From the NCBI GenBank assembly GCA_026025075.1, contig JAPEUI010000012.1, positions 62,001 to 126,000 on the forward strand: a DNA stretch of 64,000 bases, written 5' to 3'. Within the stretch, counting starts at the first letter, position 1. Every line of letters begins with the position of its first letter. Both the position numbers and the translations under genes were made by a program. The notes beneath the pieces were generated by a model. The model was not told the origin of the DNA, did no database searches, and saw only the letters and a list, made by a program, of their open reading frames with translations. Positions 1 to 64,000 of this stretch are shown here, one piece after another. Source of the stretch: Vezdaea acicularis (Eukaryota).

Positions 1-20
1 CGGATAGATTTGTCTCCATT

Positions 21-313
21 ATGTCGGTCCGAACCCCTATGTTCTTATCTAGTGAAGAGGTCTACATAACCTTGCGTGACAACATAAGAGATAATTGGTG
101 GAAAGAGCCCGGTTTGCGCTGTCTGAACATTAGTATCTTCCTCATTTTTGGCTCCACTGCCGTAGGATACGATGCAAGTCTGATGAATGGTCTTCCTGCC
201 CTGGCGTAATGGAACAAAGACCTGGGATCCATCCTTTCAAGCATTTTAGGATTGCTTATTGCAGCGCTATCTTTGGGCGGACTCATCGGCCGAGGTCAGA
301 GATTGCAGCAATA
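21..313 (+). pseudogene. Truncated MFS sugar (hexose/lactose permease-like) transporter remnant
   Basis: Translation WWKEPGLRCLN...GYDASLMNGLPALA*WNKDLG...ILGLLIAALSLGGLIG matches the N-terminus (TM1-TM2) of sugar porters. There is an in-frame TAA at 207-209 and similarity is lost after ~290. Confidence 0.7.
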
Positions 314-854
314 GATGAGTCGACCAGTAAATAAATTCCTACCAGTAGCTGATGTGTAGGCGCCAAAGTCCTTGGGACATTTCAAACATTGCACGACAGT
401 CCCCTCATTTCTTTACATCCTCAAGAAATATCTAGCACGAAATAGCAACTTATACCATTCGCTTCATGCTTTGATGCTTTTGATGTACTATTTGCTTTAC
501 TTCTCAGGAGCTGTCGCGTCCACGCGACCTCTCTCTACTCCTGTGCTCGTGATACTTAGCCAGGCGAGTTGGGAGTTCCCCCAACCTACTACGCACACAA
601 AGGATATAAAACCAGCATCTTTAGAGGTATGGATCAAGATTAGACATTGGATTGGCATTTATTAGATTAGAATAAAATTGTGAGGGTTGTCACTGTCAAG
701 CGAGGTATCCGCTGTACAAGCCAGTGTTTCCTATGCAGCTCGTAAGGCTCTGATGGGCGCAAATATTCAACTCAAAAGCACCAGTATCAAAGTGAGCCAC
801 GAGAAGCCAGCGTCCCATAGCTTCCGAGGATGGACACCTGCAGCATCAAATGAC

Positions 855-3443
855 TTAGCCTAACGAGTGGAATCGCTCTTTGGCCGTCTCTTTCGTCTTT
901 TCCAAGAACCCCTTATATCCATCCTTAGAATTCCTCTCTCCTTCACTAGCTGCGTCGCCAACTTTGCCGCCTTGTGCTCCGAGCCCCACACCTTGCACGT
1001 ACATGTTAGTCTGTATTGGCGCCACTATTCCTGTCCCCTCAGCGCCCAACCCTTCCCCTGCACTCCAGCCCATCTTCCCTAGTAGGGCAGCACCTTTGGA
1101 CACAATAGGAGGTACATCTACTTCGGCCTTTTCCGACGTCACGGTGGCTGGCTTACCACCTTTACTCGGTTCTCCGGCGGGCTTTTTGGGTTGGTTGAAT
1201 GCCTGCCGCCTTTCCTTAGCGCGATCTCGATATCCTGGACTGTCTGTATCTTCACTGTTGGCCTTTGCAAGCTTTTGAAGAGCCTTGGCCTTCTTCTCTT
1301 CATTTTTCAGATTGTCACGATGAAGCTGGCTTAAGCGTTCGTGCTTATTGACTTCTTCATCTGATTTGAATTGCCGCAAACATAAGAGACAGCACTTGCG
1401 CTCTCTGTCTGCAAAAGACTGTTTTGGAAGCGCTTCGGCAGAGATTCGAGAAGGTTTCTTGCTTTGCGACTTTGGAGGACTGGAGTCTTCTGCAGCTGGA
1501 TTTTGGCGTTCAATACCGTGGAGCTCGGCGTGACGATTACTCCAAAATTGTAGATGAGCAGGAGCTGACTTCTTGGTATTAACTTGAGGTATAAGATCTG
1601 CCTTCCTTTTCTTGGCTTTCGTCTCTGTTTCTCTGGAGTTCTTCTCCGTGCTATTAGTTTCGCCGTTTCCACCAGCCATATCAACATCTTCCACATCCTC
1701 CGAATATTGTATCAACTCCTGGGCATACGCATCCTGATCCCAATATGCCAGCCTTGTTGCTGGATTGCTAAGGAGGCTAAAGGTGAACTTGGCTTTTGAG
1801 GCATCATAGTTCCAAGCCGGTACGAAAACGCCCGCATGAATGTAGCTTGCTAGAATGGGTTTCGAAGCTATCGTGAATTTCTCTGCAGCATTGAATTTTG
1901 CAAGAGCCGCTTGAGCGTCCTTCAAACATGTCAGCTGCCATGGCCTCCGTCCAAGACTAGGGATTGGCTATACTTCGACACTACCAAACTCCGCAAACCC
2001 ATACCTCCAGCTCTCGTTTGTTCGGCGATCTCGAATTAGTAGCACTCGCTTAAGACTTCCGTCTCTTGCACCAAGGCTGGAGTCGTGCGTAGTTGAGACC
2101 ACTTTGGCCGCGACCTTTCTGGAGTTGGAGGGCGGTTGCGTGTTGACGTATGATTTATAGAGCTTTAACATACCCTTCGCCAGGAGCTCTTCAGTTACGC
2201 TAGGATCCAGGTTTCTTAGAAGTAGATATTGTGATGGAGACGTGGTTGTAGACACATCCTGGTCACCAGTGTTGGTGAAATTGGAGGGTTTTTGCGACAT
2301 GAGTGGGTTGGTGGGAGAAGGTTCTAAGCCGTCAGCGTCATAGAGCTCGAGGGCAGAAGTTAAGAGCCCACCTCGTTTTGGCTCCTTGCATCTGAAGCAT
2401 TCGTTGCGAGTAGCATAGTTGGAGAATTTGCACTGAAGCCAAGTAAGTACGATGCCACATTTGCAATAAGTCTCTGCATATGAGCTTACTTTACGACATC
2501 TCCATTCGTCTTCTGGGCGACGGCTATACGCGATTCGCACCTTCGTACCCTCGGATTCATTAGTCCCATACAGGTATATAGTAGGATGATTAGTATCAAG
2601 GAAAGCGTGGCTATGATCGAGAGAAGAGAATCGAAGGAAGCCAAATTGTCTTGATATTCCTATGTGAGAAGTTATAATGTGAGAGAACGTCTGGATCTAA
2701 TGAAAGCTTACCAGTGACACGGTCCCGGATGACTCTGACATCCTCAAGTCCTTTCACTTTATAATTTGATTCAAGTTCATGCGATATCTGTTTTATGGCG
2801 CCACAGCCATTACGGCCAGAAGCTACGCCTTAGCTAGCGTTCCAAAATAGTGTTTCGTAGAGAACTTAGGCTAGTAGCCTCATCAGGCGACATAGATGTC
2901 CTGTGCTGGGTTGGGAGGGGAGGGTAATCGAACGTCTTCTTCTACTATATCTATGGGTAGTCCATCTAGTATGACATCTCGACTAGGCGCTCCACCGAAT
3001 CCAGCATGTGAAGGCGACCGGCTTCGACCACGCCCGCTACCGCTATGGCTTTGACTACCAGCGCGTGGTGACCTGTAGTCCTCGCGATCTCGGTTTTGAT
3101 TTCTGCCTCGGCTGCGTGGTGAAGGTGATTTATCTCGACGGCTGTAAGAGTCGTAATCTCGCCGACGATCCCAATCGCGTCCAGCGTCTCTGTCGGCGGC
3201 TGGTCCTCGTGGGGGCGTTCGGGATAAATCTTCCAAAGCCAACATTAGCAAAAGCTCATCTTCGTCGCGTCTCTATCCCATCGTTCATATACCCTGAGGC
3301 GGAGAAAGGCGTCTTTGAGGCGAGCTGTTTCGTCGATAACGGTCTCTGGATCTTGAGCGATGCTGGCGATCATCGTACATCCTGCCATCTCTCTCGTCAC
3401 GATTTGGTATAGGAACTGGTCGGTAGATATCTCTGTTCGACAT
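855..3443 (-). CDS. RBM5/RBM10-like RNA-binding splicing factor (RS-rich N-terminus, RRMs, RanBP2 zinc finger, C2H2 finger, G-patch); multi-exon
   Basis: ATG at 3443 (MSNRDIYRP...). Motifs: RRM RNP1-like YGFAEF; WRC..C..NYATRNECFRC; CLLCLRQF...H; G-patch GAALLGKMGWSAGEGLG...GLG. Several GT-AG introns. Confidence 0.88.
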
Positions 3444-3731
3444 TTTATCTGTCTTGGTGTAGTTGATAGGAGTGGCGAAGGCGCAACGTTAAGTGATGAA
3501 AACATAAAAAATGGGTAATGTTACAGTGTGTGCAACTCCAAAGTTATATTTCAGCTAGGCACACGAACGTGACACATACACATCACGTTACGACTATACT
3601 ACATAGATAATTTAAAGCAAGACTTAACCTAGAAATTCTCTCTAAAATATTTAAGTGGTGATAAGCATTTCGAATAGCATTTAGTTTATATATGTGTTTG
3701 TTCTCTGACCTACTTTGACCTCAAATCCGAA

Positions 3732-4214
3732 ATGGCAGAAGAGGCGGCCCCTCAACTAATCAAGGAGGACGCCATCTACGTCGAATTAACCTATTCTCAT
3801 CTTGACCTCCAGACGATTGCCGGCAAAGTCAAAAGCCCCAAAGCGGGCGCCATCGTGCTCTTCGCCGGCACCACGCGGGACAGCTTCGACGCTCGGCCCG
3901 TCTCGCAGCTTTCCTACATGGCCTACACACCTCTCGCCATTCAGACACTGCTCAAAATCGCGCGTGAAGTTCAGATAAAGCACAGTCTACAGAGCATAGC
4001 AATGGTGCACAGGCTTGGCCCAGTGCCGATTGGGGAAGAGAGCATATTGATAGCGGTCAGCGCCCCGCATCGGATGGCAGCGTGGCGGGCAGGGGAGGAG
4101 GCGCTGGAGCAGTGCAAGGAGCGGGTAGAGGTGTGGAAATTGGAAGAGTTCGCAGACGGAGAGGGGGCCTGGAGGGCTAATCGGGATGGGAAGGCGGGGG
4201 TGAAGGTGGAGTAG
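3732..4214 (+). CDS. cnxH: Molybdopterin synthase catalytic (large) subunit, MoaE/MOCS2B
   Basis: Intronless 160-aa ORF with MoaE motifs GAIVLFAGTTRD, HRLGPVPIGEESILIAVSAPHR and VWKLE. Confidence 0.93.
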   Translation: MAEEAAPQLIKEDAIYVELTYSHLDLQTIAGKVKSPKAGAIVLFAGTTRDSFDARPVSQLSYMAYTPLAIQTLLKIAREVQIKHSLQSIAMVHRLGPVPIGEESILIAVSAPHRMAAWRAGEEALEQCKERVEVWKLEEFADGEGAWRANRDGKAGVKVE

Positions 4215-4292
4215 AAACGGGGACTTAGAAAACCGGGTATCTTAATTCTCACCACCTTCTATGTGGTCAACATCTTGAACATCCAAGCCAAA

Positions 4293-5312
4293 TCAACCAC
4301 CGTACGCTTCGTGCAGATCCCGCAATCTTTCCCCCAACTTCTCTAGCCTACCTAACAGCGCTCTTTCAAACGCTCTTTCCCGCCCTTCATTCCCCATCAC
4401 GACTGCCTTGGTCACATCCCCGTTCTTCGTCATCCTCATGCGCGCAACACGCCCATCCTTCCAGTCGATGCGCACTCCTAGCGCCTCAGCATCCGTCGTG
4501 GCTACATCTTTGACACCATAGCTACCCAAAACCCGCTGTCTCCGTTTCCCATCCTTTCCTATGATAGGAGCTAAACCGAGTTGTTCGCGTAACTTCGAGA
4601 CGCCGTCAAATCGGCAATGGTACGAGACGAGCTCCCGCCGTAAGGCACGAACGAGGTGAGTTAGCTTCTGCGGCCTCGTGTTCCTTTTTGCCGCGGTGAC
4701 TGGATCTACACTGGACTGTGATGGCTGAGGGAGGTATTGCGCTGCGAGGGCAGGAAGCGGGATGCAAGGCGGGATTGTGTGTCTGTGAATTCGCAGGCTT
4801 GAACTTGACTGGGAAGGTCGGTTCAACAGGAGGTAGTACGGCGCAAGGTACTTGCCTGCGTACCCCTTAATCGTCAGTGGGCTGATCATTCGAGTGGAAG
4901 ATGGTGGAATCCTGGCGTGCTTACCGTCCGTGAAGACCTCGATTCGCACACCGAACACTCGACCATTGTCAACGGCGCATGGATCTGGGTCATGTACGAG
5001 GAAGGTGGTGCAGCCTGCACATAGGCGGTGGAGGTTTGAGACGGAATGCTTTTGAGCGGCGACAGCATGCGTCTTTACGGGTGTTGGAGCGTGAGATAGG
5101 ACTGCGGAATCGGTATGGGATGTGAGGATCGTGGAAGAGAGAGTTGCACGGCGATTGGAAAGTGATCGAACTGTATAAATGATTAACATTGACTCAACAG
5201 CATAAGTAAGGGAGTATCTACTTCGCGACTTCAGAGATGATATGTCGGCGTCTAGATCTAGGGGAGCTCTATTAGGGGCATTGCCGACGACGGGCGCTTC
5301 CTGCACTCCCAT
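4293..5312 (-). CDS. Kinetochore protein CENP-O/Mcm21 family
   Basis: Motifs RLCAG.T.F.V.DPDP, GVRIEV, PYYLLL and LRIHRHTIPPCIPL. Likely ATG at 5312; introns at 5171-5221 and 4856-4924. Confidence 0.8.
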   Translation of the reverse strand: MGVQEAPVVGNAPNRAPLDLDADISSLKSRSRYSLTYAVESMLIIYTVRSLSNRRATLSSTILTSHTDSAVLSHAPTPVKTHAVAAQKHSVSNLHRLCAGCTTFLVHDPDPCAVDNGRVFGVRIEVFTDGKHARIPPSSTRMISPLTIKGYAGKYLAPYYLLLNRPSQSSSSLRIHRHTIPPCIPLPALAAQYLPQPSQSSVDPVTAAKRNTRPQKLTHLVRALRRELVSYHCRFDGVSKLREQLGLAPIIGKDGKRRQRVLGSYGVKDVATTDAEALGVRIDWKDGRVARMRMTKNGDVTKAVVMGNEGRERAFERALLGRLEKLGERLRDLHEAYGG

Positions 5313-7311
5313 GTTTATATCTCCTGAACCGGCCGATAGTAAGGAAGGTGGAATGACAAATTGAGGCCTTAGGTGGTCGGTGACAGATCTGCCTGGAGCC
5401 CCCCTCGTCAATGTTTACTCTCGACATGGAGTCGCCGTGTCGCGTACTTCGCCATCACGTGGCCCTCGGCATTCGGGGGTCCTCACGCTGCTTTACCCAT
5501 TCACGACTTAAGTTGGGAGCTACAGGCGAAGGTCCCCCCCCCACAAGCATTAGTAAATTATCTAAAGCGGCAAATCTACTTTATCCGGAGCCAGCGTGGT
5601 ATTTGAGAGCTGAATCGCTCTAGATACATGCGAGTATTCAGGATATACCATGAGATCTGAGTTTGCGGGCATGGTTAGGCCTGTAGACTGCACCCAAGGG
5701 ATGAGAGACACGACTGCTGCTCATGACGACAAAAAGGCGATACGCGAAAACTATGGAGTCACGTGCATTTACCCTGCGAGCACGTGCGTTCGACTTTTTC
5801 CGTTCTGCTTTTCTACCGATAGGCCTGCACTCGCGCTCGCACCAGCATGCACCGAACCAGGCTGCGTGCACTACGTATGGAAGCGCAGGCATCATCTAGC
5901 GTTGAGAGCAGCTGTTTGTCAACGAGTACAGATTTATGCCAGCAATCAACAGACATTTTAAATACCACTGTATATTGAATACTGGGAAATCGATGACAGG
6001 GCACGATCAGACCTACGGCAGGTCACGCGACATCACTTCACGGGTTGAGCACATATGAGACCCCGCAGTGGTGGGTGAAGAAACTGCGGAGACGTGACGT
6101 GAGGAACGTCCTGGGGGTCAGTCAACTACAATCTATGAGCTATGATCTGATAGGGAGGTGGTTCGCGATGATGAAAAGGGGCGTTGGAGCGTTGGCGATT
6201 GGCTGCTCGCGAAATTGCGTTTGTTGATAGCGCGGCGCAACAGCAGAAGAAAGCGCGGAATCTGCTTGTCGGGCGGCAGGCGGTGGGCAGTGCTGCGCCG
6301 TAGTGTCGCGGGAAGTGCTTATTTCGTTGTCTCCCGCCTCGCAGAGATATCTGCCGTGCACTCGGTGTGAGTGATGTTTGCGATGGGGTGCGATTACCAG
6401 CACGCGGCGGCATTCTAGTTGGTGATACCGTTGATGGGGAGTAGAGGCTCCATCGCAGGCGAAACGTCCTTCGCGGCCCTGCATGAACCCGCGTCTGCGT
6501 CTGCTTCTGCGTCTGCAATCGACCGCCGTGTCTCTCACCTTGTAGATCCATCAAGACGCACGGGCTTGACGGTTTCCTGGGCACCCTGGGCGTGCCGGAC
6601 GGCGCAAGCGAGGAGCAGGGGGCATTACGCGCTTGGCCCAAAGGAGGAAAGGCAACGGGCCCCGCGCCCATGGTCATCCGTTGTCAGGGTTATTCTCCCC
6701 TGGCAAGCCCTACCGCCCGCTCGCATCGCCGCGAATGAGAACAAACGCAGATGGCACTGCTGGATGTCTCCGACTGATCGAGCCTAACCCATCAATAGCG
6801 CTTGTGCTTTTTTACCGCGGTCGTCATGCTCAATTTCCTGAGGTTTCTCGCGCCCCCTGGCTTCTGATGTCAGTCCTTAGCCGTCGCAGATTCGGCGCTA
6901 TGGCTTGACGCAGTCCACAAGTCTTCCCCAGACGGTTTAAGTCAGGTCCCAGGTCACGAGTTCGTCTGCCGCGGGAGGGGTTACACTGCGTCGATCGCGT
7001 TGCTTGTCGTAGGCCGCTTTCCCTTGCCCACGGGGGAGGCGGTCTCCCATGGTTCGGCCTGGCTTGGAGGCTTGATTATCCCGCCGTCCATCTTCTCTCC
7101 TCTCCTCCTCTGTTCTTTTCCTCTTTCCTTCTCTCATCTCTCGTGAGCCATCTGTTCAACCCTCGTGCTTGCTCCTCAGATCCTTATAGACTTTGTTCTA
7201 TGTCCTCTCTTTTGCATTGCCGTCACCACACTCTTTGAATCCGAGGTCTTTGACCACCACACACTCTTTCAGACCCTTTTACTATACTATAACTTAATTC
7301 ATTCTATAATC

Positions 7312-8751
7312 ATGCGTTTCCAAGCATCTCTCGCCGCTGCGGCCATCTTCACCGTTGCGGTGTCTGCTACTACTCCAACAACGACTCCTGCCCCCAAGCC
7401 ATGTAACGAGGATAACCAACTTCGGGCTCTCCTCCGTTTCGAATGCTCGGCGCGCCCCTTCTGCGCCACCGATCCGAGTGCGACGGAGACACCTTTGCCT
7501 TCTTATGTTCAAGGCTTTGAGCCAACCGATATCGCCAGCGCCTGCTCATGCCTTGTCTCGTCTTATACTGCTAGCACGGCCTGCTGCACGGATACGGCTG
7601 CGGACAATTGTGTGGGGTACGTGACCTCGACGACCTCGTCCACAAGCACGACGACCAGCCCGACGACCACTTCAACCACCAGCACTTCGACCACCAGCAC
7701 CAGCACTTCAACGACAAGTACCAGCACCTCGACGACAAGCACCAGCACCTCGACGACTAGCACCAGCACTTCAACGACTAGCACCAGTACCTCGACAAGT
7801 AGCACCAGCACTTCGACCAGCAGCACTAGCACGACTAGCACGACAACCAGCACCACCCCTGAGACTACTCCAGTACTGCCAGGAAGTAGCAGCAGCAGCA
7901 GCAGCTCCAGCTCTACACCGGCCCCAGAGTCATCTGGCAACCCATATCAGTCTTACCCCACATCAAGCCCACTAGCAACGACCGCCAGCCCAACTGGCAC
8001 CAGCGTCTACTACACTACGGTCATAAGCAGTAAGATACTTCATCTTCCTTTTAGCTGAACATAAGTTAATCCTTGAACTCTAGCCGAGTATGTTGATGTT
8101 TGCCCAACTGGTTATACCACCTTGACCTGGACCTATACTACCACCGTCTGTCCTGCTACAATAAGCGCAACCACCACGACCAACACTGTTACAGCATATA
8201 CGACAACTTGCCCAGTGGGTTTCACGACAACTGAGAAGGTCTGCACTACTGGCTGCGCCCCTACCGGCGCGACCACAGTCATCGTGACTCTTCCATGCCC
8301 ATCGTGCCTCAGCTCCACAACCACCACGACCACCACGTCGCCCACCGCGTCCGCTGTGACCTGCTCAACGTGCTCTGCATCTACGACGACCACTACTGCC
8401 ACCGCTTCTACGAGCACCAGCACCAGCAGCACTAGCACCTCCACTGCCGTCTGCTCCACGTGCGCTGCTAGCACGAGTACGATCACGAAATCCGCTACCA
8501 CTGCAACGGTGTTCTACGCAACGACCATCCAGACCTTGAGCGTGACTCCCATTCCGGTCAGCAGCCCGGTCACCTATGTTTGCTCCACCTGCAAGCCTTC
8601 CTCTAGCGGACTGTCGAGCTCGAGGATCATCATCCCCAGCGCAAGCGCCACCTACTCTAACAGCCCAACGCTGTTCACGGGCGCCGCTGCACGGCACGGA
8701 GCTGGCTTGGGCGTTGCGGCTGTTGCCGTTGGTCTGGCTCTCGCACTATAA
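7312..8751 (+). CDS. Secreted Ser/Thr-rich, probably GPI-anchored cell-wall/adhesin-like glycoprotein
   Basis: Signal peptide MRFQASLAAAAIFTVAVSA, a Cys-containing N-domain (ASACSC), a long S/T tract, YVDVCPTG/YTTTCP Cys-Thr motifs and a hydrophobic C-terminus (FTGAAARHGAGLGVAAVAVGLALAL). Intron at 8030-8083. Confidence 0.85.
7670..7856 (+). repeat. Coding minisatellite, ~21-bp unit encoding TSTSTTS
   Basis: Imperfect repeats of ACCAGCAC(T/C)TC(G/A)ACGAC(T/A)AG(C/T) inside the cell-wall protein gene. Confidence 0.8.
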
Positions 8752-9640
8752 ATTTGATTCGAAAGTGCGTACACTGGCCCGAAAATAGGCAAATGTAAAG
8801 AAAAGTAGCCTCGGTCAGCAAATATGGGGGTGGAAGGGGGTAATTCAGAGGAGGGTGGACTGTATGTAGTTGAAGAGCGGGAACCAGGCTTGGTGCAATT
8901 TGTATATGAAGAAAGTCTGCCTCTTTAGTATTTTGATATTCTTTAGGATACTCAGTTCGTTCCCTAATGCACATGAATGAGGCGCTCAATATGCTTTTTG
9001 ACTATGCCGTGATCCTCTCATGTGAAATCTTCCGAGCCGGTGGTATAACAAACTAACCGCCGTTACCCGCGCTTATCAGTCACGCATCCGCATCGAAGCG
9101 GAGTACACAGCTCGCCAGGCACCGCTAAAAGTTCATCTCGCTTGAGTTGAACGTAGTGTACGGCCAGGCCAAATAGCCTAGCCAATTTACTCCTACATCA
9201 AAGTCTATATGTAGGTACCATTATGCAACAGAAGCACTTCGAAGCTACGGTTCAAGGCATTCCGCTCTGGTGATGACACCGGAAAGCACGCGTGCCGCTA
9301 AGTTGATTTTCATGTTCTCTAGAATCGTTCAGATTCCTCAATGAGTAATCTGAAGATAAACCGGCCGCTCTATCTGCACCCCCATGCTTGGCGCCTGTGA
9401 CAATCTGCTTTTGTCTCATGGAACTACGTCAAATGCCTCTCGTCTGGCGCAAATCAAATCCTGAAATTTTGAAGTTGTCTGTTACATTGCTACTGCAGCC
9501 TCAATGGCACTACTGTGCAAAAAATCCTGCGCTCAAGCTATATGGAGATGAATGGATGGCTTATGAAAAAAGTACGATTTTTCCAAAATTCGCAAGATCT
9601 CTCTAATCTCTTTGCTATACTCTCTTTGTCACCCAATTAC

Positions 9641-11101
9641 CTATATCAATAATTTCACCTTCATCATTCCCATATCTCTCAGCCTGACCTCAATATACTC
9701 TACTGCCTTTTGCAACGTGATCTGGCCACCCTCACACACCCCGCTTTCAAGGTGCTGCGCCAGTCCGCTGAGCGTGGAGAAGGATTTTTTAATCGTAGAC
9801 TTCTTACTATCAGAAGCCGGAAAGAAGGAAACTGGACAGTGGAACATCTTGGGTGTGTGCGCGGGGGAGTAGAGGTGGTGTTGAAGTGCAAGGGATGTAG
9901 GGAATGGACGACGAGTCTTAGGGCACAAGGGGCAAATTTTCGATGACGATTCAAGACAAAATATTGCAAGATCAGTCGATTGACTAGACTGTGGGGTTAG
10001 CATTTGCGACATGGGGAAATGATCCAAAGTATTGCTGCTAGAAGGCGTCAACATTACACCAATGTCTGAAGATGTCGTTGGCGTCTCTGCACCGGACATA
10101 ACCATTGCTTGCTGTTCCATGGTAAATTCCGTGGGCCCACTGATGATCTGATGGATATCATTCTCCTGTACTACTGCATTCAGCTTCCGCCGCGTTGTCC
10201 CAGACGGGCAGTTTCCACTTTCCAAGTGATGAAGTAGCGCCGATGGACTTCTGAAATGCTGCAGACATCCCTTGGATTTATTGCTATTTGCGATACACCT
10301 TATGTCACTAAGCGGGTGGTGAATCACTGATGCTTGGTGCTGCTGAAGGGCTCCATTATTGCGAAACTCACGATCACACTCTTTGCACGCATAATCGGAG
10401 CTTTGATGCTGGATCTTGTGGATCTTGTGAGTAAGATGCTGCTTCAAGGCATGCTCGTTGACAAAATCCCGGTCGCAGTCGCAACAATGGAACTGGCTGA
10501 CATGAGGGGGCGAACGGAGATGCTGGCGTAACGCAGGTTTGTCTTCAAAGAATCTATTACAGGCACGACAATAGCAGTGGCCCCTCAATTTTTGGTGCTG
10601 AATGAGCTCCTCCTGTCCTCCGAAAACTGCGTTGCACTGTTTGCAGGGCCAATTGTGGACGTCGAGGATGTGCTGTTGAAGTCCACTGGCAGTGCTAAAG
10701 AAACCTTTACAATGCTTGCAAGGGTTATGAGGGTTACTTCTTTGATGTTGAACGAGCTCCTCTAGTACTGTGAAGTTTGCGTTGCACTGTCCGCAAAACC
10801 AGTTATGGACGTCAAGGATGTGCTGTTGAAGTCCACTAGCAGTGCTAAAGGCACATTCACAATGCTTGCAAGGGTTATGATGGTCGATTCTTAGGTGTTG
10901 AACAAGTTCGTTTAGTACTCCAAAAACTGCGTTGCATTGTCCGCAAGGCCAACTGTGGACGTCAAGGATGTGCTGTTGAAGCCCGCTAGCACTGCTGAAG
11001 AGAAGTGTGCAATAATTGCAAGACGCATGACGTTTGGTTTTCTGATGCTGGCTAAGAGCAGCTGCATCGCAAAAGTTACGACCGCAGCTACAAGCTGGCA
11101 T
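9641..11101 (-). CDS. Multi-C2H2 zinc-finger protein
   Basis: Intronless ORF from the ATG at 11101 (MPACSCGRNF) with many CxxC...HxxxH fingers and the fungal HLESGxC motif twice. Confidence 0.88.
   Translation of the reverse strand: MPACSCGRNFCDAAALSQHQKTKRHASCNYCTLLFSSASGLQQHILDVHSWPCGQCNAVFGVLNELVQHLRIDHHNPCKHCECAFSTASGLQQHILDVHNWFCGQCNANFTVLEELVQHQRSNPHNPCKHCKGFFSTASGLQQHILDVHNWPCKQCNAVFGGQEELIQHQKLRGHCYCRACNRFFEDKPALRQHLRSPPHVSQFHCCDCDRDFVNEHALKQHLTHKIHKIQHQSSDYACKECDREFRNNGALQQHQASVIHHPLSDIRCIANSNKSKGCLQHFRSPSALLHHLESGNCPSGTTRRKLNAVVQENDIHQIISGPTEFTMEQQAMVMSGAETPTTSSDIGVMLTPSSSNTLDHFPMSQMLTPQSSQSTDLAIFCLESSSKICPLCPKTRRPFPTSLALQHHLYSPAHTPKMFHCPVSFFPASDSKKSTIKKSFSTLSGLAQHLESGVCEGGQITLQKAVEYIEVRLRDMGMMKVKLLI
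10585..11030 (-). repeat. Three tandem 150-bp coding repeats (two zinc fingers each)
   Basis: (G/A)TGGACGTC(A/G)AGGATGTGCTGTTGAAG recurs at 10655, 10805 and 10955; the peptide ASGLQQHILDVH occurs three times. Confidence 0.9.
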
Positions 11102-11793
11102 ATTGGGGCTTGAAAGGATTAGAACAACTACAAAGCACGAGATGTTTTTGGATGATGGACTCAGAGTTTCGTGGTATGCTCTTGAAGTTGGCGTAGTGTG
11201 ACTTGGACAGAGGAGCGGGGAAAGAGCGGGGCAAGCCCGAAAATGGCTGAAACCGCGCGAATCATCTCCGACCCCCACTCTGTAATCTCAGTAGGGATCT
11301 GAACCCGACAAAATCCGATGGATCTAGGTAGAGGACTTAGTAGGTTTCCATTGAAGCTCCTTTTTGCTTACTGATGTAATCCATATACCTTTATATAATC
11401 CGCCGTGAAGTGCATCTACGCGCTACCCTGAGTCTGATTTAAGGTTCAGTCGTACCCAAACTGTCCTGACCAAGGTTGATTTAAAGTTAAAAGCTGCCTT
11501 AGTTGGTGGGTTAGATTGAGACGGACTCAAAGATAGTATACGCTAGACCGACAAGCCTAGACCAGGATCCTAATGACCAGACGAACTGCGCCTTGGCGAC
11601 AAAGAGGGGTTCACGATATGCACCCCACACCCCACACCCTGCACGTGTAACAACCTAGCCCAACAGCCGACTACAAGTCCGGCATAGCACACGATAGGAG
11701 TCATAGCTGCCGGATTATAATCGGTTGTTTAACGGCGACCTCATGGCGTGTTGATTGACGGATATGTTTCTACAATACTCTCAGTTCAAGAGA

Positions 11794-13775
11794 ATGGCGT
11801 TCGCGAATGCTATCCAACGCCGTCTCTATCATTGGAAGCCTGCCCCTTATGTCGTAGTGTCAAGCATTGCCTCTATCGGGGGCCTGCTGTTTGGGTTTGC
11901 TCACCTCAAACCGTTTCTTCCTTGACTTCAATGACCAACTAAATGTAGTCTTGACACCGGCACAATCGGCCCCATAACTGCTATGCCATCTTTCAAACGA
12001 ACTTTTGGAGACTTTTCGTCGACTATCCATGGCCTGATAGTTTCCTCCATCTTGATCCCGGCTGCTCTGGCCTCTTTCTTTGCTGGCCATCTGGCGGATA
12101 ATCTCGGGAGGCCAAAAGCAGTTACGCTCGGTGCGGGCATCTTTGGACTAGGTACTGGAATCGAGGCTGCCAGCGTGAACATCGGAATGTTGCTACTGGG
12201 GAGAAGCCTCACAGGGGTGGGGGAGGGGTTGTTCTTGAGTACTTTGGTTGTGTAAGTTGATGAGATTTATCTTTGCAAGTGCTATCATGGATTGTGTAGC
12301 AACATAAAATTCTCCTTGAAAATGGTACAGACTTGGGCCTATGCGCGGGTTTCTCCTCTATACGCTTCTATTCTGCTGTTGTCATATCTTTGCTGGAATA
12401 TCTTATATGAATATCTTTCTGTGTTATTCTCTTCAAAGTTTTCTAAGGTTGCTATAAAGTCATAAGTGGGAAGTCAACTTATACATGACTGCACAGATAT
12501 GTCTGTGAGATTTCTCCGCCCCGACAGCGAGGTCCATTGACTGCGATTCAACAGTTCCTTATCTCAGTTGGGGTCTGCGTAGGCTACTTCATTTGCTATG
12601 GGACTGTGAATATCCACTCTTCAGTCTCCTGGCGCATACCATTTGCTTTCCAGTCCGTCATTGCTTTTACCTATGCAATTCTCTCAGCACTGTTCATCCC
12701 ACCTTCGCCAAGATGGCTCGTCCAGGTCGGCCGGGGAGTTGAAGCAGGTGCTATCTGGGACAAGCTCGGGGTCTCAAGTACAGAGCGAGAGAAAGATGAT
12801 GAGACAAGGCAGCAAGACGAGCGGGCGATGGCTGAGGGGCTACCAGCACCTTCGTCTCCGTCGTCGTGGAGAGACAGATTTGAGGTTCTCGGACGAGTCT
12901 TTAAGAAAGACGTGCGCTCAAGGACGCTGCTCATTGTGTTCATGATGGGAATGCAGCAGCTGAGCGGTATCGATGGCGTATTATATGTGAGTTCCTAATC
13001 TCTTCAACAGAACTCATTATTCACCTGAGGGTTGTCACACCACTTATTGATCATCGAACAGTATGCTCCCCTTCTATTTCAACAGGCCGGGCTGTCCACC
13101 GCCCAATCCTCTTTCCTCGCCTCCGGAGTGTCTGGCCTTCTAATGATGCTGATCACCATACCCGCTTTCCTCCTTTCTGACCGCTGGGGCCGCCGTACTT
13201 CCGCTATCGTTGGCGGCTCCATTCTAGCCACTTGCATGCTTATCATCGGCTCCCTCTACGCGTCCAAGAGTGTCCATCCCAGCCATGGCGCCGGCAGATG
13301 GGTCGTCGTCGCTTCGATCTTTATCTTCGCCCTCGCTTTCTGCGGAACATGGGCCGTAAGCTTCCGGATCTACTCCAGCGAGGTCCATCCCGCGAGCACG
13401 AGAGCAGCCGCTACGAGCCTAGGACAAAGCTCTAATTGGATAATCAACTGGATCGTCGCCTTCACAACACCGATTTTCCTCGCTCACTCTACCTTTGGAG
13501 CCTACTTCCTCTTCGGTGGCGCTTCGCTGCTTACTGTCATTGTCTGCTCCATATTCATGCGCGAGACACGTGGACGCACGCTCGAAGTCATCGACGAGTC
13601 CTTTCGCAATGGCGAGTCCCTCGCGGGGCCGAAGAAGGCCCTTCGCAAGCTTAAGAATCTGAGAAGTCGCAATATTGCGAGGTTGGAGAGCCCGGATGAG
13701 CCAAATGGCACGGCGCTGGTTGGTTGTGGGGCGCTCCAGGCCGATGGAGCTATTACCTCTGGGGGTCGCTTGTGA
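11794..13775 (+). CDS. MFS sugar porter family transporter (4 exons)
   Basis: Motifs GGLLFG|LDTG, DNLGR, Y.CEISP..RG, PPSPRWL, QQLSGID, DRWGRR and ETRGRTLE. Introns at ~11895-11948, ~12252-12497 and ~12988-13061. Confidence 0.92.
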
Positions 13776-14444
13776 GCCTACAGGGAACTCCTGAGTGATA
13801 CGATTGCTATACTGTCTCCCGCGCCACACTCCATGCATTCCCTTCCAGATATAACCAGCTCTTTATGCTCATGCAAATTTCACGAGGCCTCTATGACAGG
13901 GATGGGCATCCAACGGGCGACCTCTCAAGTATCCAGTATAGGGGCAAGGGGGTCCTTTTTAAGATTCTGGCATATAAGGGGAAGGTTCTACTAGCAATCT
14001 CCAAGTAGGAATCTACCCGTCGATGGCTGAGGAGGTTCCATGAACGAGCCGGGCTGTATTTGCCGAGAGGTTCATGTTGACTGACGGACCTATCTAACAA
14101 TGGACCAGCCTGTCTTTGTTCGTGTTGACTTGAAAGTACTGCACTTGAAATGGCTTGTTGGTTGATCTTACTAGAGCAATGGAGATTAGCGCTTCTGAGA
14201 AGGGGTTGTCACGTCACGATGGAAAGTAATGCATGATATGATGATTCCCTATCTTGGTCTAAACCATTCAGCTACTTTTTTTCTGCTTTTCTATCATTTT
14301 CTAAGTCCTATACTAGCCCAAACTCCAATATTCTATCAAGGTGTAGTAGGGATCGCGGGTGATCTATTGAAAAAGTTAGTCAAGCCGAACTTTTGCGCAT
14401 GCGGAGCCCCCCTTTGAATAAGCAGAGAAAAGTCCCAGTCCCAT

Positions 14445-15569
14445 CTATCCCATATCAGTAGCTCCGGGCCCTGCTGGTGCCGGGGCAGGATAGCGATATT
14501 CTGAGCCGATGCCTTCGAGGTCACTCCATTCGATGCTTTCAAGGCCGCTTAATTCGATGTTTTCGAGGCCACTCCATTCAATGCCTACGGCCATGGAATG
14601 TGCCGTCTGTGCTCTTCGCCGCACAACTTGTCTCCCTGGCGACTCGTGCATGTCGTCTGGAAGATTATATGGTTTAAGCCTGCGTACGACCCCAGTGGGG
14701 TTATCATCTCCTTTGGCAAGTAAGTTTTCAGCGTCTGCGATGTCTTTGTTACGAGTATGCCCCGGTTCAAGCTCCGGCCACCGGCGAGCTACAATCGGCT
14801 CATTTGGTATTTTGTTGTTGAAGCTCGAGTTGTAGGGCTGGGGTGGCGACTGGATGCTTGGGGGCGCTAATTGTCAGAAGCGCTTTTTGTTGCTGGCGCT
14901 TCTACCCAGTAGCAAAGTCCGCGCGTTGTCGTTAAGGTCGCGGAAAACAGGCGATTGAGGAGTGGTTGCGCCGCGGCTCGATCTGCTTGGACGACTACTG
15001 ACCAGAGAAACAGTGCGGTTAAGGCCTTTTGGGCGGGAGTCTTTGCCGTCTTGCCCAGGGAGCTTGTAGCCCATGTAGCGGCACATCTCGCAGCTGCCGC
15101 AGTTCCCACAGTCTCGGTCTTGGTTCCATGCAGGTGATCCTGGGACTGGCTCTGGTACAGCTTTTCGCGAGGGAGGCTGGGCCTGGCGTGAGTCGCTGCC
15201 AACGTTAGCACGAGTAGTCGGTGGGACAGACCATGGCTCGCTGAAAATATCAAACCGTTCTTCCTCGGAGCGGAAGGCAGGGTGGACTTGTTCATCATGA
15301 ATTTCTCTGCTGTAGCCTTCAGCTAATGCCTCGGCTCGTCCCTGGGGTTTGGGTTGTTCATAGGTGTCAGCTCGTCCATAGGTAATAGCTGCGCTGCGGT
15401 TGCAGTCCGGGCAGATGCCGTCGATAGTGTAGGTGTCAGTTTCTTTTCTGCAGCCGAGTGACAAGGCGCGCATCGCCACGGGACGTTTGTGAGTCTCACA
15501 TTCTGAGTAGAGAACCGGCTCGTTCACATGTCCACATTGTCTGAAACGTCTCTGGCGATAAAGACACAT
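14445..15569 (-). CDS. Hypothetical protein with N-terminal Cys motif (MC-x9-CGH...C...CPDC); frame continues past a TGA at 14874-14876
   Basis: ATG ORF 15569-14874. The same frame stays open for a further ~142 codons to the TAG at 14445. Confidence 0.6.
14507..14587 (-). repeat. Three tandem 24-bp repeats (encoding IE(W/L)S(G/D)LE)
   Basis: CGATG(C/T)(C/T)TTC(G/A)AGG(T/C)C(A/G)CT..ATT repeated with a 24-bp period. Confidence 0.75.
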
Positions 15570-16309
15570 TCTTCTGGTGATAAGTAAGCAAGATCTTAAT
15601 CGAGTTTTGAATGATGATAATCGAAGTAGTGCTGGCTGAGCTGAGCTGTTCGGAGAAGAGGGGGCGTGGTTGAGAAGATGTTAAAGATTGGGAAAAGCTA
15701 CGACGTAAATACTCCAACGGAAGATATGTTCAACAGCGTGTAGTGTTAAGTTCATATCCCAGACATACATTTGAACAATGCACATTCCTTGTGGCATTGT
15801 GCCTGTAATTGTGAGAACGAAGTCTTGGCTTTGTTCAGAAACAATGCAACGCAGAGGAGAGAACAATAGCTTTCAGATCTCAAGGACTGAAATACACGAT
15901 AAGAAGTATAGTCCAGCTCTATTTCTATTGACCTATCAATAAAACATCCTTAACAGTCTTTTTTCGATTCTGCGGTGCTGCATAGATTTTCGATCATGTG
16001 CCAGTGAAAACAGAGATACTCAAGCGGTGAGCCTAATACTGGTTGCCATTTGCTTTGACGCGGAAGATCTCGCTAAAACTATTGATGAAGACAATGCACG
16101 ATTGTTATATCTGCGCTAGCCTCTAATTCCAGTTATGCAGTATGGTAAGTTTGGACAATTGACTCAGCTCTAAATTTCAGAGCCTTTTCTTTGGTAAATT
16201 TGGACCAGCTATAGCCTACTGAAGTCTAGGGTTTCCATAGAGTGTTGCTCGGATGTCTTGTATAATACAAGTTTTATACACCACCTGCAGCCCCTTGCAG
16301 AGATAAACC

Positions 16310-17315
16310 TCAGCCTTTTCTTAATGGTCCTCTCCAGTCGGAGATGTGGTCGCGAATAATCTTCGCAGCCTGTTCTGAGGTATGCTGTCTTCCAATTGCC
16401 TCTACAAAGTCACCGTCTGGATCTACACGCCACCAAATTAGCATGCGTGTCTTCACGGCCATCTTATATTGCAAGCCTCGCCGACCAAACTACACTTACC
16501 CATCAAATAGAAGTAGATACTATGATCCACCAGATAGTCCATCCCTGGCTTGACCCCTTCCGGTGTCGAGAAATAGACCCTGTACTTCTTACATACATCT
16601 TTGATTTGCTCCCAGCTACCCGTCAGCCCAATCAACCCATCATGAAACTCCTTTAAATAGCTCTTCAGCACTGCTGGGCTGTCCCTCGCCGGATCGCAGG
16701 TAATGAAGACCGGCAACATTGCCCCCGGGTGACTACTCTCAACTAAGTCAATCATGCCCGCCATCTTATCCAGCTCCTCGGGGCAGATGTCCGGGCAGTG
16801 GCTGAACCCAAAGTAGACAAGCGCATATTTACCCTTCATGTCGGTCTCGGACGTGAAGGCGTTTCCGTTCTGGTCGAGCAGCTTGAACGGCCCACCAACT
16901 TTGGGCTTACCTACACCTTTGGAATGCTCTGCGATGCGCCGACGCTCCATCCGCGCCTTTTCGTATTGAAAGTAGGTGATCAGACCGGCGCCTGAGAGAA
17001 GGAAGAGTACGCCTGCTTTCCAGGAGAAGGGCTGGCTGGGTCAGTATACATTATGGACAAGGTGGTCAGTTTGATTGGTGGACTTACACCAGAGCGGTGT
17101 CGCGACTGGGCTTCTTGCACGGTTTTATAGGCGTAGGAGCGTGTTTGAACATCTTTATAATATCTACGGGGTATCGATATCTGAGACGGACGGGCGCTTG
17201 GTTGCGAGTAACGAATAGAGGAGAAGGACCGCGGACGTATAGGAGCAGAAGATCTGAGCATAGAGCGTACACATGCCGAGCAGCCCGGTATGGGACGTAC
17301 CGACAGTGGTGCCAT
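16310..17315 (-). CDS. SCO1: Mitochondrial copper chaperone SCO1/SenC for cytochrome c oxidase
   Basis: Motifs GGPF.L.D, YFGFSHCPDICPEELDK, DPARD and YLVDHSIYFYLM; Arg/Ser-rich mitochondrial presequence; two introns. Confidence 0.95.
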
Positions 17316-17468
17316 TGCCGTGATTGAAAAGCTAAGTTGTATACCCTCTGGAGCTTAAGTTCATGATGCATTTCCATCGATCTTCAATGCTTAGTCATCC
17401 GAATCGCATAAATATTTATGCAACTACATATGACATCAAGCTTTCACATTATATCTCGAAAAGCAACA

Positions 17469-17847
17469 ATGGCCTACAACTCTGCATCCAGTAACCCGAG
17501 TACGCTCAATTCACCTCTGATAATCGCTTTGAACTGATGAATATCCAGTTGGAGCCAAGACGGGCCCAGCGTCCGAGCCTCCCCCGCCAGCTTCCCAATC
17601 GACCTTGGATGCTATCACTGCGGCCTCGAAGAATGATGCATTGGGCCATCGTGCCTCAGGTCAAGATGGGGCTTTGTATGGAAAGGAGCACCATATACAG
17701 GCCGTGGGTGTGATTCAGCCGACGGATAGGGATAAGGAGGCGGAGAGTAAGGAGGAAGCAGAAGTAGTTAAAGCGGAAGATGAGATTCCAGAATCGAGGC
17801 TGCCTCCTGGCAGCGGTGGAGATTCTCATTCAAAGCCATTTTCTTGA
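17469..17847 (+). CDS. Small hydrophilic hypothetical protein (2 exons)
   Basis: ATG at 17469. A GTACGC...CTGAT...CCAG intron (~17500-17548) joins it in frame to the 17605-17847 ORF. Confidence 0.5.
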
Positions 17848-18343
17848 GAACTCAAGTGCGCTTAACGCTTCATTAACATAAGACATTCAATGATTGAATT
17901 GTTCGATCAAAATTGGGATACCATGGGAAAGGTTACGTTTCTTCAACCGAATTTCTTTTTGAGTGATCTATGATGTTGGAGACGTACATGTATGATAGTC
18001 GCAGTCATGGCTCTTGAAAACTTGAAAGAAACTCATTGTAAAATTACAATGCATGACTAGAGACTACGGTCAAAGAAAAGGGCACAATAATCCTCCTTCG
18101 ATGCTGCCGTTGGGTTCCCCACGCCACTATAAGACACCCCCTCGGACACTAACCAGCCCACAGCGCCAATGATAGGTCAATGCAGGTGACAAATGTCACT
18201 CCCTACGAACATCCAGGCGGCCTTGCCCCGCAGACCATGTATGCTTCGAAACGAAGAGCAAGAACCAAAACGCTAATGAGCGCGCAGCGCAACGCTTTTG
18301 AAGGCGAGGAATAGATGTATATATACATTTGGCAGAGTAAAGT

Positions 18344-20102
18344 TCAACCAAAATACATGGCCTCAGCTAGATATATGAAGCCGAACGCCAGGAATGCAAC
18401 TGCACCGCCGAGGGTCACTATCACAGTACTTAGTAAGCGCTACAAAATAATGGAATACCTCTGGGAAGGTTGACTTACCAACTCGTAGGCTGACTTTACC
18501 AGCGATAGCCCGTCCACCAACGACCGCTGCAGCGGTACACACTGCATGGCCACTGACTGCACCCCCAGTGACCCACCAGTAATCCTGACCAGCAGCCATT
18601 GCAATGGTTGCGATCTGACTTCGGTCACCCCATTCACCTAAGAAGGTCATAATGAAAGTCTGGACCCAAGCCGGGCTTAAGAGCAGGGATGAAAGGTTTT
18701 TCAGACCAGCTAACGTGCTGGAAAATGAAGTTCTTCGACTAGGCGACGGCGAACGTTCTGGTGAAGTTGAGGGGCTTCGAGGTGGTGATGGAAGACGGGA
18801 ATGTGAACGAGTCTTCCTAGTGCCTGCGCGACCTGACTCTAGCATATATGGTGTGATGGACGAGCGGCGTCGTCCCTGTTTTCGCGCGAGATGTTCTTTC
18901 TCTTCAAGTTCCATCTCAACCTCTTTCATCTCCTCACCGACACCCTCATCTTTACTCATCCCCAAGCCTTCCCGGAGCAATTTAGCGCCAAAGACAAGGA
19001 AGAGGGCTGCCGCAGCAAAATTTGTGAATCGTTTTGGTATGAGTGTAGGCACTGCATGACCAAGGACAGCGGAAAGGACGGTCATAGTAATGAGGGCGGA
19101 GAACGCCGCCGAGAACACGAGCATGCGGGGATGTTTCATGGCCATGAGAGCTGCGATGAGGAAGGTTTTGTCCCCAATCTCGGAAAACAGAATCATCGTA
19201 AGAGAGAGGAGGTAGGAGTGAAGAGGCTGAATAAGGCCATCACTTATCTCTGGCTCAGTCAAGGAACTTGAAGTTTTTCCTTTGCCGCCTTTTACGCTGC
19301 CGCTGCTTCCCTTCTGGGAGCCAAGGGGTTCTGGAATTGGGATGTCGTGAGGTTTCTCTGGCAAGTCTTTCGGTTTCTGGATTGGCAAAAATTAGCGTTA
19401 GATGTACTGCGGGAATGAAAGCAATATGCTGACCTCCAACCCTGCTATGGGTTTGGCAGTATCTGTCTCAATTGACTTATCCTCCTTTCCTTTCTCCTTC
19501 TCCTTCTCCTTCTCTTTTTTCGTATCCTTTGAGCTTTCTTGTTCCTTCATCTTCTTTTCCTCTGCATGAGGTAAAGGTGGAGCCTCTTTTGGTGGATCTG
19601 GTTTCTTTTCTGCCTTCTCGCCAGTCTGGCCTTCTTGCACCTTCCGATCCTTATCCTTTTCTGTCACACCCCCCTCTGTACCTGTAGTGCCATATTTCGG
19701 AACTGGCCTGTTCTTATCATTCATTACACCATCATCTCCCTCCCTGAGTATTTCCTCCTTCGCTGGCGCCGGGGACGGCTTCTTTCCTTGCGGCTTCTTA
19801 ACATCAGTCCCTAAGACGTCCTTGATCTTCTCTTTATCCGAGCTCGAATCGACGAAAGGACCTGCATGAGGCTTTCCATCCTTCCCGTCGACAGGTGCGT
19901 CTTTCGTGCCAACATCTTTTGGGTCTTTTATGGGCCCGATGGGAGTATTCGACAGTCTGTCGTTTAGCGATCCTGGCTCAGGCGCATCTCGAGGCGCAGC
20001 TTGCTTTGAGACTGATGTGTCGCTACTGTCTATGGCTGCTGTAAAGACTAAAGAAGGTAGGAGCAAGAGTAAGAAATGATTTGGATATCGCCTAAACCTC
20101 AT
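18344..20102 (-). CDS. GDT1: GDT1/TMEM165 (UPF0016) Golgi Ca2+/Mn2+ transporter
   Basis: Two signature motifs SEIGDKTF and GEWGDRSQ, a signal peptide, and the fungal N-terminal DAPVDGKDGKPHAGPFV motif; two introns. Confidence 0.93.
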
Positions 20103-20161
20103 GGCGTTGAAGGGAGTCTGAGGATATAGGAGAAAATGAAGTCGAAACGATTAGTAGAGGC

Positions 20162-20185
20162 GATCTGATCTGATCTGATCTGATC
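20162..20185. repeat. (GATCT)n microsatellite upstream of GDT1
   Basis: gatctgatctgatctgatctgatc. Confidence 0.7.
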
Positions 20186-20865
20186 AGGTTGCAGCTGCGG
20201 ATGATGGGCCCGCAATTAGCTCTTGGATATCATGAGAAATTTGGACGTATACTGAAAGTCAGGCGAGAGCAACTAAAAAATAGGCTGATGGCGGAGTGAC
20301 GAGCTTTCCTGGAAGAGATCTCCTTTCCATGCGCAAAACGCAGACGACTTTGTTCCCAGTCAAGCTGAAAATAGGCTTGGGCCAGGGACTTTTCGATTTG
20401 CTGGCTCCAGGGGCCCTGGTCGGGCGAACCGAGGAGAGAGTCACGTGTTTGCGCGCTCTCCGCATTTCTCGGCAGTTGTCGCCAAACAAACATACGAATT
20501 CAAGTCGATTTGCTGTAGCTTCCTTGTACTCAACCACCTCAGAAGCCTGCGATAGCATCACGTTTGTCGCTGCGCAATAATTAGCACGTCAAAGTTACAT
20601 TTAAGCGCAATCGAGCGTGTCTGGCTGGTCTTTCGCAAACCCGTCTGGTTTTCGAGCTATTGCTGTCCGTAAGTGACCCATGACAATAACCAGCGCATGC
20701 TACGAAAGACTGCCTCTCAAGCCGAGACATAGGCCTTTAAGTAGAGAAAAAGGGAGCGCTCGGCGAATTGCCTATAGGCCTCTGAATGCATGCTGATCAC
20801 GGAAAGAAAATAATAGTGTAGGGATTAGTTGGGCTTCAAAACATAAGTAAACGACAACGCTCCTA

Positions 20866-22801
20866 ATGACGGACCGAGCAAGTAGAGCGTCGAGCCGACG
20901 AGGAGACTCGCAGCCACTTGTAGAGCCCAATTTCTCTAAAAGACAGACGTCGAGGTCGACCACAAGCATGCCAAAAAGAGTGACTCGAACCAGGACTCAG
21001 ACTGGTCAGGGTCACGACTCCGCTGATGTAGACCCAGAGCGAGGTGTACGAAAGAACACAAGACGTGGTCTGAGGCAAGACAGCGTAGAAAGCAACGAGC
21101 GTGCTAAGAGTAGAGATGGTAGACGTGGCACAAGAAAAGTAACAAGTCAGAAGGGTCGCGAAGGTCAGCTTGATCCCTGGAGTACTATTCCTCAATATGC
21201 TCAATTGGTTGTTCCTCTATGTGTGAGGGGAGCTCCTATAAGCTTCTTCTTGCTTACATATACTGTACTAGATCTACATATTTGGCCGCTAACATATGTC
21301 TGGCCATCTCTAGGAACATTGTCTACGGTTGATGAAATAAACGATACACAGGCTCAGCCTAATTCATCGATAATTCCGGCTTCCACACATTCAATCACAG
21401 GAAGGTCAGTGCGGCTACTCATCCTCATGTTCGGTCTCTGTGGGCCTTGATATCCATAATGTATTGTAACCGTGGATTTTTAGAGCATCGCTATCAAGGA
21501 CTAAGGAGTTGACTGATATTTGCTCTCTAGTCAAACAAAGTTCAATACTTCAGATGGCATTAGTTGGCTCAAGAGTAAGCAAGCAGGGAAGGGTGCTAGA
21601 ACGAGACAATCCGCGCGAGCCAATCCATTAGAGATGCAAGATATTCGAGTTGATCCGATCCCTCGCAAACTCCGCCCTACCGTACATGACGGACCATCTA
21701 CGCAAGTTGTATCGCCACGTAGGACTCAACGCCGCTCATACGTTCCCTCCACGGCGCCTCCAAGAGTCACGAATGAGATGGTCCCTCGAGAAGACTTGGA
21801 TGATGAGTATCAACCACGAAATAGGGACGACGACGAGTCTATAGCCGAACGATCACTCACTCCAGAAGACGTTGCTGAGCGCAAGGCCCGACAAGATCTA
21901 TCCAAGAATAAAGAGAACGCGAGACAGCCTGGACAGCGCGCTCAAGGAAAGGCCCGAAAACGGTTTAACGAAACTCAAGAAGATCGTCATAAAGTTGGGT
22001 GGGATGACGAGGAAGAGCTCATAAATGATGTTCCGCCAACTACAAGTCGGCGTGACTTGAAGCGCAAAAGAATTGTTGCGCAGGAGGATCTGCAGGAGGA
22101 TGATGACGAAGCAGACGATGGTGACGGCGTCTATCAAGATGAGGAGCGCGATGAAGAAGACAATGATGACGAAGACGACGATGAAGATGAAGAGGATGAG
22201 GAGAGCGGAGATGCGTTCGAAACTAATACCCGTCCCGCCAACCCTTCCCGTCGAAAACAAGCCCCTGTTTCTCCCCGCCGAGCTCCCTTACCGCCGAATC
22301 AAACCCAGCCAGAAACACAAGGCTCACCTCCTAAGCGGACTCGTCCCAATCCAGCTGTCGAAGCTGCTGACAATATCGATCTTGAGTCTGCTGAAGATGA
22401 TGTTGATTATCCTCCCATGGAGCTCATTTCACAACAAGCGCGCGAAAAGGTTGCGGCACACCGAGAAAACAAACCGCAAACGCGTAAACCGTGGACAGAA
22501 GCGGAGTCAAGGCGACTTATTGAGTTCATCGAGAACGATAATTACAAATGTAGTTGGGTAAAGATATCGAAAGCTGATCAGCTACTTGGGAATAGGGGTC
22601 AGGTCGGGCTGAAGGACCGGGCGCGCAACATCAAGTTCGCTTATTTGAAGTAGGTAATTCCTCTTCTCATATATGAAATGCATTAACTGACATTTTTCTG
22701 TTCGTTGCAGAGCTGGACTGGCACTTCCACTCAATTTCGACCTTGTCACACTGAAGGCATCAGAGAAGAAATTTCTGGAGGAGATGGACATTGAATATTG
22801 A
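20866..22801 (+). CDS. Protein with C-terminal Myb/SANT telobox domain (TRF/Tbf1-like putative telomeric DNA-binding protein)
   Basis: C-terminus RKPWTEAE..LI..I...SW..I....LGNRGQVGLKDRARNIK, with an acidic tract upstream. Introns at ~21164-21313, ~21405-21530 and 22650-22710 keep the frame. Confidence 0.72.
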
Positions 22802-23039
22802 GCTCAAAGAGGATCAATGATACCCTATTAGATACTTTTGAAATTCAACTGAGTCGCCTATTCGTTCGGGCTATCGACGCTTTGATATCTGAAAAAATCT
22901 CGAAACAGTGCCCATATGCTTGCTTGCTTGCTTGCTAATGTACCGCACATCCACCTTCTCGAAAATCGCTCAATGCAATCTGATATGTCCGCCTCCCATC
23001 AAACCCCCATAAATCAAACGCGCGCACCAAAAAGCACAA

Positions 23040-25868
23040 TCATCTAGGAGGCGCTCCACCCAAATCTCTCAACCCTCTCACGGCCCCGCTACTACCGCCC
23101 CCACGCTCGTCCTGACTAACCCGACTCGGACTCGTTCGACTCCGCTCATCCTCCTCCTCCAGCACATCGCTCAGCCTGGTCGGATGGTGATGCGCATGCC
23201 TCGGCACGTTCTCCCACCCAGAGCCGTACCCACTCCCCGAGTAATCCACCTGGGTCCCCGCAAAGCCGTCGCCGCCGTAGACTTGTCCTGAGGCGCCTTG
23301 CTGCTGCCGCGCCACGGCCGCAGCGGCGGCGCGGTCGCGCGCCGCTTGGTTGTACTGTTCTTGATACTGGCGCTCGCGTTCGGCGGCTTCGTGCACGTCC
23401 ATCTCGTCACTTTCCTCGGATGGCGCGGTGCCGGGTCGGTAGGGGTAGGGGATCCGGCGGCCAGAGGGGTCAAGTCGGTATTCGCCATGCTCGTCGATCT
23501 CGTATTCTCCGTCGGAGAAGGTACCTTCTTCTGAAGGACGTGAGAGGAAGGATTGTGCGTCTGGGGCGGCGCTCCCTTCAGGGCCTTGGAGGGAGATGCC
23601 TTCGTGCTGATATAAGGATGAGGGGTTGGCGCGGGCGGTTGCGGACGTGGAGGCGCCGAGTGTAGAAGGGATGGTTTGGGAGGGAGGGATTACAGGGTAG
23701 GACCGGACAGATGTTGAGGGGGGGTTGGCGTTAGTGGTCGTGGTAGCGCTGCCGCCTTGAGTGGAGAGACCCGTTTCGTTGTGCTGGACGGGCCCGGCGG
23801 CCTGGTAGGCGCCTTCGTAGAAGGGGTCGTCGGCTGTGGAGGTTAAGGAGGGTTCGTAGGGGGCCGTGGTTGTGTCAACGTATGCTTGGACGCGGTCGGC
23901 AATACTCGTCTGGGTGTCGGTCTGACCGCCCATCCGTGTGGCCGTGGGGCCACCGGGGTAAGGTCCCTCACGAGTTGAGGGCCGGTTGGTGCTGCCTTGT
24001 CTGCTAGGTGCACCAGCCATAGGAAGGACTTGAACACCGCCCACTATTGTAGGCTGACCATCGCGCAGGGAGGTTGTGCGGTCTCTTTCTTCTTGTTCTC
24101 TCCGCCCTAGCTCTTCCCATGCGCGCCGGGCCTCCTCTTTTGATATCTGTAGTTCTCGCCGCATCTCGATCAACATCTTCTCCGCGGTGACCAGCTTCTC
24201 GCTGTCTTTGTTATTTAGATTTCTTTGTAACTCAGCGCGGGCTTCTCGCTCCCGTCTCAGCTCCGCTTCTAATCCGCCCTGAATCTCCTTGGCTCGCTCC
24301 TGGTCCTCCCTTGTGTCGAAGAACCATCGCTGGAATTTCCGTTCTGACGACGCTCGTAAACGTTGTAGTTCAACTACCGCATGAAAGAGATTTGCTCCCG
24401 CGGCAGATAGATCTGTAATTTGTCGAGACATCTGCTGATTCAGCGGCTGATTATTGATGTCGCTCGAGTTCTCTTGGAGTCGCCGGATCCAGTAAGAGGT
24501 CAAACCCTCCCAATGGGAAGATAATGTCTCCCATCTCTCAAAAGCGTGCGGAAATGATGACCTGTTTGTGTTTCGCCCTCTCGAACCGTCCGAAGCTGCT
24601 CCTGGAGCTGGCTGTGAGGATGGGCCGGCCGAAGCTCCTTGCTGTGCTCGCGCTGTTGACGCTCCTGCACCTGTTCCAGCTCTCGTCTGTGATTGCTGAG
24701 TCGCAGGCTGAGACTGCGGAGGCTGATAAGACGAGGCGGCTGGCTGTTGTTGCTGCGCCGGTCGTGCTTGAGCCTGCGGTATTGATGGAGCTCTCGCTCG
24801 AGATGCGCCTGCACTAACCCCGTTTCCTTGATCGCGGCGCGGGGCCATCGGTTCGGCTCGCGAGCCAGAAGGCGCATACGCTGCCGGTTGCGCTTGCGTA
24901 GGTGGATCCGTCTTTATTCTTCCCCCTCCCGAAGCTCGCCCTCCTCTTCTTTCTATAGAAAATGAATCCTGACCGTACTGAGGACCTCCTCCGGACATCG
25001 AGCTACCCACAGCAACGCCAGCAGCTGCATCTCCTCTCCCACTACTTTGCCTAAGCTCTGCAGGCCTAGGTTCTGCCTCCTCTTCGGCATATCTTAGTCG
25101 TGCTTCATCACTTTCTGCTTTTTTCCTCGCTTCTCGAGCTGCTCGATCGAGCATGATATCTCTCGGTGTTCGGACTCGGGCCGTTGGAGCAGCACCCGGC
25201 TGAGATGCAGGCGCCGAACCCTGCGTTCGGCCGCCGCCGTTGCCGCGTCCATTTCCACCCGATGATGAGGGTCCACCGCCAAGCAACTCTGACATCGAAG
25301 CGTTTTCTTCCTCCTCGTATGGGGTCAGAGGATTTGGCGTTCGAAGTGCCACTTGCAAAGTCCAACGTATAGCAGAAGCTGTGCGCCTGGATATTCGAGT
25401 TGATTGCTCTGCTTGTAGAAAGGAAGGGAACGGCTGTGGGCCGGTCGATAATTGAAGTGAGCTGGAACTTCGAGTGTCAAGATCCTCACTAAGGATATCT
25501 ACAGCTCGAGTATCCTGGCGCTCTCCCGGTGCAGGACCAGGCTCGAAGGTGGGCTCAGCCTCTGCTTCAAAGTTTGCTTCCGGCCGATTCTGCGATTCCG
25601 CATGTGCAGGTAGAGAGTACCGTCTAGCTGCTGGTCCGGCTGATGAAGACCGCGGTCTACGCTGTTGTTCTTCGAACTTTGGAGTTCTGCGAAGGGTTCG
25701 TGTACTACCGGAGGAGCTCGAGGGTCGAGTAAGAGTTTGTGATCGTGAGGAAAGTTGAGGTAGCTGCTGGCGTTGCTGCGACCGTTCAGTCGTCGGGTCG
25801 TTAATGTCGTGGAGGTCGTGAAAAACTTGAAAAGTTGTTCGCGACAGCGTCAGCAGCGGAGTGCGCAA
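23040..25868 (-). CDS. Fungal hypothetical protein with low-complexity ends and a central coiled-coil core; start uncertain
   Basis: 942-codon open frame. The core FPHAFERWETLSSHWEGLTSYW...VELQRLRASSERKFQRWFF...SKEEARRAWEELGRREQEER looks conserved. First in-frame ATG is at 25295. Confidence 0.8.
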   Translation of the reverse strand: MRTPLLTLSRTTFQVFHDLHDINDPTTERSQQRQQLPQLSSRSQTLTRPSSSSGSTRTLRRTPKFEEQQRRPRSSSAGPAARRYSLPAHAESQNRPEANFEAEAEPTFEPGPAPGERQDTRAVDILSEDLDTRSSSSLQLSTGPQPFPSFLQAEQSTRISRRTASAIRWTLQVALRTPNPLTPYEEEENASMSELLGGGPSSSGGNGRGNGGGRTQGSAPASQPGAAPTARVRTPRDIMLDRAAREARKKAESDEARLRYAEEEAEPRPAELRQSSGRGDAAAGVAVGSSMSGGGPQYGQDSFSIERRGGRASGGGRIKTDPPTQAQPAAYAPSGSRAEPMAPRRDQGNGVSAGASRARAPSIPQAQARPAQQQQPAASSYQPPQSQPATQQSQTRAGTGAGASTARAQQGASAGPSSQPAPGAASDGSRGRNTNRSSFPHAFERWETLSSHWEGLTSYWIRRLQENSSDINNQPLNQQMSRQITDLSAAGANLFHAVVELQRLRASSERKFQRWFFDTREDQERAKEIQGGLEAELRREREARAELQRNLNNKDSEKLVTAEKMLIEMRRELQISKEEARRAWEELGRREQEERDRTTSLRDGQPTIVGGVQVLPMAGAPSRQGSTNRPSTREGPYPGGPTATRMGGQTDTQTSIADRVQAYVDTTTAPYEPSLTSTADDPFYEGAYQAAGPVQHNETGLSTQGGSATTTTNANPPSTSVRSYPVIPPSQTIPSTLGASTSATARANPSSLYQHEGISLQGPEGSAAPDAQSFLSRPSEEGTFSDGEYEIDEHGEYRLDPSGRRIPYPYRPGTAPSEESDEMDVHEAAERERQYQEQYNQAARDRAAAAAVARQQQGASGQVYGGDGFAGTQVDYSGSGYGSGWENVPRHAHHHPTRLSDVLEEEDERSRTSPSRVSQDERGGGSSGAVRGLRDLGGAPPR

Positions 25869-28800
25869 TCGTGGGACGCAAGAGTGACTGAGGCTGCTAT
25901 ATCAACTGCATAGAGAGCAATTGATATCTGGTGAAGCCCCAATGGTATTGGCGCCAGCGATTCCCACAAAAGGTTCTCAAGCTGGTGAGTATTCTCGATA
26001 TGACGGTCTCGATGACTGATTACACGGTGATCGTTGCAGGGTAGTAAAGGTCTAGCAAGAGTGATGTGAGCATGGTCAATTATCGACGTTAGGCAGAGGG
26101 TGATAGCTGAGGGTGTGCCTCTTTCGAGGTGTGGTAGCTTTTGGAGCTCCGGTGGATCTCTAAAGCAAGGTGGCTGGGCGAATTGTCACACTGCAAAAAT
26201 CGGTTGGCGAAGTGAGACCATCACCAACCTCCCTCTTCGGCAAAAACCAATGAACGGCGACTCACCTAAATTATACAAGGTCGAAGGAAGTTCAAATGGC
26301 AAGGATTGTAGGATTCAGGAGTCGTAACCGTCTTTTACTGCCCGAGTCAGCACTTTGTCGACAGCTGTGCAAGCCTTGACGGGGGCCGAATCTCGTTCAC
26401 ACCGTGATTTTAGTAACAAGGAGAATCGTCGCACAGTCCGCCCTGCGGTCTTCCACCCCTCCGTCGCCTCACCCTGCCAACTCCACCCCCCTAAATGATC
26501 TAAAAGAGGAGAGCCGGCCGCAATGTCAAAGGATTTTCGATTGTATTGTTGAGTTTGAAGTGGATGGTGAATTCTAGCTCCCATCTCAAGGCGGCTACCG
26601 CGGCCATACAACTACTCCATCGCTGATATCTCGGGCGGCAGTAATGACGAGGGTCGCCAGGTAGTACGCCACGACCAGGGGCTTGGTAGCTGTCAAATTG
26701 TCTTGATGGACAGCCAACAGAACCAATTGCAATAGAAAGGAGCGTTCCGACTACATCGGATTGCACCTGAATCTCTTTGATACTGAAGGCTCGCACAATA
26801 TGTCCCGGGGAGTTTGTTCGGGAGGGTACGGCGGGTACACGGATTGAAAAAGCGGGAGGCTGGTTACTTTTGCAGTCGAGCTTGACCGCCATGCCTCCAA
26901 CCGATGCGTTGGCAAAACGCACGCCAGACCCAAATTCGCCGCCGTCGAAACACCAGTTGAGATTCACTGTCATCAACGGAGCAGTCAAAATTTCATCTCG
27001 CCCCGACCGCGAATTAGGGCAATCGGACACTGGGACAACCCCTACTTCGAGGACTGCTAAATTGAAGTGGTTATGTGTGACGTATCGTCCGACCCGCGAC
27101 ATTGGGGAGAGCACTTTAGCAAGACACAAATGGCCGCCACAACCCCTTTGCGGACAATTCATTGCTACTCCTGGACAAATGGGTGCTGGCATGGAGCCCT
27201 GATTGGGCAAGACCTGCGAAAGGGCTGCCCGCCGCTGGTTAATTTCGTCCAATCACTGCAGAAGTTCGCAACCTTATTTTCTCGCATTTGGCTGTGCAAA
27301 GGAAATCAAGCCTCAAGGCCTAGACTCTCGAAAAGGGCCGAGCAACTATTCATGCCCAAGACATGGGATCCGTCACGGTCGTTCTCGAATTTGTGCACCG
27401 TAAGCACAACTAATGATGAGCAAGAAAAGCGCCTTTCCGTTTGTGAGAGCTACTGCAGCATTTAGAAAGGTTATACCTCCACATCAACACCACCAACGAA
27501 TGCTCACTACTCGTGCCACCTCTTCACGTTCTGGCGCTCTTGCAACACCCTCATAGGATCCAAAACTTCTCTGCACCGCACACGGCCCGTCCTATATCGG
27601 ACTCAAACCTGGGTCATCGCTTTCCTCGATTTCGTATATGAAGCCGTACTGGAACCTCCCATTCCACCGAGCCATCGGCATTTGATGAAAGTAAGGGTCC
27701 AGTCAAAGCCCGAAGAAAGTATTTCAAATGCTCTTCATGGAAGTCATTGCCTGTTACACCAAGAAGATACCAGCCGCGAAGGGCCAGATATCTTGATTTT
27801 TGATCATGTCCGAATCTCGCAGCACGTTCAAAGCGACACTCGACGACTTCATAAACCACTCCAGGCCAATCGCCTTGCGAGCGGTAACGCCGTAGTCGAC
27901 TCTGCCGCACGACTTCCATCCGATCAGACCGTGGGACTGCCCTCGATCCTCCGCGTATAGCGGGACAGGCGGCAATTTGTGACCAGTCAGTTCTCCGGGG
28001 CCTCTTCGGCTGCCGCGCAACCCGCACACATCCCCCTTCACTTCAAGTCCTGCACGCTTGAAGCCTTCTACCTACTTCACACGTCACTTGCCTATGTCTC
28101 TGACCAGGGGTCCACAGCCCACGAACCACGGATCGGATTTGGCCCCGTATGCTCGAATCTAAGGTTCTTGCTCAAATGTTGATAGACTCCAGTAATGGTC
28201 TATAAATTCACACTATTCCCTATAGCACGTACTTGATTGAGCTAAGACGCAGAATTGTGACTCTTTATCATGACTTACCGGCATGATATCAGGCTAACCT
28301 TATAACACTTTTCATGCGCCAGTCAGGTAATTAGATCGGAGTCCACTGATTTTCTGACTGGGTCGCTTGGTCGGATCCCCAGATGTATCGAACGAGCAAG
28401 CGACACGGGCCGACTGTCCGATCAAGCCAGCACCGAGAAACCAAACACACCTTTTGCAGCTCCCCTGTCGAATTTCTTCCCAACCATGGGCAGATCGAGG
28501 CGAGGTGCCAATCAGCTTGGCTCCAGAACAAACGCCACCTGTTCGGCTTGCGTTCGCGCGGATAGCGAAGCATGGGCCCCAATCTGTCAATAGCAAAGCA
28601 TAGATCGCAAAGCTGTTGATGGCAAAGCGTTTGATGGTGAGCCCCTAGGAGCCTCTACGGGAGATCACCACGCCGTGACCCGGTTTGCAGAAGCCTCACC
28701 GAGTTCGCTATCCTTGATCCGCTTGCCTCAGTAAGGATACCTCCCTTGCATTCTTTTGTGGCGTCCACCCAATTCCAACATTGCAGTGTTCGTGGTAATG

Positions 28801-29029
28801 GAGAACGCAAAGATCAGCATGACTGGTGGAATGCGGATGCGTCTCCTAATAGGTCTCTCCTCAGGAGACTAACATTTGAAAGGGTGGCTCCCTTGATTGG
28901 GCCTATAAGCCTTGCTTATATCCTCCCATCTCCTTTGTATCGTCACTATATCATCACTTGTCAAGGCTCCACCGCATAACTACTGCTAGTGCGAGACTCT
29001 TTTGCTGTTTAATTCTTGTGTCTTTCGCG

Positions 29030-30097
29030 ATGAATCAGGAAGATATACCTATACTAGAGCGAGACGATTATGACGATCTGCTTCTAAGTTCGTCAAATTA
29101 CTCTCGTTCGAGCTCAGTACCCCTATGCGCAGAAGTTCCCCCAAGAGTGGAGACGATATCTGGACCCACATCTTCAAAGCGCCCGTGGGCGCTTTCGAAC
29201 GCAACGTCTCTTTCCTTGAAAACCGACATTCCACCCATGAAAAAGAGGTCGACTTCACCTCCTCCGCCACGAGCGCCACCGTCTTCTCCCTTACCCCATG
29301 CTGAAGAACACCTCAAGAGGTTCGACCCGGTCTCTGTTAGTCGTGCAATGGCCTCACTCGCACGAAGGCGCCACTCCACTGCGACTAGTATCACTATACC
29401 TAGCATGACGTTGGACGACTCATCCGTTGATGGAACCTTTGTTAGTAGCATGGATAACGGAGATTGCTGGTCCCCAAAGAGCTTCGAGCGCGAAGGGCGC
29501 GAGCATGGTCGTCCAGATTCAGTCACGCTTGCCTTGGAAGAGTCCGACAACCAGTTGTCGATCTTGTGTGGACGACCCGGTCATCGCTCAACGACGTCAA
29601 GCATTATCGTTCAGAAAAGCCCCAAGATACCCTCACGTCTGGATACAGCGCACTCGCAGACGTACTCTGTCGAAGCTCTCCATGGATCTCAAATATTTGA
29701 AATGTCGGAGTATACGCCACATCCAGTGCACAACATGCGACCGATTGCCTCGTTGGAGCATCCTCAGGTCGCCTCAATTTCGCATGAGCTCTCACGTTCA
29801 CAGTCTTTACCAAAATTGTCCCTGTTTCCATTAAATAATCAGGGACATCAACGAAGGCCATCCCCGCCTCCCGTACGTTCCATCTTTGAGGACGACTCCT
29901 CAGACGATGGTGACGATGTAATGGAGGTCGAAGAGATTCCATATTCTCGTTCTACCAGGTCGCCGCTAAAGATAGCTAAGAGATGGGGGCTTTCGGGGTC
30001 CAGGCATAGGCTCAAACAGAGGTTTAAAAATATATTTCGACGAATACCCAGCTGTCCATATTTGAAAAAGCAGTGTCGAACATCGGCGGCGCACTGA
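29030..30097 (+). CDS. Hypothetical Ser/Pro-rich disordered protein
   Basis: 355-codon ATG ORF with an acidic patch (SIFEDDSSDD) and a basic C-terminus; no recognisable domain. Confidence 0.55.
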   Translation: MNQEDIPILERDDYDDLLLSSSNYSRSSSVPLCAEVPPRVETISGPTSSKRPWALSNATSLSLKTDIPPMKKRSTSPPPPRAPPSSPLPHAEEHLKRFDPVSVSRAMASLARRRHSTATSITIPSMTLDDSSVDGTFVSSMDNGDCWSPKSFEREGREHGRPDSVTLALEESDNQLSILCGRPGHRSTTSSIIVQKSPKIPSRLDTAHSQTYSVEALHGSQIFEMSEYTPHPVHNMRPIASLEHPQVASISHELSRSQSLPKLSLFPLNNQGHQRRPSPPPVRSIFEDDSSDDGDDVMEVEEIPYSRSTRSPLKIAKRWGLSGSRHRLKQRFKNIFRRIPSCPYLKKQCRTSAAH

Positions 30098-31621
30098 AAT
30101 TATCAGCCCATCGTGGTTTATACGTCGGAATCTCGAGTTAATGACACTCTACGCCATATTCGATTTATGACTTATCCTCGGGGACCATGACTTGACGAGG
30201 CGGCTTGCGATTTTGATTATGTTTCATTTTAGGGGTGGACCACACCACGGTTATTGGGCTATGAAGTACGGACCATGTCAGGGGCGGCAATTTGAATGTT
30301 TGCTATCATTTGACGTTCTGGTTTGTTTCTGACGCGTGCCTCATCTCAGAGTTGGCAGGACGCCATCTCCGCACCAGGCGTTCAATCTTTTCTGACAGTG
30401 CTGGGTGCTCTTTAGGAACCCACGTGGTATTTTTTTCGATGTTGCTCAGCACAGTTTCGCCGTGCATGAACGGCCATGGCCTGTTTTTACTAATACTTTG
30501 ATAATCTTCTGTGCATTTATCCCCCGAAAATGAAGGAGCTCGTCGCTATCTTGAGGTTCTGCTTGTGTATGATTCGATTTATAATTGCACTCCAGAATCT
30601 ACACACCATCCCTTTACTCGGAACTGTTTAATAGCTCCGGCGGCTCATAGGGGCCGGACGCTCGCCGTACTAGGCCGAGGAGTGCTCGCCTCAATGCTCA
30701 AGCTGCTTGCTGATCCAGCCTGCTGGTACCACCCCGGAGAAGGTTACCCCGTCAATCATGAGCTGGCATTGCCAACCCCCGAATCCGGCGCTCCAGGGGC
30801 AGGGGCGTGAGATATTTACGACCTGTGGGGAGTAGGGTCTGTGAGCTGTCACCTACCTGCGGAGTTCGGAAGTCGGCCAAGGAATGCACGATGTGGGCTC
30901 GGTGCCGTATGTGATGTAACCAGTCACATTACCCCTGGACCATGGGATTTGTAATTTTCATGCGACTAATGTATGCAGGATTGTGGAGCGATGGCATTCT
31001 TCGTATTGATAAGTCGATGTCCATCTCAAAACCCGATCGCTTGAGTTCATGCCAGAACACGCCCATACATTCTTATCAACATGCCCTACCATCCAATCGG
31101 TTCAAATGGCTGAATTGACTACACCTAGCACCATGGACACAGCCCACAACCCAGTCCTTGGATCGTACCTCGGCATGCCATCGACTCCTACCTGATGCTC
31201 ACATCTATGGTCACTCCTGCTACCCTCTGTTACGGTGCCAAAGATTCTACCGCGTCTTGAAACTTTCACCGCTTATTTCGAGCCAGTCACAATCACCATC
31301 TCCTTCGAAACCAGGTCAACCACCAGCATCTGCGCAACTGCACACATTTTCGGGGCACACCTTAACCCATACTAACACCACTCGGAGTCGTCCCTGTCGT
31401 CAAACCCGACGTCGTCTCAATCTCCTCCTGAGCGTTCCTTTAACAATTCGTCGAACGACTGATCCACACAGCTACTAAGACCCCATAAGTGCAATCAACA
31501 CCTATCCTCGCTCGTACCTAACTATACTCCTAACTGCTACATCCTCTCAGCCCCTCAATCCTGTGGAACCCATCCAACCAGACCAACCTCTTTCCCTCCC
31601 CTCTCCCTCCTCACACCATAC

Positions 31622-32194
31622 CTAATTCGGCGCAAACAGATACCTTGCCCTAGCCGGCAACCGCCTCCTCCTCAAACTACGCTTACACGGCGGACAATCA
31701 TCCGGCTCTCGCTTCATGTACGTGACCTCGAAAACATAGCACTTCCCCTTCTCCCCCCCGCCCCGCGGCAGCGACGCATTCGAAACCGCGCCTGCCGCCG
31801 CCGCGTGCGGCGGACTAGCACCCGCAGCCAGACGCTGAGTTGTCTGCTGAACTATGGAAATCCCCGTCTTGCACCCCTCTGGGCTTAGAGGTGCTGGTGG
31901 TGTCCTGCCGACCAGGCTGTCCTTGCTCCGCGGCGCCCCCGTTGCTTCTACAGCTGCGTCCGTGGCGCTCGGCAAGGACAGCTCTCCCGCAGAAGGTGTG
32001 GTGGTCAGGCACGACACCTTTGCGGAGGGGCCTTCCGCCGCTGCCGCCGCGGCGAACACAGGAGGCCCTGCGAGCGGGTGCAGCGGGTTCAGCGCCGAGT
32101 CCGGGTGTGCGGCGAACCGGTCGTAGGAGCAGGAACTGTATTTCGTGTAGTAGCTCTCTCCGCACGGGTGGATGTGCAGTGTGAAGTGGCACAT
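31622..32194 (-). CDS. Small hypothetical protein with MC-x8-CG...C...CxxC motif
   Basis: ATG ORF MCHFTLHIHPCG..C...CPPC, preceded by a TATAAA box (~32302-32307 on the minus strand) and a C-rich leader. Confidence 0.55.
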   Translation of the reverse strand: MCHFTLHIHPCGESYYTKYSSCSYDRFAAHPDSALNPLHPLAGPPVFAAAAAAEGPSAKVSCLTTTPSAGELSLPSATDAAVEATGAPRSKDSLVGRTPPAPLSPEGCKTGISIVQQTTQRLAAGASPPHAAAAGAVSNASLPRGGGEKGKCYVFEVTYMKREPDDCPPCKRSLRRRRLPARARYLFAPN

Positions 32195-32841
32195 TTGTTC
32201 TTCGGTGTTTTTTGTGGGTGGTGCGGGGGTGAGAAATGTGGGCGTAGAGGAGGTGGGTGGTGTGAGGGGAGAGGAGGCGGCGTTATTGGTGTGGTGAGGA
32301 CTTTATAGAACCGCCGTACAGCCGTCCATGCGGGCATAGTAGACTTACCTCCCACCGCTCCATCCAGCCCATGTACCACGCAGCAATCTGCAATGGCCAG
32401 CTACAATGGTTCAGCGTGAGGACCTGTCACTAGAACAAGTAAATCTACTTCCACCCTCCCTCCCTCCCGCTCCCACGGCCGCCGGCGTGATCAAACGCTG
32501 CCATATCTGCGGGTAGATCGTTCTCCGAATTTGTTTTGGAGTAGGTGAAGGGAGGGGGGGAGGGGTTCTGCGGGCTTCAAACGGAGGGCGCAAACGACTT
32601 TCCGTGCCCTGACCACGGAAGGCGGAGGTGGGGCTGGGATTGTGATGTCTGGGACCAGCCTAAAGGGGGGGAGGGTTCTGGTCGTGGGTTATGGTTATGT
32701 TCAGCACCCCTCTCCCCGTCACCTGTCAACTTTCCTCCACGACCTTTCAATCATTCCAAGATATCATTTCCGTAACCTCAACATCCTATCCTCACTCTCA
32801 CACAAACATAGATTGCTATAAGCTCACTTTTCGGTTATTAC

Positions 32842-32957
32842 GGTCTGATGGTCTAGTGGTATGATTGTCGCTTAGGGTGTCCATTCCCCTTGGGAAACCG
32901 AGTGGGGAATTGAATGCAATCTGTGACAGGTCCCGGGTTCAATCCCCGGTCAGACCC
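32842..32957 (+). tRNA. tRNA-Pro(AGG) with 44-nt intron (32878-32921)
   Basis: Acceptor stem GGTCTGA/TCAGACC, A-box TGGTCTAGTGG, anticodon arm GTCGC-TT-AGG-G..T-GTGAC and T-arm CCGGG-TTCAATC-CCCGG. Confidence 0.93.
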
Positions 32958-33259
32958 TTTGTTATTAGGCATGATTTAAGTCGCCGCGATGTTTTCCAAT
33001 TGTGATGTGGAAGTCTTTTTTTGGACCGCCTTTCAGGATTTCTTTTGGGAGTGGGTATGGTTGCTGCCGAGGCTCGCTGGGCGCGCTTTGTGGAGAGATG
33101 GCGGATTGAACCGAGGGTTTTCGTGACGCTGGACGGATGCGTTTCTTTGGAGTTCCTAGGCAACAAGTCACTTCATCCTTGCCGGCTCAGAGTGGTATCT
33201 ATTCAGTCTATCTCTAAATGCAGTGATAAACACAATATGTCTAATGCAAGCCTTGCGAT

Positions 33260-35382
33260 TCACCCTTCGAAAACGCTGTGGTTCAGCTCCAGTCCGAAGG
33301 TATCCTTCGCAATGCCCCTCATATGCGCTTCCATCTCGTCCTCCATCCCGCCGCCGAGCCCGAAGAACTGTTTTAGCTTGCTCGCATAGAAGACGAAGTC
33401 GCTGCTCAGCAGGACCAGTCTGAAGACGAGATGTCTTCCCAGATTCGTCGCCTTCTCGCGGAGGGTTAGATCGGGCGATTCGACCAGCGCGCGCGACGCC
33501 CAGAGCGAGGTAATCTTGATGCGATTCACGGGCGAGCCGAGATACTGGTTGTTTCCCTGGACGATGCGGAGGTTGCGGCCGAGGAAGATGAGGGCGCGGG
33601 GGAAGAGGTCGTCTTGGCTTAGGATTTCGCGGACGCCCTTGCGCATACGCTGCTGGACCTCGTAGGCACGGTCGGCTTCGTCTTTGCCGGTGAGGTCGCC
33701 CATGAGCCGCTCGTTGGTGGATTGGTCGCCGCCTTGGTAGGGCCGCATCAGGGTTGCGGAGGCGAAGAGGTCGACGCCGTTAATGCCCCATGCTTTGGTG
33801 ATGGTGGCCAGCGTCTTGTTGTCGAAGGCCATGAGGGACTTCCAGAAGAGCGCGTATTGGTGGCGGAACTCGGGCTCGAGGTGGATGTAGAGGCCGTGGT
33901 CGATCAGGACAAGTTCGGGCTGGCCTGAGGGCAGGCGGCGGATGAAGATGTTACCGGGGTGCGGATCGCAGTGGACCCAACCCCAGAGGAACATCTGTGC
34001 AGAGAAGAGGTCGACCATTGTTTGCATGACAGGCTTGAGGGAGAGGCCGAGGCCGCCTTTGCCGTCGCGGCCTTTCCAGGAGCTACGGTCGGGCTTGAAC
34101 TGGGCGTTGAGATTGGAGGAGTCTACTGGAGCGGATGTCTCTTGACTGAGAGGGCCGAGGGAAGTGCCGTGGACGCCAGGGCTACCTTTACGGCCTCCTT
34201 TCCAAGGTGCTGTCAAGGTGGCCTTGTCCCACAAGCGGACACCTTCAATCCATTCCGCGGTCATGACCCTTTTCGAGCTCAGCTCGCGCATTACTGTTGG
34301 TATGTATACCCGCCCATTGAGCCTTGGTTCTCCTTTTACTAGCTTCGCCATCCTTTCCGAGTTGTCGGCCTCGTTTTCAAAGTCACACTCAAGCAGTAAC
34401 CTTTCCGAGACAAAGGGGACGAGGGTGTACAAAGGGAGGTCGAACCACTTGGTATATATCCATGCGACGATTCTATTCATATGTCAGATTGAGGCAGAAG
34501 TCGTGCCTGGTGGAACAGTACTGACTTGAAAGACCATAGATCCCATCCGACCTGTTGCGCTATCTCTCTCTTCTGTATCTTGATCGCGACCTCTCGTCCG
34601 TCTTGCAGCCGGGCCCAATGGACCTGTCGTAATTCACATCAGCAACCGCTGGAACATAACAGGAGGAACAGGAGACATGAGTGGAATGATGAACATAAAC
34701 CTACTTGAGCCACGCTAGCACTTGCTCTTGCTCGTCTTTCCATGACACCCTTGCCAGGTTCCCCAGTAAAACTAACTCCGAATACCTCTTCAGGCGATTT
34801 GCCGAAGTCTTCCATTATAACCCTCTCCACATCCTTCCAGTCGTTCTGCGGAGCATCGTCGAACATCTTGGAGAACATCTTTTGAAACTCGGGGGGCAGT
34901 ATAGCGCTCTGCATGGCGATCGCCTGACCAATTTTCAGATAAAGGCCTCCGTTCGTATCCAAAAGATTGAACAGACGCTCTGCATTGCGCGAATGCAAAT
35001 GTGCAATAGACTTTGCGAATGGGGGGTGTGCTCGAAAGTTAATCTTGTAATCCGCCGCAACGACTGCGCCGGTACCGAAAGTACGCGCGCTTCGAAAGAG
35101 TGAAGAGAAAAGGAACTCTCTGTCAATAACGTATATGATGCCGATGCCAACGCTGAGATATAAAAGTCGCCGGCCATATTTGCGCATTCGTCGGTAAGTC
35201 TTTGGAGGGGCGGGCTTGGGAAGAGAGCTCGGAGGTGGTGGAACGAATGCTTGATACCGAGCATCTTGAAGATATCGTCGGATTATGGTTTGAGGCGGAC
35301 GCCAGGGCAGTCCTTTGAGAGACCCGGCCCTCATGTTTCCTCTGAGACATTGTGAGCAGATGGAGAGGAATGGGGTTGCCAT
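33260..35382 (-). CDS. ABC1/UbiB (ADCK1/Mcp2-like) mitochondrial atypical kinase
   Basis: Motifs NGGLYLKIGQ, ASASVAQV, VAIKIQ, ECDFENEA, HCDPHPGN and LIDHGLY; mitochondrial-type N-terminus; two introns near 34.5-34.7 kb. Confidence 0.92.
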
Positions 35383-37416
35383 TGAAGTGGCTACGCCTCT
35401 CCTGATGGGTTGTGGAGGAGGGGGGATGTGACACGATTTCGTGATATCTTTGGCAGTGATGATGTCGACTCGCGTCGGCGATCGGCCGAAGTCTTCTCCG
35501 AAGCTTGACGGCATCCCATCAAATCGTTCGCTTCTACTCAAACGCTCGAGCAAATACGTCTTCTTCACCTCAACACTGCAAAATATGGGACATCAGTTAG
35601 ATGTATAAATAAAGTTCAGATTATACTGAAAAATAGAAATCCTAAAATTTGCGACTGAAGCGCTCCTAAATCTAAACGCTTCTCCCGCAACGTGCTTGCT
35701 TTGAAGGCTTTCTTCGAGGAAGAACCTCTCCACCCCTATGTCTTCCTAAGGAGCCACATTTTCCCTTGTTCTCCAGGCCCCTTACATGCCTGTTTTCTTG
35801 TGAGCAGTCGAGGTCATAGATTGTTGGGATACTTATAGATCGATAAGTTCCATTGTAGCAAGCTTTGTTAAGAGGCCTAAAGGGCTTATATTGAGAAACT
35901 GAATTTGGTGTATCAAATGTTGGGCAGCATCAATATGAGGATCCGCAACGTGTCCGCAAGGTTCGAGAAGATCATGCAGACATGGGTGGCATAGCCCATC
36001 AACAAGCAAGGGCTGGTGCCCTGTCGCTGGCCTTGCAACTCTATAGGAGACCCGGCAGACTCCAGATTGCGAGATAGTATCCAAGTACATGTACTGGACT
36101 TGAGTCCGTAATGAAGTCGGGACCACACCATCAGATTAAGTCGGTACATGGAGGTAACTCCATGTAACGAGAACATTAGAGGTAAAGTCTTGTAGCGCAT
36201 TGGCTAGCGCTTTAGCTGCAAAGGCCGAATCGTGGGGCAGCCATCCTTCACTCAATGCCAAGCGAATTGCTACGAAAGGCTTGTAACCATGTCGTCGCCT
36301 TGACGTTGATCGCGCTCAGCATCAGTGATAGTTCGAGATTTCGGGGCGGATCCACCTGATCCTTAGCTATGCGCTGGTCTAAATGGCATCTAGATCTGTC
36401 ACTGGGAGACGGCCCCCTATAGCGTTCATAGCGCATGCCGTGAGGCCGCAGGACGCGTACGCACATGCCCGTGATTACGCTCTGGGGTTCCGATGTAGTC
36501 GATATGTCATCCGAGATAAAAGACAGGAGCGTAGTACAAGGAGTCCTTTGCGACCAGACTGATCCTTCATGTAGCCGTTCTTGAAATGCGATCGGAACAC
36601 TGCTAGGCGAACCTGTGCAGTCTAGGGGGTTCATTCCAGGTTGATGCAATGCACAGGGAGGACATGATCTGCGCATGCGAAAAAGGGTTGCAGTGCAGCG
36701 CGCCTGGCAGTCACAATTCGTGGAGTCGTACATGGCTTCTCCCGACGCGGCGACGTGTTTCAGCACTGGCGCGACTGCTTTGTCGAGTTTCATCTGATGG
36801 ACTCGACGATGCCCTCGGTCGATGCCGATGTCTCAGAGGATTGGGCGTCTTTTTTGGTCGTCGTCCGAGCCTGGCGGTGCAATGGATGGACGACCGACGC
36901 GCAACGTGGGACGAGGGGCCAGTTGGGTGGCTGTGAGCCGGTGACAGTAGTGGCGGTCGCTTAATCCTGGTTCTGCCCGCCGGCGAATGAACTCCTCCTC
37001 TCCACCCCAGCTGCTCGACTTCCAAGGCACGAAAACCACCGCCCATCATCCAGCACCCGCTCTGGCTGCTATCACGCTCTCTTCATTCTCGTACGTCGTC
37101 GCCATTGTCGGTCGTTGAGCGAAGGGCACTGATATCGATGACATTAGCCCTGCGTTCGCTGTTTGCTGTCCGACATACTACCGGGTCGCCTTCCTCCTCA
37201 TTTCTTTGTCGTTCCTTCACGTCGCAATCTCGCATCGCTCCGTCGCAAGAAAGCTTAACCTGCGCCGAGAGTCGACATATCTCTCTTCGACATCTCTCAC
37301 AGCAAACCCCCGCGCTGGATCGCAACCGCTCACCACGGCTGGCTACCAATTGATAGCGGTCGGCTTGGCCGGCGACCTTCATTTCACTCTCTGTTGACTG
37401 CCGTCAATCTGCCATA

Positions 37417-40036
37417 ATGTTACGGCCGGCTACTCCGCTGACGATCCTGCTCTTGGTAGCTTTCATTCTACTACTGCTCTCCGTCATATCGACCCCCTTG
37501 GTCAAGGGCATCCACTTGGCGACCTTTCAAGGCGTGAACTTTGGAGTATTTGGCTATTGTGGACCAGCGTCGTGTAGCGGCATCGAGGTTGGCTACAGCA
37601 CTGGTAAGATTTCTACTACGCGTTTGATCAGACCCTTTTACATTCAATAATATATCTGTACTTTGATATGTTTCTTATATACAAACTCCTAGAACCTACG
37701 ACATATGGTGCTGCTTCAGTATTCTAACAATATTCCTGTAGATGGCCTCTTCAACAGCGATACCGGCGACTTTACTCTACCCTCCAAGACTCGACATTCT
37801 CTCTCATCCCTTCTAATTGTTCATCCTATCGCTGCACTATTCACTTTAATACTCCTCATTCTCTCAGCCTCAGCTCACTTACACTCACCATCACATTCGC
37901 CTAAGTATCTGCTCATCCTTCTCATTCTTACCTTCCCCACAATCCTGCTGTCTCTCTTGGCTTTTCTCGCCGATATCCTCCTATTCCAGCCCCATATGCA
38001 ATGGGGAGTCTGGCTGGTGCTTACGGCAACAATCCTCTTGGTCGCGAGCGGCATAATCACTTGTGCCATGCGAAGAACCCTCGTTAGTAGAAAGGCGCGA
38101 AAGAAACGAATCGCGGAAAATGCAGAGATGAGTGGGGAGAATTACTACAATCGCCAGGCCCAACACCCCGCTGCACCGCCTCCGTTGAGTCAACAGCCAA
38201 CAGCTCCAGTTCTCGATGGAGCTTCTGGAGCGGATAAGCTACCGTCTTTTGCTACCTTCGATTCAACTCGTGACCGGGAAGACGGGACGGTGAGCGAAGA
38301 TCGAATGCCTCTCAACCAACGTACTCCCTCGCAAAACAACCAAGGCGTCGGCATGGCTGTGATGGATGACGAACCCGATCGTTATGGTGCGCCCAGAAGA
38401 CAAGGCACAGGTGGTCCGCCAAGGGGAGGTTACGGGGGGAGAGATGAATTTGGCAATCCATTATCCTCTTCCGCAGCATTTGGGCCTGTAAGATCCCACT
38501 CAGACCCCCGACTACGGATGCAATACGGCAATGGCCGACCACTTGCACCTTCTCCAACAAGCTCTAGTAATAGCTCCCCTTACGGTTCCCGGGGCCGAGG
38601 TGGATATGGCCCGTATGGGCCTCGTGGTGGATACGGACGAGGGGGTCCTCCTGGGCCCTTTCGAGGACCATCGCCTTCTGGTCGAGGTTATGATGAACAA
38701 GGTATACCTTTGGGACCGATGGTGGCCGGTGCAGGTGCTGGTATGGTCGCTGGAGCTATGATGGGACGAGGCGGGCGGGGCGGGCGAGGGCCGCCACCTG
38801 GTTACGCTAATGGCTATGGCGCGCCTCCTGGAAGAGGCGGACCATACGATAATGATCCTCAATACGGGGAAGGCGCCTACCCTCGAAGACAGTCTCCTGG
38901 ACCACCATCTGCACCGGGGTATCGTGGACCCTCACCGGGTCCTCCAATGGCAGGAGAGTATCGAAGGCAGTCCCCAGGACCACCATCTGCTCCTGGATAC
39001 AGAGGTCAATCTCCTGGGACCAACGGAAGAGCTTACCCGCCCAACTTTTATGCTGGCAGAGAGCCTTCGCCAGGCCCGCCCCAAGGGCCACCGCTTGCGG
39101 TAGCTGGAGCTCTTGGCCGAAGAGATAGTCCGGGAATGGCTACCCCAATGCCAACACACCCAGAAGAACATATGGTTGGCCAGGCAGTCGAGATGGATGC
39201 TACCACTGGGAGCCCTTCTCATCCGCCAATAGGCTCAAATGCACTCCGTGATAGTGATGCCGATGTCAGGGGAATGGTCGATATGCAAAGGAACAATGCT
39301 CACCCAATGAGTGGCTCAAGCGTTTACAGTGGTGGCGAGTGAGTTCGCCCTCGACCCCCGTGAAGTTGAACCCAAACTAACCAGCGGTAGTGCGTACATA
39401 CCAGCCCGTGCTAAATGGGCAAACATAAATCAATCGGGTGCCCCCCCAATCGAAACGGCTCAGGCTCAGTCCTCCCCTGTCGAACTCCCTACCTCCGCCC
39501 ACTCCAACACCTCTCCCAACCGCCCCCGCGTCAACTCAGGCGACAACTACTACGAAGACGTCGACCCACGCTTCGCGTCTGAAGACCCCATCCCCGCCAC
39601 CGCCCCCACCGCCGAACTCCCCGCGAGTCTTACAGCCGGCCACGGCGGGCCCCACCCCGCCGACCGCGCCCTCTCGCCCGCCCACCCCCACCAGCAAGGC
39701 CACGCCCTCGAGCACAACCGCTCCTACGAGGAAATGGACGGCCAGCGCAGCCCAACCGCGAGCGATATAAGCCACTTCACGTCCGTCTCACAGCGGGGGG
39801 TGAACCCACAATGGCAACCTCCGCCGCCCCAGCCTCAGCAGCAAATCGGAATGGACGCCCTGCACAGACGGCTCGTCCCGCCCCCGCAGCAGCAGCAACA
39901 GCAACTTCCTCAGCGAGACGTCATTCTCGGCGGAGGCGATTTCGAGATCCCGAACGCTTCGCGCGGAAGGGGAAATAGCATTCCGCGCACGAACGGCGCG
40001 GGAGTGGGTCGTTATCCGACTGGCAATGAGATTTGA
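37417..40036 (+). CDS. palI: pH-response regulator PalI/Rim9 (SUR7 family) with long Gly/Pro-rich tail
   Basis: N-terminus MLRPATPLTILLLVAFILLLLSVISTP...FGVFGYC, then LIVHPIAA and CAMRRTLVSRKARKKRIAENAEMSG. Introns at ~37604-37742 and ~39339-39390. Confidence 0.9.
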
Positions 40037-40657
40037 TATTGCCTCGCGCCCCCCCTTACCAGGGATTCGAACACGGCATTTTGGCATTTTCTGCGAACAC
40101 GACTAGACTTTTTGCGACGATGGGGGCGGATACGGGATTGTTGAGCGGTTGGCTGGCGGGGAGCATGGCGTTTTGATGGAGTTGTCGCCTGGCTCTATCG
40201 TAGCTGGATTGCAATGTAGTTCTCTCTGTTGCAAGACTTTGCAGTGTTTCTTCGTAGCTTCTAGATGGCTCTTTACGCCCAGGCTTTTGGACTTGTGACG
40301 GTCTGGTTCATGTATATACTCTTTGTGGTGGATGGGCCGACTCACGTGGCTGTGGAAGGATGGAGGGGAACGTAAAGACGTGGAACACTTCGACAGCAGA
40401 TAGGCGATCGAGATGGATGGTCACTGGAGAAGAGAAATCGTGCGACAGTGTGAAGTAGCCGGCGAGGCTCCTCCAGCTCATTAGCATTATCTATCTAGAA
40501 AATAAACATAAAGCTATTTCGCCATCCCGTCGCTACATGAAGTCGTATGCATACACATCTAAACATGAAAAGGCGCCATAAGTAAGCGCCTAAACCTTGA
40601 AGCCCGTTCCGGCAACAATGAACAAGAAAGTGAAACCACACGCTTTTGAAAACCCCG

Positions 40658-43225
40658 CTAATACCGAAAGCGTTCCCTGCCCTTCTCCCAGCTCTCATCC
40701 ACCTCTCTCCATACGCCTCTAATCCCCTTTCTGGGCCCGACGCGCTGGACGCCCCAACGCCCGCCCTCGAGCCCAGCCACGAACCAGCGCGCGCGCTCCA
40801 TCTCCCCTCTCGGCGGGGTAACGAGGCGCGTCACGAGATCCACGCGGCCGCGGACATCGCTCCAGAGACTCTCCTTGCGCAGGTCGCCTTCGACGAGGAA
40901 GCTGATTTGTTCTCCGAGTGAGCCGATGGCGTGGGGGAGGTGTAGGTGGCGGCAGCGGCGGCTGAAGAGGGCGAGGGCGGAGGGCACGCCGAGGGCGTAG
41001 AGAGTGACGAAGGCGACGAGGGCGTAGAAAGCGGGGAGGTCTGCGATGACGACGAGGGCGTTGCGCGGGGGCGGGAGGAAGGTTAGCCAGAAGACGCCGC
41101 CTGCTAGGACGGGGAGGGCGAGGGAGAGGAGGGAGAGGAGAGAGAGGAGGGCGATGGCGAAGTCGCGGTTGAGGAGCGCGGTGAATGTTGTGAGGAGCGG
41201 GAGGGAGGCTGTGTAGTCGAGTAGGAGGGAGTGTTCTGCTAGGCTACCGCCTGGAGAGCTGGCGAGCGCGGCCCAAGGCGCAAGGGCGCGGGCGTGTATG
41301 TCTGCTGAGGTTGCGGCGAGGAAGAGGAGGGTTCCGAGTAGGGAGGGCAGGAAGGAGTAGAGGAATGTTGAGGAGGAGAAGCCTGCAGAGGAAGGGAGGG
41401 TGGGGAGGAGGGGTTGGAAGCCTCGTGCGAGGGGCGAGTGCAGGAAAGAGGCGACGAGAAAGGCGAGGAGGAGGATGGTAGCCGTGACGGACCAGAGGAC
41501 TAGGAAGGTAGGGCGGAGAAAAAAGGGGAAGTAGGAGCGTGGGGCAGTGCGGGTCGAGGAGACGCCACTGTAATATTTGGTTCCGCCCGCATGGTCGAGA
41601 GGGGGACCTTTCTTGTCGCCGGTTAGCGTAGTTTTGCCGCGGATGACCGAGTAGCGCCGGGTCGGAGCGCCTTCTTCGCCGATAGCGTGGAAAGTCCGGA
41701 AGGGTTGCGATGTCGTACGCCAGTAGCCTAGACGGGCTGAGGGGCCGGCGATTTGGTGGCGGAAGTCGCGGAGGTTAGGGAGAGTCGAAGTGCCGCTGTA
41801 TGCGGGGCTGAGGTTTGTGCGGTGGAGGAGCACGATGAGGTCTGCGAGCGTGCGTGGGTCTTGTCGGAGGCCTGTTGTTCGATTGCCGATGCAAAGGTAA
41901 ATGGTGAGTGTTATGAATACGATGAAGAGGACTGCGTAGATGGCGATCAAGGTGTAGGCTATCGGCTGTGAGGTGGCCCATCTCCACCTGTCGTCTTCGA
42001 ATTGCGCCACGAAGAGGGCAGAGAGGAGTGGTAATGTGATTGGCGTAATGTATATCACCAGAAGGCATATTCCGATGACAGGCTGACCCGCTCGGAAGTG
42101 TGCGAAGGATGGGAGGAGCAAGGACGTTGGAAAGAGGGGTAGTAGTGTTGCATTTGATCGGAGTCGAGCGCTGGGTGATGCCATTGCAAGAAAAGGCGAG
42201 AGACGGTAGAGGGCAGTTTCAACCATGAACACCCATAGGAGATATATAGCCCCTATGAGTTGTGGTAGGAAGGAGTATACGAAGAAGCGAGAGTTGCCAA
42301 ACCCGTCGTAATCTTGAATTCCGTGTTTCTGCTTGGTTGATACAACGGCTAGGATTAAGAGGGCGAGTATTAATGCTGTGAAAAGCGTAATCCCAATTAG
42401 CTGCGGCAGTCGGAGGATGCTTGGCCGAAATCTTAGTGGTGGGTTTAGATGAGGGTCGGGGGGGTATTCGACAGGGATGAAGACGTCTTCTCCGACTAGG
42501 AAGTTGTCAGTGATCGCGGCCAAGAAAGATAGAACACAATACTAACCGAAAGATTCTGGCCTCTCCAATGATCTCTCCGAAGGATCCTTCTCCCGTTGCG
42601 AGAGATAGCCAAGGCCCTCGTCAGGTACTATCCTTTCAACCGGATATATGGAATCGCTCTCCATGCTGTATCGTCCTCCTTCCCGGCCAATACCTCGTAC
42701 CTCTTCATCTCTAGTCAATTGCTCGATGGCAAACCTGATATATGGCGTATCATCTACGCCAGGCGTAGGTGAGCTTGTCGCACTTTCAACACGCCTCGAG
42801 TTTTGCCTTCTTGGCGGATCTGACTGACGCTGCCGCCTGTCCATATCGCTATCGTTAAACTTTACTACCAGGGGTGTAGTCGAATCTACCCGCGGGCGTT
42901 TAGATACTTTAATGGGTTTTGTCGGTAAAGTCAACTCGGATTGCTTGTTCTCCTGAATCGGTGATACTGAATTGGGGTGCGAAGGTGGGGTCTCCCATCG
43001 AGTGGGCGTCGCACGATCTTCATGACTTGAGAGGTCGGAGGCATAATCTGAGAAGGAATAGTAATCGTCGGATGCCGTGATGGATTGTCGAGAAGATACT
43101 TTGTTGATTCTCGGGTGGCTGACTAGAATTGACAGTATTATCAGTACGACTGGGTCAGTGCTTTAGACTTTTGTAAAAAGGTCCTTACAGTTTACGGAGC
43201 GCAGAGTGGCATCCCCAAGGTTCAT
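40658..43225 (-). CDS. Multi-pass membrane protein, DUF3433-like
   Basis: Two hydrophobic repeats with (F/L)(V/L)YSFLP motifs, plus TGL..DP.TLAD and PYIRFAIEQLTRDE. Likely ATG at 43225; introns at ~43123-43188 and ~42496-42546. Confidence 0.75.
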
Positions 43226-43644
43226 TTCTGTGTGTCGCGAAGCTTTAGACAAGAGTAATTTAGCTTTGCTGCAGGGTAAATCATCGTGCAGGAATGCATT
43301 GGGAGGTATGTGCTCTATTAAGCAACAATATCGTGAGGCTGGGGCCTCTCTCGCAAGTATCGTGGGGCTGGGTATCACCAAGCGATTGGCGAAAACCAGC
43401 CACGCGACAAAGCTTATTCTCAAGAAGCGGGATCGCCATCGCGAAAAGAAGGTTAGTGATGGGGTTTATTGGACTGGACAAATACACCGCTAAACCGAAC
43501 GGTGCACTCTGGCGGAGCTCCTGAATGCAAGTTCTGCGAAGTTTTTGTGGAAGGGTAGGGCTTTCGTCGAGGGTTGATCGTTGTAAACAATTGCCTAGTG
43601 ACGGCGCTAACGTTCATTTGAGAGGCGTAACACCAAAACTGCGT

Positions 43645-43834
43645 CCTCACGTGCCTATATCCTTCAGTCACGTGATAACATACTTTTCGTGTTACGATCG
43701 TCCTCTCAACCAGCATCGCGGCTCCATGCGGGGGGAGGCCTCTGCGATCTATCCATAACGCCCCTCATCTTGACGGTCACCAACACCACGCAAAACCATC
43801 GCCTCACGTGCCTCTCTATTATATCACGTGAATA
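43645..43834. promoter_or_regulatory. Two paired CACGTG E-box modules in a divergent promoter
   Basis: CACGTG at 43648, 43669, 43805 and 43825. Confidence 0.5.
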
Positions 43835-44175
43835 GCAGTTTTTGTGTTACGGTTACCGCACGTTGGGAAGGTGATACGGGACGCCGGCGGCACGCCTGCG
43901 AGCGCTACGTCTCCAACAATTTGATCTTAGACCTGTCTGCAGGGCGGTCACGTCATCATCTATATCAGAATGGCTTGATCAATTCAAGCAGTGCTGTAGC
44001 CACTTACTGAGATACGTCCTATAACAATATGCAACATTAGCGCCGTTATGGCTTCGATACGAAGGACATCTTTGTCATTAATGCGTCATTATATTGTACA
44101 TGATGTAGCAGCCATCATCTCTGGCTTCGCCCCGGCGGCCTCCATATTCTACCCATCTTTACGCACTCTCTCACC

Positions 44176-44818
44176 ATGGATTCTGAACCGCAATCTTATG
44201 AGATCCGCCCGGACCCGCAAGGGCTGACCTCGAATCCGCCAAACAATTCTTCGACGGGAGTTGACTACGAGCCTCACCCTGAACGCTCTGTCGATACATC
44301 TCCGGACCATAAGAAGATTATTCAATCCATATGCAATCTGTATTCAGGCAGCTCCAGTAAGGAGGATATGCAAGTTTACGCAGAAAGAGCCGTTTACGAT
44401 GATCCATGGATCTATTGTGACACAAGATACAAGATAGCCGGTCAATGGTATGGTACGTAGCTCCTCTAGTCGGAAAGTTATCACCGAGCTCCTCAGAAGC
44501 TCAATTAATTGGTTCTGTTTACCAACAGGTATCCCGAAAGTAATGGCTTCCAGCAAGACCATTAAGACTGAGGTAGTCACTTCAACACCGCAAGAGATTA
44601 TTTTCAAGCTGCAGCAGGAATACACGCCGCGCGTATTGCAAACCTCAAAGAAAGTCAACAGCCTGGTATCCTTGTCGCTCGATGAACATGGGAAAGTGAA
44701 ATACCATAAGGATATGTGGAATGAGAAGGATTATTCGCATGAAGGGCTCGGAAAAGTGTTCAAGACCCTGAATGGCGACTATTTGACTGGGATTACGAAA
44801 CCGCCTGGGGATCTGTAG
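44176..44818 (+). CDS. Conserved fungal SnoaL/NTF2-like hypothetical protein
   Basis: Y...AVYDDPW..C.TRY.IAGQWYG|IP...KVKYHKDMWN pattern; one intron at ~44454-44528. Confidence 0.75.
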
Positions 44819-45769
44819 AATATCTGATTCCTTAGTCCCATACTTCGGGATCTTTCTCTATCGTGTCATGGCGCCCGTGAAGTCCCTATCCGCCAAGGTC
44901 TTGTTGATATGATGGCGATTTTTCCATTTCTCAGCTTGGGGGGTCTCTCAATTGTCTTTCATAAGTGAAGTCTATAAGACATGATCAAACTGTCCACTTT
45001 CAAACTAATGTGATATTCGTATCGCGATCTCCTTGATTCATTTCTTGGCCCTAAAGATATTAGAACAACAAACTCGGACCTTCTCGCTTGGGTAAGGAGC
45101 TAAATCCGGGACATGGTCCGTGTCCGAATTATTACCCGTCCAACTGCTCCTTCAGGATTTGATGCACGAATAGTCTTACAATCGCCCCTTCAAGACCATC
45201 GGCATTCGACACAGGTTTCGTAAGGGACTTAATTATTTAAGTCGACCATCTCAGTTTCCTAGTTACTCTAAAATTCAAAGTCTCCTACCAGCTCTCTCTC
45301 CTACAATTTTTGCTTCAGTGAATGTGTTTGGGCCAGATGCCGGAAGCGAAAGTATTCGTGAGACTTCCGAGACTCAGAGGTTCACAAAACCTTACGTGCA
45401 TTCCTCCTGGATTCGACTTTGTTTATTCTCGCAAGGGTGACCAGCTTCGTTGTCAAGAGAAAAGATGAACTGGAGCGGTTATGAGCACGGATCATCGTGG
45501 TTGACCTAACATTGCAAGGTTGGCGATACCGGCTACCTGCTTCGTCTTGCGCACAGCTCACCTTGCCTTGCGACCAAACAAACTTTCCAACCAAGAATCA
45601 CATTGGACCTGCCCGATTTACGCTTTCCTTTTTCCCATCTCTTATTTCTCTGTTCATATTTTAATCTCATCATATGTGAGGGACTCAATTCCCCCGTTCT
45701 ACCACTGGCAGGATAGATAGCTTGGTTTCTAAGTTATACCACAAGCCCAAACTCGACGCTTGGTACACC

Positions 45770-48491
45770 ATGAGGCTCAGCTTCTTTATGGCGGGCCTGT
45801 TGGCAAAAGTCATCTCAGCAAACATCATTTTCAATCACGTTCCGCTGTCCTGTGACCGCATGAGTCAAGCATACACTGGCTGTCTTCGAGGACAACATTG
45901 TACTGAGAATGGAACGTAAGTATTAGCTTCCTTCAAGCCTGAATTAGACTCTGACAAATTCATAGATGCGAAGTGGCCTCAGGAGATCTTTACCCCTCCT
46001 CATTTCGACCTACAACGGGTGAATTGAGCAAACGTGATTATTCAGTAAATGGACAATGCGGACCCAACAATGGCAATCTATTGTGTGACCCAAACGCCAC
46101 TGGCTATACGGGGACCTGTTGCTCTCAATACGGATGGTGTGGAAACACTCCGGCCCACTGGTAGGTGTCCCAGCGTCTACAGAGCCAGGGGAAAATTTCT
46201 GCATTGATACGCCTGGAAGCATGGCCCCTATCGGTCACTTGAGCGGTCTACCGCAGCTTCTAGGTGTAGCAATATGGATTTTCGTACTTGGCTTGTCAGG
46301 TCTGTAGACGTTTCCACTAACTTAAGTTTTAGTGGCGACGGTTGCGTCTCTGGATGTAGTTCATCTAGCCCTTCGTCTTCTGCTGCTCCCACCCAGCCAA
46401 GCTCCAGTACCACCCCCCGCTCCGATGGCCGCTGTGGGCATGACTTTGGTGGCGCGACCTGCGATCCCAAAGGCGCTTATGGCGGCTGTTGTTCCCAATA
46501 TGGTTACTGTGGCTCTACTGACGGACATTGTTCACCAGCAAATGGATGCCAAAACGGATGTGCCGGTGCATCGCAGCCTTCATCAGGAGGAAGTAGTATA
46601 GCACAAAGCCAGCCTCCTTCTTCGACAACAACTGGTGAGCCCGTTATATCATCACCATCCTCCACATCGCAAGCAACAAATGGTGGCGTTACTACCGATG
46701 GGTCGTGTGGCCAAGCGAACGGCGGAACAACTTGCGGCAACTGGCCGCAGGGGTCTTGTTGTTCCATGTATGGGTACTGCGGCAATACAGCCTCCCACTG
46801 TGGGGCCGGATGCCAGTCTGGGCCATGTGCCGGTGGCGCAGCTGCACAAGCGCCTGGCCCTAGTCCGGCCCCAGCAAACCCTAATGGAGGCTCGTTCCAG
46901 ATTGTTGGACAATCTGGGGCTCCTGCCATGCACGCAGGGCTTCTTCCTAACGGGCGTTTCTTCGTCCTCGACAAAGTGGAGAATTATACTCAGATAAAGT
47001 TATCCAATGGTCAATACGCCTATTCTACCGAATATGACCCGGCCACGAATACCTACGTACCCCTTTCCTACGTAAACAACGCTTTCTGTGCTGGGGGATC
47101 GTATCTTGCCGATGGTCGAGTAGTGTCACTAGGAGGCAATGCTCCACTTCCTGATATTGACCCAACTGTAGGGAATGGATTCGACGCTATCCGCTATCTC
47201 TCTCGGTCGTCATCGGACGCCAGTCTTGATGGCCAAGGTTGGTCCGAGCCAGGTAACAAATTGGCAAGCAAGCGTTGGTATCCTTCTGCCCAAACTCTAC
47301 CTGACGGCACTGTCTTTGTTGCGTCTGGGAGTCTTAATGGTTTAGACCCTACAATCTTTGCGAACAATAACCCAACGTGGGAACTCTTGGATTCTCAAGG
47401 GGTCTCCAACGGCGTCAGTGTTCCAATGGATATTTTGGCCAAAAATCAGCCATACTATGTAAGTGTATATTCTCATGACATATATATGAGAAGAATGCTG
47501 ACGAGGTTTTGATCAGATGTACCCATTTATCCATTTGATGAGCGATGGAAACCTCTTTGTGTTTACATCTAAATCATCGGAGAGCTTTAATGTCGGCAGT
47601 AAAACCACCATCAAGGCCTTCCCCGATCTTCCTGGCGATTACCGAACTTATCCTAATACTGGTGGTAGCGTAATGCTACCCCTCTCAAGCAGCAGTCAAT
47701 GGGCCCCTGACATCGTCGTCTGCGGCGGCGGCGCCTACCAAGATATCACTAGTCCCACCGACCCCAGCTGCGGTCGTATCCAGCCTCTTGGCGCAGGAAC
47801 ATGGGAGATGGACTCAATGCCCGAAGGCCGCGGCATGGTTGAGGGCACGATTCTCCCTGACGGGACAGTCATCTGGCTTAATGGCTGCGACCGTGGTGCT
47901 CAAGGCTATGGTCTAGGTGCAAGCCCAACATATGAGGCCCTAATATACGATCCCACCCTGCCCCTTGGCAAGCGATGGACTACTGGTGCTTCATCAACCA
48001 TCGCTCGCATGTATCACTCTGTTGCATTCTTGCTGCTCGATGGCACCTTGCTTGTCACCGGCTCCAACCCAGTCGAGCAGCCTATTCTTCAGCCTTCTGC
48101 GCAGAACCCCTATGTCACCGAATTCCGTGTCGAGGTGTATACTCCGCCCTACCTATCAGGCGATAACGCGAAAAAGCGCCCTACAAATGTCCAGCTTTCG
48201 TCGACCGCTTTGAAAGCAAATGGAGCGCAATTCACTATCTCCTTTACGTGTCCCCAAGGTGCGCAGGGTGTGAAGATCTCATTGTACCATGGCGGTTTTG
48301 TCACGCACTCGGTACATATGGGTCATCGGATGGCCTTCCTCGATAATACAGGCTTCAACGCCGGATCGACGTCACAGACTGTAACCGCCACAATGCCGCC
48401 GAGCTCGAATATTGCTCCACCAGGACCGTATGTCGTCTACGTAGTGGTCGATGGCGTTCCTTCTGTCGGACAGACGGTGCTGGTCTCGTAG
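45770..48491 (+). CDS. Secreted copper radical oxidase (CAZy AA5_1, glyoxal oxidase-like) with three N-terminal CBM18/hevein chitin-binding domains
   Basis: Signal peptide; three CG...C...CCSxYGxCG...HC modules; catalytic motifs NAFCAG, RWYP, RTYP, RMYHS and FVTHS; C-terminal APPG.Y domain; three introns. Confidence 0.93.
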
Positions 48492-49758
48492 GTCCCTCAC
48501 ATCAGGAAGGGGTCACGAGAGTCTATACAATTTGCTTTGCATTCTCTTCTTGTATACTTGCCTAGTTCTGATAACCACTTCTTTTAATACCTCTGGTTTA
48601 GTGGGAGTTTCTAGGATCATTATCTATGATAGATGGACTTTTTCTAGGGTCAAAAGCGGACAAGGGTGCATGGCTATAATCCATTGTGTCTTAGTGGCTT
48701 GCATACTGATCTTGATTTATTGCAGCTCGTATGCTGCTCAGAGCCGGATGGTCCTAGGGCTTGCAACTAATCTAAACTCACTTTTTCCGTACGTGGAGAC
48801 TATTCTCGTATACTGTGATCCACTTAAGACATCCACCCTGATCTCACACATAACCGCCTCGCCCACCCGCCAACGCTACTAGCCAGCTCGTACGCCTAAA
48901 GCTTTTCATGCTTCTTTTCTTATCTTGCCATCTCTAAAAGCTTTATCTCTCCAACCTGAAATCATACATATCGCGCTATCCGACTCCCTTGCTGAAAAAG
49001 TCCTTTCCATTCCCTGCGTGACGCTTTGTCTTCTCCCAGGCTTCGCCGCCGTTCGCCTTGTCTCCTTGGCCGAAATCTTGGAATGACTTCGGCGCAGAAT
49101 ATGTTTTTAGTCGCTCGCTTCGGGGACATGACGAGCAGATAAACAGCTGTATACTGGTGTGCTCATACATAAGGGAAGAGAGGATAGACAGCCACATTGT
49201 AGAGACGGTGGACTTGGCAGTGAAGTGCGTTTGGAATTAAAGCTACATGGTATGCCAAGAATGACATTTGGACGGCGTTGCCAGTTCGAGGGGATATTGG
49301 TATGGGGAACAGGTTTCTTTCCGGGTTTCATCACCCCTTCTGTGTTTGTAGAAGTTTCATGAAGCTTATCATGGACAGCGTTCAGTTCGGGCAAGCAGGA
49401 TATAAAGGATTTATTCTACCAAGTTTCCGATTACTATTGGACAAAGATAACATCCGCAGACTTCAGTGTCTGCTGCCTTAAAACTTTTGCAAGATTTGTC
49501 TAACCCTCGGTGTCTATGCAAGGACATTAAGAAGATCGCCTTAAGTCTAGGATCAAGAGGTTTTTCGTAAGAGGGACCAAACTCCGCCAGACCTAAACTT
49601 AGAAGACGAAGAAGATGATGAATGAGCGACTCAGTCTAAAGTTCTCATATCCCAGAAAGATCCCCAAGAGCTTCATATTGGATATCCCGTTGAGTGTCGC
49701 ACATAGAAGACCTAGGTAAACGCAAAACTCCAGATAACGCCCCAAACCGAAGTACGGA

Positions 49759-51985
49759 TTAAGTCTCAATTGCGTAAGATTGCGTCGAAGTTGGCCAACC
49801 AGGCATGATGCTGGCGTAGAAAGCCGGATCTGAAGTCAGGAAATAGTCAAGATCAAGCTCACCCGAGAGGTCATCCTGCATTTGGAAGTCTTGGTCTTGA
49901 TAGGGCGTAGCCTCGGGAGGGCTCAGCACACTCTTCGCTAGAGCTGGGGTTGCGTGCAGTCGTTTGATAATATGCTCGCTCCTCAGCTTCATCTTTTGGA
50001 AGACATATCTGAAGTGCCAGAACATGTCTTTCTGCTCTTCTCCTGATGGTGTTCGGCTGACAAGCTCGCCCATCCGGTTGGCTAAAGAGTCGAGGTAGTA
50101 TCCTAGATTTGCCGTCTCTTGTAAAGTGTTGACGTCCAGCGAAAGGCCATTCACGCCGGCTGCTATCTTACTTAGAACAATCGTCGTATATGTCAACCTC
50201 GTAGCTTGCATGATGGTACCGTTTCGATTTTCTATTAACGGTAGGCTGAGATGGTAATCTAAAAAGGCCTTTGCTGCGTCAAGACAGCCAAGAAGCATGT
50301 TCATCTGTGTTACAGACGAGCGAGACGGATCAGAGTAAACCGGATCATCTCGAACGTGGAGTCCAATTTCGTGAATATAGACTTTGGTATGGTAGAATGC
50401 ACTCATGATAGAGACTGTCATCGCTTTAGCTCTTTCACTCTTTTTGATACTCTCATCATGACAAGGTGCGATTTCACTTACCCATGCTTAGAGCCTGTAA
50501 AGGCAGAGATTCTTTGAGACTATGCAGCTTGGACTGGAACGTCTTGTGTGAATAGTCAAGCTGAGATAGCCCCAAGGCATAGGATCCCTCTGACTCTTCG
50601 TAGCCGAACGTACTACTCACTTCTTCGGCCAAGCGCTGTATACGCACATAGTGTTTCAGAAAGCTATCAAAGGGCGATCGTCCGCTTTCAGCCAACACTT
50701 CACAGCACTCTTCGACGTGACTGCTGAACTTCAAGTTGTTTGGCCTTCTTAATGCAAGAGACAAACTAGTGGGATTGTCAGTTACGTGCTGAATAAAGAG
50801 CCTTGACGCTGGCTTACCAGGAAGAGACGTAGTAGCAGCCAACAAATGCTCTCATTCCTTCATCATCATCTACAGGCTCATACCTATCAGTCATTTCAGA
50901 ATCTGCAACTTCGAGCAGATCAATCGTGGTCTGCTTTGACTTCGATTTTCTGGGAGGCTTCGTCAGGCCTAGATCTACCGCCATGGCAATGGCAAGCTGC
51001 ACCAGTTGGTAGATTTGCTGACGATCAGGATGGAAATGGAAGTGGTACCTTTCGTGCCGTTAGTATGCATGTCGTATACAGAAGAGCAGCAAGGAAATGT
51101 TCATATTTTTCTTACCAGGCAAGGTAAACTATCAAACCTTGGAGTAAATCAAGGCTTTTCTCCGCCTCGAATATCACTTTGACACTCAGCGTCTCTCGGA
51201 GCTCTCTTTCGAGAAGAAAGGAGAGCCTTTGATTTGCCTGTGATGTTGTAGCAAGTATCGCAAGTAGCAGGATAGGCCTTTGTGTCCGAAGCTCCTCGAG
51301 GGAAAGGTTTGAGGGTAGAAGCACAAAAGGGAAGTTCGCCTCGAAGGCTTGAAAGCTTTGTATCAAACTTTCCGCCTCCGAAATTGTCAGTATGCCTCGC
51401 TGTATCACATCTCGCCGAAAGTCGCTACTTGATCCCGGAGACAGAGCTGAGGGGCTGAGATCATCCACAAGCGTCTCAGCCGGTGAGAATTTCTCTGAAG
51501 AGTCATTGGATCGTATCGAATCATCTGTGACAGTCCCTGGCGGCGGCGGCGTAGGCTCCGCCGATGCACTCGTTGGGCGAGTCCCGGCTGTAAGCAGAGC
51601 CACTATACCATCGATCTTCTTCTCCATTTCTGCAACCCGTCTAGTTCGAAAGTTACGTTAGCTTCTGTGGAAAGTAACTACGAGATATATCCCGATGATT
51701 TGAAGATATATACGCACGTTTTTGTCTGGCGTGCTCGTCTCGATCGTGACTGGGCCTCCACAAATATGCATTCTCTCCCGCTCCTCGAACATCTAGATTA
51801 CGTATGAGCATATGTGATAATCCGGTATACGAAACTCGTGCAACATACTTCTGGCATTTCCCCTGCGGTTCTGAGCTTGGTAAACAGCGGGACTTGGAAG
51901 CGCGACAAGCCTCGCATGATCGAAGAAGGTTTGGTTTCTTGGTCGCATCCCGAGTCTCCATGGCTGGGTTCACAGTGGTCGTCAT
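49759..51985 (-). CDS. Zn(II)2Cys6 fungal transcription factor with middle homology region
   Basis: CEACRASKSRC...GKCQK|CSRSGREC spans intron 51793-51848. Further motifs FPFV, KSLDLLQGL..Y.AW, AVDLGL and RAFVGCYY. Multi-exon. Confidence 0.9.
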
Positions 51986-52820
51986 CAAGCCCGGAAGTGG
52001 GGACAACTCTGCTTGCTTTATGCGTATTCTGCACAAAAGCTTCGAGTAGTAACAAGCCGGACGGGTAGCATTGACCAATGCCGGTAATCCTCCAGCGAAC
52101 CACGTTCTGCGTAGAGTGTGGGGTAGAGGGTCGCGACGGGAACCGGAGATGGGCTGGGCCGAGCCTTAAGAAAGCAAGCTCAAGCCGCGGAGGCTTTGTC
52201 TCGCCACTAACACGAGCAAACTCGACCTCGGATTCGGGGCAACAGTCGTGACACTGGAGCTACCACCGCTTTGATTGATGTCGGCTCTGCCTTTGTCTAT
52301 AGAGTCTGGTCGATTTGAGTGATCAGAAGGCTTCCATCGGCTGAACCGCGCGGAAGTGTCCGTCTTAAAGCACGACCAGAGCTCACATGTTTGGTAGCGT
52401 CAGCGAGGATTTTCTTCGTGGTACGACTACGCCTCTGACCGACTGCCGACAAGGGGTGCAAGGAATCCTTTTCTTCTTGTTGGATGTCTATCAAACACTG
52501 ATCGAAGGTCTTCACAGTAAGCTAGATCCAGCCCTAATCCGGCATTAGAGTCCTCGTATTTCACCGGGACCATATGCTTGTCAACGGGCATACGGTTGCG
52601 CATGGATGGGGGCTGAGGTCTCTCCTGCATTGTCACCGCAAGTAAGATCTTAATGGCCGTTACGCCGACGGCGTACATCCCCCGCCCCAGAGTATGACCC
52701 CGGCGATCAGCTCGTTGCTTATTCCGATGCCACCATATCTCTTTGAGCTGTTTACATGGACGCCTTGAGCTCCCGCAAGATTTCTTTCTTTCAAGCAATG
52801 ATAGCATATTTCTTCGCGTC

Positions 52821-54200
52821 ATGAAGCGCCCTATACCCCAGCTTGAGGATTATGGCATTTCGCCCCATTACGGTTTTCTGCCATCCGAACTACCGCTTGA
52901 GGTCTTACCAGATCCATACTATGCCGACTGGGAGGTGATAGTGGCAGGTTTACCAAACCTGCTGGAAAGTAAGAGATTGAGACACGCTATCAATAGGCTC
53001 CCAGTCTTGTCCATCTCGCGACTCTGTTCAGAGCCAGAATGGAGAAGGGCATATTCACTACTAGGTTTCATGGCCCATGCATACATATGGGGAGGTGATA
53101 GGCCTTGCGGAGTAAGAACGTAGAGTTGCCCTCATAATAGAACATACGCTGATACCACGAACCAGCGGTTGCCGCCTGCTATTTCAGTTCCTTTTCTTGC
53201 AGTTGCAGAACACCTTGAGATCCCTCCAGTTGCAACTTATGCAAGTGTTTGCCTCTGGAATTTCAAACCCAACTATGTACATGCCAATCTCAATAGCATC
53301 GACGACCTTTCGACATTTGCAACATTCACGGGAACCTTAGATGAGTCTTGGTTCTATTTGGTTTCCATCACGATTGAATCACACGCGGCTCCAACCATAC
53401 AAATGCTGCTCGATGCAGTCGCTGCTGTCCGCACCCAGGATGTCCTGACTGTCACTCTTTGTTTACAAGCTTTTGCGGAGACGCTAGAGGACCTTGGAGA
53501 GCTCTTGGAACGCATGCACGAGAAATGTGACCCACACGTCTTCTACAATAAAATTCGACCCTACCTTGCTGGCAGTAAAAATATGGCAGAAGCCGGACTA
53601 CCACGAGGAGTGATCTACGATGACGGAACCGGCAACGAAGAGTACAGACAATATAGTGGAGGCAGTAATGCTCAAAGCTCGTTGATTCAGTTCTTTGATA
53701 TCATGCTAGGCGTTGTCCATCGACCGACTGGTCACGGCGCACGAGAGATCTCTGCTGTATCCGCCGTTTCAGCTACAGCCCGCAGTCTAGACCACAATGC
53801 ACGACTAGACTTTCTCAAGGAGATGCGATTCTATATGCCTGGTCCCCACCGCCGCTTTCTCGAAGACGTGTCAAAGATTGCGAACATCCGCCAGTTTGTT
53901 GAGGGCCGCAGCTCAGACATCTATCTCCGCGCCGCTTTCAACGACTGCCTCGCTATGCTTCGCTCCCTTCGAGATAGGCATATGCGAATTGTATCTCGCT
54001 ATATTGTCAAAAAGTCCAAAGATACTCGTCCACATATTCAAGGTAATGGCGCCGTCAATCTTGCTTCCCTAGCGACTGCGAAGGGAGGTAAGAAGCCAAA
54101 ATCCGTGGACCTCAAAGGGACTGGCGGGACTGGTCTCATACCTTTCTTGTTGCAGGTCCGGAACGAAACCGGTGGTGACTCGATGGTTTTGGCTAGCTAA
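52821..54200 (+). CDS. Indoleamine 2,3-dioxygenase (heme, BNA2/IDO family)
   Basis: Motifs YGFLP, AHAYIWG, FTGT.DESWFYLVS, FY..IRPYLAG, YSGGSNAQSS, YMPGPHR, proximal His in R..H..IVSRYI, and GTGGT. Intron at 53112-53165. Confidence 0.95.
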
Positions 54201-54495
54201 AGCGAATGAATCCCATTTTAGTGTACTTTTCTTCTAGTAGACGTGTCATTCCATCGATTTGTTTGCATCATCGCCAATAGATAGATATATCAGTATACGT
54301 GTCAAGTCATTCAGTATATATATGATGTACGATGGAAGAACTAATCAACAAGCCGCACAAGTGAAATCGAAAAAAAACAAAGCCAATCATAACTTATTCT
54401 CTACTCGATCTAATACCGCGCAGTATGCGAAAGTGATATCTCATACAACAGGAATGGACGCTATCTAGGAGACGTCAAAAGTGGGCCGGGAATTT

Positions 54496-56637
54496 TCAAA
54501 CTTGGACTGAGAAGTCAGTGTACTGAGCTAGGCCCGGGAAGAACATCCCCAGCAGAACGTAGGTGCAAAACAACGCCAGAACCGCAGTCCTCACAAGTGA
54601 AGAGAAGCCATTGATTACCTCCGTGATTGAACCTTCAGAACTCCCTTTATCACCTATAAGTTTTGTTTGTGCAGCATTGATGGAAGCCTCATCTCGAGCC
54701 CGGCGATCTTTAGCAACGCTGGCGTAGACCTAAGACGTGTAAGCATCTAGTCTTGTACGCAGTGAAGGAATGATACTTACTCTAGGATACATTGGTCGTA
54801 GCCATTCCTTCATGAAACGCACAGGGGTAGGAAGGCCTTCAACATGCCCCGAATGCAAGCCCATGTCTCCGAGAAGCTCATCGGTGAAGAGCGTGGTGTG
54901 TGTTCCAATATGTACACCCTTCTTGCCATTAGAGGCGTATGACTTCCCTTGCCATGCGTGAAATTCATCGATGCCTAGACACTAGTTAGCGCGACGCTAT
55001 GGTAACGGCGTGACATCAATTACCTGATTCCACTGTTTGCTGGTCTGGCACGTCAATTTTACCCATAAAGTAGTCTGATATCCAGTGGGCGGTGACGTGA
55101 GCCACAATAGGGACAGTCAAACTGTAGTTAAAACCGTTGAAAGCGATATTACGGTAAGGCATTTGCTTTCCGCTCACATCTTTTCGTCTGTGAATGGTTC
55201 CAGTCGGAGCTATTAGCCGGTGAAGTCTAATATAGTCAAAGCTTGTCTTGTCTTCCACGGTAGCATCCGGGAGTACAAGTCTTAGGGTTTTGATAGTGTC
55301 ATCTGTGAAGAAAGGTAGAGCCTAGGAGTTGAGTTAGTTACCACATACAGCGTACTTCCAGTAGAAATTATGCATACCAGCTTAAACCCTGTAGCAAGAA
55401 GGAGGATGTCGGCATCTATATTCATCTTTTCCTCGTTTCTCCCTTTCACATAGATCTGACCGTCTTGAACGCCATCAAGACAACCTTCGATAATCTTGAT
55501 ACGACCACTTTTCACGCATTCTGTGAAGCCAGGGGGCTCAACGTGAATGCCCCCAGACAAAGATTCAGAAAGAGGGTGCTTTGCTTGAAGTTCTCGAAAT
55601 TTTTGGTGTTTCAGGGTCTTGACAAAGTCGTCCTCAAGGATTCTGAAGATATTTCGGGTGCACCACTTCCCAATAGCACTATCGGCAATAAGACGATGCA
55701 CGTTGTCAGGATGGCGGGCGTACGGCATCCACATACTCTATAACATTTGGCGTTAGCATTCGGATGCCACTCACGAGCTATGAGTTACAGTACTTACGAT
55801 GAATCGGGAAAAGAAAACCTTCTCGAAAGGCACCGTGCCTCGAAAGATCTTTCGCGGTACAAGCCAATGGGGCCTCCTGTAAAGTAGGTTGACTTGCATC
55901 GGCTTCCTATCTTTGGTTCTCCAGGTTCCCAATGCAAGTTGTGTTGCGAGGTCCACGCCTGACTTTCCCGCTCCAACTATCATGACGCTGTCCGCATTAA
56001 CGACATTACTCCGAAGCTTCGCTTCACCCATATCAGCGGAATGGTAGACAATTCCATCATATTGAGAGATCTGAGCGTCGTCTAAGGGAGTGAGCTTCGT
56101 GTTATAGAGCCCTGTACACACAACTATGTAGCCGAATTGTCGTTCGAAGGTTCCTTTAGCAGCGACGCCCCTTACAGTCCAAGTCAAAGTCGCAGCGTTC
56201 CAACTAATATCATCGACCTGGGTCTGGCATCGGATACGCTTTGTGAGATCAAAATGATCCGCAAAGCTGTGAAAGTAGCGATTCACATTTTGAGCAGATA
56301 CATGGACCCCAGATGCCCGAATGTCCGGAGGATAAGGGAATTCAGGAAATTCGTAAGTTAGTAGAGGTGAGTTGGTAGTAAGACCCTCATAGATCTGATT
56401 TTCTGCCCATACCCCTCCGATAGTGGTATTCTTTTCAAATATTGTTACGGAATCAAAGAATCCATTGGAGTCATGGAGCAAGACTTTCGCGGTTGTCAAG
56501 CCATGGAGCCCTGATGAGGTCGAAAATGTTTAGTCATCAAGCTACTCGCGTGTCCGAGGATCTAACCTACCGGCGCCGATTACCAAAGCGTCTCGCTTTC
56601 CCCATCCAGCTGCGATATCAACATGGTCAGAAGCCAT
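54496..56637 (-). CDS. Class B flavin-containing monooxygenase (FMO-like) with C-terminal hydrophobic anchor; multi-exon
   Basis: FAD motif VIGAG|LHG, FEK...IGGVW, FMO-like fingerprint YDGIVYHSADM, NADPH motif VGAGKSG, and LATGF. The last exon ends LVRTAVLALFCTYVLLGMFFPGL...V*. Confidence 0.88.
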
Positions 56638-57366
56638 TGCAAATGTCAATTCAGTTGCTTTGAATCTGACACTGATCTGTTTCCTACAGGAAGTACCCAA
56701 GATATATCATGTCGGCTGGTAAGAGCGACCGATAACCCGATCTCAGGGGGTGCCAGAGGGCATGGAAGTTCGGAGTATGCGGTCAAAGCTCACCGCGCAG
56801 GTCCGTCACTCCGACAAGGGTGCGAGGTCAGGATGCCACATAACCTCGCATGATGTACAGCGGCAAGGGTTTACCGCCGACATTCAAACGTAATGATCGT
56901 ATTGTCACTCTTTCAACCGGCCAGTCAACACCCATCAGTTGACCTCCGCTGTTGTTTCAGTGAGGGCTCGGGGCTATGCGGAGTGTAAGGAGCAACTCCT
57001 ACGCCGTAAGCCTATTTCACATGCCCAATCGGGGAGGCATTCCCTAGTGTTGGTTATGGTGTGTGCGTCCCGGCGCCTTGCAAAGGCCAAGGGGTTTTCT
57101 TCTTTCCATACCGTATCCTTGCTCAGAACTTCAATTGCGTTCGTATTGGCTCAAAGCCTTTGTTTGGCTATAAGTGCTCTTCTCATCATGCACGACCATG
57201 GCGCAAGCCCAGGACTATTGGTCTTGCCCACATTCATAACCAGTGCGTTTTCCTATTCAATTTCAAGACTAGTTTGGCTTCTTCACCATCTTCATACAAA
57301 GTTTGCCCATCTCCTTGCTAAGTGCGAAGACACCTCAATAGAATCTACTACCTCGTACCAATAAAC

Positions 57367-58609
57367 ATGTCGACTTCATTCCACTCCAGCAGCGTCCCCT
57401 CAATGATCTTGATTCGCGAGATCATTGAAGACATTGCAAACCATTTCCTCTTTCCGTATGGGTTGATATTTGGATTGGTACTCCTCACGTCACCGGGCCT
57501 ACTAGCTCTCTTTGCTCAAGTTGGGGGAAAGCAACTCCCTTTGTCCATCTCACCAAAGAAATACGTATCTTGGGCAGACGACGTTGAAATCAAAGAAAAG
57601 CTCAAGACCCAATCGCCTCTTAGAGATATCGAGTGCCCGTATGAATATATTCTACAGGTCTATGGCCGGCACCATTTTACAACTATGGTGAATATCTTGG
57701 ACCCAAAACTGTCAAAGAAGGATCCTGTTCTATTCAAACTCATTCTTGATGTCATGGATGTAGTTCATTTTGGAGCAATCTTAGTCGACGACGTCGCTGA
57801 TAACAGCACGCTACGCAAGGGCAAAACAGCTGCTCATTGTATTTACGGATCCAGCGAGACAATCAACCGGGCTTATTTGCGTATCTTTGAAGTTATTACC
57901 GCCTGCAAGAAGCAGAGACCGTCAATGATCCCGTTTATCCTCGACAATTTGACTCAGATTCACGAAGGTAACGACTGCTCCCTTTGTTTCCAATCATGAT
58001 ACTCATCTAGTCTGTCAGGTCAGGACATTTCCTTAGTCTGGCGTCGAGATGGGTTTCCCGAAGCTTTGCAAAAAGACCAAGCCCTCGATGCCTACAGGCA
58101 CAGCGCCTTTCTAAAGACTGGAGGTCTTTTCAGACTGCTTGGTCAACTAGTATTCGCAAGCCACGAAAAGGATGAACTCATGAGCAAGGTTGCGTAAGTT
58201 CTAGGACATTCAAAGGAGCTATTCTCGTTGCTGACGTGGTGACTGTAGATGGTACTGCCACCTCCAGAATGACTGCAAGAACATTTACTCGAAAGACGTC
58301 ATTACAGCGAAAGGCGCTCTCGCTGAGGACCTTGAGAATGGCGAATACAGCTTTCCGATCGTCCTCGCTCTTTGTTCCTCCCCTGCCACAAGCAAATTAA
58401 TTAAGAGAGCATTTCAGGCACGGCACAGGAGTTGTGTAGCTGGCCGCGATCGGCAAATCAGATCTGCTTTGGCCGTCCTGCAAAGTGACTGGGTAAAGGG
58501 CGCATGCATGAGTGAGCTTGAATCCTTGCAGAACGACGTCTCGGAATTTGCGGTTTTATGGGGCCGCAATGAAAAGATGACTCTTGGGTCGGGTACACTC
58601 AAGGCTTGA
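57367..58609 (+). CDS. paxC-like: PaxC/IdtC-type indole prenyltransferase (trans-isoprenyl diphosphate synthase fold)
   Basis: Motifs CPYEYI..VYGRHHF, LVDDVADNS.LRKGK.AAH.IYG.SET.NRAY, GQDISLVWRRDG, LKTG.LFRLLG.LV, LQNDCKN, AEDL.NGE and C-terminal WGR.EK, all characteristic of IdtC enzymes. Introns at 57968-58018 and ~58194-58248. Confidence 0.9.
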
Positions 58610-60066
58610 GGAGCACAATGACAGATCGACGGATTCACAACAAATTCACATGGTTCACTACTAGATTATACAAGTCTTTCTTATTCGCGATAATGACTTC
58701 TTTGGTTGATTTAGGCGCTTTCTATATACTTGCATGCATACAAGCTTCTTAGAAAAAGTAAAGATCAGTACGATTGCTCGGTTTTGTCCATGCGTTGATG
58801 TTGGTCAATGCTCTTTCAACCGTAGCACTACTCTCTTGATATCCTAACGCGCGTTAATTCATTATTCGCCCTAGGCGAATCAAAATCGTTTAGAAATTAA
58901 ATGCGAAATCCGGTGCTTGAGCTGCCGGGTTGTCGGAACCATACAGCGTGTCCGTCCGATGTCGACACAACAAACTTTGGCACTAGTGCCGTCCTCGGAT
59001 ACGCTAGCAAGGGCTTGCTGCATGGCATTAGCCTAACCCTGCCACAGATCACCCTTTCACCGCCCCCGGCGCTAGAAAACGTTGTATGATGCTGCGTCAG
59101 CGCTACACAACCAGTTGTTAGACGGTATCGGCTTCGTTGTTCCAACCTCCGTTGCGGAGGAAGCACCAATAGTTGTCAGCCCTAGCACCCCCATCGATGA
59201 TCCCTGTCCGACGACCTTCCACGGCTGATTCCAAAGCGCATACAGATGAGTGAAGACGAGCTGATGCCTAGGTCGGGGTAAGGCCTGGGAGCGGACCGAT
59301 GCGGACCCTTTAGCCTCCCGCGTTTCTTCACGGGCCTTCCGCTCCCCCGTTCTCCTTCATGCCGAGCCTAGCTAACCGGAACGGGGTGATTCAATACTTT
59401 GTCTTTCTTAGTTCATAGCTAAGCACATTTGGATCGGAGTAATACGTTGCTCTGTAAACTACTCTATGTACTAATGCTCTTTAACATGATGCTTAATTTA
59501 ATTTGAATCTGTCTCTCTCAAGATGGACAACATTCGCGTGAATCTGGTGCACCACGTAACACTGTGCGACCGTTACACAGCGGCTGATGTCATATCCAAT
59601 AACATTTCAACAACTTAAAATGCCGTCAGAAGAGGAGAGTCCCCACAGATGTGGATGTTTGAGATAACACCGACTCCAGTACTCAGGGCTGCAAAAATGC
59701 CATCAATTTGACTTGTGTGCAGTAAGCATTACGGATTACGAGATGACTTCTATGCCTCGACAGGCTATGTTTGACAGTCGCTACAGAATGCCGACCCCTA
59801 CGTCCTTACCGCATACCTTGTTCGTTGAGCGGCAAATGCAGGGGCTTTTACGGCCCTATCACCCCCAAAAAAGCAACTAGCAAATGTAGGCTTGATCGGA
59901 CTACGGCGCTTCTGGGGCCGTTTGATCGGGCCTTTTCATTGCTCATCGTCCCATCAACTTCATCTAAACATCTTTCTTCCATCGCATTGAAAAAGAAACC
60001 CTTTCGCAGCCACACACCAAACAAGAAAGACCCATACTAGTACAGTGCTGACGAATAAACGCCACG

Positions 60067-60984
60067 ATGCATCTTCCCGTTGGCGAAATAGATGCGATCA
60101 ATATGCCGACTGAGCTATACCTCACAGTGCAAGATGGTCTCAATGTAATGGCAGGTATCTTCTGGACTGTTGCCTATGTACTCTACATAAGACAATCCTT
60201 CCGTGATGAGTCCTATGGGATGCCGCTGCTCTCCCTGTATGCATGAAAGATCCATCTGTATATTGAAAATACAGGATACTGACGTACTCGATGATAGCTG
60301 CGCGAACATTGCCTGGGAGTTGATTTACAGCGTCTTCTATCCCCCTACCGTCGCAGACCAAATTGTCTTTTTCCCCTGGCTAATCATCGACATGGTACTC
60401 GTCTATGCTACAATCAAATTCGGGCCCAAAGACTGGTCTCACTCTCCGTTGGTTGCGCAAAATTTAGGTTCTATCATCGCCTTGGGTTCTGTTATGATGG
60501 TGGCGCTGCACTGGTCATTTGCACAAGTTTTTGATGGAGACTTTGGGCAGGCTGCGTACTGGAGCGGCTACGCGTGTCAAGCAGTTGTCAGCTGGAGTGC
60601 CATCTCACAGCTCATTTCAAGAGGCAATACTAGAGGTCACTCTATCGGCATATGGTAGGTTCTGCCCTATCCGTTGAAGCTTAATAAACCTTCTGCTTCC
60701 TCGATACTGACGCTTACTTTGCACTGTTCAGGTGGTGTCGATTCCTCGGTACCTTGTGCGTTACAGCCGTCTTTATGTGGCGGATATACCATTATCCCGA
60801 CTCATACTATTATGTTTTGACCCCAATGGCCGCATATCTTTTCGTGGCTCCTTATATAGCCGAGCTGGCATACCCTGTGGTCTTCTATTATATTCAGAAG
60901 CTGGAGAGAGCAGACGGGCAGGTCAAGACCAACGGTTCAGTTGATCCACACCTGAGATCGGCGAAGAACATCAAGCTCTTTTAG
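60067..60984 (+). CDS. paxB-like: PaxB/Pyr4-family integral-membrane terpene cyclase
   Basis: Motifs W...Y...IRQSFRD.SYGMP...L|CANIAWE, W..ID, KFG...W.HSP.V and L..RG.TRGHS..IW|W.RF.GT; very hydrophobic. Introns at 60237-60297 and ~60656-60731. Confidence 0.92.
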
Positions 60985-62328
60985 GTAGTCTGCTAACGCA
61001 TAGACTGGATGGCTGAACAGAGCGCTTATGCCACATGTATGGCGAAAGTAGAAAAGCGTAGCAGGAACTAGGCAACCTACCGGGCAAGGGAAACGGCTAG
61101 ACTCATAGATTATTCTTGATGTATGGGATATCATGGCAAATTTCAAGTTGGCGATAAAAGTGCTGTTATTCTTTGGTTACTAAATTCGTTGGTACATGGG
61201 TTGTGACTACGCGCGCAATACTGTGGTTCACTAGAATAACCCTCATTAAAAATTATCCATCTCTAAGAAATAAAGAAGGAGCCTATTTATTTGTGGGACA
61301 AAGTTCATGAATCAAACTTAATAATTTTGGATTATTTGGGTGATTTCACGCTTCGAGGGATCGGTGATGGGGGCTCACGGAGAACGGTAAAACTTTGTCG
61401 CGCCGAAGATCCGAAGCGACTCCGTCAATGTGTAACGCCCATGCCCTACAACAACATATCGACCCCCCTCATCACACTGCATCGGACCTCGGTGTCATCA
61501 AGGATGGTGTAGCCTGTACCTTCTCATTCTACTGTAGGCCACCACGGCCCCGCTCCCCATCGAACTGCAAAGGTCGGTGGTCAAAGCGCCAGCTTTTCAG
61601 CCGTGTCGTATTTACGCCATGTCCTTGTCATCGCTTAGAGAGTGGTAACCGCCGAAACCAGGGATTTAAATGCATACAACCCCTATCCTTGCGTCACCAA
61701 CATTAGTCTCTCGACAATGCCAAGTGATCATGGTCGGACACTATTATTTGGCCCTCCTAAGCCACGCTCACACTTTCGGTCGGACTGAGGTGAGCCAAAA
61801 CGCCTCCCGATACGCCTCCCGCCGCGGGCCGGCGCGTCAAACGAGACGACCCTTGGATAATACGATGATGAGGGGCCACGTCTTGGCAGTCCCCAATCTT
61901 CCAGGCTTACAGAGAGGGTCTAGACTGTGCCAAGCTGGATTGCCCCGAAGTCGATGATCTAAGACTGATTACTCAAATGTTTGCGGTCATACTCCAGAAG
62001 CACGGGGGCAGCCTACGATTGCCGTATGGTCAGACCTGGATGCGAAAGGGGTATATCGGCTTAAGAATTATCAGCTGATTCGCTAAGGCGGCCCCTGGGG
62101 CACAGATAAGCTCAGGTCTGCAGGTGGGATTATCGCGCTTATACCATTCATGCCACCACTCCTGTGCGGGCGGTATGGCCGGGATGATTCCGCTCTTTTT
62201 CGTTTGGCTGAGATTATTGTGGCCAAAGCGACTAACTCTGGCATAGTACTAAGAAATTTGTTCGCTACGCTCTATGAGAAGCTACAGTAATCGCCGAGCT
62301 CTTAGTAGTCGAGGAGTACCAACACAGC

Positions 62329-62419
62329 GCGTATCGCCATGCAGGCTAATCTCCTGGAGACCTTGGACTATCAAACATGAAGCGTATCGCCATGCAGGCT
62401 GATCTCATAGAGAACTTGG
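62329..62419. repeat. Imperfect direct repeat, 2 x ~38 bp (53-bp period)
   Basis: GCGTATCGCCATGCAGGCT(A/G)ATCTC..(G/A)GAGA(C/A)CTTGG at 62329 and 62382. Confidence 0.8.
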
Positions 62420-63548
62420 CGTTTGTGTATCGATTTTCCGTATACGCTGCGCCTCTATCCAGTACTGACATACCAACCAACATTCATTGGTTACACGGTC
62501 ATATAACCGCTAATCGAGGGACATACCGCCAATATCGAGTAGGGTGCTCCCAATGGATCGTGCTCGGCTTGGCGTTCCGCGAAGGTGGTCCACGACATGG
62601 ATAACCTCGTGTTTGACATCCTTGGCCCGGAAGGACATGCACTCACCCGGGCGACCTCCCGATCCCGCTTGAGCACAGGTCGAGAAGCCCTACGGACACA
62701 TCCCACAGTGGCCAAGAAATTAGTTGATATTTGGAATATGCCGGCAGAAGCTGTGATCAGGCGTACTTGCATACCACTAGAAGAGACTGGAATGGGGCCA
62801 TCTGACACTGCTTTGTCGATGATCGACGGCTTGACAATTTAGGCAGCTCGCTGAGGCGTTGACATGAGGCAATTAGCCGTGAAAATTGCGTCTGATAGTC
62901 GCGCTATGCGTCGGAGCTTGCCACGCCGCTGCTGCACGGCGTACCTGGGACGGCAAATTCCAAAGAGTTTTCCACGTCGGGGGCCGGAAACCTTAACCGC
63001 CTCTCTCACGGTCCCGTATAAGCTGCAGGACCTCCCGAGACGGCGGGTTTCGGTAAACTAAAGCCGACCAAATGGTGCTGACGGTTGCGCTGACGTTGCT
63101 GTCCGCCTCCGGACGTCATACACGCCCGACTCGTATCGGACAGTCGGCTTCCTGCTTACCGTCCCTGACTGACTGGACCGGAGACCACAGCGGGTGAAAT
63201 GGCTGCGAGCGCGAGAGGGAGAAGTGGCTTACTGAGCGGGTACTTTGCCACTTTGTACCTATTGGGTATTCGGTTTTGTTTGAGATAGGGGTTAAACCCT
63301 AAGTCAATCTCTAAACCGACCTTGGAGTTAGAAAAAAGAAGAGTTATGCTACAGTAACAGCAGATGCTAACTCTTCAACCTACACTAATTACGAATTCGT
63401 AATTAGACGAAACATCTCAAAGCGTGAAGGACCATCTTCACCTCTCTACGGCGTTATGCTTTCATAATTAGGCAATGATCTCTTAGAGATCACCGTAGAA
63501 CCGGGGGCTAGTCCATCTACTATCCACTAGAGAACATAGGGCAAGTAA

Positions 63549-64000
63549 ATGACTGAAGTTCTTAATGCGATAAGAGAGCTGAACCAATACAATATCAGCA
63601 TGGATGCCACGCGTGCCCTTTCTTATTCTTACGAATAGACATGGGCCTTTAGCCACTAACACAATATCGGCAATATTGGCATATATTCTAGATTATATCA
63701 ATCCAAGGACGATGTACTTTCAGGAGAACACCATATACCATGCCACAAAGATATTTGCGTTGGCTTCGAGGTCACTTATGGCATTGTCTATTTAAATAGT
63801 CCCTGAAAACAGGAAGAAAAGGGTCATTTCTTACAAAACATCTTGAATAAGGACAGTAACTGTGATATAGCTGAAGACAGAAGCACGAGAAAACATCGTA
63901 GAGTCCGATGATAACATTTTGTACAATTTCAAGCTGTCTCCACTTCGCATTTGATAACAAAGAAGCTTTAAAAACCATCGTAAAGTCTGATAACAACATG
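63549..64000 (+). pseudogene. Degenerate AT-rich ORF remnant (possibly RIP-mutated gene or transposon)
   Basis: The frame from the ATG at 63549 reads MTEVLNAIRELNQYNISMDATRALSYSYE*TWAFSH*HNIGNIG...LNSP*KQEEK... with scattered TAG/TAA/TGA stops in AT-rich sequence. Confidence 0.35.

Follow-up and report, generated by a model that had tools for sequence, protein, structure and literature searches.

The locus described here raises the question of whether a group of genes without the epoxidase of known indole-diterpene clusters can encode a terpenoid pathway of its own, and which of its members would belong to that pathway. Five intact genes are present at positions 49759-60984 of the window, by which we mean the whole 64-kb stretch of DNA that was analysed. 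They encode a Zn2Cys6 regulator, an IDO, a class B FMO, an IdtC/PaxC-like prenyltransferase (PT) and a Pyr4/IdtB-like cyclase, and they are laid out as two divergent pairs (regulator/IDO and FMO/PT) followed by the cyclase. The initial annotation had described five intact-looking adjacent genes in this arrangement; all of them were found where it had placed them, with intact reading frames:

49759..51985, minus strand: Zn2Cys6 regulator gene, about 6 exons, start codon at 51985 and stop at 49759-49761
51986..52820, no strand: divergent promoter region of regulator and IDO, 835 bp between start codons
52821..54200, plus strand: IDO gene, two exons, intron at about 53112-53165
54730..56637, minus strand: class B FMO gene, about 5 exons
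56638..57366, no strand: divergent promoter region of FMO and PT, 729 bp between start codons
57367..58609, plus strand: PT gene, exons 57367-57967, 58019-58193 and 58249-58609, 378 aa, internal stops absent
60067..60984, plus strand: cyclase gene, exons 60067-60236, 60298-60654 and 60732-60984, 259 aa without stop

The splice sites of the PT gene were read directly from the sequence, as was the intron-split Zn2Cys6 motif of the regulator (CEACRASKSRC...GKCQK and CSRSGRECIF). A Pfam search with four exon pieces of the regulator gave no matches. The cluster is flanked on its left by a glyoxal oxidase gene and housekeeping-type genes. The DNA on its right had been called gene-poor, and none of the 18 ORFs of at least 60 aa located between 60990 and 64000 carries a Pfam family (38 small ORFs scanned).

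The PT matches the Pfam family polyprenyl_synt (PF00348) on two exons (E 2e-11 and 3.9e-4), and its first DDxxD motif is present as DDVAD. From an alignment made in the course of this analysis we derived three motifs, GQD(L/I)SLxWRRD, LQNDCKN and ETxNRAY, that are all found in the window PT, in AtmC, in C. paspali IdtC and in the A. striatus PT, whereas four GGPPS-like sequences carry GQGxDLFWRD-type and RDDYxNL-type motifs in place of the IdtC versions (two other GGPPS-like sequences align poorly at the second motif). In a tree of 18 rows rooted on GGPPS-like proteins, the window PT is located inside an IdtC-like clade with a support of 100/100. These motifs and this placement bear out its initial assignment as a true member of the IdtC/PaxC family. 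Within the clade it groups with Bcpax1 (88/97), as sister to, and outside of, the trio of characterised IdtCs (99/97). It is 61% identical to Bcpax1 over 283 residues, 46% to AtmC and 44% to C. paspali IdtC, with a range of 42-46% across AtmC, C. paspali IdtC and the A. striatus PT. Judged by sequence, the PT is thus set off from the characterised IdtCs in a sister clade with Bcpax1. We know of no characterised enzyme in the Bcpax1 clade, so that its acceptor (indole) and its chain length are inferred here from enzymes that are 42-46% identical.

PTs of the Bcpax1 clade might use another aromatic or a non-aromatic acceptor instead of indole, and the locus would then belong to a new meroterpenoid class rather than to the indole terpenoids. 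The position of the window PT outside the characterised trio, in a sister group with no characterised member, would fit such a change of acceptor. So would the surroundings of the first Asp-rich motif, where the window PT reads HFGAILVDDVADNS and the three characterised IdtCs read HLCL(I/M)LVDD(I)SD. The relevant sections of the Botrytis papers also merely predict an 'unknown indole-diterpene'. Against this, every signature that distinguishes IdtCs from GGPP synthases is present in the PT, and a survey of fungal clusters, in the part that deals with these enzymes, considers PaxC-like PTs to be a mark of indole sesqui- and diterpenoids specifically (PMC11109268). We consider a non-indole acceptor improbable, and continue with indole as the preferred one.

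The cyclase, initially described as PaxB-like, is of the Pyr4/IdtB type, as judged from two matches to Pyr4-TMTC (PF25129; E 6.8e-43 at profile positions 52-170 and 5.6e-12 at positions 171-226); its N-terminus is encoded by exon 1, and a search for related sequences gave four unnamed ones. An IdtC-family PT with an adjoining Pyr4/IdtB-type cyclase is what the window has in common with the canonical indole-diterpene core (idtG/paxG, idtC/paxC, idtM/paxM and idtB/paxB of the pax, atm, ltm and idt clusters). It differs from this core by the position of its PT in a sister clade, by having a class B FMO as the conserved oxygenase, and by the lack of a class A FAD epoxidase (IdtM), a dedicated GGPP synthase and a P450. 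In the portion of a published account that defines it, the core of IDT/IST pathways needs condensation, epoxidation and cyclisation (PMC10595974). Among 41 ORFs chosen from the 119 of at least 110 aa in the 64-kb window, we found no PaxM-type FAD monooxygenase, no second polyprenyl synthetase and no P450. A FAD_binding_3-type match, which would indicate IdtM/PaxM, was absent among the scanned ORFs up to base 64000. As for IdtG/PaxG, the window contains a single polyprenyl_synt gene, as does each related locus, and no dedicated GGPP synthase. The absence of PaxM, PaxG and P450s that had been reported at the outset therefore stands for the scanned ORFs of the window, right flank included; IdtM or IdtG could sit past the right end of the window, or be unlinked. 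A PaxM-type domain was likewise not found in relatives, among 48 and 66 ORFs scanned from loci L001, L003, L006, L017 and L019.

Bcpax1, to which the PT is closer than to any other named sequence, belongs to a Botrytis cinerea cluster (BCIN_05g05630-05700) that is listed with 8 genes. According to a supplementary listing, this cluster combines a Pyr4-type cyclase with a PaxC-type PT, as the window does (PMC11109268, supplement file 8). Unlike the window, it has a GGPPS adjoining Bcpax1, as stated in an excerpt of PMC12804166. No published description of the cluster reported here was found in the literature.

The proposal that the flavoenzyme is a class B FMO unrelated to PaxM agrees with its Pfam match, its motifs and its nearest solved structures. 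Its largest exon matches FMO-like (PF00743; E 4.7e-18), and two GxGxxG motifs are present, GAGSSG (split by the first intron) and GAGKSG. The FMO motif is FxGxxxHxxx(Y/F), and the Baeyer-Villiger fingerprint ends in W. The window protein reads YDGIVYHSADM at this site, with G and H in register, Y at the first position, M at the last and no W. The closest solved structures are FMOs, the best being 5nmw (E 1.8e-12).

The linkage of these genes was examined in 27 related metagenome loci that represent nine PT lineages, the bulk of the loci coming from one accession series and reducing to two lineages. Linkage to the FMO was judged in only the three lineages with sufficient flank. In the lineage L002-L011, a minus-strand FMO, a plus-strand PT and a plus-strand cyclase follow each other in the order seen in the window, at 54-67% amino-acid identity to it; of its 10 loci, 9 show the FMO and 8 the cyclase, the others having no flank on the side concerned. 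Within this lineage, the head-to-head layout of FMO and PT is seen in loci L003-L010. FMO orthologues with 55-61% identity on the largest exon adjoin the PT in two lineages besides that of the window, and 18 of the 27 loci carry a homologue of the cyclase downstream of their PT. Locus L001 has PT and FMO, with no cyclase found within 9.4 kb. PT and cyclase occur together in L012/L014-L022 (8 of 10 loci), L025 and L026; in L012/L014-L022 no FMO was found in the visible 10 kb upstream of the PT, and a P450 lies downstream. The trio is therefore not universal.

One could argue that adjacency is meaningless, the FMO, PT and cyclase being unrelated neighbours that serve separate pathways. The lineage that lacks the FMO and the one that lacks the cyclase are in line with this, and so are the promoters: the regulator/IDO promoter, which contains five CGG..CCG-type sites, has no k-mer of at least 9 nt in common with both other promoters, and comparison of the cluster promoters gave no motif common to all. 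However, gene order and orientation are retained at 54-67% protein identity, and PT and cyclase are paired in 3-4 further lineages. Such pairs also recur in the survey cited above, whose tabulated figures give a PaxC-like PT in 131 of 1050 Pyr4 BGCs (PMC11109268). Chance adjacency appears very unlikely to us.

Neither an IDO nor a regulator homologue was found in any of the 27 loci, even at E<1. In the syntenic lineage the flank on the FMO side, where visible, carries an SDR and an MFS transporter instead. As FMO, PT and cyclase recur together and the other two genes do not, the conserved unit is FMO-PT-cyclase, without IdtM; and as this linkage is kept in distant relatives, the FMO would belong to the pathway. 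Of the five-gene synteny considered in the initial annotation, the part formed by these three genes is thus conserved in distant relatives, whereas the IDO and the regulator are not. In a relative that is about 92% identical (run X7), short contigs touch all five genes. The locus is, in our opinion, probably a compact terpenoid cluster without IdtM, in which the three conserved genes form the functional unit.

In the pathway that we propose for this unit, the PT, from the sister clade with Bcpax1, would transfer a polyprenyl chain onto an indole donor. GGPP or FPP drawn from primary metabolism would provide this chain and, by analogy with characterised IdtCs, the donor would be indole-3-glycerol phosphate. 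The Pyr4/IdtB-type membrane cyclase would then close the chain, and the class B FMO would be the conserved oxygenase of the pathway. Since no PaxM-type epoxidase was found among the ORFs scanned here and in the syntenic relatives, the FMO may either provide the oxygen that normally comes from IdtM or, as we prefer, oxidise the electron-rich indole part, with the cyclase starting by olefin protonation. The latter option has a precedent in the mos cluster (MosC, a UbiA-type PT; MosD, an FMO; MosB, a Pyr4-type cyclase), which produces 4-hydroxybenzoate-derived drimane meroterpenoids by a similar three-enzyme logic with no epoxidase. [quoted passage not shown] The two systems differ in the fold of the PT (UbiA as opposed to polyprenyl synthetase), in the flavoenzyme (MosD is a decarboxylating hydroxylase homologue, the window enzyme a class B FMO) and in the aromatic substrate.

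It remains to place the IDO and the regulator. The IDO matches Pfam IDO (PF01231; E 2.8e-31 and 5.1e-123) and retains the proximal haem His and the equivalents of human IDO1 Y126, F163, S167, R231, H346 and the GTGGT loop; the equivalents of F164 and A264 are changed to Y and N, respectively. In a tree it branches outside the 46 other IDO rows, of which 39 are named and 7 unnamed, with an end branch of 1.22 as compared with a median of 0.13. Its identity does not exceed 60%, whereas six orthologues from four classes share 60-81% with each other. Of 134 near-invariant columns, 23 differ in the window IDO; in five control orthologues the number is 0-6. Residues 51-102 of exon 2, around the helix that carries the F163 and S167 equivalents, account for ten of these differences. 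The long branch, the low identity and the changed columns led us to reject a conserved 'alpha-type' housekeeping orthologue as the identity of this gene. The IDO appears to be an atypically diverged copy with its haem and tryptophan-binding residues retained, and because the copy is so unusually diverged, its recruitment into the cluster is possible. Such recruitment fits the divergence, the gap of 530 bp to the 3′ end of the FMO gene and the pairing with the Zn2Cys6 gene. Both the IDO and the regulator are lineage-specific neighbours; they may be members of the pathway, although we lean somewhat against it.

Two roles can be considered for an IDO that belongs to the cluster together with the regulator. 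It may act on tryptophan, either supplying N-formylkynurenine or kynurenine, or draining it and so pushing flux through indole-3-glycerol phosphate, or serving as a duplicated, product-insensitive resistance copy against an indole terpenoid that inhibits IDO. Both the retained residues and the divergence of the copy are compatible with this. The R231 equivalent and the GTGGT loop presumably hold the carboxylate and the ammonium, that is, the amino-acid part, of tryptophan. The retention of these and the haem residues argues for tryptophan rather than a terpenoid indole as the substrate. In a published survey, an IDO is present in 118 of about 38,000 fungal BGCs, where it acts as a kynurenine supplier or possibly as a resistance copy (PMC7448278). 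The terreazepine (tzp) and nanangelenin (nan) clusters resemble the window in having a diverged IDO beside secondary-metabolite genes, a duplicated one in their case; TzpB is given in the same excerpts as 41-45% identical to A. fumigatus housekeeping IDOs (PMC7448278). In tzp and nan, however, the kynurenine made by the IDO goes to an NRPS, whereas no NRPS domain was found among the scanned window ORFs and the window has no other kynurenine-using enzyme. In addition, the core trio occurs elsewhere without an IDO, and in relatives the window IDO does not accompany the terpenoid genes. This role in the cluster therefore seems rather unlikely to us as a complete account.

Alternatively, all five genes could form one pathway, in which the IDO cuts the C2-C3 bond of a prenylated or cyclised indole to give a 2,3-seco, kynurenine-like or quinoline-like terpenoid, the FMO being a further indole oxidant. 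2,3-seco indole diterpenes occur in nature. The IDO gene is adjacent to the other genes and paired with the Zn2Cys6 gene, its product has diverged, and the five genes are all touched by contigs in the 92% identical relative. Yet the IDO is missing from all 27 related loci, a promoter motif common to the genes was not found, and the kept R231 and GTGGT equivalents would be pointless for a substrate without an amino-acid part. We regard this pathway as decidedly unlikely, and the seco, quinoline-like or oxindole product put forward in the initial annotation as speculative. If the IDO is a member, it would most likely still act on tryptophan, whether to divert it, to provide N-formylkynurenine or in the role of a resistance copy; cleavage of the terpenoid indole ring is less likely.

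With FMO-PT-cyclase as the preferred unit, a bolder proposal can be formulated. Throughout the clade, the FMO would have replaced IdtM or would trigger cyclisation via oxidation of the indole C2=C3 bond, and in the present lineage a neofunctionalised IDO would open the terpenoid indole to yield a seco-indole (kynurenine-like) scaffold. We give this proposal little credence as a whole; if true, it would mean that a seco-indole terpenoid scaffold is made by enzymes not previously tied to indole terpenoids.

The five genes that the initial annotation described as intact-looking, and as arranged in two divergent pairs plus a cyclase, were confirmed by Pfam matches, motifs and spliced frames, all five reading frames being open and spliceable:

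49759-51985, - strand: Zn2Cys6 regulator, intron-split motif CEACRASKSRC...GKCQK / CSRSGRECIF
52821-54200, + strand: IDO, Pfam IDO E 2.8e-31 and 5.1e-123
54730-56637, - strand: class B FMO, Pfam FMO-like E 4.7e-18
57367-58609, + strand: prenyltransferase (PT), three exons, 378 aa
60067-60984, + strand: cyclase, three exons, 259 aa, Pfam Pyr4-TMTC E 6.8e-43 and 5.6e-12

The head-to-head pairs are regulator/IDO and FMO/PT, with 530 bp between IDO and FMO, and the cyclase starts 1.46 kb after the PT. Pfam is silent on the single exons of the regulator because an intron interrupts the Zn2Cys6 motif. The FMO carries the motifs GAGSSG (spanning the first intron), YDGIVYHSADM and GAGKSG, and its closest solved structures are flavin-containing monooxygenases. 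For the cyclase, a protein-atlas search gave only generic Pyr4 clusters and a word-based homologue search only 4 relatives, all unnamed. When the regulator/IDO, FMO/PT and PT/cyclase intergenic regions were compared as promoters, no k-mer of at least 9 nt was common to them; one 8-mer occurs in all three and has 7 copies in the window.

On the left, the five genes are bordered by housekeeping-type genes and, directly beside the regulator, a chitin-binding glyoxal oxidase. This glyoxal/galactose-oxidase-like gene (46208-48491, +) encodes two Chitin_bind_1 modules, Glyoxal_oxid_N and a GO-like E-set. The DNA on the right is gene-poor, as first proposed, with no recognisable ORF within 3 kb in a small-ORF scan up to the window end. 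We scanned 41 ORFs chosen from the 119 of at least 110 aa, together with 38 small gap ORFs. None of them matched a PaxM-type FAD monooxygenase, a second polyprenyl synthetase, a P450 or an NRPS, which bears out, for these ORFs, the reported absence of PaxM (class A epoxidase), PaxG (dedicated GGPP synthase, GGPPS) and P450s. Three long frames of the window, 23043-25901 (-), 28880-30094 (+) and 21517-22650 (+), of 953, 405 and 378 aa, matched no Pfam family at E<=0.001.

An exhaustive profile-free search with the PT gave 22 cluster representatives at E<=1e-30 and then a second tier, whose members by cluster look-up include IdtC of Claviceps paspali, AtmC of Aspergillus flavus/oryzae and the A. 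striatus prenyltransferase. The nearest named relative is Bcpax1 of Botrytis cinerea.

Protein identity of the spliced window PT to its relatives
Botrytis Bcpax1: 61%
AtmC: 46%
IdtC (C. paspali): 44%
A. striatus PT: 42%
two GGPPS-like sequences: 27-30%

In the alignment, the window PT and the characterised IdtCs have in common the motifs GQD(L/I)SLxWRRD, LQNDCKN and ETxNRAY, whereas the corresponding motifs of GGPPS-like proteins are of the types GQGxDLFWRD, RDDYxNL and TINxAN. Rooting the tree on the GGPPS-like rows gives a single clade for the IdtC-like family (support 100/100), in which the three characterised enzymes make up a subclade (99/97). The window PT belongs to the sister group (88/97), together with Bcpax1, three proteins from Pleosporales and some unnamed proteins. 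By its motifs and tree placement, the window PT is therefore assigned to the IdtC family, on a branch without any characterised enzyme. Its N-terminus contains a hydrophobic stretch, GLIFGLVLLTSPGLLALFA (Kyte-Doolittle mean 2.1; 57367-57620, +). Hydrophobic N-termini are also present in several proteins of the Bcpax1 clade, in AtmC and in the A. striatus PT, so this feature is not peculiar to the present cluster. Because of these stretches, IdtC-type enzymes may be membrane-anchored beside the membrane cyclase.

Scanning of metagenome contigs with the PT alignment recovered 27 loci (L001-L027) with flanks of up to 10 kb per side, falling into 9 lineages at 95% PT protein identity, and these were searched by tblastn with the window exons. 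In the lineage L002-L011, FMO (-), PT (+) and cyclase (+) follow the order and orientation seen in the window, the FMO being detected in 9/10 loci and the cyclase in 8/10; where either gene was missed, the flank on that side runs out within 39, 841 or 91 bases. Compared with the window, the FMO exon is 55% identical, the PT exon 59-67% and the cyclase 54-58%. Beyond the FMO, at the position of the window's IDO, these loci carry an SDR and an MFS transporter. In L001, PT and FMO share a strand and are separated by 4 kb. Conservation of order and orientation at such divergence argues that FMO, PT and cyclase are likely to work together.

Two observations count against this trio. No cyclase was detected by tblastn in the 9.4 kb visible in L001, and the FMO is not universal. 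PT is followed by cyclase in 8/10 loci of the lineage L012/L014-L022 and in the single loci L025 and L026, with no FMO at any of them, despite ample flank in that lineage (10 kb upstream visible in L019 and L020). FMO linkage could be assessed in three lineages only, most loci come from one accession series, and the flanks of L013, L023, L024 and L027 are too short for judgement. Downstream of the cyclase in the FMO-less lineage, a domain scan identified a Fung_rhodopsin-domain membrane protein and a P450 (L019:13969-14388 and 16045-17313; L017:5347-5766 and 7471-8429), which may represent an alternative oxygenase set. In L001:1-20059, PT and FMO appear as islands of 0.40-0.49 G+C in DNA of 0.27-0.36 G+C; these A+T-rich surroundings, with hardly any long ORFs, look RIP-degraded or repeat-rich.

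Homologues of the IDO, the regulator and the glyoxal oxidase were found in 0/27 loci, even at E<1. The initial annotation had placed all five genes in one pathway; the linkage of FMO, PT and cyclase is conserved, but the locus survey gives the IDO and the regulator no support as pathway members.

To our knowledge, all characterised indole di- and sesquiterpene pathways begin with a PT, a class A epoxidase and a cyclase. According to PMC10595974, the core requires a condensation, an epoxidation and a cyclisation, carried out by E/C, M and B enzymes, and PMC12038925 describes the first four IDT steps as highly conserved. Where the canonical clusters have a class A epoxidase, the window and its syntenic relatives have a class B FMO: IdtM and IdtG were absent from the ORFs scanned, and no PaxM-type domain was detected in L001, L003, L006, L017 and L019, from which 48 and 66 ORFs were scanned. 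Possibly, idtM and idtG are unlinked or lie just outside the window. According to PMC11109268, PaxC-like PTs occur in 131/1050 Pyr4 BGCs, and in the mos system PT, FMO and Pyr4 cyclase are enough without an epoxidase. The supplement of that paper assigns a PaxC-type PT and a Pyr4 cyclase to the Bcpax1 BGC (BCIN_05g05630-05700); the Botrytis papers only predict for Bcpax1 an 'unknown indole-diterpene'. A GGPPS adjoins Bcpax1 in Botrytis (PMC12804166), whereas no second polyprenyl synthetase is present among the window ORFs scanned. Streptomyces Ord1 (PMC12510300) was set aside as a comparison, being bacterial.

In the pathway we propose, the PT would make 3-prenylindole from GGPP or FPP of primary metabolism and the cyclase would cyclise it. 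The class B FMO would either replace IdtM or oxidise the indole part while the cyclase protonates an olefin. Because of class B chemistry and the mos precedent, we prefer the second option.

The IDO is strongly diverged. A word-based search gave 2477 relatives, of which the best non-self match is 60% identical; six orthologues, representing four classes, share 60-81% identity with one another, and for exon 2 of the window IDO the median identity across 119 relatives is 56%. The tree we built combines the 7 unnamed top matches with 39 named orthologues, which come from Sordario-, Leotio-, Lecanoro- and Eurotiomycetes. The window IDO falls outside all 46 other rows on a branch of 1.22; these rows track species classes with short branches (median 0.13). 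Of 134 columns with a conservation of at least 97% across 81 full-length orthologues, 23 are changed in the window IDO, against 0-6 in five control orthologues. Ten of the changed columns lie at exon-2 residues 51-102, around the helix bearing the equivalents of F163/S167. The window IDO nevertheless retains the proximal histidine, along with counterparts of human IDO1 Y126, F163, S167, R231 and the GTGGT loop, the last two of which bind the carboxylate and ammonium groups of tryptophan.

The protein thus reads as an intact but atypical extra copy, whose paralogue status we infer from the tree and the column test, and its substrate is probably still tryptophan or a close amino-acid analogue. 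The IDO had been proposed to cleave the indole ring of the product; a diverged copy is indeed present, but with its tryptophan-binding equivalents kept, cleavage of a terpenoid indole would fit less well than a supplier, flux-control or resistance role. Such roles are discussed in PMC7448278, which counts IDO in 118 of about 38,000 BGCs. The boldest reading combines two proposals, an FMO that stands in for IdtM or sets off cyclisation and an IDO that opens the indole ring of the terpenoid; this combination we consider improbable.

The divergence of the IDO, its 530-bp distance from the FMO and its pairing with a Zn2Cys6 gene are features expected of a recruited cluster gene. Public runs containing this stretch of fungal DNA are labelled moss or soil metagenomes, and no RNA run is listed among them. 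In X7, a run about 92% alike, short pieces touch all five genes, which is likewise expected of a recruited IDO; no piece joins two genes. In X5 (about 93% alike), one contig spans 46000-53096, from the glyoxal oxidase through the regulator to the 5' part of the IDO, and stops a little short of the IDO intron. The next contigs start at 61962, leaving 53097-61961 (8.9 kb: most of the IDO, FMO, PT and cyclase) uncovered at 80% likeness, with no bridging contig. The gap may mean that close relatives differ in whether they carry these genes, or it may be a mere assembly break.

PaxC+Pyr4 BGCs and IDO-containing BGCs are already known as categories. The initial annotation did not recognise the combination from any described cluster, and our searches brought up no published FMO+IdtC+IdtB cluster, whether accompanied by an IDO or not, in full-text literature (covering few subscription journals, and with MIBiG outside its scope); a literature search on the Botrytis neighbour genes likewise yielded no such cluster.

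Indole diterpenes and sesquiterpenes are potent modulators of ion channels and mitosis. Here, an FMO is linked to an epoxidase-less PT-cyclase unit across lineages at about 55-65% protein identity. The missing epoxidase and the linked class B FMO point to a different entry chemistry, and hence to different scaffolds. Three small genes make a cheap and good target for reconstitution, and the adjoining diverged IDO offers a testable case of ring-cleaving tailoring, precursor control or self-resistance. A different entry chemistry would concern a clade to which Bcpax1 of Botrytis cinerea, a locus long unexplained, also belongs.

Follow-up and report, generated by a model that had tools for sequence, protein, structure and literature searches.

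Fungal indoleamine 2,3-dioxygenases (IDOs) of the alpha type (IdoA/Bna2) serve the de novo synthesis of NAD. In A. nidulans, loss of idoA is reported to be lethal on minimal medium unless idoB or idoC is induced, and idoB is carried by Botrytis as well (PMC11530996). Extra IDOs adjoin natural-product genes in several fungi, as with TzpB (terreazepine), NanC (nanangelenin) and AcdA (aspcandine); a survey counts 118 IDO-containing clusters among about 38,000, the characterised ones that it names feed NRPSs, TzpB is given as 41-45% identical to IdoA/IdoB, and resistance copies of IDO in clusters are proposed there but not demonstrated (PMC7448278). Canonical indole diterpenes are described as requiring IdtG, C, M and B (PMC9913125), and 131 PaxC+Pyr4 clusters have already been catalogued, one of them in Rhizophlyctis (PMC11109268). 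A literature search, with subscription journals mostly outside its coverage, found no IDO in an indole-terpenoid cluster, which counts as weak evidence; PMC11173184, PMC7558492, PMC13720968 and PMC12038925 added nothing on the IDO.

The window analysed here, a 64,000-nucleotide stretch of DNA from Vezdaea acicularis, contains an IDO beside an indole-terpenoid core, a real and uncommon feature (Table 1). The gene resembles those of TzpB, NanC and AcdA in being an extra IDO adjoining natural-product genes, and a transcription factor (TF) gene adjoins tzpA/tzpB too (PMC11530996, PMC7448278). Unlike TzpB and NanC, which are reported to feed kynurenine to an NRPS (PMC7448278), the window IDO is derived from IDOalpha and has no NRPS beside it: no NRPS-like ORF was found in 45-64 kb of the window or in the following 30 kb. 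Relative to paxilline-type clusters (idtG/C/M/B), equivalents of idtC and idtB are present, whereas no clustered idtG, PaxM-type epoxidase, P450 or idtA was seen and a class B flavin monooxygenase (FMO) is found instead.

Table 1. Features of the IDO locus and of the adjoining indole-terpenoid core (positions in the window).
Feature	Position	Strand	Evidence or description
Zn2Cys6-type transcription factor gene	49759..51961	-	ORFs; six Cys by eye; Fungal_trans E 0.007
Divergent intergenic region, TF to IDO	51962..52820	.	860 bp, head-to-head
IDO, whole gene	52821-54200	+	two exons, 441 aa, zero internal stops; start ATG at 52821, stop codon ends 54200
IDO exon 1 (97 codons)	52821..53111	+	Pfam IDO E 1e-31, profile 2-90
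IDO intron	53112..53165	+	GT-AG, 54 nt; position equals intron 1 of housekeeping IDOalpha
IDO exon 2	53166..54200	+	Pfam IDO E 1e-121, profile 93-410 of 412
Class B flavin monooxygenase (FMO-like) gene	54500..56637, 3' limit approximate	-	Pfam FMO-like E 5e-18; homolog coverage 56514-54508
PaxC-like indole prenyltransferase gene	57367..58609	+	Bcpax1 69% over 56% of query
PaxB/Pyr4-like transmembrane terpene cyclase gene	60067..60984	+	three exons together span Pfam PF25129 positions 2-226 of 227

The structure of the gene agrees with what a sequence-only reading of the same stretch had described, namely an intact IDO transcribed divergently from a TF gene and adjoining indole-prenylation genes. 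ORFs, Pfam and alignment to human IDO1/IDO2 concur on the retained GSNAQSS loop, the proximal His (H369, equivalent to human H346) and GTGGT, and the protein has the attributes of a heme IDO (PF01231) in Pfam coverage, proximal His, GS(N/A)xQSS loop and GTGG loop. Exon 2 encodes the catalytic domain with the proximal His and GTGGT, and lacks intron 2 of IDOalpha. The TF gene starts head-to-head with it on the minus strand (start at 51961, 860 bp upstream). The 3' end of the IDO lies ~0.3 kb from the FMO gene, beyond which come the PaxC-like prenyltransferase and then the PaxB/Pyr4-like cyclase; the IDO is positioned at the edge of the conserved terpenoid core, rather than within it. ORFs and Pfam matches revealed no kynureninase or formamidase gene adjoining the IDO and no other kynurenine-using gene in the cluster. 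Contigs of sequencing run X5, which are ~92% alike, span 45000-53096 and continue from 61962, with nothing in 53242-61483; as no contig bridges this gap, the run was left out of the comparison.

To place the window IDO among its relatives, we compared the IDO copies found in the 18.9-Mb genome, in which a search gave four matches representing at least three genes. These include a canonical IDOalpha of 490 aa on contig C61, 59% identical to the window IDO (255/430 aligned positions), and a 466-aa gene on contig C7, 26% identical to it, which we label as probably of the IDOgamma type. The window IDO is thus paralogous to the housekeeping enzyme of the NAD pathway, as had been proposed from the sequence alone, and is not the only BNA2-type IDO of the genome. 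Searches of the genome, whose counts are lower bounds, gave no IDObeta-like copy and a single kynureninase match, on contig C29. Among homologs (the best 120 of 2596 matches, or 119 after removing the window IDO itself), mean identity was 57.6% to the window IDO, with no value above 61%, and 69% to the C61 IDOalpha, and 0/119 scored higher against the window IDO than against the C61 copy. The window IDO belongs to the IDOalpha lineage, since its top matches include 'alpha type' proteins at 56-60% and its intron 1 is common to the C61 gene. In trees of 23 rows (21 of the 119 matches and the two own copies, with zero IDObeta sequences included), the C61 IDOalpha grouped with Thelocarpon, Sclerophora, Piccolia and Sarcosagium, and the window IDO was placed apart from it on a long branch (1.35 versus 0.21 for the C61 copy); the AU test does not reject sisterhood of the two (p-AU 0.125), so that either transfer or duplication may have given rise to the window IDO.

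Relative-rate tests found the window IDO to be faster with 5/5 outgroups (P<1e-5). It also lacks the C-terminal tail (~50 aa) of IDOalpha, the pattern of which is present in 110/119 of the best homologs and is visible by eye in eight of the remaining nine. Tail and branch length both speak against the window IDO as the housekeeping IDOalpha ortholog, a role filled by the C61 copy. Compared with fungal IDOalpha, it therefore shares the pocket, at most 61% identity and, with the genome's own IDOalpha, intron 1, and differs in being a second copy without the tail and intron 2, on a branch ~six times longer, paired with a TF gene beside a terpenoid core. The anatomy of IDObeta, an IdoB-kynureninase pair, is likewise absent, the divergent gene being a TF and the kynureninase match lying on C29, and GC3 does not distinguish the window IDO from the housekeeping copy (0.49 versus 0.50).

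The divergence of the window IDO was distributed unevenly between the substrate pocket and the rest of the protein. We scored 46 pocket, heme and loop positions, chosen after human IDO1 structures and mapped by alignment to human IDO1/IDO2. At 44 of the 46 the window IDO carries the consensus of the best 119 IDOalpha matches, including the equivalents of R231 and T379 of human IDO1, the residues that bind the carboxylate and amine of Trp; it departs from the consensus by I>M at 370 and A>V at 428. Outside the pocket, it keeps the consensus at 189/327 columns, compared with 254/327 in the housekeeping copy. When columns conserved at 95% or more were considered, 2/40 pocket positions were changed versus 24/125 others (Fisher P=0.044), and near-invariant columns were altered at 26/147 in the window IDO, at none in the housekeeping copy and at six or fewer in any reference. 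The changes are concentrated outside the pocket at residues 134-185 (134-148 and 165-185), 356-390 and 426-441; relaxed constraint may explain five or six of the altered columns, which sit at the C-terminus beside the lost tail. This pattern of residues points to a window IDO that still acts on L-Trp and argues against a prenylated indole as its substrate, because the Trp-binding residues are kept and a terpenoid would have no amino-acid group to select them.

For the TF gene, as for those of the core, limits and intactness were judged on ORFs, Pfam matches and coverage by homologs. Reading the TF gene by eye through its first intron gives six cysteines, its Pfam support is weak (Table 1), and its Atlas neighbours are ascomycete Fungal_trans/Zn_clus proteins. 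Promoter words common to the IDO, FMO/prenyltransferase and cyclase regions did not exceed chance (18 7-mers versus a null mean of 16), and gapped words in the same regions gave no signal (20 versus a null mean of 13.6 and a null maximum of 26). On its other side the TF gene adjoins a chitin-binding plus glyoxal-oxidase-type copper radical oxidase gene (window 46208-48491). Long stretches without long ORFs occupy 58610-60066 and 60985-64000, where three short ORFs tested gave no Pfam match; a short direct repeat was seen by eye near 62330-62400, and two small MU117-like proteins, one of which contains a perfect run of pentapeptide repeats, are encoded just past the window (L005:1042-2273).

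Searches of the genome found no PaxC-like prenyltransferase or PaxB-like cyclase besides those of the cluster. The prenyltransferase shares 57-73% identity with PaxC-type relatives across the aligned core. The remaining four polyprenyl synthase genes, labelled by eye as two FPP-synthase-like, one Coq1-like and one GGPP-synthase-like, lie on other contigs; the second FPP-synthase-like gene, L013:1360-2298 on contig C280, besides the copy on C261, is a possible source of farnesyl diphosphate for the cluster. Neither a GGPP synthase (idtG) nor a P450 or idtA gene was seen in the cluster. A PaxM-type epoxidase was also absent from it: 0/8 FAD_binding_3 genome matches (a lower bound of the search) were on C24, the contig of the cluster, and none of the five FAD_binding_3 loci inspected was PaxM-like, as judged by a sequence motif.

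The FMO has its closest relatives in Geoglossum (61%), Trichoglossum (47%) and Botrytis (45%), followed by matches of 37% or less over full length. A profile search, with 10 of its 150 matches looked up, added proteins of Mycoleptodiscus (UUG60172.1, full-length and the top score among those looked up), Agyrium, the chytrid Rhizophlyctis and Trematosphaeria. In Botrytis, Agyrium and Trematosphaeria, that is, in 3/3 named genomes in which both were seen, the FMO and prenyltransferase accessions are consecutive; on these sequence comparisons, the FMO belongs to a narrow clade whose members tend to accompany PaxC-like genes. No relative of it was found among 154 candidates of a viral collection. 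A literature search gave no relevant support for regarding the FMO as a halogenase of the PtmN/RadH type. Mycoleptodiscin A, which bears on the possible product, is an indole o-quinone. Mycoleptodiscus is given as the genus that makes mycoleptodiscins (PMC8746379), mycoleptodiscin A being described as a drimane meroterpenoid (PMC11575645), and Bcpax1 of Botrytis is listed as producing an unknown indole diterpene (PMC9920419). The Mycoleptodiscus FMO may be tied to mycoleptodiscin; the FMO is the one gene through which a possible link of the present locus to that pathway was seen, for which a search with limited coverage of subscription journals found no biosynthesis paper.

We further examined related loci by a metagenome scan, which yielded at least 10 prenyltransferase loci from 594 candidates, representing about four lineages and spanning 3.5-20 kb each, some of them short. 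Among the loci listed, the cyclase was present in 8/10 and the FMO in 4/10, and homologs of the IDO and the TF in 0/10. The FMO clade is shared with the FMO-PaxC-Pyr4 clusters of Botrytis (the Bcpax1 locus), Agyrium, Trematosphaeria and four metagenome loci (L021-L024), and occurs in Mycoleptodiscus, Geoglossum, Trichoglossum and Rhizophlyctis as well; other fungi thus have this core of FMO, prenyltransferase and cyclase too, and the loci seen carry neither PaxG nor PaxM. FMO, prenyltransferase and cyclase have the same order and orientation in L022-L024 as in the window, and the full order in L022 and L023 is MFS, SDR, FMO, prenyltransferase, cyclase. In the three loci that reach 4-7 kb past the FMO, an SDR gene is at the place of the IDO, with the MFS gene following in the two longest. 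The best genome matches of these MFS and SDR genes (63% each to L022; next 42% or less) form a pair on the cluster's own contig, ~22 kb past the cyclase (C24:145096-148476; L006:9093 to L007:2485), with unrelated genes between, and are probably displaced cluster members. The window cluster, which differs from L021-L024 in its IDO and TF genes and in this displacement of 22 kb, has therefore been rearranged, and the TF-IDO pair fills the place of the SDR in L022. Since the IDO is absent from the related loci listed, it seems dispensable for the pathway and is a putative lineage-specific add-on, accessory to the pathway. In L025, L026 and L028, the prenyltransferase and cyclase matches are frame-shifted or truncated and no FMO is nearby, which suggests that the cluster is decaying in that lineage.

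The sequence-only reading had offered two roles for the IDO, and both lost ground. In the one, the enzyme cleaves C2=C3 of a 3-prenylindole or of the cyclised product to give a lineage-specific N-formylaminoaryl ketone terpenoid, as a heme IDO without the tail. Its position next to the core would suit this role, the changes at 134-148, 165-185 and 426-441 together with the loss of the tail could open access, a drimane-type product would leave C2 free, and indole C2-C3 cleavage is reported in a bacterial Pyr4-like pathway, but via a TPP enzyme (PMC13307353). We nevertheless consider such tailoring highly improbable, given that the residues for the Trp carboxylate and amine are kept, that conserved columns changed far more outside the pocket than within it (44/46 pocket positions kept versus 189/327 elsewhere), and that the related loci listed do without an IDO (0/10). 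In the other, indole is replaced as the prenyl acceptor by a kynurenine-derived aromatic compound that the IDO provides. Kynurenine supply is a known role of the cluster IDOs TzpB and NanC (PMC7448278), yet the prenyltransferase is of an ordinary PaxC type, closely similar to relatives that include ones from IDO-less loci, and the cluster holds no NRPS or other kynurenine-using gene; this role is scarcely credible. The IDO more likely protects or supports the pathway than alters its product.

Support could take the form of supply, the IDO turning spare Trp into kynurenine and on to anthranilate, thereby refilling indole-3-glycerol phosphate and easing Trp feedback. Indole-3-glycerol phosphate is the indole donor of PaxC. 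The retained Trp pocket and the kynureninase elsewhere in the genome are compatible with supply, as are the described route from kynurenine through anthranilate to Trp synthesis (PMC11530996) and the known provision of Trp-derived precursors by cluster IDOs (PMC7448278). We hold it to be quite unlikely even so: the housekeeping IDO could perform the same job, no IDO accompanies the related loci listed, and indole-diterpene clusters are described without one in the literature surveyed (including PMC9913125). Alternatively, the TF-IDO pair may be an independent, Trp-inducible catabolic unit that replaces the missing IDObeta and became a neighbour through the rearrangement that moved the MFS and SDR genes. 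This agrees with the lack of a detected IDObeta and the single kynureninase match, with the absence of both IDO and TF from 10/10 related loci listed, with the ~22 kb of unrelated genes that split the cluster and with the lack of detected common promoter words; moreover, idoB of A. nidulans is reported to be Trp-induced from a divergent promoter (PMC11530996). Against it, one extra indole-cleaving enzyme lies ~0.3 kb from the one indole-terpenoid core of an 18.9-Mb genome, and its immediate surroundings revealed no gene for kynureninase or formamidase. On balance, such a unit is an unlikely explanation.

The explanation that we prefer, tentatively, is that the window IDO is a Trp-acting backup that shields NAD synthesis from a cluster product, perhaps an indole-quinone, that inhibits IDO. 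The prenyltransferase would put a farnesyl or geranylgeranyl chain on indole C3, and the cyclase would close the rings without a PaxM epoxide, cyclisation being begun by protonation of an alkene. A core without G and M fits such a cyclisation, which would be required to make a drimane that lacks oxygen at C3, for example mycoleptodiscin A (PMC11575645). The FMO would then oxidise the indole, possibly toward a mycoleptodiscin-like indole-quinone. While this lipophilic indole or quinone inhibited heme IDO, a co-induced second IDO, which would go on cleaving free L-Trp to N-formylkynurenine, could keep the kynurenine-NAD route active. Natural 1,2- and 1,4-quinones are reported to inhibit human IDO1 (PMC9672321), and, with no IDObeta backup detected in the genome, protection may be needed more here.

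The anatomy of a duplicated target is present at the locus: a second copy of an essential enzyme, with catalytic residues kept, at a cluster. Self-protection is further consistent with a housekeeping copy elsewhere, with a pocket kept amid fast change outside it and with the position of the IDO next to the genome's only PaxC/PaxB pair. That the sole extra indole-cleaving enzyme lies beside the sole indole-terpenoid core suggests a link between them, and the retained pocket together with the absence from sister loci suggests an accessory role. Resistance genes usually travel with their cluster, and the IDO, by contrast, is not conserved in homologous clusters (0/10 loci listed, from about four lineages, some short). 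The unchanged pocket also offers zero visible resistance mutation, promoter words shared above chance were not found, and rearrangement of the cluster could have brought the IDO next to the core by accident. The stronger proposal, that the window IDO is a self-resistance copy, and that the PaxM-less FMO-PaxC-PaxB module accordingly yields a fungal indole-terpenoid that inhibits IDO, is doubtful on this evidence.

Should the IDO be just a neighbour, the locus would hold no more than one further IDOalpha of the usual kind. Among drug targets is IDO, and the duplication of a target within a cluster points to an inhibitor, for which this five-gene locus would offer a small, directly testable case. 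The conserved FMO-PaxC-PaxB core without PaxG or PaxM, found in lichen-type fungi, Botrytis and Trematosphaeria, represents a candidate type of indole-terpenoid pathway.
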